A stretch of 64,000 nucleotides of DNA, from the NCBI GenBank assembly GCA_034433515.1, contig DAOUAL010000023.1, forward strand, positions 73 through 64,072, given 5' to 3'. The notes under the pieces were generated by a model that was given only the letters and a program-made list of their open reading frames with translations, did not search any database and was not told the origin of the DNA. This document shows positions 1-64,000 of this stretch, piece by piece. The translations under genes were made by a program, and so were the position numbers. This stretch comes from Anaerolineae bacterium (lineage in GTDB: Bacteria; Chloroflexota; Anaerolineae; UBA4142). Each line of letters begins with the position of its first letter. The stretch's first letter is position 1.

Positions 1-310
<310 letters not shown>

Positions 311-378
311 GGGATATTCACGAATTGAAGCCACCTCATCCTTCTGTTCAGTTTTCATCGTTAATCTAAAAACAGATT

Positions 379-497
379 CCTCTGGTGATTTGAGCGGTGG
401 GGAAATACCCGGTCCCATGCCGAACCCGGAAGTCAAGCCCACCAGCGCCGATGGTACTGGCGGTACGCACCGCTGGGAGAGTAGGTCATTGCCAGGC
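379..497 (+). rRNA. rrf: 5S rRNA
   Basis: 'cccggtcccatgccgaacccggaagtcaagcccaccagcgccgatggtact' and 'ctgggagagtaggtca' are canonical 5S loop/helix sequences. The ends 'cctctggtga'/'tcattgccagg' pair as helix I. A T-rich tract follows. Confidence 0.9.
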
Positions 498-640
498 GGG
501 AATCTGTTTTTGTTTTCTTGTCCTAATCCGCAATGTGCTGGGGTTATCCCAGTGCAACGCGGATTTTCTTTTTCTGCAAACGTATTTGTTGCATCGCCCA
601 AGACGTGATAGAATGTGTCTATCTCATTCTGGAGAAATCA

Positions 641-1594
641 ATGCCACCGCAATTACGCCAACGAATCATCGCCTCACTTGCTTTTGCACTGATTGTTTTC
701 CTCGCACTCACGTTTTATGCCGATGCTCCACGTCTCTGGGAGGCGCTGTCCCATTTCGATTGGCGATTCTTGTGGCTTGCGCTTGCTACGACGTTGTTTA
801 ACTATCTCCTCCGTTTTGTGCGTTGGCATTATTATCTCGATGTGATTGGGATTAAAAATGTTCCACGCCTCAATTCGTTACTCATCTTTCTTGCCGGCTT
901 TTCTCTGACGACGACGCCGGGCAAACTCGGCGAAGTCCTCAAATCGTTTTTGCTCAAAGAGCGCTACCAAACCCCAGTCAGTTACTCTGCGTCCATCGTG
1001 GTCGCCGAACGCTTGACGGATGTGTTTGGCATGCTCATCCTCGCGGCGGTAGGATTATCGTTGTATCCTGCCGGTATCGGCGTGTTGGTGATGGTGTTGC
1101 TTGCCACCATTCTATTCGTGATCGTTGTGCAACAGCGTGCGTTGATGGAACGCCTTATTGATCTAGTTGCACGTCTGCCGATTGTGGGACGCTTGGCAGA
1201 AATGCTACGCAATCTATACGAGAGTGCGTATTTGATGTTGCAACTCAAGCCCTTACTCATTGCGATTGGCCTGGCGACGATGGCGTGGTTGGGTGAGTGT
1301 GTATCGTTTTGGTTTATCTTGCAAGGCATCGGCGTGATGCCAAGTTGGCTCTTGTTGCTCCAAGCGACTTTTATTTATGCTGCTGCCTCACTCTTTGGCG
1401 CCGCCTCGATGTTACCGGGTGGTTTAGGAGCAACCGAAGGGAGCATGGCTTTATTGTTACAACAGATCGTTGGTGTTGCACGCGAAGCATCGGTAGCGGC
1501 AACGCTCATCGTGCGATTGTGTACGCTATGGTTTGCTGTCCTGCTGGGTGTGATCGCGCTCGTGTGGATTGGCGTGCCGCGTCAACAATCTTAA
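641..1594 (+). CDS. UPF0104 / lysylphosphatidylglycerol-synthase-TM-like (flippase-like) membrane protein
   Basis: ORF 533..1594 trimmed to the first ATG (641, MPPQLRQR). Multi-TM protein. 'RFVRWHYYL' and 'TTTPGKLGEVLKS' resemble the family signature. Confidence 0.6.
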   Translation: MPPQLRQRIIASLAFALIVFLALTFYADAPRLWEALSHFDWRFLWLALATTLFNYLLRFVRWHYYLDVIGIKNVPRLNSLLIFLAGFSLTTTPGKLGEVLKSFLLKERYQTPVSYSASIVVAERLTDVFGMLILAAVGLSLYPAGIGVLVMVLLATILFVIVVQQRALMERLIDLVARLPIVGRLAEMLRNLYESAYLMLQLKPLLIAIGLATMAWLGECVSFWFILQGIGVMPSWLLLLQATFIYAAASLFGAASMLPGGLGATEGSMALLLQQIVGVAREASVAATLIVRLCTLWFAVLLGVIALVWIGVPRQQS

Positions 1595-1610
1595 GAACGA
1601 AGGAGGCAGA

Positions 1611-2609
1611 ATGGCGCTCATCGCGTTAGCGGCATCTATCACAGCAACCGTTGTGCCCACTATCGTTTATGTGTTTGTGTTGTGGTGGTTTGACCGGTAC
1701 GAAAAAGAACCCATCGGACTGCTTGCCATTGCATTCTTCTGGGGTGCAATTCCCGCTGTCGTTCTTTCGATCATTGGCGAAATCGTTGCCGGTGTTCCCT
1801 TGGCAACCCTCGATGCAGCATCGTCCGAGGTGATTGGTTCTAGTGCGATTGCACCGTTCGTCGAAGAGTCGGTCAAGGGCTTGATCGTTTTTGTCTTGTA
1901 TTGGATTTTCTACAAAGAGTTTGATAGCCCCATTGATGGGATTATTTACGGCGCGCTCGTGGGGCACGGTTTTGGGATGACGGAGAATCTGCTCTACTTT
2001 CTCGGCGCATGGGCAAACGGCGGCTGGGCATCGTGGAGCGTGGTGGTGTTTGTGCGCGCGTTTGTGTTTGGACTTAACCATGCGTTCTTTACCAGTTTGA
2101 CCGGGCTAGGTTTATATCTGGCGCGAATGAGTCGGAGTGCGCTTGCGCGTGGCGTGTTTGCCCTCCTCGGCTTGAGCGCAGCGATGCTTTTTCATGCAGT
2201 TCACAACCTAGGTATCGTGATGGCGCAAGCGACGTGCCTGCTTTCTTTCCTTGTCGGTGCGTTGAGCGATTGGGGCGGCGTGTTCATCGTCTTTGTGATC
2301 CTGATTATCGGGATGATCAGCGAAAAACGTTGGATCACTAGCGAATTGAAAGAAGAAATTGAATTAGGGTTGATTGACCAACGGGATTATGCCTTGGCGC
2401 GATCTTACACTGAACGGATGATGGCACAGATGGATGCCATCTTGCGCGGAAATTGGCGTGCCGCGCAACGGGTATCGCGCTTGGGACAGACGTTGACGGA
2501 ACTTGCGTTCCGCAAATATCAGATGCACGTACGTGGAAATGATTACACCGACGAAATTCGATTATTGCGTCAAGAAGTGGCAGCGATCAAAGCGAGTGCA
2601 AATGCCTAA
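1611..2609 (+). CDS. PrsW-family intramembrane metalloprotease
   Basis: ORF 1569..2609. ATG 1611 is preceded by 'aggagg'. Polytopic membrane protein with EExxK ('VEESVKG') and HxxxN ('HAVHN') motifs. Confidence 0.65.
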   Translation: MALIALAASITATVVPTIVYVFVLWWFDRYEKEPIGLLAIAFFWGAIPAVVLSIIGEIVAGVPLATLDAASSEVIGSSAIAPFVEESVKGLIVFVLYWIFYKEFDSPIDGIIYGALVGHGFGMTENLLYFLGAWANGGWASWSVVVFVRAFVFGLNHAFFTSLTGLGLYLARMSRSALARGVFALLGLSAAMLFHAVHNLGIVMAQATCLLSFLVGALSDWGGVFIVFVILIIGMISEKRWITSELKEEIELGLIDQRDYALARSYTERMMAQMDAILRGNWRAAQRVSRLGQTLTELAFRKYQMHVRGNDYTDEIRLLRQEVAAIKASANA

Positions 2610-2638
2610 GGGCAGGGAAAACCTGCCCTTTTTGTTTT
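2608..2638. terminator. Bidirectional intrinsic terminator between convergent genes
   Basis: Hairpin 'aagggcagg-gaaaa-cctgccctt' followed by 'tttgtttt'. Confidence 0.7.
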
Positions 2639-3302
2639 AAATGGGTTTGATGCATTCGGCGGAATTGTTGCGCGGTGAATTCACCAACGGCGAAACCGGA
2701 TACGCTTGCATCTGTTCTGCCGGGTATGGCTTGAGCAACGCCATCAATTGTTTGATGTCTTGATTCGTCGCGTCAAGCCACGCACGTTGCGCTTCTCTGG
2801 AGAGAATCACCGGCATCCGGTCGTGAATTGGCTGCACTAACGTGTTCGCCGTTGTTGTGATAATGGCGCACGACGTAATGGTCTCGCCTTCTGGTGATTG
2901 CCAGGTATCATACAGCCCGGCAAATCCCATTGGCTCGCCCGATTTGAGTCGAACGTACATCGGCGTCTTTTTTGTGCCAACGGTGTGCCATTCGTAAAAG
3001 CCATCCGCGATGACAATGCAACGACGCTGAACGAGTGCGCGTTTGAAACTGGGTTTCTCCGCGACGGTTTCTGCGCGTGCGTTGATCATTCGCGCACCCA
3101 TTCTTTCATCTTTCGCCCATGAAGGAATCAAACCCCAGCGCATTGTTTCCAAGGTTCGAGAGCCAGCCCGTTGCACAATGACTGCAATTTGATGGGTGGG
3201 CGCGATATTGTAACTTGGTTCGAGGTTGACATTGGCTTGGTCAAGATCAAACGCGAGTTGAATGTGTTTCAAATCGGAAAAGAGGACGAATCGTCCACAC
3301 AT
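2637..3302 (-). CDS. SOS response-associated peptidase (SRAP/YedK, abasic-site processing)
   Basis: N-terminal 'MCGRF' (catalytic Cys2), plus 'WGLIPSWAK', 'NARAETV' and 'HDRMPVIL'. Confidence 0.9.
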   Translation of the reverse strand: MCGRFVLFSDLKHIQLAFDLDQANVNLEPSYNIAPTHQIAVIVQRAGSRTLETMRWGLIPSWAKDERMGARMINARAETVAEKPSFKRALVQRRCIVIADGFYEWHTVGTKKTPMYVRLKSGEPMGFAGLYDTWQSPEGETITSCAIITTTANTLVQPIHDRMPVILSREAQRAWLDATNQDIKQLMALLKPYPAEQMQAYPVSPLVNSPRNNSAECIKPI

Positions 3303-3312
3303 TGCATATTCC

Positions 3313-3465
3313 TAACTCGGACAAGCCGAAACTGAACAGAATTTTTTCCACGAAGCACACGAAGAAACACGAAAAATTAGTTTTCTTCTTCGTGACCTTT
3401 GTGTCCTTCGTGGACGAAGCAGCTTTGCTTTTTGTACAATGATTTAAGTGGGAAGGTACTATTCT
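3313..3465 (+). repeat. Dispersed intergenic repeat, family B, copy 1 (about 150 bp, hairpin-containing)
   Basis: Aligns by eye with 28293..28435. Shared blocks: 'taactcggacRagccgaaac', 'ccacRaagMacacgaaga', 'ttcgtgacct', 'ccttcgtgg', 'ctttttgtRcaaYgattt', 'ggtacYatt'. Confidence 0.7.
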
Positions 3466-3474
3466 GTGGCGGAT

Positions 3475-4110
3475 TCAATCGAACAACACCAATTGCTCGC
3501 CGCGCAATTTTTCTTGAATCTTTTGCGCAATCAGATCGAGATGTTGATGATTGGACACAAAGTCCAAGCGATCAGCGGGGACGATGAGGATAGGGCACAA
3601 TTCAAAATCGGCGATCCATTCATCGTAGAGAATGTTGAGTTGATGCAAATATTCCGGCGCGATGCGTTTTTCGTACTCGCGACCGCGTTGGGCAATACGT
3701 GCCAACAATGTCGGTACGGACGCATTGAGATACACGACGAGATCAGGTGGAGGCAGTAACTCGATGGAGGCTTGATACAACTCGTGATAGGTTTGCCAAT
3801 CGCGTTCCGCGATGAATCCTTGCCGATACAAATTTTTGGCAAAGATTTCGGCATCTTCGTACACGCTGCGATCTTGCACCACCGTGCGCGGAAAATCCAT
3901 CAAGCGGCGCAGATCGCGCAGGCGGCGTGCCAGAAAATAGAGTTGCGAATGAAATGCCCATGCCTTCATATCGGCGTAGAAATCGGCAAGATAGGGATTG
4001 TCCACGACGCCTTCAAAGAACGGTTCCCAGCCCATTCGCTCGCACAGCATTTCGACGAGTGTAGATTTGCCCACGCCGATATTCCCGGCAATCGCAATGA
4101 ATTTTTTCAC
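3475..4110 (-). CDS. Deoxynucleoside kinase
   Basis: P-loop 'IAGNIGVGKSTL', 'DRSVYED', lid 'RIAQRGREYE'. Confidence 0.85.
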   Translation of the reverse strand: MKKFIAIAGNIGVGKSTLVEMLCERMGWEPFFEGVVDNPYLADFYADMKAWAFHSQLYFLARRLRDLRRLMDFPRTVVQDRSVYEDAEIFAKNLYRQGFIAERDWQTYHELYQASIELLPPPDLVVYLNASVPTLLARIAQRGREYEKRIAPEYLHQLNILYDEWIADFELCPILIVPADRLDFVSNHQHLDLIAQKIQEKLRGEQLVLFD

Positions 4111-4760
4111 GCGTTGCCTCCGTTCTCAAACAACGGATATTGACGCGCGCCCAACTCTAATTGGGCACGGATACGATCAATAATCGTGTGCAAGTCTTCC
4201 GGGTTGCGCACAAAGTCGAGCCGATTCGAGTCAATGGTCAGGACAGGGGCACATGTATAGTGTGCGTAAAACTCGTCATACGCCTGACCCAGTTGTGCGA
4301 TATAATCACGCTCTATCGCGCGTTCGTACGGACGGTCGCGGAGGGCGATGCGTTCCATCAACACATCGGTGTCGGCGCGCAGATAGACCACCAAATCAGG
4401 CGTGGGAATCTTGGTGGCGATAATGCGATGCACGCTTTCGTACATTGTCAACTCATCTCCCTCGATGTTGAGGCGTGCAAAGATTTGATTCTTGTCGAAC
4501 GTATAGTCGCTGATGAGGTTGCCGCGCGCGAGTGCGGCGGGGATGAATTCATGCTGTTGATGATAGCGGCTGAGGAGAAAAAAGATTTGGGTTTGGAAAC
4601 CATAACGTTTGCGATCTTGATAAAAACGAGCGAGGAAAGGATTTTCTTCAAAGACTTCGAGGAGGATTTCGGCTTGAAAAACCGGCTGGATTAGACGGGT
4701 CAAAGTGGTCTTGCCCACACCAATCACGCCTTCGATTGCGATGTAGAAATGTTTCTGCAA
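4107..4760 (-). CDS. Deoxynucleoside kinase (second paralog, 4-nt overlap with downstream gene)
   Basis: P-loop 'IEGVIGVGKTTL', lid 'RIALRDRPYE'. An ATGA overlap at 4107-4110 implies translational coupling. Confidence 0.85.
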   Translation of the reverse strand: MQKHFYIAIEGVIGVGKTTLTRLIQPVFQAEILLEVFEENPFLARFYQDRKRYGFQTQIFFLLSRYHQQHEFIPAALARGNLISDYTFDKNQIFARLNIEGDELTMYESVHRIIATKIPTPDLVVYLRADTDVLMERIALRDRPYERAIERDYIAQLGQAYDEFYAHYTCAPVLTIDSNRLDFVRNPEDLHTIIDRIRAQLELGARQYPLFENGGNA

Positions 4761-4798
4761 TGTTTTCCTCCATTTGCAGAGGCGTGGTGCTCTTGCCC

Positions 4799-5737
4799 CT
4801 ACATGACTATTTGCACTTTGATCACGCCTGGTGCCACCGCCCGCTCGAATGCTTCGATGCCGCGTGTCAGCGGATATTCTGCGCTAATCAGTGAGTCAAC
4901 GTCAACCAATTTTCTTTCCAGCAATCGCAAGGCAGGTGCGAATGGACCGCAACGCGAGCCGATGATCGAAATTTCGTCAATCACAATCGGTGCAAATGTC
5001 GTGTCCTGACCTCCGTGAAACGTGGATTTCAAAACGAGGGTGCCACGCGGGCGCGTCAATCGGCGTGCTAGATCAAAGCCGCTGGCATGACCCGTGCAAT
5101 CCACTACCACATCGAACTGATCGTGAATCGAATCGGGGTCGGTTGTTGTAGCGATGCCACGCCGGCGCAGAATCTCAAGTTTGTTGGTGTGTCGCCCAAC
5201 CGTCAACAAATCACAGCCGGTCAGATAAAGCACTTGAGCGCATAACAATCCCAGTTTGCCATCGCCCAGCACACACACGCGATCAGTTGGGTGAATATGA
5301 ATGCGATCCGTGATTTCGCACGCGGCGGCAAGGGGTTCGACAAAGACGGCTTGCGCATCGCTGATACTATCTGGAACGCGATGCAGGTTGCGTGCGGGCA
5401 AGGTAAGATATTCCGCGAACGCGCCGTCGCGATGAACGATGCCCAGCGTCGTGCGATTGGGACAATGCGTTACATCGCCACGCAGACAGGTTGGACAGGT
5501 GCCATCGTACGCATTAATCTCGCCCACCACGCGCGCGCCGCGCAGATCACCTTCTTCCACGATGCCCACAAATTCGTGGCCCAGCACACCCCGAAAGCCC
5601 ATATAGCCCTTGACGATTTCCAAATCTGTGTTGCAAATGCCGGCACGCAGGACGCGCACCAACGATTCGTTGGGAACGCGCGGCATTGCGCGATCCTGTT
5701 CGAGTTTGAGTGTTCCATCAAAAACTAGGGCATTCAT
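4799..5737 (-). CDS. Zinc-dependent alcohol dehydrogenase family (MDR) oxidoreductase
   Basis: 'GHEFVG', structural-zinc Cys cluster 'CPTCLRGDVTHC', Rossmann 'VLGDGKLG'. Confidence 0.8.
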   Translation of the reverse strand: MNALVFDGTLKLEQDRAMPRVPNESLVRVLRAGICNTDLEIVKGYMGFRGVLGHEFVGIVEEGDLRGARVVGEINAYDGTCPTCLRGDVTHCPNRTTLGIVHRDGAFAEYLTLPARNLHRVPDSISDAQAVFVEPLAAACEITDRIHIHPTDRVCVLGDGKLGLLCAQVLYLTGCDLLTVGRHTNKLEILRRRGIATTTDPDSIHDQFDVVVDCTGHASGFDLARRLTRPRGTLVLKSTFHGGQDTTFAPIVIDEISIIGSRCGPFAPALRLLERKLVDVDSLISAEYPLTRGIEAFERAVAPGVIKVQIVM

Positions 5738-5741
5738 TCGA

Positions 5742-6506
5742 TTAGTCGGCTTCGAGGTTATCTAAATCAATCAAACCCAGCGCGCGCGCTTCTTCGTACG
5801 TCAATTGATGGTTGGGATCGTTCAAAATATCCGGCGAGACTTTGGGTGGAGTTGGTTTCTCGGAGGTTGATTCCGAGGGTGGCGGCGTGACAGATGGCTT
5901 GTCGCGTCCCGGCAATTTGCGGCGTGGGCGGGGTGCTGGTGGTCTCTCTTCGGCTGGGGGTGCGGGGGGAGTGGCAGGTGCCGTTGGTGTAATCATAATA
6001 TTACTCTCAAACACGTTCATCGCTTCATCGAGGACATCGCTGACCGTACTTTTGATCTGCGCACTTTCTGCTGCACTGGGTTCCAGCAAAGATTTTTTGA
6101 TTAGCGCGCGCAATTCGGTTACCGCGCGGCGCAGGGTGAGCCACACCATTCCAATGCGGCTCGTTCCAACGAGTCCGCGTTCGAGGATGAGGGTCAAAAA
6201 GATTTGGTCATTCAGGCGCGTCGTGTACATCTCGTAATTTTGTCCTTCGTGAAAATGTAAATCGAAGGAGGCTTCATCGCGCAAGAGATGGACCACGGCG
6301 TTCGTGGCTGACATGGCATTGCCTAGGAGGGCGAGAAAGGCGTCAAGGTCCAAGTTGCGGATGTGTCCGCATTGCACCAACAATTCACCGGACTCGGCGG
6401 AGAGGATCGCGCCGGACGCACCGAGATCAATGCGCAGATTCTCGAGGCGTTCCTGAATTTTCTTTTGACCGGCTTCCGAAAAAGTGACTAGGGTATTCCC
6501 TTGCAT
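5742..6506 (-). CDS. Roadblock/LC7 (MglB-like) domain protein with Pro-rich C-terminal tail
   Basis: N-terminal ~130 aa fits the Roadblock pattern ('ASGAILSAESGELLV...DLDAFLALLGNAMSA'). C-terminus 'TPPAPPAEERPPAPRPRRK...' is low complexity. Confidence 0.4.
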   Translation of the reverse strand: MQGNTLVTFSEAGQKKIQERLENLRIDLGASGAILSAESGELLVQCGHIRNLDLDAFLALLGNAMSATNAVVHLLRDEASFDLHFHEGQNYEMYTTRLNDQIFLTLILERGLVGTSRIGMVWLTLRRAVTELRALIKKSLLEPSAAESAQIKSTVSDVLDEAMNVFESNIMITPTAPATPPAPPAEERPPAPRPRRKLPGRDKPSVTPPPSESTSEKPTPPKVSPDILNDPNHQLTYEEARALGLIDLDNLEAD

Positions 6507-6538
6507 AGTGCCTCATCTGATCGTTCAGCGTCGTCCGA

Positions 6539-6568
6539 AATATACCACGCTCTTGTGGGCATTGTCAA
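6539..6568 (-). promoter_or_regulatory. Putative sigma70 promoter for the 5742..6506 gene
   Basis: Minus strand reads TTGACA (6568-6563), an 18-nt spacer, then TATATT (6544-6539). Confidence 0.45.
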
Positions 6569-6574
6569 CAATAG

Positions 6575-6607
6575 GAACACCCGCCAACAGGTATACGGCG
6601 GGTGTTC
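6575..6607 (-). terminator. Hairpin downstream of tRNA-Asn
   Basis: 'gaacacccgcc' / 'ggcgggtgttc', an 11-bp stem. On the minus strand it is followed by 'ctattgtt'. Confidence 0.5.
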
Positions 6608-6609
6608 GC

Positions 6610-6685
6610 TGGCTCCTCGGCTAGGACTCGAACCTAGAACATCACGGTTAACAGCCGCGCGCTCTGCCAATTGAGCTACCGAGGA
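6610..6685 (-). tRNA. tRNA-Asn (anticodon GTT), CCA encoded
   Basis: Reverse complement reads tcctcggtagctcaattggcagagcgcgcggctGTTaaccgtgatgttctaggttcgagtcctagccgaggagcca. Acceptor stem tcctcgg/ccgagga, T arm ctagg-ttcgagt-cctag. Confidence 0.92.
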
Positions 6686-6733
6686 ATATTCACTTGTGTA
6701 TTTATTATATTCAAGATTGGCGGATGGTCAAGT

Positions 6734-8116
6734 TTAACCCAAATAATCCTTCAACTTTCGGCTCCGCAATGGATGCCGCAGTTTGCGCAATGCCTTCGCT
6801 TCGATTTGCCGGATGCGCTCCCGGGTTACACCAAACTCTTGCCCCACTTCTTCCAACGTGCGCGTCATTCCATCGGCCAGGCCAAAGCGTAATTCCAGTA
6901 CCTTACGTTCACGGTCGCTCAAGCCCTCCAGCACATCTTGCATTTGCTCTTTCAGCAATTGACGCGAGGCTTGATCGGCGGGACCGGGTATGGATTCGTC
7001 TTCGATGAAATCGCCCAGCGACGTGTTTTCTTCCTGACCAATCGGCGTCTCGAGCGACATGGGCTCTTGCGAGATCTTCATAATGCGGCGCACTTTAAGA
7101 GCGGCACGCTTGAGCCGCCGATCCAAGCCGGGATCAAGTGGTTCACCGCGGGCTTGCGCTTCGAGAATCGCGCGACGATCTTCGGGCGGCAAAATATCCA
7201 TTTCGAGCGCAATCTCTTCCGAGGTGGGTTCGCGCCCCAGTTCTTGGGTCAATCGGCGCGAGATGCGCACCAACCGATTGATCGTCTCGACCATATGCAC
7301 TGGGATGCGAATGGTACGGGCTTGATCGGCAAGGGCGCGTGTGATGGCTTGGCGAATCCACCACGTAGCGTAGGTAGAGAACTTGAATCCCTTGGAATAA
7401 TCAAAGCGTTCGACTGCGCGGAGCAAGCCAATATTGCCTTCTTGGATCAAATCCAAAAAAGACATCCCGCGTCCAATGTAGCGCTTGGCAACGCTGACGA
7501 CCAGACGTAGATTCGCTTCTGCCAGTTTGAGCCGCGCCGCCACCGCGGCATCCACCGCCGCTTTCCATTTTTGGCGAAGGCGCGCATTGGCATTCGCTTT
7601 GTGCAAATTGAGTTGTGCAATTTCACCTTTCTTCACTATCTCGGACAATTTGGATTCTTCTTCGCCGGTGAGCAAAGGCACCCGTCCAATTTCGCGCAGG
7701 TACATTCGCACCGGGTCGCTTCCAACTTCGGTGGGAACATCGTCCAGATCCAGGCGTTCTTCGATGCCCTCCGTCAAGTCTGGTTCCACCGCCGCCTCGG
7801 GCGCGGGGGTAATGTGATTGTCCACGATCTTGATTTTCATTTCGGCGAGCAAGCGGCGCAGATCGGCGATCTGTTCCGGATCATCTTCGATTTCCGGAAA
7901 GATGGTGCGAATCTGTTCCCAGTTCAATCGCTTGCTGGTGCCGGCTTTGCGGACGAGCGCATCGAGTACGGCATCTTGATCTGGCAAATCGGCGGCGCGC
8001 ACCCACGCGTCCTCCCCATGAACGCCAGCAAGTTTCAAGAGCCGGGATGTGTGCGGCTTGGAGGTTCGCGCTGTTTTCTTTTGAGTTTTGGTTGACGTTT
8101 TCTTTTTTTGAGGCAT
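6734..8116 (-). CDS. rpoD: RNA polymerase primary sigma factor (sigma-70)
   Basis: 'YLREIG', '[36 protein letters not shown]', '[28 protein letters not shown]'. Confidence 0.95.
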
Positions 8117-8121
8117 TGCTT

Positions 8122-9960
8122 TCAGATGCGCCCCAGAATAGTTCTGGTCCCCAAGGCTTTTTGATTTTCCATCAAGCGTTTGCGCAGAAAACCGATACGG
8201 GCAAACAATCCGCGTTCGGTTTCCGCACTGAGTTTTTCAAACTGGTCGCGCAAGATGACTTGAATCTGTGCCAATTCCGTTTTGTCGTGCTGAATCTGTA
8301 AACGATGTGCGGCATTTTCGATTTCGCGTGCTAGTTCCGGCTCACTCAAAGCCGGGAGTTCTTGACTGATTAAATGATCGTGCAAAGCGACGAGCGATTC
8401 GTCCAGCGTAACGCGAAAGGCTTCCCGATCGAATAATTCGCTCGGTGTCCAGTACTCGCGCAATGCCGTGAACAAGGCGCGGCACTCGGCGGGCGCAAAA
8501 TCTTCCGCGTCCAAAAATTCGATGCGTGCGAGATGCTCTGGCGTGTGAAGCACAAGGGTCAATAAATATTCTTCCAGTCTCGGCATGGCGCGTTGCGCCA
8601 GGGTTTCTGCCTCCGCCGGGCGAGGGACGATGCGCTGGTTCGCATCTACTTGTTGGGCAATCATTTGTTCCGGTGCTTGGACCAATCGCGCGAGTTGTTG
8701 CGTGTAATGGGTACGCTGAACCGGATTGCCAATTTCTCGGATAATGGGTACAAGTCGCTTGACCGCCAACGATTTATCGCGCGCGGTTTTTAGATCCAAG
8801 TCTTGCGTCAGCACGCGAAAATAGAAATCTACCAATGGTTCCGGATGCGCGGTGAGTTCGCTCCATTGTTGCGGGTCATCGTAGATCAACTCGTCTGGGT
8901 CTTTGCCGGGCGGCATCGGAATCACGAGTAATTCGGCTTCCAAGCGTTCTTCAAATCCAATCAAACCAGCGCCCAGCGGCACCGGCACGGTCTTGCGATC
9001 CAAGGCGTTGCGTGCTATTTCCAAACCGCGCTTGGTCGCTTCTTCGCCGGCGGCGTCGGGATCGAGTGCGAGCGCGTACCGATTGGTCAATCGTTTGAGC
9101 AAGCCCAATTGTTTTTCCGTGAGGGCGGTCCCCAGCGACGCGACGACGTTTTTGAATCCACCTTGATGTGCCCCAATCACATCCATATACCCTTCGACGA
9201 TGATGGCGAGATTTTGTTGACGAATCGCCTCTTTGGCAAGATCAAGGCCGTACAGCGTGCCGCTCTTATCAAATAGAGGGGTCTGCGGCGAGTTTAGATA
9301 CTTGGGTTCTTCGCCGGTCAAGGTGCGTGCGCCAAAGCCAATCACTTCGCCGTTGCGATTGCGAATAGGAAACATCAGACGTCCGCGAAAGCGGTCGTAG
9401 CGTCCACCGCCTTCGTGCGGCACGATCAAGCCGGCGGCTTCGATGTCGCGGACAGCGAATCCTTGGTTGACCAAGAAGGATTCCATTGCATGCCAATCGT
9501 CCAGCGCAAACCCCAGTTCAAACATTTCGACTGTCTCGGGCTTGAGATGTCGCTGGGCGACGTACTCGCGCGCGGCTTGGGCAGCCGGATGATTCTTGAG
9601 CAGGTTATGGTAATGGGCAGCGGCGGTGGCGAGTAGTTCACGCAAGCGCTTGCGTTCAACGTCTTCGCCGGGACCTTCGCGAATGAGTTCAACCCCGGCG
9701 CGTTGTGCCAAGCGGCGTAATGCTTCACCAAAATCAATATTCTCGCGTTTCATCAAAAATGTGAAAACATCGCCGCCGGTGCCGCATGCACCAAAGCAAT
9801 GCCAAGTCCCTTGATCGGGAAAGACGATGAACGAGGGAGTCTTTTCGTTGTGAAACGGGCAGAGCGCTTTGAAATTGCGCCCTGCTTTTTTCAAGGTAAC
9901 GTACGAGCCGATGACATCAACGATGTCAATCTTTGATTTGACGTCATCCACAACTGACAT
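8122..9960 (-). CDS. dnaG: DNA primase
   Basis: Zinc finger '[18 protein letters not shown]', TOPRIM 'IIVEGYMDV' and 'LDPDAAG'. Start moved to ATG 9960 ([17 protein letters not shown]); the track's 49-aa extension looks non-coding. Confidence 0.92.
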
Positions 9961-10155
9961 TTTAATCCTGCACACGAAAACTGCTGCCCAAGTTCTGCGA
10001 CAACCGTTGCATCCCGTCTGCGGCGGTATATTGCACCAAGTTACGCAGATTGTCAAGGCGGATGTGTTAGGTACAGCGGTTGTCGCGTCGAATCGGACGT
10101 AGGGCAAATTTCCAAACTTGACCTACGCTCTCTATCTGACAAAACACGTTGAGTT

Positions 10156-10184
10156 TTGAGCCAGGTTTCTTTCCGTGCTATAAT
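10156..10184 (+). promoter_or_regulatory. Putative sigma70 promoter, possibly giving a leaderless mRNA
   Basis: TTGAGC (10156-61), 17-nt spacer, TATAAT (10179-84). The ATG at 10193 lies only 8 nt past the -10 element. Confidence 0.5.
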
Positions 10185-10192
10185 AGCAAGTA

Positions 10193-11098
10193 ATGTTTAG
10201 GATGTTCACGCGTTGGCGTGCGTTCCTCGCCGCGCGGTTCACACCGCGCGCCTATCTTTGGGCGATTGCCCGAGAGGCACGCGCGGCATTGGCGCGAGTA
10301 GCGCGCGATCGTGCTGCGTTGGTTGCAATCCTCGTCTTGATTCTGCCATGGTGGTCACTTCTGTGGCTGCGCGACAATTTCGATGGGCTGGGGTCGTTCG
10401 GCGAAATCGCGGCAATTATTTTTGCGTTCTGGTGGATGTCGCGGTCGGGTGCGCTGCCAGCGCTTGTGGTCAAGTATCCGCGCGCGGAAACACTGTTTGC
10501 AGTCGTGGTGATTGCGGCGTGGATGATGTGGCGTGTGGGGATTTGTGGCAAACTGTTTCCGTTTCTACCCGCCGAGTTTGTCTGCTTCAAGAACATTGAA
10601 TTTGAAATTGTGCCAAAATTAATTGAGATGGTCGTCTTGCCCATTGTCGTCCTCTGGTGGCTCGGTTATCGTTGGCGCGCGCTAGGCTTGAATTGGAGTG
10701 GGCGCGCGTGGTGGATTGCCTTGCCGATTCTGTTGGCGACCGCGGCGTATAGCGTGTACACCCATTGGAACGATTTGCCCTCGTTCGGTCAACGCCTCGT
10801 CGAATATTTTTTCGCGGCAGGATTGCCGGAAGAAGTTATCTTTCGTGCGATTCTGTTGACTCGATTGGAAGCGTGGTTGCGCAACCCGGCGTGGGCATTG
10901 TTCGTCTCGTCGGTATTTTTTGGTCTTTCGCATCTGCCGATCAACTATCTCGTGTTCACCAATCGCAATTGGAATGAAGCGTGGATCACGTTGTTGACCT
11001 TTCAAATGGGCTTTGGCGTCGCCTTTGCGTTTGCGTATCAACGGATACGGAATGTGTGGCCGGCGGCAGCGTTACACGCGCTCGTGGACGCACTGTGA
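10193..11098 (+). CDS. CPBP-family intramembrane glutamic endopeptidase (CAAX protease-like)
   Basis: 'EEVIFRAILL', 'FGLSH', 'HALVD'; multi-TM. Confidence 0.8.
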   Translation: MFRMFTRWRAFLAARFTPRAYLWAIAREARAALARVARDRAALVAILVLILPWWSLLWLRDNFDGLGSFGEIAAIIFAFWWMSRSGALPALVVKYPRAETLFAVVVIAAWMMWRVGICGKLFPFLPAEFVCFKNIEFEIVPKLIEMVVLPIVVLWWLGYRWRALGLNWSGRAWWIALPILLATAAYSVYTHWNDLPSFGQRLVEYFFAAGLPEEVIFRAILLTRLEAWLRNPAWALFVSSVFFGLSHLPINYLVFTNRNWNEAWITLLTFQMGFGVAFAFAYQRIRNVWPAAALHALVDAL

Positions 11099-11100
11099 CG

Positions 11101-11135
11101 AACAACTAACAACTAACAACTAACGACTAATGACT
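11101..11135 (+). repeat. Heptanucleotide tandem repeat filling the intergenic gap
   Basis: 'aacaactaacaactaacaactaacgactaatgacta': about 5 units of 'caactaa' and variants. The last unit contains the ATG at 11130. Confidence 0.85.
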
Positions 11136-11624
11136 ATCAAACTCAACTCAATGCGCCTGTTGGAACAACGCCAGATTCCGTACACAGCAACGGTCTATGA
11201 TCCTGCCGGCGAATTTCACACCGCAGAACAAGCGGCGCAACTCCTCGGCGCGCCGGTGGAGAGCGTGTACAAAACGCTCGTGGTCTTGCGCGAGCCGGCG
11301 AAAAGTGGCAAACCGTTGCTCGTGCTGATCGCTGCTCAGCGCGAACTCGATTTGAAATGGCTGGCGCAGTCCCTGGGGCAACCCAAACAGAAATTGCGCA
11401 TGGCAACGCAAAAAGAAGCCGAGGCATTGACCGGCTTGCAAGTAGGCGGCATTAGCGCGCTTATGCTCCTTAATCGTGGTTTTGAAATTTGCCTGGATGA
11501 ACCTGCGCTTGCGCTCGATCAAATTCACATCAGCGCCGGCAAGCGCGGTGTGGACTTGCAATTGGCGGTCAAGGATCTGATTGCGGTAACCAACGCAAAA
11601 CTAGTCCGTGCGACGCAGGAATAA
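11130..11624 (+). CDS. YbaK/EbsC-type Cys-tRNA(Pro) deacylase
   Basis: Size and pattern of the YbaK family ('VYKTLVV', 'GLQVGGISAL', 'HISAGKRG'). Confidence 0.75.
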   Translation: MTIKLNSMRLLEQRQIPYTATVYDPAGEFHTAEQAAQLLGAPVESVYKTLVVLREPAKSGKPLLVLIAAQRELDLKWLAQSLGQPKQKLRMATQKEAEALTGLQVGGISALMLLNRGFEICLDEPALALDQIHISAGKRGVDLQLAVKDLIAVTNAKLVRATQE

Positions 11625-11671
11625 AGCGTAAAAAGTAATTCTTAACCTGTAACCTTGAACCTGGAGGTACT

Positions 11672-12703
11672 ATGAAAGCACTCGTCATTAAACAACACGG
11701 CGGAGTTGAAAATCTAGACATTGTTGATTTACCCAAGCCAACGCCGGCACCCGACCAAGTTCTGCTCAACGTCAAAGCGGTCTCGCTCAACCAACTGGAT
11801 TTGTTCGTGCGACGTGGTTCGCCCGCGCTCAACTTGACCATGCCGCACATCCCGTGCTCCGATGCAGCGGGTGTGATCGCCGAAGTTGGGGCATCCGTTA
11901 GCGATCTCAAGCCAGGGCAGCGGGTGGTTGTCAACCCGGGTTTGTCATGCGGGCATTGCGAGTTTTGCCTCGCCGGCGAAGACTCTTTGTGTCCCGATTT
12001 CAAAATTTTCGGCGAGCACGTGCCCGGCGGCGCGGCGGAATTTGCGGGCGTGCCCGCGCGCAACGTTTTACCGATTCCCGATTCGCTTTCGTTTGAACAA
12101 GCCGCCGCGTCATCGCTTGTTTTCTTGACCGCGTGGCGCGCGTTGATTTCGCGCGCGCGGGTGCGTGCGGGGGAAGATGTGTTGATTCTGGGCGCGGGGG
12201 CGGGCACTTCGATGGCAGCCATTCAAATCGCCAAAAAAGCCGGCGCGCGTGTGTTTGCTACTTCATCGAGCGATGAGAAACTTGCCAAGGCGAAAGAATT
12301 GGGCGCAGACGAGTTGATCAACTATAAAACCCAGCCGGACTGGGAGCGCGCCATCTTTGCCGCCACGAACAAACGCGGCGTGGACGTTGTCTTTGAATCG
12401 GTGGGCGCGCAGACGTGGCTCAAATCCATTCGCGCGCTGCGCCGTGGCGGACGCATGGTCGTGATCGGTGCGACGACCGGCGCGCGGCCGCAAGAAGAGA
12501 TCGGTTATATTTTTTGGAAGCAAATCGAAATCATCGGCTCGACGATGGCGAGCCAGCGCGAGTTCCGCGACGTAATGAAATTGATTTTTCGCGGTGAACT
12601 CACGCCGGTGATTGATTCGGTCTATCCGCTGGAGCGCGCCAGAGAAGCGCACATGCGTTTGGAAAAGGGCGAGCAGTTTGGCAAGATTGTGATGACAATA
12701 TAG
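11672..12703 (+). CDS. Zinc-binding alcohol dehydrogenase / quinone oxidoreductase family protein
   Basis: 'CGHCEFCLAGEDSLC', Rossmann 'ILGAGAGTSMAAIQIAKKAGA'. RBS 'ggagg' lies before the ATG. Confidence 0.8.
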   Translation: MKALVIKQHGGVENLDIVDLPKPTPAPDQVLLNVKAVSLNQLDLFVRRGSPALNLTMPHIPCSDAAGVIAEVGASVSDLKPGQRVVVNPGLSCGHCEFCLAGEDSLCPDFKIFGEHVPGGAAEFAGVPARNVLPIPDSLSFEQAAASSLVFLTAWRALISRARVRAGEDVLILGAGAGTSMAAIQIAKKAGARVFATSSSDEKLAKAKELGADELINYKTQPDWERAIFAATNKRGVDVVFESVGAQTWLKSIRALRRGGRMVVIGATTGARPQEEIGYIFWKQIEIIGSTMASQREFRDVMKLIFRGELTPVIDSVYPLERAREAHMRLEKGEQFGKIVMTI

Positions 12704-12722
12704 AAGACGGAATATCGAAAAC

Positions 12723-13514
12723 GTGATGCATGAAGGAATGATTGACGACACTTTTTCAAACGGCGCGGATCCATCTTGGGTTCGCGTTTGCATTGGGCAC
12801 GCCAACATCGAAAATGAGCCGGGTATCATTCGCTTTGTGGTAGATGGCGCGCAAGCCGGGCAATTATCCGACGCCGAGTTGGATGATCATCGCACTGCGC
12901 CGCGCCACAAGTTGCGCTGGCAACCGCCGTTGCGAATGATTGTGCGCGCGCGGATGAGCCATCGCGCTGGCGAGATGCTGGGCACCGCCGGCTTTGGCTT
13001 TTGGAACGACCCGTTCGATTGGGTGGGCAATGTGCAAGTGCCGCCCAGCGCAGTCTGGTTTTTCTATGGCTCGCCGCAGAACGATATGTCGTTTGTGCGC
13101 GGCGTGCGCGGCAATGGTTGGAAAGCGGCAATGCTCAACGGTGGTCGCTCGAACAAAGTAGAGATGGCACTCGGCAATTTTATTTTTCGATTGCCGGGAA
13201 TGAGTCGGCTGATTTTCGCGCTGGCGGAGACACGCATTCACGCCCAAGAAACCCTTTTGGACGATGTGGTGTTGACCGAATGGCACGACTATCGGATTGA
13301 TTGGTTGAAACGCGAGGTCATCTTTTTTGTGGACGAGGTCGAGCGATTGCGTGCACCGCATCCGCCCACGATACCGCTCGGTTTTGTGGCGTGGGTGGAC
13401 AATAATGCGGCGTCCATTGGACCCGGGCGCGAATTTGGTTTTCATCGGATTGCGGTTCCGCAACGGCAATGGATGGAACTGGCGCGGGTTACCATCGAAA
13501 CATTAACACCCTGA
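12723..13514 (+). CDS. Hypothetical protein, concanavalin-A-like lectin/glucanase (GH16-like) fold suspected
   Basis: 'WHDYRIDWLKREVIFFVDEVE' resembles the GH16/LamG core strand pattern. I saw no ExDxxE catalytic motif and no signal peptide. Confidence 0.35.
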   Translation: MMHEGMIDDTFSNGADPSWVRVCIGHANIENEPGIIRFVVDGAQAGQLSDAELDDHRTAPRHKLRWQPPLRMIVRARMSHRAGEMLGTAGFGFWNDPFDWVGNVQVPPSAVWFFYGSPQNDMSFVRGVRGNGWKAAMLNGGRSNKVEMALGNFIFRLPGMSRLIFALAETRIHAQETLLDDVVLTEWHDYRIDWLKREVIFFVDEVERLRAPHPPTIPLGFVAWVDNNAASIGPGREFGFHRIAVPQRQWMELARVTIETLTP

Positions 13515-13523
13515 GCGATTGAC

Positions 13524-14765
13524 TCAGGGTGTTGTTTTGGGCAAGGCATACACGTGCTCAAACTGAGGAATAATCGCGCGCCAATCATATTTCGATTCCA
13601 CGAGCGCGCGGGCGTTGCGACCTAACTCGCGGCGGCGGGCTGGGTTGCGTAACAATTCAATCACTGCGCGCGCAAACGCGTCGGACGTGTCGGCGATGAT
13701 GAGATGATGGTTAGGGGTGTACGCGATCCCTTCCGCGCCGCGCGTGGTTGAGACAATGGCTTTGCCCATCGCCATCGCTTCCAAAACTTTCAAACGAGTG
13801 CCGCTCCCCATCCGCAACGGCACAACGTACACCGCCGCATCGGCGACGAATGGACGGGTGTCCGGAACCCAGCCCGTGATCGCAACGCCGGGCTTTGGCG
13901 CGAGGGCTTGAATGCGCGGGACCGGTTTCTGCCCCACGATGACAAGGTGCGCAAGGGGAAGTTCGCTGCGGATACGCGGCAGAATGTCGTCAACAAACCA
14001 CGTCATGGCATCAATATTGGGACGAAAATCCATCTTGCCCACAAACACCATTCCGAATTCCGCATTCGGTTTAGCGCAGACCGCCTCAGAAGGGACAAAG
14101 TATTCCGTGTCCACGCCGTTAGGGATGATCGAAAGGGAGGAGTGGGGAGTTAGAGTTGGAGTTAGGGTGGAGAGGAGTTGTGCATCCGTTTGAGAGCATG
14201 CGACGATGTGATGAGCATAGTGGCAGACCGTCCGCTCGTAGCGTTCGAGTTTTTTCCACTGAATCAAGGAATACAATGCCGCGTGCCAGCGTTTGGGATT
14301 GCGCGCATCGGACTCGAATGCGGTGCGTTGCAAAACGTATTCGGCGTTGTGATCGTCAAAAATAATTTTGAGATTTGAATTTTGAGTTTTGGGAGGCATG
14401 GCATAGCGCGCCATTTCGATGCCCTCGATTTGCACAATCTCGAAGGGTTCTTCGCGCAGAACACGTTCGACGAGCACGTGCATCGCATCGGATTTGAGAC
14501 GCCATGCCATATCGGGCAAGGGTGAGGTGAGTGTGGTCCACGCGCGCTGAACGAGAGAACGGGTGGGGTAGGGTGCGATTTCGATCCGTTGACACAGTGC
14601 GCGGAGGGGTTCGGCGTGGGCAAGTTCTTGTGCCGTGCCGAAGGAAACGAGCGTGATCGCGTGGCGTGGCGCGAGATGTTTGATGATGTTGAAATTGCGA
14701 ATGGTCGTGCCTTGGTGCGGTGGATAAGGAAGTTGGGGAGTGAGGAGGAGGAGTTTCATGTTCAA
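13524..14765 (-). CDS. Glycosyltransferase family 4
   Basis: C-terminal GT-B motif 'GSGTRLKVLEAMAMGKAIV'. Confidence 0.8.
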   Translation of the reverse strand: MNMKLLLLTPQLPYPPHQGTTIRNFNIIKHLAPRHAITLVSFGTAQELAHAEPLRALCQRIEIAPYPTRSLVQRAWTTLTSPLPDMAWRLKSDAMHVLVERVLREEPFEIVQIEGIEMARYAMPPKTQNSNLKIIFDDHNAEYVLQRTAFESDARNPKRWHAALYSLIQWKKLERYERTVCHYAHHIVACSQTDAQLLSTLTPTLTPHSSLSIIPNGVDTEYFVPSEAVCAKPNAEFGMVFVGKMDFRPNIDAMTWFVDDILPRIRSELPLAHLVIVGQKPVPRIQALAPKPGVAITGWVPDTRPFVADAAVYVVPLRMGSGTRLKVLEAMAMGKAIVSTTRGAEGIAYTPNHHLIIADTSDAFARAVIELLRNPARRRELGRNARALVESKYDWRAIIPQFEHVYALPKTTP

Positions 14766-14780
14766 GGTTACACGCTTAAG

Positions 14781-15890
14781 TTATTTTCCAATGACCTGAC
14801 GATAAACCTGAAGCGTTTCTTGCGCCGCGCGTTTCCACGAAAAGGTAGCGGCGCGTTTCAATCCTTTCTCGCGCATTTCATTGCGTAACTGATCATCGCT
14901 CAACACGCGCCACATTGCCACGGTGAGTGCTTCCACATCCTCGGGATTGATCAGAATACCGGCATCCCCCACGACTTCGGGGAGTGACGAGATATTGGAG
15001 ACAACCACCGGCGTGCCACACGCCATTGCTTCCAAAGGAGGCAAGCCAAAGCCTTCGTAAAAGGAAGGCAAGACAAAAAGTTTGGCTGCGTTATACAGAT
15101 AAACCAATTCCTCATTGGGCACACCGCCCAAAAAGCGCACCGCCTCTTCCAGTTTTAATTCAGCGACAACTTGATCCACTTGTTCGTACAACCAGCCGCG
15201 ATTGCCGGCAATCGCCAGCACCGCATCCGATTTGTAATGATCGCGCAGACGGCGGAAAGCACGCAACAGTGTGGGCAAATTTTTGCGTGGCTCGATGGTG
15301 CCAACGAACAGGACAAAATTCTCCGGCAAATGATGTCGTTCGCGTACTTGAGCCAGCTGGGTTGGATCGTTGATGGGGGCGAACAAGGGATGCGCGGCTT
15401 CGTAAATGATCGTGATCTTGTCTTCGGGCACGCCCAGCAATTGTACCGTGTCACGCTTGGTGCTTTCGGACACGGCGATGATGTGATTGGCTTGGCGTGC
15501 GGCAAGATCAACCTGTCCATAATACCGCGCGCTAGTGCGCGTGAGAAAACGCGGATATTTGAGAAAGGCAAGATCGTGAACCGTGATGACGGTGGGGCAA
15601 CGCGTATAACGGGGAGGAATAAAATCCGGGCTGTGCAACACATCGAGCGCAAAGGGAAGCAGTTCGACGGAGAGGGCAAGACGTTCCAAGGGATGGTGGC
15701 TAGGGGTCCACAAACGTTCGGTTTTGAAATTCGCTTGAGTAACAACAGCGGTCTTGTCTTTGCGACTCTTGAAAATTGTAAACTGATCCTCGTGATTGAT
15801 TTGCGCGAGGGCTTGGGTGAGGCGCAAAATATATTGACCAATGCCGGCGTTGTTATAGAATACCAGTCGCGCGTCAATGCCGATGCGCAT
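14781..15890 (-). CDS. Glycosyltransferase family 4
   Basis: 'PSFYEGFGLPPLEAMACGTPVVVS' (E-x7-E motif). Confidence 0.85.
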   Translation of the reverse strand: MRIGIDARLVFYNNAGIGQYILRLTQALAQINHEDQFTIFKSRKDKTAVVTQANFKTERLWTPSHHPLERLALSVELLPFALDVLHSPDFIPPRYTRCPTVITVHDLAFLKYPRFLTRTSARYYGQVDLAARQANHIIAVSESTKRDTVQLLGVPEDKITIIYEAAHPLFAPINDPTQLAQVRERHHLPENFVLFVGTIEPRKNLPTLLRAFRRLRDHYKSDAVLAIAGNRGWLYEQVDQVVAELKLEEAVRFLGGVPNEELVYLYNAAKLFVLPSFYEGFGLPPLEAMACGTPVVVSNISSLPEVVGDAGILINPEDVEALTVAMWRVLSDDQLRNEMREKGLKRAATFSWKRAAQETLQVYRQVIGK

Positions 15891-16032
15891 GATTTTTTCT
15901 CTCCGTGAAAACAGCGTGAGCGGAATAACAGCGTGGCAAAAGAAGAATGCGTTTTGACGGCGCTGTCACCCGCTCAAGTGTGAATCAAAAGCGAGGTGAT
16001 TATACTCCGTAAGGCAGAAAAAGCAAAACGGC

Positions 16033-16061
16033 TTGCATCGGTAGGCAAGGCGTGTTATAGT
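16033..16061 (+). promoter_or_regulatory. Putative sigma70 promoter
   Basis: TTGCAT, 17-nt spacer, TATAGT. Confidence 0.45.
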
Positions 16062-16126
16062 TTCATTCGCGTAGGCAATGTGATATACAAATCCAAAGCA
16101 AAAAAATTTTGAAAGGACAAAACGCT

Positions 16127-17053
16127 ATGCGAATTTTGCGCCGTATATTCTTTGTTTTCTTGTTTCCGATTTTTGTGCTCGCTTGTTCCACCCCCACTCC
16201 GCTGCCCACCGCAGTTCCCAAAATTTTCGATGGCAAGCACGCATACGAAAAATATTTTTCCGCCCAAGTAAATTTGGGTCCGCGTCCAGCCGGCAGTCCG
16301 GCAAACCGCGCGGCTGGCGATTACATTATCACGCAACTCAACGAATCGAAATGGAAGGTAGAGACACAAGAGTTTGTCTATCGCAATGTGCCGATTCGCA
16401 ACATCATCGGCAAGATGGCGCAGGGCAGGGGACCGATCATTATCATCGGTGCGCATTACGATACACGCCCACGCGCCGATCAAGACCCGGTGAATCGTAC
16501 ATTGCCGATTCTGGGCGCAAACGATGGCGCGTCTGGTGTCGCCGTGTTACTCGAACTTGCGCGCGTACTCGATACAGCGAAATTGAAAAATGAAGTGTGG
16601 CTAGCATTCTTCGATGCCGAGGACAATGGCGATTTATCCACGTGCGATTTGATGCCCGCGCCGAATTGCGACACGACACCATGGACGTGGTCCATCGGTG
16701 CGACCTACGTCGCGGAACATTTGCCCAGCCCGCCGGACGCGGTCATCGTCTTGGATATGATCGGCGATGCAGATCAAAATATTTATTACGAATACAACTC
16801 GGACAAGGAACTCCAACAAGAGTTGTGGAGCATCGCCGCACGCTTGGGTTACACAAGACAATTTATTCCAGAATTCAAATGGTCCATCTCGGACGATCAT
16901 ACGCCATTTGTGCAACGCGGCATCCGCGCCGTAGATTTGATTGATTTTGATTATCCGTATTGGCATACCTTGCAAGACACCGCAGACAAAGTTTCGGCGG
17001 AGAGTCTGGAGCGGGTAGGGCGGGTTGTGCAAACGTGGCTGGAAACCCGGTAG
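16127..17053 (+). CDS. M28-family zinc peptidase (lipoprotein)
   Basis: Lipobox 'FVLAC'. 'GAHYDTRP', 'GANDGASGVAVLLELAR', 'FFDAEDNG', 'LDMIGD', 'DDHTPF'. ATG 16127 follows 'gaaagga'. Confidence 0.8.
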   Translation: MRILRRIFFVFLFPIFVLACSTPTPLPTAVPKIFDGKHAYEKYFSAQVNLGPRPAGSPANRAAGDYIITQLNESKWKVETQEFVYRNVPIRNIIGKMAQGRGPIIIIGAHYDTRPRADQDPVNRTLPILGANDGASGVAVLLELARVLDTAKLKNEVWLAFFDAEDNGDLSTCDLMPAPNCDTTPWTWSIGATYVAEHLPSPPDAVIVLDMIGDADQNIYYEYNSDKELQQELWSIAARLGYTRQFIPEFKWSISDDHTPFVQRGIRAVDLIDFDYPYWHTLQDTADKVSAESLERVGRVVQTWLETR

Positions 17054-17093
17054 ATTGGGAGATTAGGTGATTGGGTGATTGGGTGATTGGGTG
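17053..17093 (+). repeat. Octanucleotide tandem repeat filling the intergenic gap
   Basis: 'gattggga gattaggt gattgggt gattgggt gattgggt g' ends directly at ATG 17094. Confidence 0.85.
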
Positions 17094-19451
17094 ATGCGGT
17101 TGATTTTGTTAGGGGTGGCGTTTGTTTCTGCCGCCGGGCTGGCGTTTGAAATCACGCTCACCCGGCTCTTTGCAATTGCACAAGGTTATCACTTTGGTTT
17201 CCTTGCCGTCAGTCTGGCATTGCTCGGTTTCGGTGCGAGCGGAACCGCGCTGGCTGTCCGCCCTTCGCTTGCGCACGGTCGCACCGATGAAATCACAAAA
17301 CGCCTTGCCTACCTCGCATTGAGTTTCTCGCTTGGGCTGATCGTGAGTTACCTCGCGATCAACTATCTCCCTTTTGATGCCTACCGCATCGCTTGGGAAC
17401 CAATTCAACTTTTGTATTTGGTATTGTACTATCTCGCGTTGACGGCGCCTTTTTTTCTGGGAGGGCTCACACTTGGATTGCCACTTGCCGCACTGCCGGC
17501 GACCAAGACCGCGCGCGTGTATGCCGCGAATCTTGCCGGGTCGGGCTTGGGGTGTGTCATCGCGCTGGGTTCGATTACACTGTTTGATGTAACCGGCGCG
17601 GTGATGGTTGCGGCAATCCTCGCTGCGTCGGGTGCGTTGGCATTTTCGAACTCGTTGCGGAGTACCGTCCTAACGATTGGAATGCTTTTGACGCTGGGGA
17701 CCTTGCTCATCACGCGCCCCACACTTTTCGATCTGCGCCTTTCGCCGTACAAGAGTTTGAGTCAAACCCTGCGCATCCCCGATGCGCGTGTGGTATCGAA
17801 TGCATGGAACGCGTACTCGCAGGTGCAAGTAGTGGAGAGTTCAACAGTCCGCTCGGCGCCCGGCTTGAGTCTCACGTATCGCGGCACGATGCCGGTTCAA
17901 CGTGCGCTATTCGTGGATGCAGAAAGCATCAGCCCGCTGACCGATGACGCGCCGCGCGATTTGCTCAATCGGTTGCTGCCTACTCTTGCCTATTATCTTC
18001 GTCCGAACGCGCGCGCATTGATTATTGAACCGGGCGGCGGCTTGGAGGTGCTGGCAGCGTTGAACGCTGGCACGCGTGAAATCGTGGTGCTGGTCAATAA
18101 TCCGTTGAGGGTGCAAGCGATGCAAATTTGGGCACCTCACGTCTTTGGTGATCCGCGCGTACAGATAATCGTTGCAAACACACGTGGTTATCTGGCTCGG
18201 TCGCATGAGCGTTTTGATGTGGTGCATCTGGCATTGGGCGATGCGTTTCATCCGGTTACTGCTGGCGCATACTCGTTGGGCGAAAACTACTTGTTCACGC
18301 GCGAAGCGTTCGCCGATTATCTTGAGCATCTCGAACCAGAAGGCATTTTGGTGGTGCATCGTTGGTTGCAACTACCGCCGGCGGAGGAAGCACGCGCGGC
18401 AGCCTTAGCCATTGCCGCCCTCGAACGCGAGGCACCCGAAGAACATCTGGTTACCTTGCGTTCATTCTCAACGATGTTGTTGTTGGTCAAACGCGCGCCG
18501 TTCATCGCGCGCGAAATCGAAACGGCGCGCACGTTTGCAGACACGTATCAATTCGATTGGGTGGCATATCCGGGCATCCGTGCGGAAGAAACCAATCGGT
18601 TCAATGTTTTGCAGGAGAACGAGTATGCGCGCGTCTTTCGTCTCCTCCTTGATCCCCATCGGCGGGCACAGTTGTTTGCAAGTCATCCGTACGACATCAC
18701 GCCCACTTGGGATGATCGGCCATTCTTTTTTCACTTTTTCCGTTGGGAGCAAACGCCTCAAGTGGTGCAGTTACTTGGCAAGTTGTGGCAACCGTTTGGG
18801 GGGAGCGGCTTTTTGATTCTTGTTGCATTACTCGGACTGACTCTCGTCCTATCGAGCGGGTTGCTTGTGTTGCCGCTCTTGGCGTTGCGCGTCGAGTCTG
18901 GACCTTCTCAACCTTTGGTGTACTTTGCTTGCTTGGGCATTAGCTTTTTGTTGATCGAGATTCCGCTCATTCAACGATTCATTCTCTTGCTCGATCAACC
19001 GGTGTATGCGTTTGCCACGGTACTCTTTACGTTGCTGATCACGTCCGGCATCGGAAGTTATTGGTCAGCACGACTGCCACTGCGCACAACACTCATCGGA
19101 CTCGTTGTGATTGCCATCGCGTTGCCCGGTCTGCTGCCGTTGGTATTCCAGCGCGTGATCGGCGAGGCGTTCAGTGTGCGCCTAATCATCTCGATGATGC
19201 TCCTTGCGCCGCTCGGTTTCTTGATGGGCATTCCATTTCCCCAGGGTCTCGCCCGCTTAAAAGACTATGCCCCACACTTGATTCCGCTTGCGTGGGGCAT
19301 CAATGGTTGCGCTTCTGTCCTCAGTTCGATTCTGGCGACGCTGGGCGCAATGTCGTTTGGATTTTCGGCGGTATTTTTGGCTGGCGCAGGTGCGTATGCG
19401 ATGGCACTTTTTACTTTCCCCGCGTCAATGGCACGAACAAAACTCCCATGA
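17094..19451 (+). CDS. Polytopic membrane protein fused to a spermidine-synthase-like (class I methyltransferase fold) domain
   Basis: Many TM helices at both ends. Central 'ALIIEPGGGLEVLAALNAGTREIVVLVNNP...FDVVHLAL'. Confidence 0.55.
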   Translation: MRLILLGVAFVSAAGLAFEITLTRLFAIAQGYHFGFLAVSLALLGFGASGTALAVRPSLAHGRTDEITKRLAYLALSFSLGLIVSYLAINYLPFDAYRIAWEPIQLLYLVLYYLALTAPFFLGGLTLGLPLAALPATKTARVYAANLAGSGLGCVIALGSITLFDVTGAVMVAAILAASGALAFSNSLRSTVLTIGMLLTLGTLLITRPTLFDLRLSPYKSLSQTLRIPDARVVSNAWNAYSQVQVVESSTVRSAPGLSLTYRGTMPVQRALFVDAESISPLTDDAPRDLLNRLLPTLAYYLRPNARALIIEPGGGLEVLAALNAGTREIVVLVNNPLRVQAMQIWAPHVFGDPRVQIIVANTRGYLARSHERFDVVHLALGDAFHPVTAGAYSLGENYLFTREAFADYLEHLEPEGILVVHRWLQLPPAEEARAAALAIAALEREAPEEHLVTLRSFSTMLLLVKRAPFIAREIETARTFADTYQFDWVAYPGIRAEETNRFNVLQENEYARVFRLLLDPHRRAQLFASHPYDITPTWDDRPFFFHFFRWEQTPQVVQLLGKLWQPFGGSGFLILVALLGLTLVLSSGLLVLPLLALRVESGPSQPLVYFACLGISFLLIEIPLIQRFILLLDQPVYAFATVLFTLLITSGIGSYWSARLPLRTTLIGLVVIAIALPGLLPLVFQRVIGEAFSVRLIISMMLLAPLGFLMGIPFPQGLARLKDYAPHLIPLAWGINGCASVLSSILATLGAMSFGFSAVFLAGAGAYAMALFTFPASMARTKLP

Positions 19452-20169
19452 TGTTTTCGGTCGTTACCTTGTCGCCCTGTTTGTGCACGCGCCACAAGGT
19501 TTGGAATGAGCCGGGCGGACCGACCGGAATCACCATCCGTCCGCCGTCTTTAAGTTGCGCAATCAACGGCGGTGGAATGTGATCGGGCGCGCAGGTTACG
19601 ATGATAGCGTCGTACGGCGCGAATTCTTCCCAGCCGTTATAGCCATCCGCGTTCTTTACCACAACGTGGTAGCCCAGGCGTTTTAGCGTTGCCTCTGCGC
19701 GGGCGGCAAGTTCCGGAATGATTTCGACCGAATAGACTTGATCGGTAAGCATCGCCAGAATCGCCGCCTGATAGCCGGAGCCGGTCCCAATCTCCAGCAC
19801 ACGGTCGTCCCGTTTGATCTGAGCCAATTCGGTCATCGCCGCAACGATGTACGGCTGGCTGATCGTTTGACCGTACCCAATCGGCAAGGGATGATCTTCG
19901 TACGCTTGGGTGAGCCACTCCGCCGGCACGAACTCGTGGCGCGGCACTGTTTCCATCACAGCCAAGACCGCGGGATCACTGACGCCACGCTTGCGAATTT
20001 GATCGCTCACCATTTCCTGGCGTGCCGAGGCAAACGGGTCGAGGAGGGGTGTGCCGGTTGAGGTGGGAGAAGCAGGTAAAGTTGGAGATCGCGTTAGAGT
20101 AAAAACGATATAGAGGAACGCAAGAATCGTTAACCCCAGCAACGCGATGAGACGGAGAGAAACACGCAT
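19411..20169 (-). CDS. pcm: Protein-L-isoaspartate O-methyltransferase with N-terminal membrane anchor or signal
   Basis: 'ISQPYIVA', 'VLEIGTGSGYQAAILA', 'APYDAIIV'. Its 3' end overlaps the convergent upstream gene by 41 nt. Confidence 0.88.
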   Translation of the reverse strand: MRVSLRLIALLGLTILAFLYIVFTLTRSPTLPASPTSTGTPLLDPFASARQEMVSDQIRKRGVSDPAVLAVMETVPRHEFVPAEWLTQAYEDHPLPIGYGQTISQPYIVAAMTELAQIKRDDRVLEIGTGSGYQAAILAMLTDQVYSVEIIPELAARAEATLKRLGYHVVVKNADGYNGWEEFAPYDAIIVTCAPDHIPPPLIAQLKDGGRMVIPVGPPGSFQTLWRVHKQGDKVTTENIMGVLFVPLTRGK

Positions 20170-20175
20170 CGTTCA

Positions 20176-20603
20176 CCTCCTTTGAAAATGTAGGACAAAT
20201 TTGAAATTTGTCCCACACGTAGTCCATTTTTCATCTGACCGCTGGTGCGCCGAAGGCGAATGAGCACCTCCTCTGAAAATAGGTTTGTCGTCGCGCGATT
20301 CATCGCGCGGGCGCTCAAGCGCCGCACTACGAGCTCACTCGCTTATTTTCATCTCTCTGCGGGTGCGCCAACGGCGGATGAACAACTCCCCTATGATTAT
20401 ATCACGCTGGGTCAAATCGTTGAATCGTTTATTCGTTGGCGCATGGGCAAGCGAGGGTTTGTCCGTGTTTGTTTTCGTGGTAAAATAGAGGACAGGGTAC
20501 AAATAGGGTTTCGCGGCAACCAGAACCCCAAGCCCGCCTGCGCGTACAGACAAGTCGCCGACTCGTCTCTCCCAACCGACGCAGGTTTGTCCCACATTTT
20601 TGA
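20176..20603. repeat. Mosaic intergenic repeat cluster, family A, locus 1
   Basis: Near-perfect (one mismatch) 29-nt palindrome 'tgtaggacaaatttgaaatttgtcccaca' (20189-20217). Also modules 'gcgcgattcatcgcgcgggcgctcaaScgccgYactacgagctcacKcgcttat', 'ggtgcgccaacggcgg', 'gaaggcgaatgagc' and 'ttgaaaatagg'. All recur at 45906..46340. Confidence 0.8.
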
Positions 20604-20615
20604 AGGAGACCTACT

Positions 20616-22007
20616 ATTCCCAAACTCACTACCTTTCCATCCCAACCTCCCATCGAGCGCGCGTTTCTCGTCGGCGTAGAATTAAAGCGTTCGCGCAACG
20701 AATTTCCAATCGAGGATTCGCTCGATGAACTTGAACGGCTTGCGGAAACGGCGGGGCTTGTCGTCGTTGGGCGCGCCGTGCAGCACATCGAACGCATCAA
20801 CCCGGCGACGTTCATCGGCAAAGGCAAACTCGCGGAGATCATCGCCGCGCGCGCCGAGACGCCGTACGATGTGCTGATCTTTGACGACGAACTCGCGCCG
20901 AATCAACAGCGTGAGATAGAACAAGCATTTGGCGGCGATGATATCAAAGTCTTGGATCGCACGGCGCTCATCCTCGATATTTTCGCGCAACACGCGCACA
21001 CACGCGAAGGCGCGCTCCAAGTTGAACTCGCGCAGTACGAGTATCGCCTGCCGCGTCTGACACGAATGTGGACGCACCTGGCGCGGCAAGCCGGCGGCGC
21101 GGCAGGGCGGGGCGGTACCGGCGGCGTCGGCTTGCGCGGTCCCGGCGAACGCCAATTGGAACTCGACCGCCGCGAGATTCGCAATCGTATTGCGCATCTC
21201 AAAAAACAAATCGAAGAGGTGCGGCAGCAGCGGCGCGAGCATCGGCGCAAGCGTCAACGCGAGGGATTGCCAGTCGTCGCGATTGTGGGGTACACCAACG
21301 CCGGCAAGTCCACGCTCCTCAACGCGCTCACCGATGCTGGCGTCCTTGTCGAAGACAAATTGTTTGCCACACTCGACCCCACGACGCGACGCGTGAAACT
21401 GCCGGGCGGCTCGGACGCGCTCTTCACCGATACCGTTGGCTTTATCCAGAAATTGCCAACGCAACTCGTCGCTGCGTTCCGCGCCACACTCGAAGAGATT
21501 ACCGAAGCGGATGTGCTGCTGCATGTTCTCGATGCGTCGCACCCGAATCTGCGCGAGCACGCGCGCGCGGTGGAAGAGACGCTGTGCGAGATTGGCGCAG
21601 GCGACAAGCCGATCGTGATGGCGTTGAACAAGATGGATAAAGTGACAGGCGGCGGGAGACAGGCGGCAAGTGGCGGTAGAGACGCATCGGTGATGCGGCT
21701 GGTTACACAAGACGGATTGACGCGTGTGGCGCCGGATGAATTTTTGCGCGAGGGGAATGCCGTACACATCTCCGCGCTGACAGGGCAGGGGTTGGACGAA
21801 TTGCTCGTGCTCATCGAGCGGACGCTGGCGGAGGAGATGGTTGCGGTGCGTGTGCAGATTCCGTATCGCGCGAACGAACTGGTGGCGCTCTTTCACCAGC
21901 GCGGCATCGTCGCGCGCGAAGAATTCACGGAACGCGGCACGCTCATCGAAGGCAGCATCGCGCGGAATTTGTTAACTCGTTTGGCGCGGTACAAAATTGA
22001 GGGTTGA
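20616..22007 (+). CDS. hflX: GTPase HflX (start codon uncertain, probably non-canonical ATT)
   Basis: G1 'GYTNAGKSTLLNAL', G3 'DTVGF', G4 'NKMD'. The conserved N-domain 'ERAFLVGVEL...FIGKGK' begins upstream of the first GTG (20778). There is no ATG/GTG/TTG between the stop at 20601 and 20778. 'aaggaga' lies 7 nt before ATT 20616. Confidence 0.8.
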   Translation: MPKLTTFPSQPPIERAFLVGVELKRSRNEFPIEDSLDELERLAETAGLVVVGRAVQHIERINPATFIGKGKLAEIIAARAETPYDVLIFDDELAPNQQREIEQAFGGDDIKVLDRTALILDIFAQHAHTREGALQVELAQYEYRLPRLTRMWTHLARQAGGAAGRGGTGGVGLRGPGERQLELDRREIRNRIAHLKKQIEEVRQQRREHRRKRQREGLPVVAIVGYTNAGKSTLLNALTDAGVLVEDKLFATLDPTTRRVKLPGGSDALFTDTVGFIQKLPTQLVAAFRATLEEITEADVLLHVLDASHPNLREHARAVEETLCEIGAGDKPIVMALNKMDKVTGGGRQAASGGRDASVMRLVTQDGLTRVAPDEFLREGNAVHISALTGQGLDELLVLIERTLAEEMVAVRVQIPYRANELVALFHQRGIVAREEFTERGTLIEGSIARNLLTRLARYKIEG

Positions 22008-22481
22008 ATGATTTCCGAAGTTGAACTCGTCATTATTTTGCGCGCGTTCATTGCCGCGTTGCTCGGTTTCATCATCGGCTGGCAACGCGAGAGTATGGGC
22101 GCGGCGGCGGGCGATCGAACCTTTGCCTTGATGTCGCTGGGCGTGGCGGCGTTGACGGCGTACGTGAGCGTCATCTTTCCCAATGAGATCGCGCGTTTGA
22201 TTGCCGGCTTGCTGACCGGCATCGGGTTCTTGGGCGGCGGGATGATTATGCGGATGCAGACCGGACGCATTCGTGGGTTGACGACGGCGGCGAGTCTCTG
22301 GGCATCCACGAGCATCGGCGTGTTGGTGGGAGCAGGCTATTACGTGATCAGCATCGCGCTGACCGTGCTAGTGTTGTTTATTTTGATGTGGGAACGCTTG
22401 CCGATGCTGTCGCGTTTTCGCAGTCCGCGCACTCATTCGCCGCATAGTGAGCCGCCGCGTGAACCACCACAGACCGGCTAA
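22008..22481 (+). CDS. MgtC/SapB-family membrane protein
   Basis: 'LRAFIAALLGFIIGWQRE', 'GLTTAASLW'. The ATG abuts the hflX stop. Confidence 0.8.
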   Translation: MISEVELVIILRAFIAALLGFIIGWQRESMGAAAGDRTFALMSLGVAALTAYVSVIFPNEIARLIAGLLTGIGFLGGGMIMRMQTGRIRGLTTAASLWASTSIGVLVGAGYYVISIALTVLVLFILMWERLPMLSRFRSPRTHSPHSEPPREPPQTG

Positions 22482-22495
22482 AAGTTTGACATGGG

Positions 22496-23812
22496 TCATT
22501 GATGAAACGTTCGCCAAAGGTTTATGCCGAGACATACCACAGCGAGCCAGCCCATTGCGCCGGAAATTCCAAGCGCGATGTTCATTCCCGGCGTATCGAG
22601 TGCAAAGAGTGGAAAGACGCGGGTCAACGCGGCAAGATTTCCCAGCCAGAAGGTTGCTAGAACTAGACGTGGACTCGCCACGCGCCGTTTACCGCTAAAC
22701 CCGGGAAGCATGCGCACCGCCATTCCAAAAATCAAGAGGGTGATGAATCCAACCGTGAGCGCATGCCGTTCAATGTCCGGGTTGAACAGAGCAGCGAATC
22801 CCAAGAGCGAGGCAGCGCCATCAATGATCGCGAGTGCGCTGGCGAAGACAAGCCACACATATGCCGAGAGAATGAGCAATTCGAAACGACCGTACTCGCC
22901 GTGATCCGGATAATCTCGGCGCGTGGGGAGTCGTGTTTCGACGTAATCGGGCGGGGGTGGCGTGCGCGGCGTTGTCCACGCCGCTTTGCGTCGCAACAGC
23001 ACATCCAGTTCCCAGATGAACACGAGCACCGCGCCACCTTCGAGCATCTTGCCCAGCGGCAAAAAGAACGGTTGTTCTAACCATCGCAGTATGACGCCGC
23101 TGACATAAATGACAAAGATCGGATAGAGACCGTACTGTGGGGGAGATGCAAGGCGCATGAATAGCGGCAGGTTTCTCACCGCGAAAACAATCGTCATTGG
23201 AATGATGAATCCAAAGATCATCATGTTGGTCAGCCAGCGATTGGGAGCGAACGGAAACAAGCCGGGCGATGAGAGCGAAAGGACGGCGTTGAGCAAAGCG
23301 GCGCCAACCAGACTCGTCAGCGCGAGAGCCAGGTAGGGTCGCACGTGAACGATGGGTGCATCGCCGATGGCGGGGCGTCCACGGCGAAACGAGGCAACGA
23401 TCATCGCGATGAATAGCGCAATGCCAATGAGTTCAATAATGCCCGAGACCATCGTACCAAAGCGTCCCAGAGCGTCGAAAGGCGAGCCGAGAGGGATAAA
23501 GGGCTGGCTGAGGGTGCGGAGCGCGATGCCTGTGACGAGCGCCGCCAGTGACCACGGGGCAAGTTCGATCCGCGCCAACATCGTGCCGCGCAGTCGCGGG
23601 AGGAAGAAGAGTCCAACACCAATGATAAACACGCCCACCCAGCCAAAGAGTTGCGCGTGTCCGTGGGCTTGCACCATTGCCATCCACCATGCGCCTAACG
23701 TAAAATGAAACGCCCAGGCAGCCACGAGAATCGCGGCGTAACCAAAGCCGGTGGTGAGTGCGACGGCAATGGCGGCGAAGACGAATGGTTCGTGAACGTG
23801 TCGTTGGTCCAT
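22496..23812 (-). CDS. NnrS-like polytopic membrane protein
   Basis: About 12 TM helices. 'AHGHAQLFGWVGVFIIGVGLFFLPR' resembles the NnrS 'HxHxMxFGF' region. Confidence 0.45.
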   Translation of the reverse strand: MDQRHVHEPFVFAAIAVALTTGFGYAAILVAAWAFHFTLGAWWMAMVQAHGHAQLFGWVGVFIIGVGLFFLPRLRGTMLARIELAPWSLAALVTGIALRTLSQPFIPLGSPFDALGRFGTMVSGIIELIGIALFIAMIVASFRRGRPAIGDAPIVHVRPYLALALTSLVGAALLNAVLSLSSPGLFPFAPNRWLTNMMIFGFIIPMTIVFAVRNLPLFMRLASPPQYGLYPIFVIYVSGVILRWLEQPFFLPLGKMLEGGAVLVFIWELDVLLRRKAAWTTPRTPPPPDYVETRLPTRRDYPDHGEYGRFELLILSAYVWLVFASALAIIDGAASLLGFAALFNPDIERHALTVGFITLLIFGMAVRMLPGFSGKRRVASPRLVLATFWLGNLAALTRVFPLFALDTPGMNIALGISGAMGWLAVVCLGINLWRTFHQ

Positions 23813-23861
23813 TTTGGCTACTTTTCAGTCTAGCGAGAAATTGGCGTTACGTCAAGCGAAT

Positions 23862-23890
23862 TTGACAAGATATCCCACATTCATTATACT
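23862..23890 (+). promoter_or_regulatory. Putative sigma70 promoter upstream of the recombinase
   Basis: TTGACA, 17-nt spacer, TATACT, in an AT-rich spacer region. Confidence 0.45.
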
Positions 23891-24007
23891 TTCAATAACT
23901 GAAATTATTACAAGTGATGTGCTTGACAAAATGAAACACGCCCCAATATCCCCTGCTCCCACCAGGAGCGATAAATCAACTCCATTTATTGCGCTAGAAG
24001 GTGTTCA

Positions 24008-25027
24008 ATGTCCACCAGTCATTCAGTTCCGATCTCCGACGCCATCCGCGAGTATCTTGATCAACTAGCGGTGGGCAAGCAACCACTCACGGTGCAAGCG
24101 TACCACGTCGCCTTGCGACGCTTTGCCACCTTTTTGACCGAACATCAAAAAATCTCGCCTGAACGTCCGGTCGGCAAATTGACCATTGACCACGCCATCG
24201 AATTTGGCAAATCGTTACAAGGCTTGGCACCCGCCACCATCAAAAACTATCTCGCGGCACTCTCGCAATTCTATCGTTTCTTGTTTGCCAAGCGTTGGGT
24301 GGTCATTGATACCGCCGATCACGAGCGTTTGTTTGCGACGCTGAAACAAATGCGACCGCGCGCCTCAAGTCTGCCACGCGTGCCCACCGATGAAATGATA
24401 GATGCTCTGATCCAAGCCGCCAGCGAGCCGAGAGGAACTTTAAAACGCAAGCCATCCCCGGGTGACCGGGAACGCGCTGAATTACAACGATTACGGAATG
24501 TCGCTTTGCTGCTCGCCTTGCGTTCATCCGGGATGCGTTTGGGCGAAGTGCTGGCGCTTCAACGGGGAGATTTGGATTATCGCAACAAATCGGCGCTGGT
24601 TACCGGCAAAGGACGCAAACAGCGAATGGTGTATTTCGATGAACGCGCCTGGAATGCCATCCAGGAGTATTTGCACGCGCGCCAAGATGGTAAACTCGTC
24701 CGGGCTATGTCGCACTTGCCGGTGTTCGCTCGCCACGATCGCCGTGCCGGCAACAAGATTCTACCCTTGACGCGCCAAGGAGTTGAACAGGTCTTTGCCA
24801 AACTCGCTGAACGCGCCCAAGTGGATCCCAAACCAACGCCGCATTGGTTTCGCCATTGGTTTGCGACGCAAATTCTGGATCGCACGCAAGATTTGGCGGC
24901 GTTGCAAGATATGCTGGGGCACGAATCGCCAGTAACGACGCGCATCTATGCCAAGGTTTCAACCCGCCGATTGCGCCAAGTCCATAATTATGCCTTTGGC
25001 GATAAGAAGACGCAAGATGAAAAATAA
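24008..25027 (+). CDS. Tyrosine site-specific recombinase (XerC/D / phage-integrase family)
   Basis: N-terminal SAM-like domain. Catalytic set: 'SSGMRLGEVLAL' (R), 'HWFRHWFAT' (HxxR), 'LGHESPVTTRIYAKV' (H, Y). Confidence 0.88.
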   Translation: MSTSHSVPISDAIREYLDQLAVGKQPLTVQAYHVALRRFATFLTEHQKISPERPVGKLTIDHAIEFGKSLQGLAPATIKNYLAALSQFYRFLFAKRWVVIDTADHERLFATLKQMRPRASSLPRVPTDEMIDALIQAASEPRGTLKRKPSPGDRERAELQRLRNVALLLALRSSGMRLGEVLALQRGDLDYRNKSALVTGKGRKQRMVYFDERAWNAIQEYLHARQDGKLVRAMSHLPVFARHDRRAGNKILPLTRQGVEQVFAKLAERAQVDPKPTPHWFRHWFATQILDRTQDLAALQDMLGHESPVTTRIYAKVSTRRLRQVHNYAFGDKKTQDEK

Positions 25028-25053
25028 TCTCGCCTTGCTAAACCAAGGAAACA

Positions 25054-26958
25054 ATGACTAGAAACTTGCGGTGTCTCACTACGTTGTTGCTCCTCAGCGG
25101 TCTTGTCCTTGCCTGCGATCCAACTCCCACCCCCTCTTCCCCTACTCTCTTCCCGGTCACTACGCCCCGAGTCATTATCGAGCCGGTGCCGACCAATACC
25201 CCCGCTCTGCTTGACCCTCTTCCCACAATCACACCGGACAATAAAACGATTATCGAAAGCACACCCCCCTGGCGTCCCTTGACGACTCGACCGAGCGTGC
25301 CCTACACCGCGTTCGATTTCTTGAGCGATTATTTGACGAACCAAACTTGGCAACGCATCATTGAAGGCAAGCCGTGGACGAACAACACCGTGAATGTTGC
25401 GCAATGGCAAGAGGAATTGGGCGGCGTAACGTATTGGGACTTTTTCAGTGAACCGGAAAATTGGGACTCGCCGTTTTATATGTGGCAACGCGACGATGGA
25501 CAATGGCAACCGTACCAAAAAGAAACGATTCGCACCTCTGCCGGTGCTGAGCTGGTGGGCTATGTCTTGCTCGATCGCCAAGGTCCCGGGGCGATGGATC
25601 GGTTATGGTTCACGCAGGACGCGGTATGGATGCTCACTACTGAACAATCGCGCCAAGATGTGGGACCCATCAAAAATATGGACGAACTGATCGAATGGGG
25701 GAATCTCGATAAACTCGGAAATCTGCGCATCGAAGTAGATGGACGCGTGGTTTACGATGCACCGGTCTTGGAGTGGATTTCTGGCAAAGCCTTTCGTCTC
25801 ACACCCGAGTTAACCCAGATTCTCACGTGGCGGCACCGTGAGTTTGGGTCAACGGGAAATATCATTCCGATTCTGTACCAACAACGTTTGCGGGTGCTGA
25901 CATACGGCGGAACCAAAAAGCCCAAATGGTTTCTCGCCACCGGCGTTCGCTTTGCCAACACTGTCCGCGTTCTCTCATACACCAATTCCTCCACCGATCT
26001 ACCGATTGACCAAATGAACGCCTTGGTACGGAATGTCCTTCAACCAGACAAGTTCCTAGACAGTTTAGAGAATCGGCGGACGATCACGTCCCGCGTTGAA
26101 CCCACTCATCCAGCGGTCATTCAATTCAACGGTGCCGGCACGCTGGCTGCGTTGCAATTTGAGATTGCCAAACCCAACGATCCAAAACAACTTTGGTTGC
26201 GTATCAAGTACGATGATACTTTGGCAATCAACCTGCCGCTGAGCGCTTTCTTTGGCGATCAAGATTATGTGGTGCCACATCGCTCATCGCCTATCGGCAT
26301 CATCGAGACGAGTAACGCCTATTTATTTTACAGCAACCTCCCCCTGCCCTATCAAGCCGGGATGACCATCGAATTATCGAGTAAGCAAGCGATGACGGTT
26401 TCAACGCGGTTCGCCTTGACGCCGCAATTGGCGCAAACGCAATTGTGGGTGGCTTTCAATCCGCTGACCAAACTGGCCGTGCATTCACCCGATTACCAAG
26501 TGATGCTCGAAGGCAATGGCAAACTAGTAGGCATTGTTTTAGAAACAGCCGACCAGGAATTGGACAAGATTCCCAAAATCTTTGTACCCGGCAAACCCGG
26601 CATTGAAGACCCGGTGAAACGTGCGTGGCCAATGGGCTATCTGGAAGGCAACTTGATGTTAAAGGACGGCGAAGGCAACACTCGTATCTTTGGCGGACAC
26701 GAAGACTGGGCGGATGGGGGATTCTATTTCAATCGTGGTTACACCGAACCGCCGGGTGGATCGAATCGGCCGTTTGGTGGCATTCTGCGCTACAAAGATG
26801 GCAAAGAGGGTTACGCCACCATCTTTCGCTATTTCAACGATTTAGCGGCTTTTCGTTTTCGGAATGGGTTGACCCTATCGTTTGGTCATGGCACTTGGAA
26901 GAATAATTTTCCGGTCAGTTATGGGACCACGATCTTTTATTATCGTGAGGTCCAATGA
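25054..26958 (+). CDS. Secreted lipoprotein, DUF2961 (GH172-like) suspected
   Basis: Lipobox 'LVLAC'. C-terminal 'GNGKLVGIVLE...YLEGNLMLKDGEGNTRIFGGHEDWADGGFYF' resembles the DUF2961 core. Confidence 0.4.
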   Translation: MTRNLRCLTTLLLLSGLVLACDPTPTPSSPTLFPVTTPRVIIEPVPTNTPALLDPLPTITPDNKTIIESTPPWRPLTTRPSVPYTAFDFLSDYLTNQTWQRIIEGKPWTNNTVNVAQWQEELGGVTYWDFFSEPENWDSPFYMWQRDDGQWQPYQKETIRTSAGAELVGYVLLDRQGPGAMDRLWFTQDAVWMLTTEQSRQDVGPIKNMDELIEWGNLDKLGNLRIEVDGRVVYDAPVLEWISGKAFRLTPELTQILTWRHREFGSTGNIIPILYQQRLRVLTYGGTKKPKWFLATGVRFANTVRVLSYTNSSTDLPIDQMNALVRNVLQPDKFLDSLENRRTITSRVEPTHPAVIQFNGAGTLAALQFEIAKPNDPKQLWLRIKYDDTLAINLPLSAFFGDQDYVVPHRSSPIGIIETSNAYLFYSNLPLPYQAGMTIELSSKQAMTVSTRFALTPQLAQTQLWVAFNPLTKLAVHSPDYQVMLEGNGKLVGIVLETADQELDKIPKIFVPGKPGIEDPVKRAWPMGYLEGNLMLKDGEGNTRIFGGHEDWADGGFYFNRGYTEPPGGSNRPFGGILRYKDGKEGYATIFRYFNDLAAFRFRNGLTLSFGHGTWKNNFPVSYGTTIFYYREVQ

Positions 26959-27027
26959 GCAACCATCGTCTTGGGTAACCAGCAAAAAATCCTTCTCATC
27001 TATTTTTCATGATCGTTTCATCAGCCA

Positions 27028-27057
27028 TTGACCAATCGCAGATTATTGTGCTACAAT
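27028..27057 (+). promoter_or_regulatory. Putative extended -10 promoter
   Basis: TTGACC, 18-nt spacer, TACAAT with 'tgc' immediately upstream. Confidence 0.45.
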
Positions 27058-27101
27058 GCGCAGCGATAAAAGAGGATCGTCTAGGAAAGGATTGACTCAG
27101 T

Positions 27102-28295
27102 ATGAGGAATCTGCTCAGATTACTTGCAATCGGTATGTTGATAATCGTCATCCTGTTCGGTGCGTTTGTGGCTGGTTTTGGCCTCAATTATTATCAAGTC
27201 AAAACTCAAACGATTAGTGTGGATATTCCGCGCAACGTGGGAATCCTTTGGGAAGCGTGGAATATTCTCAAAAACGAATACTATGGTCAGATTCCGAGCC
27301 GTCAAGAACTGACACGCGGTGCCATTCGCGGAATGTTGCGTGCGCTCAACGACCCGCATACTGTTCTCATCGAGCCAGCCCCAGCCCAAGCCGAACAAGC
27401 CTCGCTCAAAGGCGAAACTGGCGATGTGGGTCTGAATCTTGATGTGCGGAATCACGTCCTCGTAGTCATTTCGCCGGTGCCCAACTCGCCGGCAGACCGG
27501 GCGGGCTTGCGCGCGGGCGACATCTTGCTCAAGATTGGCGACGTAACGTTAGAGTTTGATACCACGCCTCAAAAAGCGCAAGAACTGTTGCGCGGACCGA
27601 TCGGTAGCAAGATCGTGCTTATGTATCGGCGCATTGGTGAAGACAAACCGATTGAAGTCGAATTGATCCGCGAAAAGTACGCGCTTCCCACCGTTGAAGC
27701 CAAAGTGTTGCCGGGCACGACCTTCGGTTACATCAAGGTTACGATGGAAACGGCTGAAACTGCTAACGAATTCAACCAAGCCCTCGATACCTTAAAATCG
27801 CAAAAGGTGACCGGGCTGGTGCTTGATCTGCGCAACAATCCCGGCGGACTGTTTCCCGACCCGGTGCTTGAGATGGCGGGTCAATTTCTGAAGAATAACG
27901 ATGTGGTACTGTACGAAAAATATCGCGATGGCACCGAACGCGAGTACAAAGCCGGCAGTCGGCGCGGCGCCGTTGATTTGCCGTTGGTTGTTCTGGTCAA
28001 CAGCGGCACCGCGAGCGCGGCAGAGATTCTGGCTGGCGCGCTTCAAGATTACAAACGCGCGCCCCTCATCGGCGAGCCGACGTATGGCAAAGGATCAGTC
28101 CAAGCCATCCGTCAATTGAGCGATGGTTCGGCGTTGCATATTACCACCGCCACGTGGTACACCCCCCAGCGCAATCAGATCGAAGGCACCGGCTTGCAAC
28201 CCGATATCGCCATTCCACTCACCGATGACTCGATTAAAAAAGGACTTGATCCACAACTCAATCGCGCAATTGACTATCTGAAAAAGGGATCGTAA
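27102..28295 (+). CDS. S41 C-terminal processing peptidase
   Basis: PDZ 'GDILLKIGD'. Catalytic Ser region 'VNSGTASAAEILAGAL' and Lys region 'TYGKGSVQ'. Confidence 0.88.
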   Translation: MRNLLRLLAIGMLIIVILFGAFVAGFGLNYYQVKTQTISVDIPRNVGILWEAWNILKNEYYGQIPSRQELTRGAIRGMLRALNDPHTVLIEPAPAQAEQASLKGETGDVGLNLDVRNHVLVVISPVPNSPADRAGLRAGDILLKIGDVTLEFDTTPQKAQELLRGPIGSKIVLMYRRIGEDKPIEVELIREKYALPTVEAKVLPGTTFGYIKVTMETAETANEFNQALDTLKSQKVTGLVLDLRNNPGGLFPDPVLEMAGQFLKNNDVVLYEKYRDGTEREYKAGSRRGAVDLPLVVLVNSGTASAAEILAGALQDYKRAPLIGEPTYGKGSVQAIRQLSDGSALHITTATWYTPQRNQIEGTGLQPDIAIPLTDDSIKKGLDPQLNRAIDYLKKGS

Positions 28296-28435
28296 CTCGG
28301 ACGAGCCGAAACAACACTGGAATTTATCCACAAAGAACACGAAGATTTCTGTGTTCTTCCTTCGTGACCTGGGTACCCTTCGTGGCTGAAACAATCTTGG
28401 CTTTTTGTGCAACGATTTGGATAGGTACCATTCCA
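28293..28435 (+). repeat. Dispersed intergenic repeat, family B, copy 2
   Basis: Roughly three quarters identical by eye to 3313..3465, in the same orientation. It starts at the stop codon of the upstream S41 gene. Confidence 0.7.
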
Positions 28436-28457
28436 TTGAACGAAAAGTGAGGGAACT

Positions 28458-29660
28458 ATGCTTCGAGGATTTTTGCGCATCGTCTTGTTGACGATCGTTA
28501 CGACAATACTAGTGAGTGCCGCTTTTGCAGGCGGGTATGCCACCAGCCGCGTGGTCTTTTCCCCTCCCCCACCGCCGGACGGGGGTGCCCCAGCCGATTG
28601 GAAAGCCGATTTTCCGCTATTCTGGGAAGCGTGGCACTGGGTACAACAAGATTTCTACAAAACACCCCTCAATGCTGAAGAAATGATGAACGGTGCCATC
28701 GCTGGGATGGTGCGTGCCCTGGGCGATCCTCACACCGCGTTTGTAGATGCCAAGACCGCAGCGATTACGGCAACCGAGTTGCAGGGTTCGTTCGAGGGGA
28801 TTGGCGCAACCGTCGAAATGCGCGAGGGCCGGTTGACGATTGTCGCACCCATCAAGGGATCCCCGGCAGACAAAGCCGGCTTGCTTCCCAATGATGTGAT
28901 CCTCCAAGTCAATGATACCGTCATTCAAAATATGACCGTCAATGATGCGGTGCGTTTGATTCGCGGTCCCAAAGGCACACCGGTGAAATTGCTGATTCAG
29001 CGTGCCAAGCAAGCACCTTTCACCGTTGAAATCATTCGTGATACGATTCGGGTCCCCTTTGTCGAATCGCGGATGATCGAAAACACTTCGATTGCCTATC
29101 TGCGTCTCAACGATTTTGGTGCGACCGCGCCGGAGGAAATGCGCGCGGCGTTACGCGAGTTGCTGGCGCAAAAACCGACCGGCTTGATTTTCGATCTGCG
29201 CAGTGATCCCGGCGGCTATCTCAGCGTCTCGGTTGATGTCGCTAGCCAATTCCTCCGGGCGGGCCAAGTCGTCTTGATCGAAAAAGATAAGAATGGCAAT
29301 GCCCAGGAATTTAGAGCCAAACCCGGGGGCCTCGCGCTGGACATTCCGATGGTGCTCTTAATTGATGGGGGTTCGGCAAGCGCCTCGGAGATTGTGGCGG
29401 GCGCGCTCAAGGATTATAAACGAGCAACGATTATTGGCGTCAAATCGTTTGGCAAAGGATCGGTGCAAAACGTTCACACCCTTTCCGATAAATCCGAATT
29501 GCGGGTTACCATCGCTCATTTCTTTAGTCCCAAAGGCAACGAGATTCACGACGTGGGCATCACGCCCGATATCGAAGTCAAACCCACCGAAGACGACATT
29601 GCCAACAAGCGTGATCCGCAACTAGAACGCGCCATTCAATTCTTGCAAACGGGCCAATAA
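28458..29660 (+). CDS. S41 C-terminal processing peptidase (paralog)
   Basis: PDZ 'NDVILQVND', 'IDGGSASASEIVAGAL', 'SFGKGSVQ'. Confidence 0.88.
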   Translation: MLRGFLRIVLLTIVTTILVSAAFAGGYATSRVVFSPPPPPDGGAPADWKADFPLFWEAWHWVQQDFYKTPLNAEEMMNGAIAGMVRALGDPHTAFVDAKTAAITATELQGSFEGIGATVEMREGRLTIVAPIKGSPADKAGLLPNDVILQVNDTVIQNMTVNDAVRLIRGPKGTPVKLLIQRAKQAPFTVEIIRDTIRVPFVESRMIENTSIAYLRLNDFGATAPEEMRAALRELLAQKPTGLIFDLRSDPGGYLSVSVDVASQFLRAGQVVLIEKDKNGNAQEFRAKPGGLALDIPMVLLIDGGSASASEIVAGALKDYKRATIIGVKSFGKGSVQNVHTLSDKSELRVTIAHFFSPKGNEIHDVGITPDIEVKPTEDDIANKRDPQLERAIQFLQTGQ

Positions 29661-29685
29661 GTAGAGACGTTGCAATGTGTGTCCT

Positions 29686-30150
29686 ATGGCTGACAGCGAA
29701 AAAATTCTCGCCACTAATCGCAAAGCATATCATGATTACCATATCGAGGAAACGTACGAAGCCGGCATTGCCTTGACCGGTACCGAAATCAAATCGGTGC
29801 GGGCAGGCAGTATCAATCTGCGCGATAGTTATGCCCAAGTGAAACATGGCGAGTTGTGGTTGCTGAATGCTCACATTGCGCCCTACGAACCCGCCAGTCG
29901 TCAAAACGTTGATCCGTACCGTGATCGCAAATTGTTGATGCATCGGCGTGAAATCATGCGCTTGTTTGGTCGCGTGCAAGAAAAGGGATTGACCCTCGTG
30001 CCACTCAAGGTCTATCTCAAAAAAAACCGCGCCAAAGTGGAAATTGGTTTGGCGCGCGGCAAGAAACTGTATGACAAACGTGAAGCGATTAGCAAACGCG
30101 ATGCGGCGCGTGAGATTGCGCGCGCCGTCAAGGAACACCGCCGTTCGTGA
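29686..30150 (+). CDS. smpB: SsrA-binding protein
   Basis: 'NRKAYHDYHIEETYEAGIALTGTEIKSVR', 'RDRKLLMHRREI'. The start could instead be GTG 29677. Confidence 0.92.
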   Translation: MADSEKILATNRKAYHDYHIEETYEAGIALTGTEIKSVRAGSINLRDSYAQVKHGELWLLNAHIAPYEPASRQNVDPYRDRKLLMHRREIMRLFGRVQEKGLTLVPLKVYLKKNRAKVEIGLARGKKLYDKREAISKRDAAREIARAVKEHRRS

Positions 30151-30166
30151 ATGAACCCAGAATCAT

Positions 30167-30198
30167 TTCGCCCCGGCCATGGCCGGGGCGAATGTTTT
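30167..30198 (+). terminator. Intrinsic terminator after smpB
   Basis: 'ttcgccccggcc-at-ggccggggcgaa' followed by 'tgtttt'. Confidence 0.65.
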
Positions 30199-30213
30199 GA
30201 CAATTCAACCGGT

Positions 30214-30597
30214 CTATCCCTTGACGTAGGATAACTTTTCGCAAATCAAACCATGCTCCACCCGAAAGAAATCCACACCTCGGACGTGTCCGCGCTTGCC
30301 GGCGGCATCCACCCAAGTGTATCGCCAGCGCATAATGCATCGTTCGCCAAAACCAAATACCTCTTCAATTTCGATGCGGGCATGAGGAGATTCACGGAAG
30401 AAATCGTGCCAGAATTCAGTAATCGCTTGCTTTCCCGTGTATCGCGTGCCGTCCGGCGCCGGCGCGGTGTTTTCAAAGACACCTTCCTCACTCCAAAGTT
30501 GCATCATCCCGGCGACATTATGCTGATTGAATGCCTCGTTGAAATCCAGAACGACCCGGAGGGCTGATTCTAAACGTGACATGCGAATGGGGGTCAT
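30214..30597 (-). CDS. SnoaL-like / NTF2-fold protein
   Basis: Size of 127 aa and the pattern 'FNEAFNQHNVAGMMQLWSEEGVFE'. Confidence 0.55.
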   Translation of the reverse strand: MTPIRMSRLESALRVVLDFNEAFNQHNVAGMMQLWSEEGVFENTAPAPDGTRYTGKQAITEFWHDFFRESPHARIEIEEVFGFGERCIMRWRYTWVDAAGKRGHVRGVDFFRVEHGLICEKLSYVKG

Positions 30598-30684
30598 ACG
30601 CTTCCTCTTGATTCCAGGGATTATCTATCCTATAATCAGGATAGGCGCACTCGCGGAGAGCGTCAATCCAGAATGGCAAGCGAC

Positions 30685-30713
30685 TTGACAAATCAGCTCA
30701 ACAGAGTATAATG
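30685..30713 (+). promoter_or_regulatory. Consensus sigma70 promoter upstream of cydA
   Basis: TTGACA (30685-90), 17-nt spacer, TATAAT (30708-13). Both hexamers match consensus perfectly. Confidence 0.65.
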
Positions 30714-30744
30714 ATACAAGAATAGTATCATTAGGACTGGTGAT

Positions 30745-30803
30745 GACGCCCGTCCCAAGGTCGAGATGACACTCGACGATGGGGCGGGCGTGTTTTTATT
30801 TTT
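30745..30803 (+). terminator. Intrinsic-terminator-like hairpin inside the cydA leader (possible attenuator or sRNA 3' end)
   Basis: 'gacgcccgtccc...gtcgag-atgaca-ctcgac...ggggcgggcgt' followed by 'gtttttattttt'. The RBS 'aaggagg' and ATG 30823 follow immediately. Confidence 0.55.
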
Positions 30804-30822
30804 CCAAAAGGAGGTCTAGTCC

Positions 30823-32187
30823 ATGGATGCACTGTTACCCGCGCGTTTGCAGTTTGCCATCACCACCGTGTACCATTTTTTCTTTGTGCCATTGACACTG
30901 GGTCTTTCCATCCTCGTTGCCATTATGCAGACGGTGTACTATCGCACCGGCGATGAGCAATGGAAAAAGATGACCCAGTTCTGGGGCAAGTTATTCCTCA
31001 TCAACTTTGCGATGGGCGTGGTGACCGGCATCGTGCAAGAATTTCAGTTTGGGATGAACTGGTCCGAGTACTCACGCTTTGTGGGCGACATTTTTGGTGC
31101 GCCCCTCGCGATCGAAGCCCTGCTGGCTTTCTTTCTCGAATCCACGTTTATCGGCGTGTGGTTCTTTGGCTGGGACAAGGTGAGCCAGCGGGTTCATCTC
31201 GCGGCGATTTGGCTCGTCGCCTTTTCGTCGAACCTGTCGGCGTTGTGGATTTTGCTGGCCAACTCGTTTATGCAACAACCCGTTGGTTACGTGCTGCGCA
31301 ACAATCGCGCCGAGATGAATGATTTCTTTGCTTTGGTAACCAACCCCAACATCTTTACCCAGTATCCTCACGTTTTGTTTGGCGGCATTGTTACTGCCGG
31401 CTTCTTTGTGCTGGGGATTAGCGCGTGGCATTTGTTGCGGCAGAGCAATCCGGATTTCTTTGCGCGCTCGTTCAAAGTTGCTGCTGTGTACGCACTCATC
31501 GGCGCGATCTTTGTCGGTGTCGTGGGGCACGCGCAAGCCCAAGACACCGTGCAGACTCAACCGATGAAGATGGCGGCGGCAGAAGCGTTGTACCAAACCG
31601 AAGATCCTGCGCCACTCTCGCTTTTGACGATTGGCGATCTATCCCAGCGGCGTGAGGTCTTTTCGATTCGCGTGCCGAACTTGTTGAGTTTGCTTTCCTA
31701 CAATCAATTCACAGGAGAGGTGAAGGGCATCAACGATTTGCAAGCCGAGTATCAGAAAAAGTACGGACCTGGCGATTACATTCCCCCGGTTGCCTTTGTG
31801 TATTGGTCGTTCCGCGCAATGGTAGGTGCCGGCTTGGCGATGCTTGCGCTCGCGGCAATCGCGCTGTACTCTTCACTCAAAGATAATGTTGCCGGCAACA
31901 AACTCTTGTTGCGTGTGTTGCCATGGGCAATCCTTCTGCCGTATATCGCAAACACTGCCGGCTGGCTGATGACCGAACTGGGTCGCGTGCCGTGGATTGT
32001 GTTTGGCGTGATGCGCATCGAACAGGGTGTCTCGCCGGCTTCGGTGGTGAACAGCGTATCGGTCCTGATTACGCTTGTGTTGTTCACGCTCATCTATGGT
32101 GCGTTGATGGTGGTTACCGTTTATCTGTTGCGTCGCCATTCGACGCAAGACCCGGCAAAAGAAACGGCGCCAGTCGGCGCGTACTAA
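30823..32187 (+). CDS. cydA: Cytochrome bd ubiquinol oxidase subunit I
   Basis: 'ARLQFAITTVYHFFFVPLTLG', 'GWLMTELGRVPWIV'. Confidence 0.93.
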   Translation: MDALLPARLQFAITTVYHFFFVPLTLGLSILVAIMQTVYYRTGDEQWKKMTQFWGKLFLINFAMGVVTGIVQEFQFGMNWSEYSRFVGDIFGAPLAIEALLAFFLESTFIGVWFFGWDKVSQRVHLAAIWLVAFSSNLSALWILLANSFMQQPVGYVLRNNRAEMNDFFALVTNPNIFTQYPHVLFGGIVTAGFFVLGISAWHLLRQSNPDFFARSFKVAAVYALIGAIFVGVVGHAQAQDTVQTQPMKMAAAEALYQTEDPAPLSLLTIGDLSQRREVFSIRVPNLLSLLSYNQFTGEVKGINDLQAEYQKKYGPGDYIPPVAFVYWSFRAMVGAGLAMLALAAIALYSSLKDNVAGNKLLLRVLPWAILLPYIANTAGWLMTELGRVPWIVFGVMRIEQGVSPASVVNSVSVLITLVLFTLIYGALMVVTVYLLRRHSTQDPAKETAPVGAY

Positions 32188-32205
32188 TCGAAAAGGGAGG
32201 ACACG

Positions 32206-33216
32206 ATGGATCTCAATACGATTTGGTTCATTCTGATCACGGTCTTGTTCAGCGGATTCTTTTTGCTGGAAGGATTCGATTACGGTGTGGGGATCTTGTT
32301 GCCCTTCGTCGGCAAGGACGATGACGAACGGCGCGTGGTCATCAACACGATTGGTCCGTTCTGGGATGGCAATGAGGTGTGGTTGCTCACCGCCGGCGGC
32401 GCGATCTTTGCCGCGTTCCCACATTGGTACGCCACAATGTTCAGCGGATTCTATCTCGCGCTCGCGCTCATTTTGCTCGCGCTCATTCTGCGCGGCGTGG
32501 CGTTCGAGTTTCGGCGCAAAGACGAGCGCCCCCAGTGGCGCAATTTCTGGGATTGGATGATCTTCATCGGGAGTTTGCTCCCTGCCCTACTGTTCGGGGT
32601 TGCCTTTGGTAATCTTTTGCGCGGCGTTCCGATTGATGCCAGCAAGAATTACGTGGGCGATTTCTTTTACCTGCTCAATCCGTACGCTCTGCTCGTCGGC
32701 ATCTATGGGCTGAGTCTGATGATCTTGCATGGCGCAGTCTATCTGAGTCTGCGTAGCGAAGGTCAAGTATCGGATCGTGCGCGAAGCATTGCAACCAAAT
32801 TGTGGTTGCCGGTGGTGGTGTTGCTGGTCGTCGCCCTAGGCGCAAGTTATCTCTTCACCGATATGTACCGGAAACTCGGCGTGAATCCCGGCTTTGTGCC
32901 TATCCTCGGTGGGATGGCGTTGCTATCGGTGATCTGGTTTATTCGCAACAAGCACGATGGTTGGGCATTCTTGATGACTGCATTGACCATTGTTACAACG
33001 GTCATCACCATCTTTTTAACGCTCTACCCGCGCGTGATGATTTCATCGCTCAAACCGGAATGGAGTCTAACGATTTACAATGCTTCTTCGTCGCCCTACA
33101 CCTTGACCGTGATGACTATTATCGCGGTGATCTTTGTGCCGATTGTGCTAGCGTACCAAGCGTGGACGTACTATGTGTTTGGTAAACGGGTGAGTAAAAA
33201 GTCGCTGGTGGCGTGA
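32206..33216 (+). CDS. cydB: Cytochrome bd ubiquinol oxidase subunit II
   Basis: 'IWFILITVLFSGFFLLEGFDYGVG'. Directly follows cydA. Confidence 0.9.
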   Translation: MDLNTIWFILITVLFSGFFLLEGFDYGVGILLPFVGKDDDERRVVINTIGPFWDGNEVWLLTAGGAIFAAFPHWYATMFSGFYLALALILLALILRGVAFEFRRKDERPQWRNFWDWMIFIGSLLPALLFGVAFGNLLRGVPIDASKNYVGDFFYLLNPYALLVGIYGLSLMILHGAVYLSLRSEGQVSDRARSIATKLWLPVVVLLVVALGASYLFTDMYRKLGVNPGFVPILGGMALLSVIWFIRNKHDGWAFLMTALTIVTTVITIFLTLYPRVMISSLKPEWSLTIYNASSSPYTLTVMTIIAVIFVPIVLAYQAWTYYVFGKRVSKKSLVA

Positions 33217-33222
33217 TATAAT

Positions 33223-33250
33223 GTAGGGGCGTAGCAAACTACGCCCCTAC
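33223..33250 (+). other. Perfect 12-bp stem hairpin between cydB and cydD
   Basis: 'gtaggggcgtag-caaa-ctacgcccctac'. No clear U-tract. Confidence 0.7.
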
Positions 33251-33258
33251 GTGTATTT

Positions 33259-34986
33259 ATGAAATTCGACAAACGTTTACTGGCCCAACTGAACAACGCC
33301 CGCATCTTTTTTGTGTTCACGATTCTGTGCGGATTCGTGATGGGCATTCTGACCATCGCGCAGGCGTACACGTTGAGCCAGATCATCGCCCAAGTTTTTT
33401 TGCGACATTCCACGCTCGATAGGGTGTGGAACGCCATGCTCATCTTGCTGGGCATTATCATCGTACGCGTGATTTTGGCATGGGCAAGCGAGGTGAGCGC
33501 GTCTCAAATCGCCGCGCGCATCAAGACTGATTTGCGCGAACGTCTGGTTCAACGATTGTTCACGCTGGGTCCTGCCTACGCGCGCGGTGAACGCACCGGC
33601 GAATTGGTGAACACGCTGACCGAAGGCATCGAAGCGCTGGATGCGTATTTCAGTCAGTACCTGCCTCAACTTGTTCTTGCCGCGCTCCTTCCGCTTGCGA
33701 TCCTGCTCTTTGTCTTTCCACTCGATTGGTTGTCCGGCATCGTCTTGTTGTTCACGGGACCACTCATTCCAATTTTTATGATGCTCATTGGGAGTGCGGC
33801 AGACGCACTCACGCGCAAACAGTACTCGCAACTCAGTTTGATGAGCGCGCATTTCCTCGATGTATTGCAAGGATTGACGACGCTAAAGATCTTTGGACGC
33901 AGTCGCGAACAGATTGAGACGATTGCGCGCGTGAGCTATCAATTCCGCGATACAACATTGAGCGTTTTGCGTGTGGCGTTCCTGTCCGCCTTTGCGCTCG
34001 AAATGATTGCAACGATCAGCACGGCTATCGTGGCTGTCCAAGTGGGGTTGCGTTTGCTCTATGGTCAACTCGATTTTGAGCGTGCATTTTTTGTTTTGGT
34101 GCTTGCGCCGGATTTTTACTTGCCGTTGCGATTGCTCGGGACGCGATTTCACGCGGGAATGGCTGGCGTTGCTGCGGCGGCTCGGATTTTTGAAATCCTT
34201 GAAACAAATGACGGACGACGGAAGACGAGTGAGATGCCGTCGTCCTTGGTTGTTTGTCTTCCGTCCATTACCTTCAAAAATGTTCACTATTCCTACGATG
34301 GTACTCGCCCCGCGCTCAACGGTGTTTCTTTCACGATCGAACCCGGTCAGCGCATCGCGTTGGTGGGACACACGGGGGCTGGCAAAAGTACCATTATCCA
34401 CCTCTTGATGCGTTTTATCGAACCAACACGCGGCGAAATTTTTTGCGGCGACCTTTCATCGCGCGAGGTATCCCCAGAAGCATGGCGCACACAAATCGCG
34501 TGGGTGCCCCAGTTGCCGTACTTGTTCAACAATTCGATTGCAAACAACATTCGTCTGGCGCGCCCCGATGCGTCAATGGACGAAGTTGTGCGTGCTGCTC
34601 AACTTGCGCACGCCGATGATTTTATCCGCGCGTTACCACAGGCGTATGAAACGATCATCGGTGAGCGTGGCGCGCGGTTGAGTGGTGGACAAGCCCAACG
34701 CCTCGCCCTAGCACGTGCCTTCTTGAAAGACGCCCCGATTTTGGTTCTTGACGAGCCAACGTCGAATCTCGATGTTGAGACCGAAGAGTTGATTCAAGAC
34801 TCGCTGGAACGTTTGATGCCAGGCAAGACAACCCTGATCGTCTCGCATCGTTTGAATACCGCAATGCAAGCAGACCAGATGCTTGTTCTTGAGCAAGGTC
34901 GCATCGCCGAAGTGGGTACGCATCACGAGTTAATGCAGCAACGCGGCGTGTATCATCGTCTCGTGATGGCACGGGAGGCGCTGTGA
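33259..34986 (+). CDS. cydD: Thiol reductant ABC exporter subunit CydD
   Basis: TMD plus NBD: 'GHTGAGKST', 'LSGGQAQRLALARA', 'ILVLDEPT'. Position after cydAB. Confidence 0.8.
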   Translation: MKFDKRLLAQLNNARIFFVFTILCGFVMGILTIAQAYTLSQIIAQVFLRHSTLDRVWNAMLILLGIIIVRVILAWASEVSASQIAARIKTDLRERLVQRLFTLGPAYARGERTGELVNTLTEGIEALDAYFSQYLPQLVLAALLPLAILLFVFPLDWLSGIVLLFTGPLIPIFMMLIGSAADALTRKQYSQLSLMSAHFLDVLQGLTTLKIFGRSREQIETIARVSYQFRDTTLSVLRVAFLSAFALEMIATISTAIVAVQVGLRLLYGQLDFERAFFVLVLAPDFYLPLRLLGTRFHAGMAGVAAAARIFEILETNDGRRKTSEMPSSLVVCLPSITFKNVHYSYDGTRPALNGVSFTIEPGQRIALVGHTGAGKSTIIHLLMRFIEPTRGEIFCGDLSSREVSPEAWRTQIAWVPQLPYLFNNSIANNIRLARPDASMDEVVRAAQLAHADDFIRALPQAYETIIGERGARLSGGQAQRLALARAFLKDAPILVLDEPTSNLDVETEELIQDSLERLMPGKTTLIVSHRLNTAMQADQMLVLEQGRIAEVGTHHELMQQRGVYHRLVMAREAL

Positions 34987-34987
34987 G

Positions 34988-36757
34988 ATGAAAGCCTCAC
35001 GTTCTACGTTCTTCGCTTTACTTCGCCTTGCTGTGCCGTTCCAATGGCTCATCGCGCTGGCGGTCTTGCTGGGCGCATTCACGATCGGTAGTAGCATTGG
35101 TTTGATGGCAACGTCTGCATACATTATTGCGAGCGCGGCGTTGCATCCCTCCATCGCTGACCTTGCCGTGCCAATTGTGGGTGTGCGATTCTTTGGTATC
35201 GCGCGCGGGGTGTTTCGCTATCTCGAACGGCTCATCTCGCACTATATCAACTTTAGTTTGCTTGCCCGTCTGCGCGTTTGGTTTTACTCAACCATCGAAC
35301 CGCTTGCGCCAGCGCGTCTAAGGCAATATCGCAGCGGCGATTTATTGACGCGCATCATCAGTGACATCGAGACGCTCCAAAATTTCTACGTTCGCATCAT
35401 CGCGCCGCCGCTGATTGCTGTGGTGATTGCCATTGCTACCTCTGTCTTTCTTGCAAGTTTTTCCTCCATAATTGCATTGACCGTGCTAGGTTTTATGTTT
35501 CTCGTTGGTGTTGTCGTACCGATTCTTGTGCAACAAATCAGCGAGACGCCCAATCGCCAAATGATCGAACGGCGCGCCGAACTCAATGCGAATGTGGTGG
35601 ATAGCGTACAGGGCATTGCAGATTTGATCGCTTATGGTGGCGAACGCGCACAGTTTGAACGTATGGCTGATCTAAATCATCGTTTGATTCGCGTACAAAC
35701 GCTTTTGGCATCTATCACCGGCTTGCACAATGCGCTGGGAAATTTGTTGACTCATCTGGCAATGTGGTGTGTGCTGGTGATCGCAATTCCGCTGGTGAAT
35801 GTGGCGCGGTTCGATGGGGTATATTTGCCGGTGATTGCGTTAGCCGTGCTGGCAAGTTTTGAAGGAGTGCTTGCCCTGCCCTTGGCGTTTCAATATCTGG
35901 AAAGTAATTTGCAGGCGGCGCGGCGGTTGTTTGAGATTACAGACCACCGACCTCAGATAACAGACCACCGATCACCAAAAACTTTGGGTGCTCATCCATC
36001 AGCAATCAAGTTTGAAAATGTTTCTTTCCGTTATTCGCCCCGCGAACCGCTCGTGCTTGAGAATGTGAGTTTTGAATTGCAAACCGGCAAACGCATGGCG
36101 ATTGTAGGAGAAAGCGGTGCGGGCAAAACGACCATCGTCAATTTGCTCTTGCGCTTCTGGGATTGCACAAGTGGACACATCATCGTGGATGGACGCGAGT
36201 TGGCTGAATACACACCGGACGATGCACGAAAACTTTTCGCTGTCGTGGCGCAACCCACGCATTTGTTTAATGCGACGATTCGGGAAAATCTTTTGTTGGC
36301 GCGTCCGCAAGCCACCGAAGCCGAAATGAGGGAGGCGGCAAAGCAAGCGCAAATTCACGATTTCATTCTGTCTTTGCCGGATGGCTATAACACGCGGATT
36401 GGTGAACAAGGTTTGCGCTTGAGCGGTGGTGAACGTCAGCGTTTAGCCATTGCGCGTGCGTGGCTAAAGGATGCACCGATTCTGATTTTCGACGAGCCGA
36501 CGGCGAATCTTGATACCGTTACTGAACGTGAGGTTTTGCGCGCCATTCATCATTCCACTTTGAATCGCACGGTATTGCTGATTACGCATCGCCTTGTGGG
36601 GTTGGAGGATTTCGACGAAATCATCGTGTTGCAGGCGGGGCGCATTGTGGAACGCGGGACACCGAAGGGTCTATTGCAAGAAGAGGGATTGTATCGTAGA
36701 ATGTGGACACTTCAGAATCGAATGTTGGTTGAGAATTTACATCATGTTGTCCATTAG
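34988..36757 (+). CDS. cydC: Thiol reductant ABC exporter subunit CydC
   Basis: 'GESGAGKTT', 'LSGGERQRLAIARA', 'ILIFDEPT'. Confidence 0.8.
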   Translation: MKASRSTFFALLRLAVPFQWLIALAVLLGAFTIGSSIGLMATSAYIIASAALHPSIADLAVPIVGVRFFGIARGVFRYLERLISHYINFSLLARLRVWFYSTIEPLAPARLRQYRSGDLLTRIISDIETLQNFYVRIIAPPLIAVVIAIATSVFLASFSSIIALTVLGFMFLVGVVVPILVQQISETPNRQMIERRAELNANVVDSVQGIADLIAYGGERAQFERMADLNHRLIRVQTLLASITGLHNALGNLLTHLAMWCVLVIAIPLVNVARFDGVYLPVIALAVLASFEGVLALPLAFQYLESNLQAARRLFEITDHRPQITDHRSPKTLGAHPSAIKFENVSFRYSPREPLVLENVSFELQTGKRMAIVGESGAGKTTIVNLLLRFWDCTSGHIIVDGRELAEYTPDDARKLFAVVAQPTHLFNATIRENLLLARPQATEAEMREAAKQAQIHDFILSLPDGYNTRIGEQGLRLSGGERQRLAIARAWLKDAPILIFDEPTANLDTVTEREVLRAIHHSTLNRTVLLITHRLVGLEDFDEIIVLQAGRIVERGTPKGLLQEEGLYRRMWTLQNRMLVENLHHVVH

Positions 36758-37151
36758 TCGTGAAACTGATTATGCGTGCCGGGTGATTTTGCATCTTGCC
36801 TTGTTACCTGCCGATACCCGGGTAACAGCGCAAGAAATTGCTAAAAAGCGCATTATTCCGCGCGCGCTCGTGCGCCGCGTAATCACTCGGCTGGGCAAAG
36901 CCAAATTGATCAAGACAAGTCGTGGAAATCGCGGTGGGTTGCGCTTGGCTCGTCCGGCTGCACAAATCAGTTTACTGGATGTGGTGCAAGCGATGGAAGG
37001 GACCATCGCCCTGAATGCTTGCTTGCTCACCGAATATAAATGTCCGCTGATGAAAGACTGTACGGTCCATCTGGCATGGGAACAGATTCAGCGAACATTC
37101 CTGACCGAACTTGAACGCACCACGTTTGATCGTTTGGCACGAAGGGTATAG
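36744..37151 (+). CDS. Rrf2-family transcriptional regulator with a 3-Cys (Fe-S type) motif
   Basis: 'MLSISRETDYACRVILHLA', wHTH 'TAQEIAKKRIIPRALVRRVITRLGKAKLIKTSRGNRGG', 'CLLTEYKCPLMKDC'. Overlaps the cydC end by 14 nt. Confidence 0.85.
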   Translation: MLSISRETDYACRVILHLALLPADTRVTAQEIAKKRIIPRALVRRVITRLGKAKLIKTSRGNRGGLRLARPAAQISLLDVVQAMEGTIALNACLLTEYKCPLMKDCTVHLAWEQIQRTFLTELERTTFDRLARRV

Positions 37152-37210
37152 TTCAGTGCTGACCTTCGCCGGTTCGACACCTGTGAACTGCACCCGGCGC
37201 GAACGCACAA

Positions 37211-37238
37211 TTGACGCGTAACTCGTTCGTGATATAAT
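37211..37238 (+). promoter_or_regulatory. Putative ssrA promoter
   Basis: TTGACG, 16-nt spacer, TATAAT, ending 12 nt before the mature 5' end. Confidence 0.55.
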
Positions 37239-37250
37239 ACAGGTGCAATT

Positions 37251-37653
37251 GGGGATGCATGGCTTCGACGGGGAGGGCTGTTTCAGAGTTGCAAGCCGTG
37301 GAGTCTAGCCACGTTAAAATGGACACAAGTAAGTGCGAACACTCGCACCAACCTTGCAGCGCTGCCGGTCGCAGCGTAAGCTGTTGAGCGGATCGCTGAC
37401 AGGTTCGCAGACTAGATCTGCGACGTCCGCGCGCGTTCTCCCCCAAAGGATGCGCGTTGGGCGCCACCAAGTTGGGGTGCGACAATCGCCACGCCGGTAA
37501 CGGTTGTCAAAGACGTAGGGGGGGCCCCCGACACGGCTGAGCGTGATCACCTCTGTCGGTTGAGCCGGATCACGCGAGATTCAAAAACCGACTAGGCTTG
37601 TAGGAACTCTGGAACGAACTTTTCGGACGCGGGTTCGATTCCCGCCATCTCCA
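37251..37653 (+). ncRNA. ssrA: tmRNA (SsrA), tag ANTRTNLAALPVAA
   Basis: 5' 'ggggatgcatggcttcgacgggg' and 3' 'ggacgcgggttcgattcccgccatctcca' form the tRNA-like domain. Tag reading frame gcg(37335)...gca gcg taa(37377-79). The CCA is not encoded. Confidence 0.93.
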
Positions 37654-37656
37654 CTC

Positions 37657-37692
37657 AATCGCCTGCCAATAACTCGGCAGGCGATTCGTTTT
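37657..37692 (+). terminator. Intrinsic terminator after ssrA
   Basis: 'aatcgcctgcc-aataactc-ggcaggcgatt' followed by 'cgtttt'. Confidence 0.75.
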
Positions 37693-37770
37693 ATGCGGGG
37701 TAATCGTCTATGTCTGGTTCTATTGGCAGTTTGATCTTATGTTACTCGCATACATCCGCGCAGTTATTCT

Positions 37771-37799
37771 TTGCCGGAAACCCGGTCTGTGGGTAGAAT
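37771..37799 (+). promoter_or_regulatory. Putative promoter of the sensor-TIR operon
   Basis: TTGCCG, 17-nt spacer, TAGAAT, about 50 nt upstream of ATG 37849. Confidence 0.45.
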
Positions 37800-37848
37800 G
37801 GTCAAGGGTGATTAGCATGATTCAAATTTTAGGCGACGAATAGAATAT

Positions 37849-40086
37849 ATGTCACGCAAACCGCCTTATCCGTCCGAAACCCAATCCACCTTAGGGGCAT
37901 TTTTTGCCCGCTTGATCCGTCAAAAGCCGGCGGTGGTCCAACCGGTGCCCACCGATCGGCAAAGGATCAACTTGTTGCTCGTTTGCGAAGACCCAGCGTT
38001 TTGCGAGGCACTGCAACGAGCATGGTTTGATCGCGAGGACCAGCGGTATCAAGTTGCGGTGGCAAACAGTCCCCGTGAAGCGCGCGAAAAAGTGTCGGCG
38101 CAATTCTTTGATGTCCTGTTGATTGATCAGAAATTAAAAGGCGAGGGAGGGGATGGCACGCACCTCACCACCGAGTTGCTCAAGATCAGCCCGGATAGTG
38201 CGGCTATTTTGCTGACCGAATTTTCTAGCCCGGAGGATGGTTTGCGCGCCGTGCAAGCCGGCGCTGATGATTATCTCATCAAGACTGCGGATTGGCAGAC
38301 AACGTTCCGTGAACTTGCGTTGCGGGTTGCCGTCTTGTTCGAGAACAAAGAAGCGCGGCGGCGGCGCGTGCAAGAATTGGAAAGTTTGGTCGAGATTCAA
38401 AGTGCGATCATTGGTATCGAATCGGAAGCGGATCTGCCCAAGGTTTTGGATTCCGTCGTGCAATTTGCGATGCAGTATCTCTCGCACGTGGATGCCATCA
38501 CGATCTTTTACATCAATCCCGAAACCGGCGAGCCGCAATTTGGTGGCGCTGCCGGCATCCTCGATCTCGAACAACTCAAAAACCACCCTCCCAAATTGAA
38601 ACGAGTGTTGTCGTTGACCGAACCGTACTATGCGTTCAACGCAGCCGAAGACCTGGTTGTGCACGGTGAGTTTATTACGCGAGAAAAGATCGTCTCGGTA
38701 GCCGTCTTTCCACTGATTAATCGTGGCGAACGCTTTGGGTTGATGTTCTTTAATTATCGGCATCCGCAAGCGTTCGATGAAAGCGAAAAGAGCGAGTTGA
38801 GTTTATTTGCTCAACAAGCCGCGTTGGCGATTCACAAAGTGGTCATCTTCGATGAAACTAAACGTCGCCAACAACGCTTTGAAACCATTGCGCGGATTAT
38901 GCCGATTGTGGGGGCGTCACTCGATCCGGAACAAGTGGTGCGGGCTGTGTCGCGCGAGCTTCTCAAAGTCGTTCCACGTGCCCGCGAAGTTTGTATGCTC
39001 TACTATGAACAGGACACGGGCGACCTCGTTTTCTCGTTGGCAAGTTTTGAGTTTTATCACATTGATGTTGTGGGGCAATTGGGTAGAACGCGCCTCAAAG
39101 CCAACGAGCCCAGTACGCCGATGAGCGTGGTGCGATCGGGCAGGGGACTCTACGTGCCCGATGTGAGCAGGCAGCCGGAATATCAACCCTTGGTCAGTTC
39201 CACCCAGTCACAAATGTGTATGCCGATCCAAGTTGGCGGTGAAATCCTGGGTGTGTTGGTGTTAGAAAGTAATCAATTAGACGCCTTTACCTTGGATGAT
39301 CAATTTCTCTTGCAAGCCCTCGCCGATCAAGTTGCTGTTGCTCTCAAAAAAGCGCAGGAACATACCCGGTGGCTCAAAGCCCAAGACGATTTGGCGGCAA
39401 ACGATGCGATCGCCTGGATGGGCTTGTTCGGTTCGAATTGGTCGCACACCGTCAATCAACGCACCTTCGAAATTGAAGGGAAGGTTTTTTTGCTCCGGCA
39501 AGCCCTGGCAGGTGTGGCTTCCCCCGAAATCGAAAGGTGGCTTGCCGATATTGAGGACGCGAGTCGGCAACTCAAAGCCCTTCAAATTGCCGGCAAAGTC
39601 TCGCACGAGCCCCGCCCCGGCGACTCGACCGTTTCGATGGATCGCGTCTTAACCGAACGCGTGCCACGCTGGTGCGAAAAGTTTCCAGAGATAACCTTAA
39701 CGATGGACCTTCAATGCCCGGGTGTCCACGTTCCCATTGAAGAAGGTTGGCTAGAAATTCCCTTGGAGAAACTCATCAACAACGCCCTCAAGGCGATGGG
39801 AGGAAGAGGTGCGCTGAGTGTACGCAGCGCGCGGTACGGCAATCGGATCGAGGTCCAAATTCAAGACACTGGCAAAGGAATTCCAGAAGAAGCCAAAAAG
39901 TATTTGTTCAAACGGCCGGTTCCCAAACCTACCTCCAAAGAAGGCAGTGGCTTGGGATTACTCATTGCACGCAAAGTGTTGACGGCACACGGTGGTGATT
40001 TGGTGCTACTCCGGACCGCCCCAGGCGAAGGCACCACCTTTATGTTTCACCTGCCCGTTGCACACGTAGATGACCAAGGAGCATAA
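37849..40086 (+). CDS. Hybrid sensor: N-terminal receiver (REC), two GAF-like domains, atypical dimerization region, HATPase_c
   Basis: REC: 'LLLVCED', 'FDVLLIDQKL' (D93), 'ILLTEF', 'DYLIK'. GAF-like blocks around aa 175-330 and 345-505 ('GERFGLMFFNY', 'GEILGVLVLES'). ATPase: N box 'LINNALKA', G1 'DTGKGI', G2 'GSGLGLLIA'. Confidence 0.8.
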   Translation: MSRKPPYPSETQSTLGAFFARLIRQKPAVVQPVPTDRQRINLLLVCEDPAFCEALQRAWFDREDQRYQVAVANSPREAREKVSAQFFDVLLIDQKLKGEGGDGTHLTTELLKISPDSAAILLTEFSSPEDGLRAVQAGADDYLIKTADWQTTFRELALRVAVLFENKEARRRRVQELESLVEIQSAIIGIESEADLPKVLDSVVQFAMQYLSHVDAITIFYINPETGEPQFGGAAGILDLEQLKNHPPKLKRVLSLTEPYYAFNAAEDLVVHGEFITREKIVSVAVFPLINRGERFGLMFFNYRHPQAFDESEKSELSLFAQQAALAIHKVVIFDETKRRQQRFETIARIMPIVGASLDPEQVVRAVSRELLKVVPRAREVCMLYYEQDTGDLVFSLASFEFYHIDVVGQLGRTRLKANEPSTPMSVVRSGRGLYVPDVSRQPEYQPLVSSTQSQMCMPIQVGGEILGVLVLESNQLDAFTLDDQFLLQALADQVAVALKKAQEHTRWLKAQDDLAANDAIAWMGLFGSNWSHTVNQRTFEIEGKVFLLRQALAGVASPEIERWLADIEDASRQLKALQIAGKVSHEPRPGDSTVSMDRVLTERVPRWCEKFPEITLTMDLQCPGVHVPIEEGWLEIPLEKLINNALKAMGGRGALSVRSARYGNRIEVQIQDTGKGIPEEAKKYLFKRPVPKPTSKEGSGLGLLIARKVLTAHGGDLVLLRTAPGEGTTFMFHLPVAHVDDQGA

Positions 40087-40089
40087 CCA

Positions 40090-42294
40090 ATGACAGCCAT
40101 TCGTTCCACTCGTCGTATTTTGGTGGTTGACAATGATGCCGGCGTTCGCAAGACAATCAAAGAAGTTCTCCAAGTTAGCAAGTATCAAGTGTATGTTGCT
40201 GAAGGTAGCGGAGAGGCGCTCATCAAGAATGCACGTCAACTGTTGGTGGATTCGCGCTGTCATTTAGCCATCCTCGATCTGCGTCTGATCAATGATAATG
40301 ACCCCGAGGACTGGAGTGGATTCGCGTTGGCTTCCGACATTAGCAAACAATATCCATGGGTGAGTTGCATGTTTCTCACTGGCTATGGCAGTTTCGATCT
40401 GGCGCGGCGCGCACTCGCCCAGAATATTGCCGTGGATGTCGCACGTAAAGACAGTAGTTTTAACGAGATTTTCAGAACGGTGGATCAAGCCTTTAGTAAG
40501 ATTCGTTGCCGCTGGGATCAAGAACTGGAACCTTCCAATCCGGAATGGGACGAACTGCTTGCACCACTCAAAGAACAGATTCCCAGTCCGGAGATTGCGC
40601 AATCTGAATTCGCCGAAGTGCTAGGGCGTTTGTTTCCGGATGCCGATAAATTGCATCTGCGCAAATTGAGTGATTACGAAAGCGCGCCCTCCGTAACTTC
40701 GGGGCATTCGATTTTGTTGCGTGTGGCAGCACATCAGAATGGTCGTTGGTTGGAAGATGTGGCGGTCAAGATTGGTAGCCACGATGCCATTCAACGCGAA
40801 ATCGTCAATTATGATCATTTTGTCCACAACCAAATCGGCGATTATCGCTACACCTTTCGCCAATCCAGCGCATCTACATGGTATTTAGGTGGGATTGTTT
40901 ACGCGCTCATCGGTGCAGAAATTGATAACACGCTGACCTTGCAAGAATATTATCGCAACACTGGCGACTCGGATCATAGATCACTGGATACTGTGCTGAA
41001 TACACTTTTCAGCCGCCTATTCCGCCGCTGGTACGCCGAACCCAAAACTGTTCACATCAACATCTCATCCGAATACACGACTGCACTAGGTTTGAATGAC
41101 ACACGTTTGGCGCGGCTCAAAAATTGGGGCGATGATCCGGAAATTCAATTTGCTGGGATCAGCACTCCCCTGCCCAATCCGTTGGTCTGGATTCAACACC
41201 ATGGTCGCAACAGCGATATTGAAACCAGTCAACATATTGTTCATGGTGACCTTCACAGTCGCAATGTGTTTGTGGGCCCCAATCAAGATGTTTGGTTGAT
41301 TGATTTTGAACGCACAGGTCCCGGGCATTGTTTGCGCGATTATATCGAATTAGAGACCGACATTAAATTTAGTTTGATGTCTGCAGCAATCGAACAACCC
41401 AAACTCTTTTACGCGTTTGAAACTGCTCTGCTAGGACAAACGCGGGATGGACTCAAAAAAGCCGGCGCCTTGTTGCCGCCTGCTCTAGTACGTAATCATC
41501 CTGAAGCGCATCGTGCCTTCACCGTGATTACTCATCTGCGCCAACTTGCTACGGATCGGATCCGGTATCCCGATTTGCGGGATTACTTTTGGGGATTATT
41601 GTTTCAAACGGTGTTTGTTGCCACGCTGAGCAACGTGTCCGATGCCACCCGTGAACAAGTCAAGTTATCTGCCGCCCTCATCTGCCAGCGTCTGGGTGAT
41701 GGAATTCATTTGCGCGAACCCTGGCCTCCCAAAAGCAAAATGGCTCTGATCAAGAGTAAATTGACGAAAAAGAAAACCGTACCTGAATCACGGCGCGTTC
41801 TCTCTCCCAAACGCAAAAGCAATCTGGCTCTGGCACTGCAAACAACACCCTTGGATATCTTTTGCTCGTATTCCCATCGCGACGAGAAAATGCGCCAAGA
41901 GTTAGAGAAACATTTGGCGTTGCTTGAACGACAGGGGATCGGCGTCATTTGGCACGATCGCAAGATTGATGCGGGCGAACCTTGGCGAGGACACATTGAT
42001 GCTCATCTCAAGTCGGCGGATATTATTCTGTTGCTGATCAGCCCTGATTTTCTTGCGTCGGATTATTGCTATGATATCGAAATGAAGAAGGCTTTGGAGC
42101 GCCACGATGCCGGCGAGGTGCGGGTGATACCTATCATTCTCCGTCCCTGCGATTGGCAAAAAGCACCTTTTAGTAAACTGCAAGCCCTGCCCCAAGATGG
42201 CAAGCCGGTTACCCGCTATCGTTCTCGGGACGAAGCTTATTCAAACATTGTGGAGGGAATGTGGCGAGTCATAGAAAAAATGCGTGCCAAGTAA
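40090..42294 (+). CDS. REC / protein-kinase-like (APH/ePK fold) / TIR domain protein
   Basis: REC: 'LVVDNDAG', 'LAILDLRL' (D63), 'FLTGYG'. Kinase-like: 'VAVKIG', 'HGDLHSRNVFV', 'WLIDFERTG'. TIR from aa 589: 'DIFCSYSHRDE', 'IILLLISPDFLASDYCYDIEMKKAL' (putative catalytic E664, codon 42079-81), 'VIPIILRPC'. Confidence 0.8.
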   Translation: MTAIRSTRRILVVDNDAGVRKTIKEVLQVSKYQVYVAEGSGEALIKNARQLLVDSRCHLAILDLRLINDNDPEDWSGFALASDISKQYPWVSCMFLTGYGSFDLARRALAQNIAVDVARKDSSFNEIFRTVDQAFSKIRCRWDQELEPSNPEWDELLAPLKEQIPSPEIAQSEFAEVLGRLFPDADKLHLRKLSDYESAPSVTSGHSILLRVAAHQNGRWLEDVAVKIGSHDAIQREIVNYDHFVHNQIGDYRYTFRQSSASTWYLGGIVYALIGAEIDNTLTLQEYYRNTGDSDHRSLDTVLNTLFSRLFRRWYAEPKTVHINISSEYTTALGLNDTRLARLKNWGDDPEIQFAGISTPLPNPLVWIQHHGRNSDIETSQHIVHGDLHSRNVFVGPNQDVWLIDFERTGPGHCLRDYIELETDIKFSLMSAAIEQPKLFYAFETALLGQTRDGLKKAGALLPPALVRNHPEAHRAFTVITHLRQLATDRIRYPDLRDYFWGLLFQTVFVATLSNVSDATREQVKLSAALICQRLGDGIHLREPWPPKSKMALIKSKLTKKKTVPESRRVLSPKRKSNLALALQTTPLDIFCSYSHRDEKMRQELEKHLALLERQGIGVIWHDRKIDAGEPWRGHIDAHLKSADIILLLISPDFLASDYCYDIEMKKALERHDAGEVRVIPIILRPCDWQKAPFSKLQALPQDGKPVTRYRSRDEAYSNIVEGMWRVIEKMRAK

Positions 42295-42303
42295 CCTATT
42301 CCA

Positions 42304-42337
42304 CCGGCAGAGCCCGCACTCTGCCGGTTTTGCTTTT
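42304..42337 (+). terminator. Intrinsic terminator ending the sensor-TIR operon
   Basis: 'ccggcagag-cccgca-ctctgccgg' followed by 'ttttgctttt'. Confidence 0.75.
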
Positions 42338-42389
42338 CAATGAGAATGATTCTATAATAGAGCCAATATTACTGGCAAGGAGAGCAGGC

Positions 42390-43313
42390 ATGGCAATTCA
42401 ATCTGAACGTGCAACCATTGGGGTTATTGGTGGAAGCGGTGTTTATCAAATGGAGGGATTGACCGACGTCAAAGAAATCAAAGTCAAAACTCCGTTTGGT
42501 GATCCGAGTGACGTGATCGTTCTAGGTACCTTAGGTAACCAACGAGTTGCGTTTCTGCCACGCCACGGTCGCGGTCATCGCATTATGCCGTCCGAACTTC
42601 CCGTTCGCGCGAACATCTATGCCTTGAAATCACTAGGGGTCGAACGAATTATCTCGATTAGCGCGTGTGGTAGTCTGCGCGAAGACTTTGCCCCCCTCGA
42701 TATTGTGATTCCCGATCAACTGTACGATCGAACCAAGAGCCGTCCCCCCACATTTTTTGGCGAAGGGCTCGTGGTGCATATTTCGTTTGCGGATCCGTTT
42801 TGTCCCGAGTTGAGCCAGGTTCTTTACAATGCTGCGATGCACGCCGGAGCGCGTGTGCACAAAGGCGGACGCTTGGTTGTCATTGAGGGACCGCAATTTT
42901 CTACCAAAGCAGAATCAGAAACGTATCGCGCTCTAAAGATGGACATTATTGGAATGACGGCGCTCCCGGAAGCCAAACTAGCGCGTGAGGCAGAAATCTG
43001 TTATGCCACGATTGCTATGGTAACCGACTATGATGTGTGGCATCCGGCGCATGATTCGGTTACTGTGGAAATGGTTGTTCAAAACCTGTTGCGAAATGCC
43101 GAGATGGGCAAACGCATTGTTCGATATGCGGTGGATGAGGTGCCAACAACGCGTGAACATTGTCCCTGCCCCAATGCGCTCAAGGATGCCATCATTACGG
43201 CACGTGATCGAATCCCGGCAAACACCCGGAGAAAACTGGGGATTCTGCTCGATAAGTATTTGCCTTCGGAAGAGACTGCTACCCAATCGCGTAGAATAAA
43301 ATTGAAAAGATAA
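42390..43313 (+). CDS. mtnP: S-methyl-5'-thioadenosine phosphorylase
   Basis: 'IGVIGGSG', 'VAFLPRHGRGH', 'IIGMTALPEAKLAREAE'. ATG 42390 follows 'aaggagag'. Confidence 0.88.
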   Translation: MAIQSERATIGVIGGSGVYQMEGLTDVKEIKVKTPFGDPSDVIVLGTLGNQRVAFLPRHGRGHRIMPSELPVRANIYALKSLGVERIISISACGSLREDFAPLDIVIPDQLYDRTKSRPPTFFGEGLVVHISFADPFCPELSQVLYNAAMHAGARVHKGGRLVVIEGPQFSTKAESETYRALKMDIIGMTALPEAKLAREAEICYATIAMVTDYDVWHPAHDSVTVEMVVQNLLRNAEMGKRIVRYAVDEVPTTREHCPCPNALKDAIITARDRIPANTRRKLGILLDKYLPSEETATQSRRIKLKR

Positions 43314-43395
43314 TGAATTCGCGTAGCGTTTTTCGCCTTAAAGATTTTGACTAGTTTCTTGATTGGTTTTTGGATAGTGTATTGCCTACACGAAC

Positions 43396-43433
43396 AAAAT
43401 TGCCTCACCGAAAATGGGTGAGGCAATTTTGTT
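43396..43433. terminator. Bidirectional intrinsic terminator
   Basis: 'aaaattgcctcacc-gaaaat-ggtgaggcaattttgtt'. Confidence 0.7.
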
Positions 43434-43472
43434 GGCTCATCTATTGATCAGACGAGAATGCGAAAGCGAGGC

Positions 43473-43663
43473 TCAGACCCATTGCTTGAGAACAAGCAAC
43501 AGACTTGATGCGAGTACTGCAGAGATAGGAATTGTCGTGATCCATGCTGCTACAATCTGACCCATCACTCCCCATCTCACCTTGGATAATCGCTCCGCCG
43601 ATCCCACTCCTAGAATTGCTGAACTGACAACTTGGAGTGCTCACCGGTCCACCCAAGACGGCG
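43473..43663 (-). pseudogene. Frameshifted remnant duplicating the last ~65 codons of the adjacent PiT gene
   Basis: One frame reads 'AVLGGPVST'. After a 1-nt shift it reads 'LQVVSSAILGVGSAERLSKVRWGVMGQIVAAWITTIPISAVLASSLLLVLKQWV*', parallel to the intact C-terminus 'LGGPVSTTQVVSSAVMGVGAAERVSKVHWDVGIQILMAWFTTIPVSAILAAFFALILRHWF*'. Confidence 0.75.
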
Positions 43664-44656
43664 TCAAAACCAATGGCGCAGAATCAAGGCAAAGAAAGCA
43701 GCCAGGATTGCCGAGACCGGAATGGTGGTGAACCACGCCATTAGAATCTGAATCCCCACATCCCAATGCACTTTGGACACGCGCTCGGCTGCACCCACCC
43801 CCATCACCGCCGAACTAACCACCTGAGTCGTGCTCACGGGTCCACCTAAAAACGCTGCGGTCAAAATCACGCTGGCTGAACTGATCTGCGCGGTAAAGCC
43901 ATGCACCGGGCGAATCTTGAAAAACTTGCCGCCAATCGTTCGAATTAATCGCCAACCGCCTACCCACGTCCCCCAGGCAATCGCCGCCGCACTAACGGCG
44001 ACCACCCAGAGCGGGACATGAAATTCGGGAATCACCTTGCCGCTCACTAAACCCAGTGTAATAATGCCCATCGTCTTTTGCGCGTCATTGGTCCCATGCG
44101 ATAATGCCAACGCAATCGCGGTAAACCATTGACTCTTTTTGAAAAACTCATTGATGCTAGGCGGAAAAGGACGTGCCAAAAACAGCGTCAATCTCATCAC
44201 AACAAATCCTACCATCAATCCAATGAGTGGTGATGTAGTTAACGCCATAGCCACCTTCCACACGCCGGACATTTTGACCACGCCCAAGCCACTCTCGACA
44301 ATCGCGGCACCGATCAAACCGCCCACCAAGGCATGCGATGAACTCGACGGAATCCCCAGCCACCACGTAACCAGATTCCAAATAATCGCCGCTAAGAGGG
44401 CGGACATGGTTACGGATAATCGAATCTCGGTATCCACCAGCACTTCGTGCCCAATCGTCGTGGCAACCGCAACCCCAAACAGAAATGGACCGGTAAATTC
44501 TGCCATGGCGACCAACGTGAGTGCTTGGCGTCCCCCTAGGGCACGCGAGGCAATCATTGTGGCAACAATGTTTGAACTGTCGTGAAAGCCATTGAGAAAA
44601 TCGAAAAATAATGCTAGAACGATAAGAAGAATGACCGGGATGGGAAAGTCAATCAT
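43664..44656 (-). CDS. Inorganic phosphate transporter, PiT family
   Basis: 'FDFLNGFHDSSN' and 'HGTNDAQKTMG' (paired PiT signatures). Start placed at ATG 44656 (MIDFPIPV), but the track start 44716 is possible. Confidence 0.88.
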   Translation of the reverse strand: MIDFPIPVILLIVLALFFDFLNGFHDSSNIVATMIASRALGGRQALTLVAMAEFTGPFLFGVAVATTIGHEVLVDTEIRLSVTMSALLAAIIWNLVTWWLGIPSSSSHALVGGLIGAAIVESGLGVVKMSGVWKVAMALTTSPLIGLMVGFVVMRLTLFLARPFPPSINEFFKKSQWFTAIALALSHGTNDAQKTMGIITLGLVSGKVIPEFHVPLWVVAVSAAAIAWGTWVGGWRLIRTIGGKFFKIRPVHGFTAQISSASVILTAAFLGGPVSTTQVVSSAVMGVGAAERVSKVHWDVGIQILMAWFTTIPVSAILAAFFALILRHWF

Positions 44657-44798
44657 AAAGGCAACTCCAATGCTAGTGAATAATAAAGCCCGTCTCACGC
44701 TATCGGAAACGGGCACAAACCCCTATTGCAATCGTGTGCAATAGCCCCAGCGCTATCTTGTCTCGATTATATCAAGATAACCTATGATGTCAAAATTT

Positions 44799-45905
44799 CT
44801 ACCTGAACTCTTCGCGGCGCACTGTAACCTGCTCTAGCCGATCCAACCGCACGTTTACACCAATCCCCGGCTGAGTGGGCACCGTCATCATGCCTTGCGC
44901 GTCAACAGTAAATTCCGGCTCAACAAGGTCTTGGGCCCAATAGCGCTGGCTTGCCGATATATCGCCCGGCAACACAAAGTTGGGTAGTGAGGCTAATGCC
45001 ACATTCCCCGCCCGACCAATCCCCGACTCGAGCATGCCACCGTGCCACACTGGAATCTGATGCTCCATACACAAATCATGAATTTTTTTCGATTCGACGA
45101 AACCACCTACGCGCCCCGGCTTGATATTGATGTTACGGCAACTTTTGAGTTCGATTGCCGCGCGCGCGTCTGCCGCGTTGTGAATACTTTCGTCCAAACA
45201 GATCGGTGTCTTGAGTTGCGCTTGTAGTTTGGAATGCTGATAAATATCGTCATAACCCAACGGTTGCTCGATCAACAACAAATTGAACTCGTCGAGCGCA
45301 CGCAACGTGTCCACATCGCTGAGCGTGTACGCCGAGTTGGCATCCACTTGCATCACTATATTTGGAAAGGCACGCCGTGCCGCCGCTACAAATTGAACAT
45401 CGCGCCCGGGCGCAATTTTGATTTTAATTCTACCGTAACCTTCTCTTAGGTAACCTTCGATTCGCTTGACCAACGCTGCCGGCGATGATTGAATGCCAAT
45501 GCTTACGCCCACCGCAATTTTCTCGCGGGTGCCACCCAACATCTTGGATAAAGAAATCCCGCGTGCTTTGGCAAACAAATCCCATAAGGCAAATTCCAAA
45601 CCGGCTTTTGCCATATTGTGCCCGCGAACACGTACCCCACGCTGAATGACCTCTTCGATACTCGTAAGGTCTTGCCCCACCACGTTCGGAATCAAATAGT
45701 CACGCAGGATATGCCACGCGGTCTGTACAGTCTCGTACGAATAAAATGGCGCGGCATCTGCCGGACTCTCACCCCAGCCGGTCAGCCCTTCGGCGTCCAC
45801 ACGGACGATGAGATGTTCGATGTCGCTTTCAACGCCAAACGAGGTTTCAAATGGAGCAACGAGATGCATTTTGATGTGTCGCAATTCAATACGATCAATC
45901 CGCAT
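44799..45905 (-). CDS. Enolase-superfamily enzyme (o-succinylbenzoate synthase / N-acylamino-acid racemase type)
   Basis: 'MRIDRIELRHIKMHLVAPFETSFG', 'MQVDANSAY', 'IEQPL', 'LDES'. Confidence 0.8.
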   Translation of the reverse strand: MRIDRIELRHIKMHLVAPFETSFGVESDIEHLIVRVDAEGLTGWGESPADAAPFYSYETVQTAWHILRDYLIPNVVGQDLTSIEEVIQRGVRVRGHNMAKAGLEFALWDLFAKARGISLSKMLGGTREKIAVGVSIGIQSSPAALVKRIEGYLREGYGRIKIKIAPGRDVQFVAAARRAFPNIVMQVDANSAYTLSDVDTLRALDEFNLLLIEQPLGYDDIYQHSKLQAQLKTPICLDESIHNAADARAAIELKSCRNINIKPGRVGGFVESKKIHDLCMEHQIPVWHGGMLESGIGRAGNVALASLPNFVLPGDISASQRYWAQDLVEPEFTVDAQGMMTVPTQPGIGVNVRLDRLEQVTVRREEFR

Positions 45906-46340
45906 AAGTCTCCCTTGAAAATAGGCTTGTAGGCGCGCGATTCATCGCACGGGCGCTCTTGAAAATGTAGGACAAATTTGAAATTTGTCCTACACCCAGT
46001 CCATTTTTCATCCGACTTCTGGTGCGCCAACGGCGGGTGCGCGATTCATCGCGCGGGCGCTCAACCGCCGTACTACGAGCTCACGCGCTTATCTTTACTG
46101 GCGTGCTGAAGGCGAATGAGCCACTCCTTCGGAAAATAGACCGCTAAAGATGTGGGACAAATTGACCGTGTAGCATGGCGACCGCCAATCATCTCAACTC
46201 GACCGCAAAGACGGCAGAGAAAAAATCTTAAACTCTGCGGTTAGTGAATCGGTGGGCGTGCTACGGTCTCGACAAATTTGAAATTTGTCCTACGCCTAGT
46301 CCATTTTCATCTGAGCACTGGCGTGCCAACGACGACTGAA
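45906..46340. repeat. Mosaic intergenic repeat cluster, family A, locus 2
   Basis: Perfect 29-nt palindrome 'tgtaggacaaatttgaaatttgtcctaca' at 45966-45994 and a half-copy at 46270-46293. Modules shared with 20176..20603. Confidence 0.8.
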
Positions 46341-46362
46341 CAACACTTTGTAAAGCCATCAA

Positions 46363-47568
46363 CTACGCTCCAAATTTGGTCAGCCGTTGCGCATTCGCTA
46401 ACGCCATAGGCATCAAATCTTTTGCTGGCAAGCGACCGAGTGAACCACGCGCGCACGCACGTTCGCTATACTCGGCGATGCCGTCTGCGCGCACAAATTT
46501 GGAATAGAGCATTACAGGGACCGGATGCCATGAATGCGATTTGAGTAACGCTGGCGTCGAGTGATCGCCGCCAACGATAATCACGTCCGGTTTCAGCGCC
46601 AGCAAACGCGGGAGTTGCGCATCCACCTCTTCAATAACATGAACCTTACCGTCGAAATTTCCATCTTCGCCGTACGAATCGGTCTTTTTCACATGCAGAT
46701 AAAAGAAATCGAAATCGTTCCAATGTTTTTCGAGCGCGGCAAACTCATCCGCAATGGTTTCGCCTTCGACCGGGATTGTTTGCATTCCCAAAAGTTTTCC
46801 CAAACCACGATACATCGGATAGACGGCAATGGCAGCAGCGCGCAAACCAAACGCTTCTTCATAACTGGGCCAATGTGGTTTCTTGGCAAAACCGCGCAAG
46901 AGAATCATATTTGCCGCCGGTTGATTCGCCAGCCGTTGGCGCGCTTGCTTGATAAACTGATTCGCCACCTTGGCAGTCTTGGCAGATTTCTGATCGAGCG
47001 CCTTGACCGGCAAGGCTGGCACACCTAGTCGTTGTGGATCAGTTTCGGTCAATGCATCGCCCAGCCCTTTGCCGCGCAACACCAACACAAAACGATGTTC
47101 CTTCACTGTCTCGACCAAGATTTGCACGCCGGGAATTTTGATCGTACGGAGCAGTTTGACCAACTCGATATTCGTTGAGGTGGCGAGGCGCCCCGCGCGC
47201 CGATCGGTGAGGTGGCCATCGGCATCAATCGTTGCAAAGTTCCCGCGTGCCGCCACATCGTTGGGTCCCAAATCGAAATCAATGCCGAGTGCCTCCAGCA
47301 CACCGCGTCCAATTTCGTACTGCAATGGATCGTAGCCAAACATGCCCAAATGACCAGGTCCACTTCCCGGGGTAATGCCGGGGGCCACGGGATCGGCCAG
47401 CCCTAACGCTGATTGCGCCGCGAGTGCATCCAGATTCGGTTTGCGCGCCGCTTCGAGTTCGGTTTTGCCGCTCGGTGTCAGCGGCAAACCGCCGACCCCA
47501 TCCATCACCAGCAGTACAATTTTTGTCTTGGCTGGCACAATCAATTCGCGCATCCGTTGCATATCCAT
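46363..47568 (-). CDS. apgM: Cofactor-independent phosphoglycerate mutase, archaeal type
   Basis: 'LLVMDGVGG', 'GSGPGHLGMFGYDP', 'GGDHSTP'. ATG 47568 is preceded by 'ggaggt'; the track TTG start at 47595 is less likely. Confidence 0.85.
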   Translation of the reverse strand: MDMQRMRELIVPAKTKIVLLVMDGVGGLPLTPSGKTELEAARKPNLDALAAQSALGLADPVAPGITPGSGPGHLGMFGYDPLQYEIGRGVLEALGIDFDLGPNDVAARGNFATIDADGHLTDRRAGRLATSTNIELVKLLRTIKIPGVQILVETVKEHRFVLVLRGKGLGDALTETDPQRLGVPALPVKALDQKSAKTAKVANQFIKQARQRLANQPAANMILLRGFAKKPHWPSYEEAFGLRAAAIAVYPMYRGLGKLLGMQTIPVEGETIADEFAALEKHWNDFDFFYLHVKKTDSYGEDGNFDGKVHVIEEVDAQLPRLLALKPDVIIVGGDHSTPALLKSHSWHPVPVMLYSKFVRADGIAEYSERACARGSLGRLPAKDLMPMALANAQRLTKFGA

Positions 47569-47685
47569 GGCTTTACCTCCGGGGATAACATCCAAAGCTC
47601 ATCTTAACACTGGGCGCGTGAGATGTCAAAATAGCATTTTCCTTTTCGATAAATTTGTCGTATAATATCGCCAATCAATCGGAGG

Positions 47686-49578
47686 ATGTCCATGAATATG
47701 CAACGAACTCTGCGCTTGATTTTTCCGCTACTCGTCATCCTGTCCCTGTTTTTCCTCGCCTTGCCTACGGCGGCTCAAAGTAAAAGCGTTACCGTCACCC
47801 GCCGCGATTACGATGTAACAATTCAGGTCAATGGCGATGTGCGCATCACCGAAACCTGGGAAGCGCGATTTTCCGGCGGACCGTTCACCTTTGCCTTTCG
47901 TGGCATCACTTTGAATAAAGTCGAAGCCATTGATAGTTTTGCCGTCTCGGAAAATGGGCGCCCTTATCAAGCCAGTCCCTCCCAAGCCGCCAACACGTTT
48001 ACCACGTATCGAGAAAGCGGCCAACAATTTGTCAAATGGTTTTTCCCACCCACCATGAATCAAACTCGCACGTTTGTGATTCAATACACCTTGCACGGGG
48101 CGTTGCGCATTTACGAGGGAGGCGATCAATTCTGGTGGAAAATCATCGAAGGGGATCGTGGCTATCTCATTGAACGATCAACGATCACCGTGAATCTGCC
48201 GGCAACATTTCCCACCGATCAATTAAAAGCGGCAGTAACCACCGGGAGGGGGAGCGCAACGATTCGGGATGGCAAGACGATTGTCTTTACCAGTACGAGT
48301 CTGGGTGAAAGCGGCGAACTGGAAATTCGCGTTCAGTTTCCACACGGCGTTGTAACGGCTTCCGCTCCCAGTTGGCAAGCTGCCGCCGATGCCGAAGCGG
48401 CGGCGAAAGCCGAAGCAGAAAAATATAAACCGATTCTCAACCTGGGGTTTCTCTTTATCGGACTGGTGCTCTTGTTGTTGGGTCCCCTGGGACTCTATTT
48501 GCTCTGGTATCTGCAAGGACGCGATCCCTCCACGCCGATGATCGCACAAACAAGCGCGCCCCCAAGCAACCTGCCGCCTGGCGTGATGGGCACCCTGATT
48601 GACGAACGCGCCGATATGAAGGACATTATCGCTTCAATCGTGGATTTGGCGCGCCGCGGCGTGATCAAAATCATCGAAAAAGCAGAGCCGGGTTTTCTTG
48701 GCATTGGCACGAATCGCGATTTCGTGTTTGAGCTCGTCGGTGATACGAAAGGACTGCGTAAGTACGAAAAGACCCTTATCGAAAAAGTATTTGGCGGTGG
48801 CACCCAGCGCGAATTATCAGATTTAAAAGAAAAATTTTACACGGCGATTCCAACGCTCCAATCGCAAATGTACGAAGAGGTCACCAAAGACGGATATTTC
48901 CCGGCAAACCCCAACGCCACGCGATTAAAATATGCCGGCTTGGGCATCGCCGCGCTTGTCATCTTTGGTGGCATTGGCTTTTGTTTCTTTGGTGCACTAG
49001 TGGAGTACGCTGAACTAGCCATTTGCCCGGCGATTTCGTTGATCGCGACCGCAATCGGCTTGATTACGCTCAGTCCGTTTATGCCGCGTCGCACCCTTAA
49101 AGGTGCAGCCGAACGGCAAAAATGGATCGCCTTCAAACGCTACCTAGAGAGCATTGAAAAGTTTGCCAAACTTGATCAAGCCAAAGAATTGTTTGACAAG
49201 TACTTGCCCTATGCGATTGCGTTTGGTTTAGAAAAATCGTGGGTGCAAAAATTTGCAGCGGTGGGCACCCCTGCCCCGGTCTGGTATGATACCTACACAC
49301 CTCGACGATTCGGCGATACAAGTCGCCAAGGATGGGGTGCCGGGATGGGCAGGAGTGGTGGCGGTGTTTCCGGCGGCAGACAAATGCCCTCACTCGATAG
49401 TATGGCAAGCGGCTCGTTTCGCGGACTCGATTCGATGAGCGAAGGATTTTTCTCGATGCTCAACTCTACCGCATCGGTCCTCAGCAGCGCCCCCTCTAGT
49501 TCTGGCGGCGGTGGCTGGAGCGGTGGCGGAGGAGGAGGCGGCGGCGGTGGTGGCGGCGGCTCTTCCGGCTTTGGATAG
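47686..49578 (+). CDS. DUF2207-family membrane protein with Gly-rich C-terminal tail
   Basis: Signal/TM, large extracytoplasmic domain, central TM helices, tail 'GGGGWSGGGGGGGGGGGGGSSGFG'. The start may be ATG 47692 or 47698. Confidence 0.6.
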   Translation: MSMNMQRTLRLIFPLLVILSLFFLALPTAAQSKSVTVTRRDYDVTIQVNGDVRITETWEARFSGGPFTFAFRGITLNKVEAIDSFAVSENGRPYQASPSQAANTFTTYRESGQQFVKWFFPPTMNQTRTFVIQYTLHGALRIYEGGDQFWWKIIEGDRGYLIERSTITVNLPATFPTDQLKAAVTTGRGSATIRDGKTIVFTSTSLGESGELEIRVQFPHGVVTASAPSWQAAADAEAAAKAEAEKYKPILNLGFLFIGLVLLLLGPLGLYLLWYLQGRDPSTPMIAQTSAPPSNLPPGVMGTLIDERADMKDIIASIVDLARRGVIKIIEKAEPGFLGIGTNRDFVFELVGDTKGLRKYEKTLIEKVFGGGTQRELSDLKEKFYTAIPTLQSQMYEEVTKDGYFPANPNATRLKYAGLGIAALVIFGGIGFCFFGALVEYAELAICPAISLIATAIGLITLSPFMPRRTLKGAAERQKWIAFKRYLESIEKFAKLDQAKELFDKYLPYAIAFGLEKSWVQKFAAVGTPAPVWYDTYTPRRFGDTSRQGWGAGMGRSGGGVSGGRQMPSLDSMASGSFRGLDSMSEGFFSMLNSTASVLSSAPSSSGGGGWSGGGGGGGGGGGGGSSGFG

Positions 49579-49607
49579 AATCGAATCACCAATTCAGTGG
49601 AGGTCGC

Positions 49608-50141
49608 ATGACAACCGGTCGCATCGTGGGAATCATTTTGATGCTTGCAGGGCTAGCCATTTGCGGCATCGTTTCGCTATTTTTGGGTTTGGGCGCGATG
49701 GGTTCGGGTCCCGCGCCGCTTTCGCCGGCTGGCGCAGTGCTGGGGATCGCCTTGTTTGGTGTGGTGCCATTGCTGATTCTGGGTGGCGTGGGCGTCTTTA
49801 TGTTCATCAAAGGTGGACAGGAAGCCGCCGAGATGGCAGACGTGCGCAAGAAGGAACGCTTGCTTGGAATGATTCAAGCCGCCGGGAAAATTTCGCTGGG
49901 CAACGCCGCCATCGAACTCAAGATGACGCGCGATCAAGTGAAAAATGCAATCCTCGAATTAGTGAACCAGGGATTGTTCACCGGCTATATCAATTGGAAA
50001 GAAGGCATCTTTTATTCCAAAGATGTTTCGCAGATGCAGACAACCAAATGTCCCAACTGCGGCGGCGAGCGTTCTGCGGTAGGCAAGGGCGTTATCAAAT
50101 GTGAGTACTGCGGCGCCGAGTTGTTCCTGCCGCAGAGTTAG
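49608..50141 (+). CDS. Small membrane protein: 2 TM, winged-helix-like segment, C-terminal zinc ribbon
   Basis: TM helices at aa 5-75. 'GKISLGNAAIELKMTRDQVKNAILELVNQGLFTGYI'. 'CPNCGG...CEYCG'. Confidence 0.5.
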   Translation: MTTGRIVGIILMLAGLAICGIVSLFLGLGAMGSGPAPLSPAGAVLGIALFGVVPLLILGGVGVFMFIKGGQEAAEMADVRKKERLLGMIQAAGKISLGNAAIELKMTRDQVKNAILELVNQGLFTGYINWKEGIFYSKDVSQMQTTKCPNCGGERSAVGKGVIKCEYCGAELFLPQS

Positions 50142-50182
50142 TGCCGAACGGCTGGGCGCTCAGTCGGACAGGAGCAAACGGA

Positions 50183-51190
50183 ATGGATAGTATTCAACAG
50201 CGCATCCTTGAGATTGCCTTGCAATTGCCGGGCTATTTGGGCTACGAAGCCAAAGAGCGGCGACGCGATATGGACAAGTACACGCGCACGACGCTCGCCA
50301 ACAAGTACGAAGAACTTCACACCGCGCTCGCCCGCGTGCGCGCCAAAGCCCCGCTGGAACAAGCCGTTGATTTGGAGAACCTCGACCAAAAATTATTGCG
50401 GCTCATCGCTCGCTTTGAAACTGCACCACGCGGCTACGCCGGCTGGTTCGATGCCGCGCAAATTGTCGAGGAAGATTTGGATGCGTTGACTCAATTCGAT
50501 GCCGCGTTGGCGAACGGCGTGCCGCAACTCAAAGCGGCGATTGAATGCGTGGCAATCGCGGTGAAAGCGAAACAAGGGTTTGAGGATGCCATTAGCGCGT
50601 GTGCCGAATTGCTAGACAACTTGAATGCACGCTTTGATGAACGCGAACAATTCCTAGCCACCGGCAAGAAACCAGCCCTGAGCATTCTTCCCACCCCGCG
50701 CATTGAATCCCCCCTTGCTGCGCTCGAAGCCAAAAAAGCGCCACCCGCTGAATTGCTTGCGCTGGCTAACTTGAAATTAAACGACGCCATCGAGTACGCG
50801 GCAACCGACTATCTCGTGGCTGGCAAGATCACGTACACCATTCCGACCGGCTCTTTCTGGGCATTCCTTCTGCAAGACGGCAACCAGAAACTTTGGCTGC
50901 GGGTGGGACCGGGGAACGAGATTGCCACTTGCAAACAAATCCAATTTACAGTATCATCTCCGTTGCCCGAAACACTGGAATATAGCGGCGAAAGATTGAC
51001 GCGCAATACCAGCGGACAAGCCCACGTGAGTGTGGAAGGCGCGGGCGGCGTCAAACGTGGCACAGTCGAGTATGCGCGCTATGGCGCAGACTCGGGCGCG
51101 CGTTTGTGGATTGAAAACTTTGGCACAGAGACGCGCATCATGTTCGGGCATACGCTTGATGTAACAGAAGTCAAGATTTATCGTAGATGA
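50183..51190 (+). CDS. DUF4178-like protein (helical N-half, beta-rich C-half)
   Basis: ATG 50183 follows 'caggag'. The C-terminal half 'DYLVAGKITYTIPTGSFWAFLLQDGNQKLWLRV...' fits the DUF4178 pattern. Confidence 0.45.
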   Translation: MDSIQQRILEIALQLPGYLGYEAKERRRDMDKYTRTTLANKYEELHTALARVRAKAPLEQAVDLENLDQKLLRLIARFETAPRGYAGWFDAAQIVEEDLDALTQFDAALANGVPQLKAAIECVAIAVKAKQGFEDAISACAELLDNLNARFDEREQFLATGKKPALSILPTPRIESPLAALEAKKAPPAELLALANLKLNDAIEYAATDYLVAGKITYTIPTGSFWAFLLQDGNQKLWLRVGPGNEIATCKQIQFTVSSPLPETLEYSGERLTRNTSGQAHVSVEGAGGVKRGTVEYARYGADSGARLWIENFGTETRIMFGHTLDVTEVKIYRR

Positions 51191-51218
51191 AAAGACCGCT
51201 ATTTCCCAAGGAGGAAAA

Positions 51219-51878
51219 ATGGGTATCCTAGATCGAATGAGCCAGATTTTGCGCGCGAATCTCAACGATTTGCTAAACCACGCCGAAGACCCGGAAAAGA
51301 TGTTGAATCAAATTCTGCGCGATATGGAAGAGGCGATTAAACAGGGCCAGTCCCAAGTCGCTGAGCAGATTGCGCAAGAAAAATTGATTCAAGCCGATTT
51401 AGACGAAGCGCAGCGCAACGCCGCCGAATGGAGCAAAAAAGCCGAACTCGCCGTCTCGAAAGATCGCGATGATCTGGCACGCGAAGCCCTGCGCCGCGTG
51501 AATGATTACAATCAACAAGTCGAGATTTACCAAAAGCAACTCGATGTCCAACGTGCCGCGGTGCAAAAACTCAAAACCGATCTCCAAGCCCTGCAATCGA
51601 AATACGAAGAGGCACGCCGCAACAAGGAAATGCTGATCACCCGCGCCAAGCGTGCCGCCGCGCAAAAACAAATCTCAGCCGCGTCGGCAAAAATCTCCTC
51701 CGTGGATTATTCCTCCGAACTAGCGCGGATGGAACGTCGCATTCAAGAAGAAGAGGCGCGCGCGGCTGCCGCTGACGAAATCCAAGCCACCTCGGTGGAC
51801 GAGCAATTCAAACAATTGGGCGAGGACGATTCAGTAGATCAACAACTCGCAGAACTGAAAAAGAAATTGGGCAAGTAA
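51219..51878 (+). CDS. pspA: PspA/IM30 family protein
   Basis: 'MGILDRMSQILRANLNDLLNHAEDPEKMLNQILRDMEE' followed by a long coiled coil. Confidence 0.92.
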   Translation: MGILDRMSQILRANLNDLLNHAEDPEKMLNQILRDMEEAIKQGQSQVAEQIAQEKLIQADLDEAQRNAAEWSKKAELAVSKDRDDLAREALRRVNDYNQQVEIYQKQLDVQRAAVQKLKTDLQALQSKYEEARRNKEMLITRAKRAAAQKQISAASAKISSVDYSSELARMERRIQEEEARAAAADEIQATSVDEQFKQLGEDDSVDQQLAELKKKLGK

Positions 51879-51929
51879 GATTCAACGTTCAAGGTGCATC
51901 AAGCATCCTGAAACTTGAGGAGATTTGAA

Positions 51930-52985
51930 ATGCCACGAATCATTGATGTTGTCGAGTTTCTTGACAATACCGGCAATGAAATCGTTCACCGTGAGCCGCC
52001 CGATGGGCCCGGCGATTTTCGGCTTGGCTCGCAAGTGATTGTGCGCGAAAGTCAGAACGCCGTCTTCTTCCGCGATGGTAAAGCACTCGATGTATTTGGA
52101 CCCGGTCGCCACACCATCACCACCGCCAACATTCCGATCCTCGCCAGCATCATCGGTGTGGCGACGAGCGGTAAATCCCCCTTCCCTGCCGAAGTCGTCT
52201 TTGTCAACATGAAAGAATTTCTCAATCAAAAGTGGGGCACACCCGAACCGATCGCTTTCCGCGACCCTGATTTGGGGATGGTCCGCTTGCGTGGATTTGG
52301 CACCTACGCCTTTCAGGTCAAGGATGTATCGCTGTTCGTCAACGGCATCGTCGGGCAGCAAGGAATTTACACGACCGAAGGCATCGAAAGTTTCTTGCGC
52401 AGTATGATCATCACCAAGTTGACCGACATACTGGGGGAACAAAAGAAATCCATTTTGGATTTGCCCAGTCTCTACAGCGAAATTGGCGCGGGGACCAAAG
52501 CGCAACTCACCGATGATTTTGCACGCGTGGGGCTCACCCTTAAAGCGCTCTATGTCAACGCCATCACGCCGACCGAAGAGACCGCCAAGGCGATTGATGA
52601 ACGCGCGGCAATGGGCGCCATTGGCGATATGGACAAGTACCTGAAATTCAAAGCCGCACGCGCTATGGGCGATGCCGCTTTGAATGAAAGCGGCGCCGGT
52701 GCCGGCGCCCTGCAAATGGGTGTGGGACTAGGCGCGGGGGCTGGGCTCGGGGCAGGTCTTGCCGGGATGATGGCGCAAGCGATGCAATCGGCGCAACAAG
52801 CCGGCAAAGCCGGTGCACCGACCATCATTTGCCCTTCGTGTAACACCTCCAACCCAACCGGCGCGCGCTTTTGCAACAACTGTGGCACTAAACTCACCGC
52901 CAACCCTATCAAGTGCCCCACGTGTGGCACAGAAAATCCGCCGGGCGCAAAATTCTGTAGCAACGACGGAACCAAACTGAGTTAA
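51930..52985 (+). CDS. SPFH-domain protein (YdjI/COG4260-like) with C-terminal double zinc ribbon
   Basis: 'MPRIIDVVEFLDNTGNEIVHR', 'SQNAVFFRDGKALDVFGPGRH'. C-terminus 'CPSC..CNNCG' and 'CPTCG..C'. Confidence 0.8.
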   Translation: MPRIIDVVEFLDNTGNEIVHREPPDGPGDFRLGSQVIVRESQNAVFFRDGKALDVFGPGRHTITTANIPILASIIGVATSGKSPFPAEVVFVNMKEFLNQKWGTPEPIAFRDPDLGMVRLRGFGTYAFQVKDVSLFVNGIVGQQGIYTTEGIESFLRSMIITKLTDILGEQKKSILDLPSLYSEIGAGTKAQLTDDFARVGLTLKALYVNAITPTEETAKAIDERAAMGAIGDMDKYLKFKAARAMGDAALNESGAGAGALQMGVGLGAGAGLGAGLAGMMAQAMQSAQQAGKAGAPTIICPSCNTSNPTGARFCNNCGTKLTANPIKCPTCGTENPPGAKFCSNDGTKLS

Positions 52986-52997
52986 GCCGTAACAAAA

Positions 52998-53029
52998 GGC
53001 ACTCTCGGTTTGAGAGTGCCTTGATTTTT
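52998..53029. terminator. Bidirectional intrinsic terminator
   Basis: 'ggcactctc-ggttt-gagagtgcc' flanked by 'aacaaaa' and 'ttgattttt'. Confidence 0.75.
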
Positions 53030-53030
53030 G

Positions 53031-53156
53031 CTATTGGTTTTTGGTTTCCAGCAATGCACGCTCGCGTTGCACGGCTTGCCAACGCTGACGCAAACTCAAC
53101 AGATAGCCAATGATCACCACCGCAATCAGTAGGTAGGCAATCGCTAGATATTCCAT
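53031..53156 (-). CDS. ccmD: CcmD-like small membrane protein (41 aa, not in the ORF track)
   Basis: My translation: MEYLAIAYLLIAVVIIGYLLSLRQRWQAVQRERALLETKNQ*. Single TM plus basic tail, 4 nt after ccmC. Confidence 0.6.
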   Translation of the reverse strand: MEYLAIAYLLIAVVIIGYLLSLRQRWQAVQRERALLETKNQ

Positions 53157-53160
53157 CCGT

Positions 53161-53898
53161 TCACCCCATTAACTCACGTAATACGTTCACTTGATCGCGC
53201 GCTTGCTCCAGACGTAAACGTTGAATCAGCAGATACGCAAACAACCAGGTGAACGAGAGCAAGCATACCATCAAGGTTTGCGTCATCTGAGGTGCTAGAC
53301 TCCCTTCCGTCCCAATCAGTAATTCCGGATGCATGGTGCGCCAGATTTGTACCGAGATAAAAATGATCGGCACATCAATAAAGCCCACAATCGCCAGTAC
53401 TGCCGCAAAGCGCGCCCGCCGTTCGCTCTCCGCCGTACTGCGCAACATCAAGTAGCCGATGTAGATCATCCACAGGATCAGCGAGGTAGTCAAACGGGCA
53501 TCCCACACCCAAAACACGCCCCACGCTTTTCTTGCCCACATCGGTCCTGTGAGCAACACGAGCGTGATAAACACCACGCCAATTTCTGCCGCCGAAAGTG
53601 CCAGCGCATCCCAGCGGCGTTCGCGCTTCCACAAGAACATGAGGCTTGCCACAAAGACGACAAAGAACGCGAGAAAGCCGACCCACGCACTCGGGACGTG
53701 AAAATAGAAAATCCGTTGCACATCGCCCATTGTGCGTTCGGTGGGGGCGTAAAAGAGTGCCATATATAATCCAATGGCGATGTTGAGAATGGCAATGATG
53801 CCGATGACTCGCACAATCGGCGTGATGGTCTGATCGGCGAGCCAACGCCAATATAGTTTATCTGTCCTCAGTGGTTCAGAAATACGTGCTTGCGACAT
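53161..53898 (-). CDS. ccmC: Heme exporter protein CcmC
   Basis: Trp-rich motif 'WGVFWVWDARLT', conserved His residues, 6 TM helices. Confidence 0.9.
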   Translation of the reverse strand: MSQARISEPLRTDKLYWRWLADQTITPIVRVIGIIAILNIAIGLYMALFYAPTERTMGDVQRIFYFHVPSAWVGFLAFFVVFVASLMFLWKRERRWDALALSAAEIGVVFITLVLLTGPMWARKAWGVFWVWDARLTTSLILWMIYIGYLMLRSTAESERRARFAAVLAIVGFIDVPIIFISVQIWRTMHPELLIGTEGSLAPQMTQTLMVCLLSFTWLFAYLLIQRLRLEQARDQVNVLRELMG

Positions 53899-53910
53899 TC
53901 GATCACTCTC

Positions 53911-54429
53911 CTAAATCGGACTACCACACTTGCTACAGAACTTGTCGCCGAGCGCGGCGCGTTTGCCACACGCGGGGCAACGCACTCCGCGCAGTGACGC
54001 ACCACATTTAGCACAAAACACATCTTCGGGTGCGTGCGGGGTACCACATTTGGGGCAATGAGTGGAGCCGGCTACCGAAGCGCGACGCAAACGCCCCACT
54101 TCGCGTTCAATCACCTCATCGGTAACTGCCACACGACTTGCCCGCGCGCCATTCAGACTATCGAGTTCTTGCAAAATCGCCACCGCTTTGGTTTCGTACT
54201 TGGCGCGCAATGACCGATAATCGGCATCCGATAACTTGCCCATCGCGTGATCGTTTTCCAAATCCTTGATTGCCAGATAAGTCGCATCACGTTGGGCAAT
54301 CAAGTTCTCGTACACCGGATCGGTCAAGCCCACAAACGCCACGTCCAACTCTTCTGAACGTTGGAACAAGGGATACACTACAAAGGTGACGGCGACAATA
54401 ATCATCAACGCAATTGCCAAGGTAATCAT
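53911..54429 (-). CDS. CcmI-N-terminal-like membrane protein fused to a double zinc ribbon
   Basis: 'TFVVYPLFQR' TM, then 'IKDLENDHAMGKLSDADYRSLRAKYE' (CcmI_N-like). C-terminus 'CPKCG..CAKCG' and 'CPACG..CSKCG'. Confidence 0.5.
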   Translation of the reverse strand: MITLAIALMIIVAVTFVVYPLFQRSEELDVAFVGLTDPVYENLIAQRDATYLAIKDLENDHAMGKLSDADYRSLRAKYETKAVAILQELDSLNGARASRVAVTDEVIEREVGRLRRASVAGSTHCPKCGTPHAPEDVFCAKCGASLRGVRCPACGKRAALGDKFCSKCGSPI

Positions 54430-54430
54430 C

Positions 54431-56515
54431 TTATACCTGCGCCAATGCTTCTTTCACACGCGCGCGTGCCATTGCGCGCGCCTCGCGCGGATCCGGCAAC
54501 GCGGCAATCACCGTGCCTGTCACCAGCAACGCAAAGCCAATCCACAACCACACCACCAACGGATTGATGATCGCTTTGATAGTGGCAGTCCCGGCTTTGG
54601 CGTCAAAGCCCGCCAAAATCAAATACAAGTCTTCGGTTGCCGTTGTGCGAATTGCCACTTCGGTCGTCCACTGCGACATTTCTGGGTTCGGGCTGGGATA
54701 ATAATTTTTTTCCGGCGAAAGCACACCCAGACGACTACCATCTTGCAAGACCACCATTCGTGCCGCCACCACCTGACGATTCTCAGTGGGATAAACTTGC
54801 AAGCCATCAAACTGCAACGTAAAATTTTTTATCTGCATCGTCTCGCCAGGTTTCAAATTGGCTTGCGTTTCAAATTGATAGAACGTTGACCCTGCGATAC
54901 CAACCACACCCAAAATCACACCGATATGCACGATGTAACCGCCGTACCGCCGCCGATTGTTCGCAATCAACTTGATAAACGCGGTAGCCGGGTTTTCGTT
55001 TTGCTGCCGAATCCGGGTCAGCACCCCGCGATAAAATTCCAAACCGATCGTCGCCAACACAAATGCCACCGCGCTAAAGGAGAGCAGACCGTACCAATCG
55101 CGCACGCCGATTACAAACAACCCAATCGCCGTAATGATGGAGGCGACCAAGGGGCGCAAAAAGTTGCGTGCCAAATTTTCCGCCGTCGCACGCCGCCAAC
55201 CGATGAGCGGACAAATTCCAATCAAGACGATGAGCGCGAAGAAAATGGGACCGTTCACTTGATTGAAGAATGGTGCGCCGACCGTAACCTTTTTGCCGGT
55301 CACGGCTTCGCTCACCATGGGAAAGATCGTGCCCCAAAGTGTTGCAAACGCTGCGCCCACCAAAATTAAATTGTTGAGCAAGAACGAGGACTCGCGCGAG
55401 AGCAACGAATCGAGTTCGTTTTCCTCTTTGAGATCGTTCATTCGATCAAACAGCAGATAGAGGAACGACAACAAGGTGAGTCCCAGGAACGCCAAGAACC
55501 AAGGACCCAAACTGGACACCCCAAACGCATGCACCGATTGAATAATGCCACTGCGCGTGATAAATGTCCCCAGAATCGAAAGGCAGAACGTGAGCATCAC
55601 CAGAACCAGATTCCACATCTTGAGCATCCCGCGGCGTTCTTGGATCATCACGCTGTGGAGATACGCGGTGCCGGTGAGCCACGGCATCAAACTAGCATTT
55701 TCGACTGGGTCCCAACCCCAATAGCCACCCCAGCCCAGTTCGGTGTATGCCCATTGCATCCCAAACAACAAACCGAGTGAGAGGAACAGCCACGAGACCA
55801 ACGTCCATCGGCGCGTGGTGCGAATCCAAACATCGCTTAATCGTTTGGTGAATAGTGCCGCCATCGCAAAGGCAAAGGGAACGGTAAAGCCAACATAGCC
55901 CAGGTATTGCGTAACCGGGTGAATGAACATCCCGGGATTTTGCAAAAGCGGATTCAAACCATTGCCATCCGGCGGCGTAAAATCAAGCAATCGAAACGGA
56001 TTGCCCACCACCGCGTTCGCACCTTCGGGGGTAAATGGTGTGAGGATGAAAAATCCCGATTTTGCCGGATCAGTTGCCAGCGTCATGAGCGCGAGGAAAA
56101 ACGCGATTGCGAACGCTAATCCAGACACAGCATACGGCATCAATTCTTGATTCTTGTTGTTGTTTTGCAGAATGACGATGGCAGTGAAAAGCGAGAGAAT
56201 CCATGCCCAAAAGAGCAACGATCCTTCTGGCCCACCCCACAACGCCGACACGTTGTAGAGCAATGGTTGAGCGATGCTCGTCTGTAACGCCACATACTCG
56301 AATCGAAATTGATGTGTGATGAGCGCCCACTCGAGTACGCCGACCGCCAACGTAGTCAATGCCGCAACCGCCAACGCGGCATTGCGCGCGCTGGCAAAGA
56401 GGGGAAGATGATTGCGACGCGCGGCAACAAAAGCCGCGCCCGCCGCATACAGCGAGAGGAAAAAACTGAGCAGCAGGGACGCGTAGCCAAGATCAGCCAT
56501 TGCGAAGTCTGCCAT
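54431..56515 (-). CDS. ccmF: Cytochrome c heme lyase subunit CcmF
   Basis: 'WGGYWGWDPVENASLMPWL'; more than 12 TM helices. ATG 56515 is preceded by 'gaaggag'. Confidence 0.9.
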   Translation of the reverse strand: MADFAMADLGYASLLLSFFLSLYAAGAAFVAARRNHLPLFASARNAALAVAALTTLAVGVLEWALITHQFRFEYVALQTSIAQPLLYNVSALWGGPEGSLLFWAWILSLFTAIVILQNNNKNQELMPYAVSGLAFAIAFFLALMTLATDPAKSGFFILTPFTPEGANAVVGNPFRLLDFTPPDGNGLNPLLQNPGMFIHPVTQYLGYVGFTVPFAFAMAALFTKRLSDVWIRTTRRWTLVSWLFLSLGLLFGMQWAYTELGWGGYWGWDPVENASLMPWLTGTAYLHSVMIQERRGMLKMWNLVLVMLTFCLSILGTFITRSGIIQSVHAFGVSSLGPWFLAFLGLTLLSFLYLLFDRMNDLKEENELDSLLSRESSFLLNNLILVGAAFATLWGTIFPMVSEAVTGKKVTVGAPFFNQVNGPIFFALIVLIGICPLIGWRRATAENLARNFLRPLVASIITAIGLFVIGVRDWYGLLSFSAVAFVLATIGLEFYRGVLTRIRQQNENPATAFIKLIANNRRRYGGYIVHIGVILGVVGIAGSTFYQFETQANLKPGETMQIKNFTLQFDGLQVYPTENRQVVAARMVVLQDGSRLGVLSPEKNYYPSPNPEMSQWTTEVAIRTTATEDLYLILAGFDAKAGTATIKAIINPLVVWLWIGFALLVTGTVIAALPDPREARAMARARVKEALAQV

Positions 56516-56620
56516 AGCTTCGTCTCCTTCATCAGCCGTTGTAGGGGCAAGCCCTCTGGTCATCCTTGGCTTGCCCACACGAACAGCACTAATCGAATCA
56601 AAGGGTTTCCCAGTCCCGGC

Positions 56621-57076
56621 TTATTTTGAGGACGCGCCGGGAGTCTGGGATTCGTACTTGGACGGACACTTGACCAAAATGGTGGAGGCGATGAAGGTGC
56701 CATCTGCGCCAAGTTTACCTTCGGCGACCACGCTTTCGCCTTGCTCAAACGTATCGGGGTTGACCCCTTTGTACACGACCGGCAAAACCAGATCGTCTTC
56801 TTTCAGGTTAAATCGCAAGGTCAGCGTTTTGTCGTCAAATTGAATGGAGGATTTGTCCAGCGGCGCATTGATGCGGACCGGTTGATTGATCAGCGAGCCC
56901 CGTTGCGCGTACATTTCTTTGAGGGTCAAATAATAAATCGCGTTCGTCTGGAAAGAAGAAAGGGTGACGTACGCGATTGCGCCTAGAATAAGCAAGCCGC
57001 CGATCAAAAACTTCCATTTGCCGCCTGCCTTGACGGATGCACTCCGCTCCACCGCGGGTGCCACCATGCTATTCAT
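56621..57076 (-). CDS. ccmE: Heme chaperone CcmE, CxxxY variant
   Basis: N-terminal TM, OB-fold region 'VRINAPL...VVAEGKL'. 'LVKCPSKYES' sits where HxxxY is found in canonical CcmE (Cys137 codon 56666-68). Confidence 0.85.
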   Translation of the reverse strand: MNSMVAPAVERSASVKAGGKWKFLIGGLLILGAIAYVTLSSFQTNAIYYLTLKEMYAQRGSLINQPVRINAPLDKSSIQFDDKTLTLRFNLKEDDLVLPVVYKGVNPDTFEQGESVVAEGKLGADGTFIASTILVKCPSKYESQTPGASSK

Positions 57077-57220
57077 GACTTTCTCCTTGAAAAGACATTT
57101 ATCCGTAAAGACGCCATTGTCTTTACTCTGTTCAGATTATCACCATCAAGTCAAAATCGGGTCTAAGGGTAGTCAAAGCCGAGTCGTTATTTAGCGAATC
57201 TAGCCAATTGGGTCAAGCGA

Positions 57221-57595
57221 TGTTATAATGCCGTCCGCCAACCATCGAGACAGGCACACCATCGGCTGGGTAACTGACCGATTGACATCAGCGTTCGGCC
57301 GATTGGATTGCTCAGCCAATGAGCAATGTTCCAAAACAAGGCTGAGTAACGTCAATGGTAGCACTGCGTTATAGCGTGGAGACAACAGCCGCAGTTGAAA
57401 CGGCACCATCGCAAGCGTTCACGCCTTTTAGGCTTGGGTGGCTGTTTAAGTACTCGGCGTGAACGCTTGCGACAACTACCACGCGAAGCCGCCCTGCGGC
57501 GGCTGGCTTTGCGTAGTTGTTGCCGCGATTTCAATCGCCAGATTCGGACGCTACGCTATCCGGTGGTGCTACCACATCAATCGTTAATTTCTTTT
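57221..57595 (+). other. Hairpin-rich non-coding region (candidate structured RNA; strand and ends uncertain)
   Basis: -10-like 'tataat' at 57224-29. Perfect 15-bp stem 57411-25/57456-70. About 24-bp imperfect hairpin at 57472-57520. 8-bp hairpin at 57306-29. No credible ORF. Confidence 0.3.
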
Positions 57596-57720
57596 ATGCG
57601 CCAAGACCACAGTCACGGCGAGTATATTGTTGGACTAAACTGCTTCTAATCTTTGCTTAATCTAGTTGCAACATAATAGCCAAGAGTGATTCATATCATC
57701 ACCGAAACCATGGGGGGATA

Positions 57721-59184
57721 ATGCAACGTAATCGGATTATCTTTGGTGCCATTGCCCTTGGGGTCATTATCGTCGGCGCGATCATCTTTTGGATGACGCG
57801 GCAAACCAGCACGCCAACCACACGAATGCAGACCGCCACCGTTCAACGGGGCAACATCCTCGCGACAGTCAGCGCTGCCGGCAACGTCTTTAGTCCCGAA
57901 GATGCCTCGTTGGCGTTTCAAACGAGCGGCCGCCTAACCAAAGTCAATGTTCAAGTGGGCGATATGGTGAAAAAGGGCCAAGTGTTGATGGAATTGGATA
58001 GTACCGATCAAGAACTTGCCCTGCGGACCGCTAAAATCAACCTCACCAACCAACAAGCCAACTTTGAAGCGACCAAATCGAATTTACAACTTGCTTTACG
58101 TACTGCGCAAGCGAATCTGGCAAGCTCGCAAGCCAATCTGGAAGCCGCAAAAGCCAAAGCGGCGCAACTGCCCAATCAATTGGTCAGTGCCAAGGTTGCG
58201 TTGGACAAGGCAACTATCGCCTTGCAAAAAGCCCAAAGCGATTACAACGCCATCGCGTGGCGCGGCGATGCGGGAATGACCTCACAGGCGCAAGCCTTGC
58301 AAACCGCCACGCTCGATTACACCTCGGCGCTTGCCAACTATAACATCACCGCCTCGAACATTGCGAACGATACCACGCTCAAGCAAGCGCAAACGCAGTT
58401 GGAACGGGATCAGGTAGCACTGGAGCAAGCGCAACGCAACTTGGACACTAGTCTGCGCACCGCCCAAGCCCAACTCGATTCGTCGCAAGCGGCGTATGAT
58501 CAAGCGGTGCGCAACTTGGAAAAAACCAAACTTGTTTCACCGATTGATGGCGTGGTGGCTCAAGTCAACTTTAGCGTCGGCGATTCGGCGGGGACAGGCG
58601 TGGCGGTTGTGGTGGTTGATCTCTCTCAACTTCAAGTGCGGCTCACCGTCGCCGAAGTAGATGTTGCCAAAATCAAAGTGGGTCAAACCGCGCAAATGAC
58701 GCTGGATGCTTTGCCGGGCAAAACCTATAGCGCCAAAGTCTTGTCGGTGGCACCCATCGCCACGGTAACGCAAGGCGTGGTCAACTATCCGGTCATCGTC
58801 GCCCTGACGAACAACGATGGGCAAGTCAAGCCGGGGATGACCACCAACGTAACGATTACCGTTGAGGAACGCGACAACGTCCTCTTGGTGCCTTTGCGCG
58901 CCGTGCGGACACAAGGCAATCAGAAAATTGTTACCGTCGTGTATCAAGGGCAGAATATTCCAGTACCGGTTACGACCGGTTTATCGAACGATACATCGGT
59001 TGAGATTACAAGCACCGGCTTGCAAGAAGGCGATCAAGTTTTGCTCACCACGACCACCACAACCACACGCCCCACCGGGGGCGGTGGCATTCCGGGCGGC
59101 GCATTCTTTGTTACCACACGCCCCACCGGGGGCGGTGGCATTCCGGGCGGCGCATTCTTTGTTGGACCGGGGGGAGGACGTTAA
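57721..59184 (+). CDS. Efflux transporter periplasmic adaptor (HlyD/MacA family)
   Basis: N-terminal TM, lipoyl-like '[14 protein letters not shown]', long coiled coil, beta-barrel '[16 protein letters not shown]'. Confidence 0.85.
59062..59163 (+). repeat. Perfect 51-bp in-frame tandem duplication (2 copies) in the adaptor gene
   Basis: 'accacacgccccaccgggggcggtggcattccgggcggcgcattctttgtt' occurs twice, encoding [17 protein letters not shown] twice. Confidence 0.9.
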
Positions 59185-59185
59185 G

Positions 59186-59929
59186 ATGGCTCCTGTCATT
59201 GAAATTCAAAATGTCAAAAAGATTTATCAAATGGGCGATGTCCAAGTGCCGGCGTTGAATGGCGTGTCTCTGAACGTCGAAAAGGGTGAGATGATTGCGA
59301 TCATTGGACCCTCCGGCTCGGGCAAGTCCACGTTGATGAACATCATCGGTTGTCTCGATACGCCAACGAGTGGTTCGTACATTTTGGATGGCGTGGACGT
59401 GTCCAAGATGACCGACGACGAACAAGCCCTGATTCGCAACAAGAAAATCGGTTTTGTCTTTCAGCAATTCAATTTGCTGCCGCGTACTCCCGCACTCGAT
59501 CAAGTGGAATTGCCGATGGTGTATGCTGGCGCATCCGATCGTAAAGCGCGGGCGCGCGAAGCCTTGGAAGCCGTGGGGTTAGGCGATCGGCTCCATCATC
59601 GCCCCACCGAACTTTCGGGAGGCCAGCAACAACGCGTGGCGATTGCGCGCGCCCTCGTGAACAATCCCAGCATCCTGCTCGCCGATGAACCAACCGGGAA
59701 CTTGGATTCCAAAGCCGGGCGTGAGGTGATGGCGATTTTTCAGCGACTCAATCGGGAACGCGGCATTACGGTCATTTTGGTCACCCACGAACCTGCCATC
59801 GCCGCGCATACCCATCGCATCGTTCGAATTCGAGACGGGATGATTGTGGGCGATGAACAAGTTGTTAAACCCAGAGATGCCACTGTCGAAGAATCAGTGT
59901 ATGATGCAAACAATGGAGGACGTGTATGA
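59186..59929 (+). CDS. ABC transporter ATP-binding protein (MacB/LolD type)
   Basis: 'GPSGSGKST', '[14 protein letters not shown]', '[11 protein letters not shown]'. ATG 59186 lies 1 nt after the adaptor stop. Confidence 0.9.
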
Positions 59930-61158
59930 ATCTTCTCCAAAGTGTGCAGATTGCCTTGCAAAGCATCGGCGCCAATAAATTGCGTTCGGGCTTGACCATG
60001 CTGGGCATCATCATCGGGGTGATGGCAGTCATTACCATGCTCTCCATCGGACGAGGGATGCAGAACACGGTTACCCAACAAATCAGCAGTATTGGAACAA
60101 ATTTGTTGTTTGTGCGACCCGGCAACACACAACAAGGTGGCGTGCGTCAACAAGAAACTCAAGGCACGCTCACGCTCGGCGATGCCGATGCGCTCAGGGC
60201 TTTGCCCAACGTGGTCGCCGTAGCACCCCAGGTGGATGGGTTTGGCCAAGTGGCATATATGGCAAACAATGCGGTGGGGCGGATCATTGGGGTAACCCCA
60301 GAATACCAAAACACTTTGAATGCCAATGTTGCCACCGGCGAGTTTATCGCCTCATCCCATGTGCAAGGACGCGCCGCTGTGGTCGTGTTAGGCGCAGGGA
60401 TTGCCACCAGTTTGTTTGATACGGCAGACCCCATCGGACAATTTGTGCGCATCAATGGACAAAACTTTCGGGTGATCGGTGTGATGGAGCCCAAGGGGGG
60501 CACCGGGTTCAACGATACAGATATGCAAATCTATGTCCCGATTACCACCGCCGCCAGCCGGCTGATCGGGAATCAACGTTTTCGCGGCGGCGATGTGGTC
60601 TCGACCATCAACGTCAAGATCACCGACACTAGCGTCCAAGATGCTGTCGTGCAAGACATTAGTAACATTCTGCGTGAACGGCATCGGGTTCTCTTCCAAG
60701 ACGATTTCACGATTCAAAGTCAACAAGATATTCTGAACACGTTGAATCAGATCACGGATGCCTTCACGATCTTTTTAGGAGGCATCGCCGGGATTTCCTT
60801 GATTGTGGGTGGCATTGGCATTATGAACATTATGCTTGTCTCGGTTACCGAGCGCACCCGCGAGATCGGTATCCGCAAAGCGGTGGGGGCACGTCAACGG
60901 GATATTCTGATTCAATTCCTCACCGAGGCAACCGTGCTCAGTTTGTTTGGCGGCCTGATCGGTTTGTTGGTGGGGATAGGGATTGCCCAACTCATCTCTG
61001 GAATCAATATCGGCACCACAACTTTGCAAACCGTCGTGGACCTCGATGCAATTCTCCTGGCACTCAGTTTTTCGCTGGGCGTAGGATTGTTCTTTGGCAT
61101 CTATCCAGCCAATCGCGCCGCTAGTTTACATCCGATTGATGCGCTCCGTTACGAATAA
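59926..61158 (+). CDS. ABC transporter permease (MacB/FtsX type)
   Basis: MacB periplasmic domain plus FtsX '[19 protein letters not shown]'. 4-nt overlap with the ATPase gene. Confidence 0.88.
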
Positions 61159-61272
61159 GTCATCCACAGATTGCGCAGAGAGCAGAGTAGCACCGCATTC
61201 AATCATCAAGACAATCACTTGGATTGAGTGGGGTGCTATGCTGTGTTCTTTATGTTCAACTCAGAGGTTACT

Positions 61273-62658
61273 ATGAAACAAAAAATCGGATTCTTGATGT
61301 TAGTGTTGACGATTGGTTTGATTGCGCCTGCTGTATTCGCTGCCGCACCGGGTTCGGGACCGATGGATGCCATGCGCATCACCAACACATGGCAAACCCT
61401 TGCACCCAATTCTAGTTGGTGGTTCTATTTCGATTACACCGGTGACAAATCGCCCATCGAAGTAACGTTAGAAGACTATCGCGTACCGAACGTGCGGTTA
61501 TCCATCTTTACCCCCGACCAAGCCCGGAATTGGATGCAAGACCCTGCCACACCGCCCATCGGCATCGGCACACCCCCCAGCGATGCCAGCGCAATGCGAC
61601 AGTACGATCTCACATGGCGCGGCGCGTTCAATTTTCCCGGCAGATTTTTCGTCGTCGTTGCGAACGATAATCCGTATGCCATTCAATTTCGATTGAATGC
61701 CAAAGGCGAGGCAGTTCAACTTGCGCCGCCGCCCACGGTTACGCCGGTCCCTACTCCCTTCTTTGCTACGCCGGTACCGACAGGCAATCTCCAAGGTCGT
61801 TTGGTGTTGCAAGAATCGAGCGGCGGAAACATTTACACCGTGAACGGCGATGGCACCAACCTTAAAAGAATTACCTGGGGCATTGATCCCAGTTGGTCGC
61901 CGGATGGCAAGCAAATTGCGTTCACGCGTTGGGGCGCGCAAGCCGGGGTCTATGTTGCCAATGCCGATGGATCAAATGAACGCGCGCTGGTCGGAGGAAT
62001 GCGCCAGCCCCTAGCACCGCGTTGGAATCCAAACGGCACCAAGATTGCGTATACTCGACAGTGGGGCGGCTCGGACACCGATTCCGTTTTCTGTCTGGGA
62101 CGATTTTGTTTCACTCTCCCCGCCGATCCGCATTGGCGTTTGAGCACGGTGGATGTCAACACCCAAATCGTTTTCGACCCACGTTCCTCTGAGCACGCTT
62201 TTGCGCCGGCGTGGAAAAACGATAATGTTACGTTGGTGTATGCCGATGCCGGGTATGGCTTGATGGTTACCAACATCAAGGGTGATCCCGAGTGGAATAT
62301 TTACAAACAAAATCCGGTTGTGCAGACACCAATGTACAGCCCGGACGGCAAAATGATCGCGTTCACCGTCCGCGTGCACGACCACTGGGACATCAACGTA
62401 CTCGATCTAACGCATGGCAATGTTATTCCGGTCACGCGCCCAGACCCCATGGCGTTTCGCCCCACCAACAACGTTTCCCCAGTGTGGTCGCCCGATGGCA
62501 AACAAATTCTCTTCTTGTCCGACCGCAACGGCAAATGGGAATTCTTTGTGGCCAACGTTGATGGGACAAACTTGACTCAGGTTCTCAAGCGTGTTTCCGA
62601 CACACTGGCTCTCAATTATAATTTTTCGAATGAGCGCATGATAGACTGGCTCAAATAA
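61273..62658 (+). CDS. Secreted protein: PPC-like N-domain plus TolB-type beta-propeller (PD40 repeats)
   Basis: Signal peptide 'LMLVLTIGLIAPAVFAAAPG'. Repeated 'WSPDGKQI(A/L)F', 'YSPDGKMIAF', 'WNPNGTKIAY'. Confidence 0.7.
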   Translation: MKQKIGFLMLVLTIGLIAPAVFAAAPGSGPMDAMRITNTWQTLAPNSSWWFYFDYTGDKSPIEVTLEDYRVPNVRLSIFTPDQARNWMQDPATPPIGIGTPPSDASAMRQYDLTWRGAFNFPGRFFVVVANDNPYAIQFRLNAKGEAVQLAPPPTVTPVPTPFFATPVPTGNLQGRLVLQESSGGNIYTVNGDGTNLKRITWGIDPSWSPDGKQIAFTRWGAQAGVYVANADGSNERALVGGMRQPLAPRWNPNGTKIAYTRQWGGSDTDSVFCLGRFCFTLPADPHWRLSTVDVNTQIVFDPRSSEHAFAPAWKNDNVTLVYADAGYGLMVTNIKGDPEWNIYKQNPVVQTPMYSPDGKMIAFTVRVHDHWDINVLDLTHGNVIPVTRPDPMAFRPTNNVSPVWSPDGKQILFLSDRNGKWEFFVANVDGTNLTQVLKRVSDTLALNYNFSNERMIDWLK

Positions 62659-62677
62659 ATCCAACTCAGGAGGAGCA

Positions 62678-63391
62678 ATGCAACGCCCGTGTACCGTATT
62701 GATGTTTGTCGTGTTGGCTCTGAGCATCGTTGCCTGCGCGACAAGCCCGACCCCCACGCCGCAACCAACTGCGGCCCCGACGAAGGCAACGGCGCCGACC
62801 CCGGTTCCCCCGACCACCGCGCCGACCCCAGCCGCAAGTGCGTCGGGAGATACGGTGAAACTAGTGATGGTGCCAGGCAAAAACGAAGCGCGCTATCGCG
62901 TGCGGGAACAGTTAGCGAATGTTAGTCTTCCCAGCGACGCGGTGGGCGCCACCAAAGAAGTCACCGGTACCATCGTGGGCAAACTCGATGGCACGATTGT
63001 ATCCGCGCAATCCAAGTTCCGCGTAGATTTGCGCACCCTCAAAAGCGACCGCGATCAACGCGATAACTTTTTGCGCCGCAACGTGCTAGAAACCGATAAA
63101 TACCCGTTCGCCGAATTCGTACCCCTCGAAGCGCCGGGCTTGCCGCTGAAATTACCCGCCGATGGTAAAGTGGAATTCAAATTGGTGGGCGATCTGACGA
63201 TTCGCGATGTAACCAAACGGGTAACCTGGGACGCCAAAGGGACCGTGACCGGCGATGAAGCGACCGGCACTGCCACCACGCGCTTTAACTTTGCCTACTT
63301 TAACCTCACCCGTCCCAGCGTGCCAGTCGTCTTGAGCATCGAAGACAATATCATTCTTGAACTCGACGTATTCTTGAGACGCGAAAAATAA
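62678..63391 (+). CDS. YceI-family lipoprotein
   Basis: Lipobox 'SIVAC', Pro/Thr linker, 'KFRVDLRTLKSDRDQRDNFLRRNVLETDKYPFAEF'. Confidence 0.8.
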   Translation: MQRPCTVLMFVVLALSIVACATSPTPTPQPTAAPTKATAPTPVPPTTAPTPAASASGDTVKLVMVPGKNEARYRVREQLANVSLPSDAVGATKEVTGTIVGKLDGTIVSAQSKFRVDLRTLKSDRDQRDNFLRRNVLETDKYPFAEFVPLEAPGLPLKLPADGKVEFKLVGDLTIRDVTKRVTWDAKGTVTGDEATGTATTRFNFAYFNLTRPSVPVVLSIEDNIILELDVFLRREK

Positions 63392-63446
63392 TACCGCGCG
63401 TGGCGATAGAACAATTCTAGCGCCACGCGCTCCACTGGGAGTTCTT

Positions 63447-63650
63447 GTGCGTCAACGTTTGCAAACCCTCGTCGTACGGAGCGTGCTGGCGTCGCTCATC
63501 GCTTGGATTCTGACAAGTGTCCCTCTCGCCGAGATTGCGCCGAGAACCTGGTTTGCATTCGTCCAAGTTCCAATCGTCATTTTTCTGTTAATCTGTTACA
63601 TCGGTAAATCGTTGATTGATACGTTTTTTTATAATCATTATCAACCCTAA
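63447..63650 (+). CDS. Small hypothetical membrane protein (GTG start)
   Basis: 67 aa with two hydrophobic helices. No homology recognised. Confidence 0.3.
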   Translation: MRQRLQTLVVRSVLASLIAWILTSVPLAEIAPRTWFAFVQVPIVIFLLICYIGKSLIDTFFYNHYQP

Positions 63651-63663
63651 AGGAGTGTGAACG

Positions 63664-64000
63664 ATGAAAACAGCTTTGCTTGGCGTCGCCGTAGTGATTT
63701 TGATGGCAATTGCCGGGGGTGCGGGATACTACTGGGGCGATCAGAACGGCTTTACTCGCGCCCAAAATATCCGTACCGAATTTATCAATCAACGTTTTGG
63801 GGCACAAGTCCAAAGCGCCGGCATTGATTCCAGCCAACTCGCCGCGGGGCAACAACGTGGTGGCGGTCAAGGTGCCGCGCCATTCGCCGGGCGACCCACC
63901 GCGGGCGGTACCGTCAAGAGTATCGAAGGTAACAAGATTACCGTTACCCAGCCAGACGGCTCGACGGTCAGCGTGACGGTGGATGACAAAACGATCATTC
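63664..64000 (+). CDS. Hypothetical exported protein, 5' partial (runs off window end)
   Basis: RBS 'aaggag' lies 8 nt before ATG 63664. My translation: MKTALLGVAVVILMAIAGGAGYYWGDQNGF...GTVKSIEGNKITVTQPDGSTVSVTVDDKTII. Not in the track because there is no stop. Confidence 0.5.
   Translation, partial: MKTALLGVAVVILMAIAGGAGYYWGDQNGFTRAQNIRTEFINQRFGAQVQSAGIDSSQLAAGQQRGGGQGAAPFAGRPTAGGTVKSIEGNKITVTQPDGSTVSVTVDDKTII

Follow-up and report, generated by a model that had tools for sequence, protein, structure and literature searches.

What does a histidine kinase gene do beside a gene that joins a receiver, a kinase-like domain and a TIR domain? The two genes lie in Anaerolineae bacterium (Chloroflexota; Anaerolineae; UBA4142; assembly GCA_034433515.1, contig DAOUAL010000023.1, positions 73-64,072 of the forward strand), and by the window we mean this whole stretch of 64,000 nt. 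The original prediction took them for a phosphorelay-gated TIR suicide or signalling module. The idea of a TIR conflict module under phosphorelay control stands: the genes form a conserved dyad, and the effector domains of their relatives are swapped and match defence models. In our preferred reading, to which we give a probability of roughly 60%, the locus is a cut-down representative, with two genes, of a family of Chloroflexota conflict systems that are driven by a phosphorelay and serve defence or programmed cell death.

The locus and its borders

The upstream border of the pair is the tmRNA gene ssrA (37251-37654, plus strand, like every feature below; ARAGORN; Rfam RF00023, 149 bits; tag peptide ANTRTNLAALPVAA), which ends in an intrinsic terminator at 37657-37686 (an 11-bp stem with 7 GC pairs, plus a T-run). 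Gene 1 (37849-40086; 745 aa, from the ORF and Pfam, with an uncertain start codon) encodes a REC-GAF-GAF-DHp-HATPase_c histidine kinase. Gene 2 (40090-42294; 734 aa, from the ORF, Pfam, PADLOC and an AlphaFold2 model) encodes a response regulator of the order REC-TCAD9-TIR, with TCAD9 an APH-like kinase domain. The TAA stop of gene 1 (40084-40086) is followed after 3 nt by the ATG of gene 2 (40090). The AAGGAG ribosome-binding site of gene 2, read from the sequence at 40076-40081, lies within the 3' end of gene 1, which suggests that the two genes are translationally coupled. A second intrinsic terminator follows gene 2 at 42303-42338 (a 10-bp stem with 7 GC pairs at 42303-42328, then TTTTGCTTTTC). 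The downstream border is an mtnP-like MTA phosphorylase gene (42390-43313; Pfam PNP_UDP_1, E 2e-45), a housekeeping gene that is outside the two-gene system. The coordinates and terminators thus agree with the predicted unit, insulated between the ssrA terminator and mtnP. The promoter proposed for it, TTGCCG-17-TAGAAT, is present at 37771-37799 as a candidate of the sigma-70 type, but it is weak and unproven, since it is only a 9/12 match, a 6 kb region holds 10 matches at that level against 5.1 expected by chance, and the only genome that shares it is a near-identical sibling (L006, 98%). Because that sibling is the sole relative that aligns here, the conservation is uninformative.

In a close relative (L038) that shares the tmRNA tag and the downstream synteny, the pair is absent and ssrA directly adjoins mtnP, at a spacing of 125 bp. 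The pair is therefore a 4.6 kb insertion. The adjacency of ssrA and mtnP is ancestral, and the pair is variably present among close relatives, as a conflict module had been expected to be. A sibling genome carries different cargo at the same site, and the pair is kept at this site in genomes that are only 67% identical in protein. Compared with L006, gene 1 has a dN/dS of 0.05 and gene 2 one of 0.04, so that both are under strong purifying selection. We rejected an integrated mobile element at ssrA, as there are no att-like direct repeats of the tmRNA 3' end, no integrase and no GC shift; the nearest tyrosine recombinase is 13 kb from the pair. Carriage by phages was also rejected, since no relatives were found among 2.9 million viral contigs. 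The locus is not within a defence island. MtnK is an APH-family kinase, and a functional link between the APH-like kinase domain and the adjacent mtnP was considered. It was dropped because the ssrA-mtnP adjacency is ancestral, with the pair inserted into it, and because other family members are not beside mtnP.

Domains and active sites of the two proteins

Pfam places three kinds of domain in gene 1, as predicted: a receiver, two GAF blocks and an HATPase_c core, all with significant matches. The receiver (aa 44-148, 37978-38292; Response_reg, E 2.8e-14) has the putative acceptor D93, with E47/D48, T123 and K145 at the motif positions. The tandem GAF region (38356-39345) is matched by GAF_2 and GAF in two stretches each (GAF_2, E 7.5e-28); the best stretch puts GAF2 at aa 358-499, and GAF1 spans about aa 170-340, with inferred limits. 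The putative autophosphorylation site is His533 (codon 39445-39447). It lies in a divergent H box, NWSHTVNQ, and Pfam gives no HisKA match in gene 1; the His is invariant in 24 aligned homologs. In the catalytic domain (HATPase_c, aa 639-738, 39763-40062, E 3.3e-19) the N box, DxGxG and GxGL motifs are conserved across the same 24 homologs. Gene 1 thus has what defines the histidine kinase of a classical two-component system, namely a phospho-accepting His and an HATPase_c domain with N, G1 and G2 boxes. We found no transmembrane segment (the highest Kyte-Doolittle mean over 19 residues is 1.33), and from its sequence gene 1 is predicted to be a soluble, cytoplasmic histidine kinase. Its single PADLOC match is PDC-M43B, at E 0.002.

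The predicted order of gene 2, a receiver, a protein-kinase/APH-like core and a C-terminal TIR domain, is likewise recovered with significant Pfam matches, the core by TCAD9 and APH and the tail by TIR_2. In the receiver (aa 10-131, 40117-40482; Response_reg, E 1.4e-8) the acceptor D63 (codon 40276-40278) and K120 are invariant among 41 homologs, and T97 and D14/D16 are present. Hence the acceptor Asp, acidic pocket, Thr/Ser and Lys of a response regulator are all there, and Foldseek matches the receiver to the REC domains of ArcA and NtrX (TMt 0.87-0.88).

The kinase-like domain spans about aa 170-545 (40597-41724). It matches Pfam TCAD9 (PF19974) at E 3.3e-34, with 119 bits against a cutoff of 40, and more weakly APH at E 6.4e-6. 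Its key residues are K227, E237, the HGDLHSRN motif at 385-392 (41242-41265) and D405; in the 41-homolog alignment K227, H385, G386, D387, N392 and D405 are invariant and E237 is nearly so (at least 90%). The AlphaFold2 model of this domain has a pLDDT of about 90, and its top Foldseek match is APH(3')-Ia (E 1e-6, TMt about 0.55). The domain thus has the bilobal PKL fold and a complete catalytic set, made up of the Lys-Glu pair, an HxDxxxxN catalytic loop and the metal-binding Asp.

The TIR domain (aa 588-734, 41851-42291) matches Pfam TIR_2 over residues 590-699 (E 9.5e-18) and the PADLOC ThsB model PDLC00420 over residues 590-733 (E 1.5e-60). The putative catalytic Glu, E664 (codon 42079-42081), is invariant in an alignment of 34 TIR sequences, and both E664 and D63 are found at the positions originally given for them. 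The TIR part of the full-length AlphaFold model was unusable, and a TIR-only model with its own alignment was used instead (pLDDT 92.6). Its Foldseek matches are the TIR domains of MAL, SARM1, SPARTA and AbTir. A TIR fold with a conserved catalytic Glu, the structural mark of a TIR NADase, is therefore present in gene 2, and the models as a set support the REC, APH-like and TIR folds. The domain falls in a widespread clade of TIR proteins that stand alone and are ~60% identical; EAD7 occurs in some of them. Across the pair, the catalytic residues are intact: D93 and H533 in gene 1, and D63, K227, D387, N392, D405 and the TIR E664 in gene 2.

The REC-TCAD9 family and the named systems

The two genes are a conserved dyad, with cognate genes adjacent and co-inherited. 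In a genome scan based on an alignment of 17 closer sequences, a gene-1 homolog directly precedes the REC-TCAD9 gene, in the same orientation, at 22 of 23 loci. The kinase gene is directly upstream also in all six effector-variant loci (L029-L034, in four distinct places), and look-ups from the kinase side found the pairing in three of three cases. The expected conservation as neighbours is thus observed. The family comprises at least 320 clusters at 50% identity, almost all of them in Chloroflexota. Among the 150 best-scoring representatives, about half are no longer than REC plus TCAD9 and hence have no fused effector; the others end in TIR, caspase, CHAT, PNP, SIR2, trypsin, metallophosphatase or EAD7. 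The C-terminal tails of 43 long members include caspase (9), TIR (8), CHAT (8) and EAD7 (2), and one each of SIR2, trypsin, PNP, metallophosphatase and cyclase. These tails match PADLOC effector models, including the CBASS PN-superfamily effector, caspase, chat and ThsB. By domain content, these appear to be Chloroflexota-specific signalling operons in which, much as in Detocs, one cell-killing effector domain is exchanged for another.

The usual operon has four genes, which encode an S1-REC-HK, a REC-GAF-HK, a REC-TCAD9-X protein and a STAND-wHTH protein; the STAND-wHTH gene often adjoins family loci. The S1-REC-kinase and STAND genes of this canonical operon are absent from the 64 kb window. 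Since most relatives have them, the pair is best seen as a reduced derivative: it is a self-contained operon in the window, as proposed, but not the complete form of the system. The two-gene form occurs in at least three lineages (the window and L006, L001, and L115), and in L115, from the same clade, gene 2 is frameshifted. The emphasis on TIR has to be shifted too. A TIR domain is fused to the regulator here, but what the family conserves as its output is the kinase-like domain, since about half of the 150 best-scoring representatives have no fused effector.

The commonest form of the family, a REC-TCAD9 core with no effector, also fits ordinary, non-lethal signalling. Here the receiver-controlled APH-like kinase, whose catalytic residues are invariant, would be the real output and would phosphorylate a metabolite or protein, while the TIR tail would modulate NAD+ or make a signal in dormancy, filament development or stress, with no suicide or anti-phage device. 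The locus is amid housekeeping genes, with normal GC and a stable position across the 67%-identical genomes, and the STAND protein of canonical operons is of a wHTH transcription-factor type. Against this, the variable tails are nearly all classic cell-damaging effectors that match defence HMMs, EAD7 adaptors are found in the family, the pair comes and goes between close relatives, and other cargo occupies this site in a sibling genome. We therefore consider ordinary signalling unlikely, though it is the strongest competitor of the conflict-system reading.

The pair differs from the named systems, and its closest named analogue is Detocs (DtcA/DtcB/DtcC), a defensive two-component system that has been validated and in which a receiver is fused to the effector (Rousset et al. 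2023, preprint, 10.1101/2023.01.24.525353). Detocs loses defence when the phosphate-binding His of the kinase, the receiving Asp of the regulator or the PNP active site is mutated, which its authors read as kinase-to-receiver phosphotransfer that activates the fused effector; the detection rule requires all three genes, and the DtcC effector is a PNP in 80% of cases (10.1101/2023.01.24.525353). Like the pair, Detocs links a histidine kinase gene to a regulator in which a cell-damaging enzyme replaces the DNA-binding output. Its effector domain is swappable, as in the REC-TCAD9 family, one relative of which (P0007) carries a Cap17/DtcC-type PNP effector. However, the sensor of gene 1 is REC-GAF-GAF, whereas that of DtcA is TPR, and the stand-alone buffer receiver DtcB has no counterpart, there being no ORF between or beside the two genes in the ORF list. 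In gene 2 an APH-like kinase domain of about 400 aa separates receiver and effector, which in DtcC are fused directly. The effectors are TIR, caspase, CHAT and SIR2 here, versus PNP, REase, TOPRIM and TM in Detocs. Unlike Detocs, the canonical REC-TCAD9 operon encodes an additional kinase (S1-REC-HK) as well as a STAND-wHTH protein, and almost all members of the family are found in Chloroflexota. Gene 2 has no PADLOC match to the REC-PNP candidate models PDC-M60B/C, which the domains of relatives do match; these models look Detocs-like and are probably equivalent to it. Membership in Detocs was thus rejected on sensor type, missing DtcB and lack of HMM matches, and Detocs is kept as a functional analogue.

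The TCAD9 papers (Kaur, Burroughs, Iyer and Aravind, eLife 2020 and 2021) describe vWA-MoxR-VMAP 'ternary' conflict systems in multicellular bacteria including Chloroflexi. Their effectors include an active aminoglycoside-kinase-like domain, receiver domains, TIR, caspase and EAD adaptors, and the receiver domains are said to occur without histidine kinases (Kaur et al., eLife 2020/2021). These systems share the TCAD9 kinase-like domain with gene 2, but the constant partner of the REC-TCAD9 gene is a dedicated histidine kinase. A Pfam scan found no vWA, MoxR or VMAP gene in the flanks (22.5-53 kb) or in the related loci examined, and with no vWA or MoxR gene at the locus or in relatives, a ternary system was rejected. 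The defence operon Ambrosia likewise includes a histidine kinase together with a receiver protein. Its regulator, which bears a wHTH, is proposed to control how RM-like genes are transcribed (preprint, 10.1101/2025.09.30.679545); unlike gene 2, its receiver has no fused enzyme. In the literature on TCAD9, REC-kinase-TIR and two-component/TIR defence we found no description of an operon such as this one. The original prediction could match the wiring to no named defence system. The wiring is not without precedent, since Detocs has the REC-effector fusion and TCAD9, already a Pfam domain, was defined from conflict systems.

The TIR domain shares its fold and catalytic Glu with SARM1, AbTir, SPARTA TIR-APAZ and the CRISPR-associated Cat1, which are assembly-activated TIR NADases, and as in these it is an effector downstream of a sensing module; it matches such proteins in sequence as well as in fold. 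The switch differs: the proposed one is phosphorylation of a receiver Asp, as against a nucleic-acid guide, a cyclic nucleotide or NMN/NAD+ sensing. With Thoeris the domain shares a strong ThsB match and the catalytic Glu, but ThsA is missing, and whereas the TIR protein of Thoeris is a sensor that stands alone, this TIR forms the C-terminal part of a response regulator. We rejected Thoeris membership since Pfam found no ThsA, which would be a SIR2, Macro or TM effector with a SLOG sensor, in the 20 flanking genes (22.5-53 kb). The same search found no SIR2, SLOG, Macro, STING, STAND or cyclase gene, in keeping with the predicted lack of a ThsA-, STING-, NLR-NTPase- or cyclase-type partner nearby. 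Thoeris-like signalling could still operate if the TIR made a nucleotide signal (a cADPR isomer or of the His-ADPR type) for an unlinked effector, with no NAD+ depletion. Bacterial TIR domains in Thoeris are signal generators, and the ThsB match favours this view. Yet no ThsA-type gene (SIR2, Macro, SLOG) was found within ~10-15 kb, and the same slot in relatives holds terminal effectors (caspase, CHAT, PNP, SIR2, trypsin and a nuclease-type metallophosphatase), which argues that the TIR is a terminal effector as well. We regard this alternative as quite improbable.

Proposed mechanism and implications

In the conflict-system reading, the activity of gene 1 would be set by its tandem GAF domains, and possibly also by its own N-terminal receiver. 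We infer that, on a trigger, the kinase would autophosphorylate at His533 and pass the phosphoryl group to Asp63 of the gene 2 receiver. This may relieve inhibition and drive self-association, so that both enzymatic parts would be switched on. The first would be the APH-type kinase, with its complete catalytic set, as the conserved core output of the family. The second would be the C-terminal TIR, whose active site would form by self-association and hydrolyse NAD+, with growth arrest or cell death as the probable result.

Several observations count against this reading. The locus lies outside any defence island and has no integrase, att-like repeat or GC deviation, and no phage-borne copies were found. 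Same-site inheritance in 67%-identical genomes would also fit an ordinary chromosomal signalling system, and the core function need not be lethal, since a death effector is missing from about half of the 150 best-scoring representatives. As the window has no S1-REC-kinase and STAND genes, the input may be incomplete or rewired. That the pair is a decaying remnant of a four-gene system, no longer signalling after their loss, would agree with the missing partners and with the frameshifted gene 2 of L115, but is very improbable, as both ORFs are intact with every catalytic residue, dN/dS against L006 is 0.04-0.05 and the two-gene form is retained in at least three lineages.

A bolder form of the conflict-system reading is tentative, and we hold it at somewhat less than even odds. 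REC-TCAD9 operons may be a distinct immune or programmed-death family of filamentous Chloroflexota, in which a cascade of receiver-gated kinases runs from the S1-REC-HK (RNA-binding) to the REC-GAF-HK and on to the REC-APH-like kinase. An active small-molecule or protein kinase would then stand obligatorily between Asp phosphorylation and a swappable death effector, here a TIR NADase. The logic would resemble that of Detocs, with one more enzymatic layer and an input that senses nucleic acid. The S1-domain kinase of full operons suggests that a two-component cascade here senses RNA as its input; such an arrangement would be unusual.

If confirmed, the findings would widen the Detocs principle, in which a phosphorelay triggers the effector, to TIR, caspase, CHAT and SIR2 effectors and carry it into a phylum that is little studied. 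The kinase-like domain that Pfam lists as TCAD9 would gain a defined regulatory context, namely a dedicated histidine kinase and a receiver. The pair would be a minimal two-protein system in which Asp phosphorylation could serve to switch a TIR NADase on or off. Thus, the activation of a bacterial TIR would become directly testable through mutants of D63, H533, K227 and E664.

Architecture and conservation of the operon

The two-gene feature is confirmed; it is well conserved and evolves under selection. Gene 1 (37849-40086, + strand, 745 aa) and gene 2 (40090-42294, + strand, 734 aa) occupy the ORF positions of the original prediction. The sequence also agrees with the 3-nt spacing proposed between the gene 1 stop codon (TAA, 40084-86) and the ATG of gene 2, which is preceded by a ribosome-binding site (AAGGAG, 40076-81). 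Upstream, the pair is bordered by the terminator (37657-37686) of the tmRNA gene ssrA (37251-37654), and the unit ends, as predicted, in a terminator downstream of gene 2 (42303-42328), whose GC-rich 10-bp stem is followed by a T-run. The proposed promoter, TTGCCG-17-TAGAAT, exists upstream of gene 1 but is weak. It is treated as an unproven candidate, because it is a 9/12 match only, the region contains 10 matches of this type where 5.1 are expected by chance, and it can be aligned solely with a near-identical sibling genome. The top promoter match in the region is that of ssrA (TTGACG-16-TATAAT, 37211-37238, 11/12, with TG).

In gene 1, Pfam finds the predicted receiver (REC, 44-148), two GAF stretches (best 358-499) and an HATPase_c core (639-738). 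Though no Pfam HisKA domain was matched in gene 1 or in any of its close homologs, its residues indicate a genuine histidine kinase with a divergent H box, because His533 (NWSHTVNQ), in a helical region preceding the N box, is invariant across 24 aligned homologs and is followed by a canonical N box, DxGxG and GxGL. PADLOC found nothing significant for gene 1, and neither protein has transmembrane segments.

For gene 2, the predicted receiver, kinase/APH-like core and C-terminal TIR are borne out by Pfam, AlphaFold2 and Foldseek. Pfam gives REC (10-131), TCAD9 (E 3.3e-34, well over the cutoff) with a weaker, overlapping APH match, and TIR_2 (590-699). Across 41 aligned homologs, the receiver residues D63 and K120, K227 of the VAVK motif, the catalytic loop H385-G-D387-L-H-x-x-N392 and D405 of the IDFE motif are invariant. 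E237, which supplies the Glu to the Lys-Glu pair of the kinase, is close to invariant (at least 90%). The receiver and kinase parts are modelled confidently (pLDDT about 90) and resemble phosphorylated receiver domains and APH(3')-Ia, respectively. The TIR, modelled separately (pLDDT 92.6), resembles the TIR domains of MAL, SARM1, SPARTA and AbTir, and its putative catalytic Glu, E664, does not vary among 34 TIR homologs. The PADLOC ThsB model matches the TIR part only (E 1.5e-60), with nothing significant for the kinase-like domain. Stand-alone TIR proteins about 60% identical to this TIR form a very widespread clade that includes it, and some of them carry the EAD7 adaptor.

Against L006, a 98% identical sibling genome, gene 1 has a dN/dS of 0.05 and gene 2 one of 0.04, and relaxed selection is seen in no domain of either. 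Synonymous divergence along 37849-42291 is uneven (dS 0.46 in gene 1 and 0.20 in gene 2; pS just 0.05 in the TIR part), which may reflect recombination inside the locus.

A family with varied effectors and a constant kinase partner

Homologs of gene 2 numbered 72 in a word-indexed search and 2500 in an exhaustive search at E ≤ 1e-3. At E ≤ 1e-30 they form at least 320 clusters (50% identity), nearly all spanning the entire receiver-plus-kinase region. Of the 150 best-scoring representatives, about half measure 520-600 aa and therefore have no room for a further domain. The C-terminal tails of 43 longer members include caspase (9), TIR (8), CHAT (8) and EAD7 (2), with SIR2, trypsin, PNP, metallophosphatase and nucleotide cyclase once each. 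These tails match PADLOC effector models, including the CBASS PN-superfamily effector, caspase, chat, nuclease-type metallophosphatase and ThsB. At two loci (L032 and L033:10754-12698), a DDE transposase separates a TCAD9-CHAT gene from an 88-aa TIR remnant downstream, as if an IS insertion had severed a C-terminal TIR tail.

The pair is kept together as neighbours. A genome scan gave 23 loci, all in Chloroflexota MAGs (Anaerolineae or Caldilineae) bar one labelled Nitrospirae, and in 22 of them a gene 1 homolog lies directly upstream on the same strand. The same holds for each effector-variant locus examined, and in all three look-ups from the kinase side a gene 2 homolog directly follows. 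Most loci have two more genes, an S1-REC-histidine kinase upstream and an nSTAND1/AAA plus Trans_reg_C protein immediately downstream, neither of which occurs in the 64 kb window. Together, the window, L006, L001/L007 and L115 form a clade in which the operon is reduced to two genes, the GAF arrays are short and a TIR is fused. Thus, the two-gene unit of the original prediction stands, but rather than self-contained it is a reduced form of a larger system.

Other arrangements were also seen. At L003:301-1958, a stand-alone TIR gene and an AAA_16 gene lie just upstream of the S1-REC-histidine kinase gene, and the REC-TCAD9 protein there has no fused effector, which suggests that the effector can come in trans. 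GAF, HATPase_c, EAD7 and nSTAND1 occur together in a single protein, P0369 (941 aa, hydrothermal vent metagenome), which is another link from histidine-kinase cores to conflict-system adaptors or STAND NTPases. In the ssrA-adjacent, two-gene L115 (2874-4044), a frameshift near 3428-3445 breaks the gene 2 homolog in two, which points to a pseudogene or to a fault in the assembly.

Insertion between ssrA and mtnP

The flanks are housekeeping genes: smpB, cydABDC, Rrf2 and ssrA upstream, and an MTA-phosphorylase-type PNP (mtnP), PHO4, an enolase-superfamily enzyme and phosphoglycerate mutase downstream. In a metagenome scan with MTA phosphorylase, the tmRNA gene lies directly upstream of mtnP in many relatives (L038:1488-2008, also L042, L045, L046, L048, L052, L060 and L069), and this adjacency looks ancestral in the lineage. 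L038, with an identical tmRNA tag peptide and shared downstream synteny, has 125 bp and no gene between the end of ssrA and mtnP. It is an empty site, in line with variable presence of the pair across relatives. Since ssrA is directly beside mtnP there, the pair is an insertion of 4.6 kb, placed after the ssrA terminator and before the mtnP promoter. No att-like repeat, integrase or GC anomaly was found at the insertion, and no phage-borne copy turned up in 2.9 million viral contigs. The site downstream of ssrA is plastic and variable even among near-identical genomes, because L006 has an extra cNMP-binding/GAF/SpoIIE-PP2C phosphatase gene between ssrA and gene 1 (L006:3905-5620, - strand; junction ~37718) that is absent from the window.

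A promoter-like TTGCTT-17-TATAAT precedes mtnP at 42330-42358. The mechanical mtnP ORF begins at GTG 42261, overlapping the end of gene 2, and the most likely start is ATG 42390. In the stretch 29677-37654, smpB is 7 kb upstream of ssrA, with the cydAB oxidase, a cydDC-type ABC transporter and the Rrf2 regulator between. Downstream, a cluster of DUF2207, PCI-domain, DUF4178, PspA/IM30 and SPFH-zinc-ribbon genes (47686-52985) looks like a membrane-stress module.

Proposed mechanism and relation to known systems

In the best-supported reading, the GAF-regulated kinase (gene 1) would autophosphorylate on His533 and pass the phosphoryl group to D63 of gene 2. Phosphorylation of the receiver would drive self-association of gene 2, switching on the APH-like kinase and assembling the TIR active site for NAD+ hydrolysis. 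Conservation of the dyad and of its key residues underlies the first part. The last steps draw on what is established for receiver dimerisation and for TIR NADases that need assembly, and on the precedent of Detocs, a validated defensive two-component system. Because the kinase-like domain is the invariant output of the family and has a complete catalytic set, we expect real phosphotransfer from it to a substrate rather than a pure scaffold. The N-terminal receiver of gene 1 (D93) is probably fed by the S1-REC-kinase where the operon is complete. Where it is reduced, an unlinked kinase may provide the input, or the receiver may be an internal phosphate sink like DtcB.

The wiring follows Detocs-like defensive two-component logic. 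Detocs needs its kinase His, its receiver Asp and its effector active site (Rousset et al. 2023, 10.1101/2023.01.24.525353). However, the window pair is not a Detocs member: its sensor is of another type, DtcB is absent from the operon, a kinase intervenes in gene 2, and there is no HMM match to the PADLOC REC-PNP models PDC-M60B/C, which look Detocs-like. The kinase-like domain is the TCAD9 of vWA-MoxR conflict systems, where TCAD9 and receiver domains have been described as effectors "independently of histidine kinases" (Kaur, Burroughs, Iyer, Aravind, eLife 2020 and 2021). Here, the partner that stays constant is a histidine kinase, and vWA and MoxR genes are absent. Thoeris is rejected because the 20 flanking genes scanned between 22.5 and 53 kb include no ThsA.

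We found no literature description of this operon. The original prediction, a phosphorelay-gated TIR suicide or signalling module, is largely right. It is less novel than claimed, since Detocs is a named and validated precedent for the concept. For these bacteria, the candidate roles of the system would be anti-phage defence, programmed death or regulation.

Follow-up and report, generated by a model that had tools for sequence, protein, structure and literature searches.

A REC-TCAD9-TIR response regulator paired with a histidine kinase in an Anaerolineae bacterium: a candidate phosphorylation-gated TIR NADase

The window analyzed here is a 64,000-nucleotide stretch of an Anaerolineae bacterium contig (DAOUAL010000023.1), and the operon described below lies on its forward strand. 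Positions 40090–42294 encode a response regulator of 734 residues (hereafter, the regulator) in which Pfam recognizes a receiver (REC) domain, a TCAD9 kinase-like domain and a TIR domain. This gene is real and not a chance open reading frame, because comparison with a 98%-identical strain gives a dN/dS of 0.04 (89 synonymous and 13 non-synonymous differences) and the AF2 model of the protein has a pLDDT of 91.3. The preceding gene (37849–40086; dN/dS 0.05 in comparison with the related locus L005) encodes a hybrid sensor histidine kinase of 745 residues with a REC domain, two GAF domains, a DHp domain bearing an H-box and a HATPase_c domain. The stop codon of the kinase gene and the start codon of the regulator gene are separated by 3 nt, leaving no room for a third gene, and the kinase gene contains, near its 3' end, the ribosome-binding site of the regulator gene (AAGGAG). 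The regulator gene is translationally coupled to this upstream REC-GAF-GAF histidine kinase gene. A candidate sigma-70-like promoter (TTGCCG-17-TAGAAT; 37771–37799), recognized by consensus match only (9 of 12 positions), is placed between the ssrA terminator (37657–37686) and the kinase start. An intrinsic-terminator-like hairpin with a T-run (42303–42328; 10-bp stem with 7 GC pairs, tail TTTTGCTTTTC) starts 9 nt past the regulator stop codon and closes the operon. The two genes constitute an operon with terminators at both ends, directly downstream of ssrA.

In the histidine kinase, Pfam assigns Response_reg to residues 44–148, HATPase_c to residues 639–738, and GAF_2 and GAF to two stretches each, the best at residues 358–499. 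The receiver of the kinase (37978–38292) has the canonical acidic pair E47/D48 and the phospho-acceptor D93, and could be where a second kinase feeds in. The tandem GAF sensor region follows at residues ~166–505 (38344–39363; GAF_2 7.5e-28, two stretches). The predicted autophosphorylation site is H533 (codon 39445–39447), the H-box His in NWSHTVNQ; 18 of the 19 partner kinases that were aligned share this His, and the N box, the G1 box (DTGKGI) and the G2 box (GSGLGL) are likewise intact and conserved. Wherever the DNA 5' of a REC-TCAD9 gene extends far enough, a (REC-)GAF histidine kinase gene directly precedes it on the same strand, usually with a gap of -25 to +28 nt. Because the coupled histidine kinase has an intact H-box, a dependence of the TIR domain on Asp phosphorylation is plausible.

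The receiver domain of the regulator (Response_reg, PF00072; residues 10–131; 40117–40482) was detected with a Pfam E-value of 1.4e-8, and Foldseek aligns it to the BeF3-activated ArcA receiver with a TM score of 0.87. D63 in LAILDLRL (codon 40276–40278) pairs with the phospho-acceptor Asp with which beta-3 ends in solved receivers and is kept in 64 of 65 relatives. The beta-4 position, T97 in FLTGYG (40372–40389), is Thr or Ser in 63 of 65 relatives, and the beta-5 Lys, K120, is found in the same number; this conserved Lys is present in the regulator although it was absent from the initial annotation. D63 and FLTGYG, both named in that annotation, are borne out, but its acidic pair D14/D16 is not: D14-N15-D16 of VVDND (40123–40137) falls on DDD, DDE or EDD of solved receivers, placing the canonical pair at D14/N15. 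The canonical Mg2+-binding acidic pair after beta-1 therefore fails at its second residue, N15, and Asn likewise replaces the usual Mg-binding Asp in 59 of 65 REC-TCAD9 family members. D63 is followed by an acidic six-residue insertion, NDNDPE, and R65 occupies the D+2 position. N15 and the acidic loop beside D63 may make metal binding and phosphotransfer chemistry atypical.

The central domain (residues ~150–553; 40537–41748) matches Pfam TCAD9 (PF19974) with an E-value of 3.3e-34 and 119.2 bits, against a gathering threshold of 40 bits; a weak APH match covers residues 368–418. The kinase motifs are VAVKIG (40759–40776; K227), HGDLHSRN (41242–41265) and IDFE (41299–41310), the latter two having previously been placed 1 nt too low (41241–41264 and 41298–41309). 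The beta-3 Lys K227 and H385, D387 and N392 are present in 65 of 65 relatives, and the alpha-C Glu E237 and the metal-binding D405 in 64 of 65, making these catalytic-kinase residues the most conserved of the whole protein. This agrees with the kinase core with intact residues that had been read from the sequence, and the module is not a degenerate pseudokinase, its nucleotide-binding and catalytic residues being 98–100% conserved. The catalytic residues stay conserved over the 150 best TCAD9 cluster representatives, and the domain also carries a family motif, LRDxxELExD, in which D417 is invariant. The TCAD9 domain is apparently a catalytically competent APH-like kinase. Foldseek matches it to APH(3')-Ia, Rv3168 and MTR kinase; the bilobal kinase fold (TM ~0.55), the HGDLxxxN motif followed by D-F-E, the beta-3 Lys and the alpha-C Glu are shared with the aminoglycoside 3'-phosphotransferase/choline kinase fold, whereas sequence identity to it is only 12–15% and the helical C-lobe of TCAD9, containing LRDxxELExD, is much larger. 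Outside the catalytic loop, a profile search with the kinase-domain sequence found no solved relative, and a literature search found no characterized TCAD9 member. TCAD9 has been described as an APH-like effector, likely a small-molecule kinase, of MoxR-vWA ternary conflict systems, in which receivers are described as independent of histidine kinases (Kaur et al., 2020, 2021). The domain here belongs to the same family (119 bits versus the 40-bit cut-off) and keeps the same company of TIR, caspase, CHAT and EAD domains in multicellular bacteria. It differs in being joined to a histidine-kinase-driven receiver without a vWA/MoxR system: the terminator-bounded operon has two genes, with no adjoining gene for a MoxR AAA+, vWA or third component (VMAP/iSTAND).

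A flexible linker (residues 554–583; 41749–41838), with an AF2 pLDDT below 50, connects the kinase to the TIR domain; its identity to a 67%-identical orthologue is only 23%, versus 63–70% in the domains. The TIR domain itself (residues 584–734; 41839–42291) contains a TIR_2 match at residues 590–699 (Pfam E-value 9.5e-18), is modeled with a pLDDT of 94.5, and shows 5 synonymous and 0 non-synonymous changes in the strain comparison above. The predicted active-site residues are S593, H596, D623, S657 and E664, the last lying in a helix (residues 658–673). DIFCSYSHRDE begins at 41854 and the E664 codon lies at 42079–42081, exactly where they had been placed initially. Foldseek, with a probability of 1.00 for Cat1, AbTir and SARM1, ranks Cat1 best, followed by plant and adaptor TIRs; SARM1 also matches, and AbTir-3AD has the best target-normalized fit (TM 0.79, rmsd 2.5). 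In profile and pairwise alignments, S593, D623, S657 and E664 correspond to S7, D33, S68 and E74 of Cat1, and E664 also to the Glu in NYELD of AbTir. In Cat1, function is abolished by alanine at E74, S68 or D33; S7 lines the site but was outside the substitution set. The proposal that this Glu occupies the catalytic position of NADase TIRs thus withstands sequence alignment, by profile and pairwise, to characterized members (Cat1 and AbTir), in which it does not fall outside the active site. The subfamily comprises more than 2000 matches, of which 38 aligned representatives show no variation at E664, S657 or S593 and at least 90% conservation at D623. The TIR domain is predicted to be of the NADase type, cleaving NAD+. 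One feature of the subfamily is an extra residue N-terminal of the catalytic Glu; the spacing from this Glu to the beta-D "IPI" proline is 17 residues in the regulator, AbTir and Cat1 alike. Sensor-fused TIR NADases such as Cat1 (CARF-TIR), TIR-SAVED, SARM1 and AbTir have the same fold and matching active-site residues, and activation by induced TIR–TIR assembly is expected. The differences are the spacing from aromatic residue to Glu (Y-C-Y-D-I-E rather than W-x-x-x-E, by the extra residue) and the proposed input, which would be Asp phosphorylation by a histidine kinase instead of a cyclic nucleotide or the NMN/NAD ratio.

The gene is assigned by sequence to an uncharacterized, Chloroflexota-centered REC-TCAD9 family. 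TCAD9 domains form ~1800 clusters, and REC is present in 124 of the 150 best. The commonest form, with a C-terminal tail of less than 80 residues, accounts for 94 of these 150, so that ~60% lack a fused effector; the other 56 representatives are C- or N-terminally extended. The extra domains in the extended proteins are TIR (12), caspase (9), CHAT (4), EAD (3), metallophosphatase (2), SIR2 (1) and PNP (1). The fused TIRs are drawn from different TIR subfamilies, and in the relatives L007 and L025 TIR is a separate operon gene. Domain swapping of this kind is an effector-displacement signature of conflict systems (PMC7159879). The constant output of the REC-TCAD9 family is predicted to be the kinase and not the TIR domain. 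A kinase domain between input and output had been judged unusual: a literature search found no paper characterizing the REC-TCAD9-TIR architecture, but the family is sizeable and the architecture recurs (TIR in 12 of 56 extended relatives). Some relatives add an S1-domain kinase (S1-REC-HK) and a P-loop/wHTH gene, the latter encoding a P-loop NTPase with a Trans_reg_C DNA-binding domain and forming a conserved fourth gene in many of them. The S1-kinase receiver of the relative L002 reads VDDE by eye. No remnant of the S1-kinase or P-loop/wHTH gene was found by tblastn in the 64-kb window.

The neighbors of the operon are housekeeping genes (rpoD, dnaG, hflX, cydABCD, MTAP and iPGM) and not a defense island. 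On one side it is flanked by ssrA, Rrf2 and cydDC, and on the other by MTAP, PHO4, MR_MLE and iPGM; a relative with proteins of 67–69% identity shows the same order, ssrA-HK-RR-MTAP-PHO4. Recent insertion of an island at ssrA is rejected because the tmRNA 3' end has no direct repeat, there is no GC anomaly and synteny is kept in this relative. The downstream PNP_UDP_1 gene was considered as part of the system since the relative P0007 fuses a PNP domain; it was excluded because a terminator lies between the genes, and the PNP domain of P0007 is unrelated to it. This gene looks like a housekeeping MTA phosphorylase with a start near 42390, the listed GTG start at 42261 being an ORF artefact. PADLOC matches elsewhere in the window (RT_UG29, RTasDnaG-like, LeoA, mad2/3 and MzaA) are generic-domain matches; Pfam finds DnaG primase and HflX GTPase at matched genes, and the other matches are assumed to be explained by ABC transporters. 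Mobility was likewise rejected, as TCAD9 homologues were not found in the plasmid and phage collections searched. The housekeeping location and the lack of a defense island and of plasmid or phage homologues would count against a role in immunity or cell death.

Among characterized systems, Detocs (DtcA/DtcB/DtcC), where phage defense relies on a histidine kinase together with a REC-PNP regulator, offers the closest parallel to the proposed arrangement; its effector is switched on by phosphotransfer, and mutation of the receiver Asp abolishes defense (Rousset et al., bioRxiv 10.1101/2023.01.24.525353). Common to both would be a histidine kinase paired with a regulator in which a cell-arresting enzyme, predicted here, replaces the DNA-binding output, and an effector that can be swapped, PNP occupying the effector position in P0007. 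Several features set the present operon apart: its sensor is REC plus GAF whereas the Detocs kinase has TPR, it has no stand-alone buffer receiver (DtcB), its receiver and effector are separated by an APH-like kinase of ~400 residues, this effector is a TIR domain and not an ATP nucleosidase, and its relatives add the S1-domain kinase and P-loop/wHTH gene. Membership of Detocs was ruled out by the lack of a TPR sensor, of DtcB and of any Dtc match in PADLOC at E ≤ 0.1, the last point counting only if the PADLOC library includes Detocs models. The TIR domain matches the ThsB-labeled PADLOC model (ThsB1, PDLC00420; 1.5e-60), but this model covers generic TIR, and the structural neighbors are Cat1, AbTir and SARM1; ThsB is absent from the 50 best Foldseek matches. 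Unlike Thoeris ThsB, this TIR is fused to REC and kinase domains and has no ThsA partner: the immediate neighbors of the regulator gene encode the histidine kinase and the MTAP-like phosphorylase, and no ThsA-like (SIR2/SLOG/Macro) or other reader is found among the 50 window proteins. Without an adjoining ThsA, membership of Thoeris was also ruled out.

The gene most likely encodes a signal-triggered immune or cell-death switch. The best explanation as a whole, and a reasonably probable one, is that the two genes make up a phosphorelay whose output half, the regulator, is a TIR NADase gated by phosphorylation and serving immunity or programmed death. In the sequence of events that we infer, the upstream hybrid kinase (REC-GAF-GAF-DHp-CA) would sense a cue via its GAF domains or its own receiver, autophosphorylate on H533 and transfer the phosphoryl group to D63 of the regulator. 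Phosphorylation of D63 would bring the rigid REC-kinase body into a new conformation or oligomeric state, allowing the TIRs on their disordered linkers of ~30 residues to pair head-to-tail and build the composite active site required by TIR NADases. NAD+ would then be cleaved, through depletion or conversion to ADPR-type products, stopping growth or killing the cell; such a response might serve abortive infection or the programmed death of one cell of a filament. The TCAD9 kinase might be a second, parallel output, or an ATP-dependent licensing and assembly hub for the fused effector. More tentatively, and with confidence well short of that in the scheme itself, the two-gene operon could be the minimal form of an undescribed, Chloroflexota-centered family of phosphorelay-triggered immune or death systems. 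The full form would run from an S1-domain kinase to a REC-GAF kinase to REC-TCAD9-effector, with or without P-loop/wHTH, and the APH-like kinase would be a phosphorylation-gated hub licensing TIR, caspase, CHAT, SIR2 and PNP effectors. The S1 domain of the relatives' kinase hints that RNA is the ultimate trigger. In a more exotic version of this reading, the TCAD9 kinase would chemically modify the NAD+-derived TIR products.

As ~60% of the family lacks a fused effector, the kinase could instead be the main output. The operon would then be an ordinary physiological signaling module of filamentous Chloroflexota, for example in stress or developmental control, in which a protein or metabolite is phosphorylated and, in relatives, the P-loop/wHTH regulator is perhaps fed; the TIR domain would be accessory, serving interaction or regulation, and non-killing. 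The prevalence of REC-TCAD9 without an extra domain, the exceptional conservation of the kinase residues, the conserved P-loop NTPase/Trans_reg_C fourth gene in many relatives and the chromosomal, syntenic housekeeping context are all consistent with such a module. However, most of the domains fused to the chassis, by a wide margin, are enzymes of cell death or immunity (TIR, caspase, CHAT, SIR2, PNP and EAD), and the catalytic Glu and active-site residues of the TIR are invariant among the 38 aligned members, which is unexpected for a scaffold. Together with the strong purifying selection on the TIR part, this makes a pure kinase output unlikely.

Two other schemes retain an active TIR but alter what it does or when. 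It is rather improbable that the TIR is a signal generator, and not an NAD+ depleter, producing a cyclic-ADPR-type or ADPR-derived messenger like ThsB for a receptor encoded elsewhere, perhaps after modification by the kinase domain. An APH-like kinase that is likely a small-molecule kinase is suggestive beside a nucleotide-producing TIR, and the strongest PADLOC match is the ThsB-labeled model; yet a reader is missing from the window proteins, the NAD+-degrading Cat1 ranks first structurally with SARM1 and AbTir also matching and ThsB outside the 50 best, and the same REC-TCAD9 chassis bears caspases and CHAT proteases, for which a nucleotide messenger would be needless. The sign of the regulation is not fixed by the sequence, and the switch could be inverted in the manner of a guard: D63 would be phosphorylated and the TIR off in healthy cells, and signal loss (infection, ATP collapse or kinase inhibition) would cause dephosphorylation and release the effector. 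The non-canonical metal site (N15, and R65 at D+2) could tune the phospho-Asp lifetime and the kinase's own receiver could serve as a phosphate sink. Against this, phosphotransfer activates in Detocs, the one tested analogue, where the receiver Asp mutant is defective. Receiver phosphorylation in two-component biology also generally promotes, and does not prevent, oligomerization, and we regard an inverted switch as quite improbable.

To our knowledge, a direct effector role in immunity has so far been demonstrated for only one two-component system, Detocs. If the regulator is indeed a TIR NADase gated by phosphorylation and serving immunity or programmed death, a second lineage unrelated to Detocs would indicate that phosphorelays have been recruited repeatedly as cell-suicide triggers, here with a kinase intercalated and with TIR, caspase and SIR2 as outputs, and in filamentous bacteria, where altruistic death would be most sensible. 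It would also open a first way into the function of TCAD9, whose ~1800 sequence clusters form a protein-kinase-like family. A TIR NADase that phospho-Asp or BeF3-, as a defined covalent signal, could switch on would moreover be attractive for studying the mechanism of TIR activation.

The regulator gene (40090-42294, + strand) is an open reading frame of 734 aa in which Pfam finds a Response_reg domain (residues 10-131, +; E 1.4e-8), TCAD9 (PF19974, 'ternary complex associated domain 9'; E 3.3e-34, 119 bits, cut-off 40 bits) with a weaker APH match (residues 368-418), and a TIR_2 domain (residues 590-699, +; E 9.5e-18). The tripartite REC/kinase-like/TIR protein described in the initial annotation is thus recovered, and all the motifs quoted there are present; the E664 codon (42079-81) had been placed exactly, whereas HGDLHSRN (41242-65) and IDFE (41299-310) had been placed one base off. 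The AlphaFold2 model (120 aligned sequences as input) is confident (pLDDT 91.3, pTM 0.75), with a single disordered stretch, 554-583, at the kinase-TIR junction. Against the 98%-identical regulator of strain L005 there are 13 non-synonymous and 89 synonymous differences (dN/dS 0.04), with no non-synonymous change in the receiver (17 synonymous) or the TIR (5 synonymous). This is a genuine gene, under selection.

The TIR is part of a very large subfamily with tight conservation (>2000 matches, ~60% identity across phyla), in which S593, H596, D598, S657, Y659, C660 and E664 are invariant. In pairwise and profile alignments with solved TIRs, E664 coincides with the canonical Glu in Cat1, AbTir, TLRs and one plant TIR; the regulator TIR has one additional residue N-terminal of this Glu, and the distance from the Glu to the proline of the beta-D 'IPI' is 17 residues in the regulator, AbTir and Cat1 alike. 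The Cat1 active site is lined by S7, H8, N9, N10, D33, S68 and E74, and its function is abolished by N10A, D33A, S68A and E74A, among others (Cat1 paper); S7, D33, S68 and E74 align with S593, D623, S657 and E664. Modelled alone (pLDDT 94.5), the TIR has Cat1 as best structural neighbour in Foldseek and also matches SARM1, SPARTA and AbTir with bound 3AD (TM 0.79, rmsd 2.5). Sequence-profile alignment and location in helix alpha-C (658-673) place E664, and its match to the Cat1 and AbTir Glu supports the earlier proposal that this residue would occupy the catalytic-Glu position of NADase TIRs.

In the TCAD9 module, K227 (beta-3), H385-G-D387 and N392 are invariant in 65/65 relatives, and E237 (alpha-C) and D405 are kept in 64/65; in 150 cluster representatives (50% identity), these kinase residues remain at least 90% conserved. 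An acidic family motif, LRDxxELExD with invariant D417, follows DFE. The modelled fold resembles APH(3')-Ia, Rv3168 and methylthioribose kinase (Foldseek TM about 0.5-0.58), and a profile search found no solved protein similar in sequence past the catalytic loop. The kinase core, its catalytic residues intact as initially proposed, is not a degenerate pseudokinase. With ~60% of the family lacking any other effector, the kinase must be more than a spacer; it would serve as a second output or, alternatively, as a hub that depends on ATP.

Alignment with solved receivers identifies D63, T97 and K120 as the acceptor Asp, the Thr/Ser and the Lys (conserved in 64/65, 63/65 and 63/65 relatives), and the receiver matches the BeF3-activated ArcA receiver (Foldseek TM 0.87). 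The acidic pocket first read as D14/D16 requires correction: D14-N15-D16 pairs with DDD, DDE or EDD in solved receivers, so that the usual Mg2+-ligating residue is Asn in the regulator, as in 59/65 family members. Unlike the regulator receiver, that of the partner kinase has a canonical acidic pair, E47/D48. Directly after D63 lies a six-residue acidic insertion, NDNDPE, with Arg (R65) at D+2. This family-specific element (LRLINDNDPEDWSG; 40276-40320, +, aa 63-77) occupies the beta-3/alpha-3 loop beside the phospho-acceptor; D69 is D/E in 57/65 and D74 is D in 60/65 aligned members. Together, the insertion, R65 and N15 may form an altered metal or phosphatase site. Phosphorylation of the receiver is still likely, but its metal site is changed in a family-specific way.

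The regulator is the second of two genes. The first encodes the partner kinase (37849-40086, +; REC-GAF-GAF-DHp-HATPase_c by Pfam) and ends 3 nt before the regulator ATG, with an AAGGAG ribosome-binding site within its final codons; alignment of 19 partner kinases shows conservation of the H-box His (H533) and of the N, G1 and G2 boxes. Directly upstream lies ssrA (tmRNA; 37251-37656, +; Rfam RF00023, 149 bits), with a strong promoter (37211-38; 11/12, TG extension) and a terminator (37657-86) that bounds the pair upstream; a strong hairpin with a T-run (42303-28) bounds it downstream. Minus-strand ORFs listed at 37153-37550 are spurious, and smpB is probably located, by eye, at 29677-30150. 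In L005, an additional 571-aa gene (L005 5905-7620, -), whose product by eye has cNMP-binding, GAF and PP2C/SpoIIE-type phosphatase domains, separates ssrA from the kinase; the window, compared at ~37690-37720, lacks this gene, so the ssrA 3' flank varies between close strains. Downstream, a listed 350-aa GTG ORF (42261-43313, +) overlaps the TIR gene end and spans its terminator. The true gene probably begins at ATG 42390 and codes for about 307 aa; it looks like an MTA phosphorylase (PNP_UDP_1 2.9e-45; 83% identical to its 304-aa L001 orthologue).

When the kinase domain was run by HMMER over all 1.84 billion cluster representatives, 1795 TCAD9 clusters passed E <= 1e-3 and 159 passed E <= 1e-30. 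Among the 150 best clusters, 124 carry an N-terminal receiver and 56 extend by 80 aa or more at the C-terminus. In these 56 extended proteins, Pfam identifies TIR_2 (12), Peptidase_C14 (caspase; 9), CHAT (4), EAD7/EAD1 (3), Metallophosphatase (2), and SIR2_2, PNP_UDP_1 and Guanylate cyclase (1 each). The fused TIRs come from different TIR subfamilies, so fusion occurred more than once; in L007 and L025, TIR is its own gene within the operon, and in L044 it is joined to a TCAD9 protein with Clp_N in place of the receiver. Full-text literature searches yielded no description of a kinase-linked REC-TCAD9-effector system. The architecture is unusual, as initially claimed, but REC-TCAD9 recurs as a family.

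The window itself derives from a member of Chloroflexota, going by the 98% identity to L005. Across 49 genome loci, nearly all from Chloroflexota, a (REC-)GAF-histidine kinase gene precedes every REC-TCAD9 gene with sufficient upstream DNA, on the same strand and usually overlapping or within 28 nt; even the distant REC-TCAD9-TIR proteins P0209 and P0246 retain upstream kinases. In about thirteen loci an S1-REC-(GAF)-HK gene lies further upstream, heading three- and four-gene operons (S1-REC-GAF-HATPase_c, ~740 aa, L002 4455-6665 and L003 2291-4717; also L007, L008, L009, L012-L015, L019, L023 and L024). A nucleic-acid-binding domain, here N-terminal S1 RNA-binding, is unusual on a sensor kinase, and this kinase could be the trigger sensor. 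Many loci carry directly downstream one or two genes, often paralogues, of ~450 aa with a Walker-A P-loop NTPase (nSTAND1/AAA_22) and a C-terminal Trans_reg_C winged helix (L003 12928-14295; L012, L014, L015, L019, L023, L024, L025 and others), which also adjoin receiver-less TCAD9 genes (L027, L029, L030, L033, L034, L045). Neither accessory gene can be detected in any part of the window, which has the minimal two-gene form, as do L001 and L005. In two operon forms that otherwise differ (L003 14332-15129; L054 5519-6319; L055 2324-3124), the gene after the TCAD9-TIR cassette is of the Inositol_P family (inositol monophosphatase/CysQ), which may reflect either linkage or common descent. Two kinase + REC-TCAD9 cassettes stand in tandem within 12 kb in a Caldilineaceae genome (L016 1-11572; 14.3-Mb contig) and L033 has two TCAD9 genes, indicating paralogous expansion in large Chloroflexota genomes.

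In logic the system comes closest to Detocs, a phage defence that pairs a histidine kinase with a REC-PNP regulator and depends on the receiver Asp (10.1101/2023.01.24.525353). Membership in Detocs was rejected, given a different sensor, the lack of a buffer receiver, no Dtc match in PADLOC at E <= 0.1, and the kinase inserted into the regulator. In L003/L004 a small ORF (9429-9989; receiver-like match, E 2e-10) that lies between the genes for the GAF kinase and TCAD9-CHAT-TIR recalls the Detocs buffer protein DtcB; it was seen in that locus pair alone. TCAD9 was catalogued computationally from MoxR-vWA ternary systems as an effector of APH-like kinase type that probably acts on small molecules, with receivers described as independent of histidine kinases (Kaur et al.); unlike these, the window receiver is wired to one.

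The remaining window is housekeeping: rpoD, dnaG, hflX, an Rrf2 regulator and DUF2207, with cydABCD, the MTAP-like phosphorylase, PHO4 and iPGM (by eye or Pfam on the orthologous locus). One Anaerolineae genome keeps the order ssrA-HK-RR-MTAP-PHO4-MR_MLE-iPGM, its kinase being 69%, its regulator 67% and the neighbours 83-87% identical. A recent island at ssrA was rejected, there being neither an ssrA-derived repeat nor a GC anomaly. A tyrosine recombinase 13 kb upstream (24008-25027, +; Phage_integrase and SAM-like N-terminal domain) looks XerC/D-like, with no link to the operon seen. PADLOC models (RT_UG29, RTasDnaG-like, LeoA/LeoBC, mad2/3/8, MzaA) give hits of 1e-6 to 1e-58 in window proteins away from the operon (8122-10107, -; 20778-22007, +; 33259-36757, +). 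These are generic-domain matches, to DnaG primase and HflX by Pfam at two positions and presumably to the CydDC ABC transporter for others, and as pointers to defence they look misleading.

Several functions can be weighed. The locus sits stably among housekeeping genes, and TCAD9 homologues are absent from the plasmid and phage collections; both points speak against an immune role. Physiological signalling centred on the conserved kinase is unlikely, the fused domains being overwhelmingly death or immunity enzymes. A Thoeris-like messenger function, for which a strong match of the TIR to a ThsB-labelled PADLOC model speaks, is less likely again: the system is not Thoeris because the 50 window proteins include no ThsA, and ThsB is missing from the 50 best structural matches of the TIR model. 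An inverted, guard-type logic is slightly less likely still.

Repeated swapping of death and immunity enzymes on a constant chassis is a mark of conflict systems (PMC7159879). Effector displacement on such a chassis and the obligatory kinase partner make a phosphorylation-gated effector the best-supported reading of the regulator, and the initial interpretation is supported within the reach of sequence and structure prediction, apart from two corrections: N15, and an architecture that is unusual but a family. TIR NADases need two TIRs to form the active site, as shown for Cat1 (Cat1 paper). In the phosphorylation-gated effector, the partner kinase would sense a cue via its GAF domains or its own receiver and pass a phosphoryl group from H533 to D63; the REC-kinase body would then change state and the tethered TIR domains pair up, and the resulting NAD+ cleavage would stop growth.
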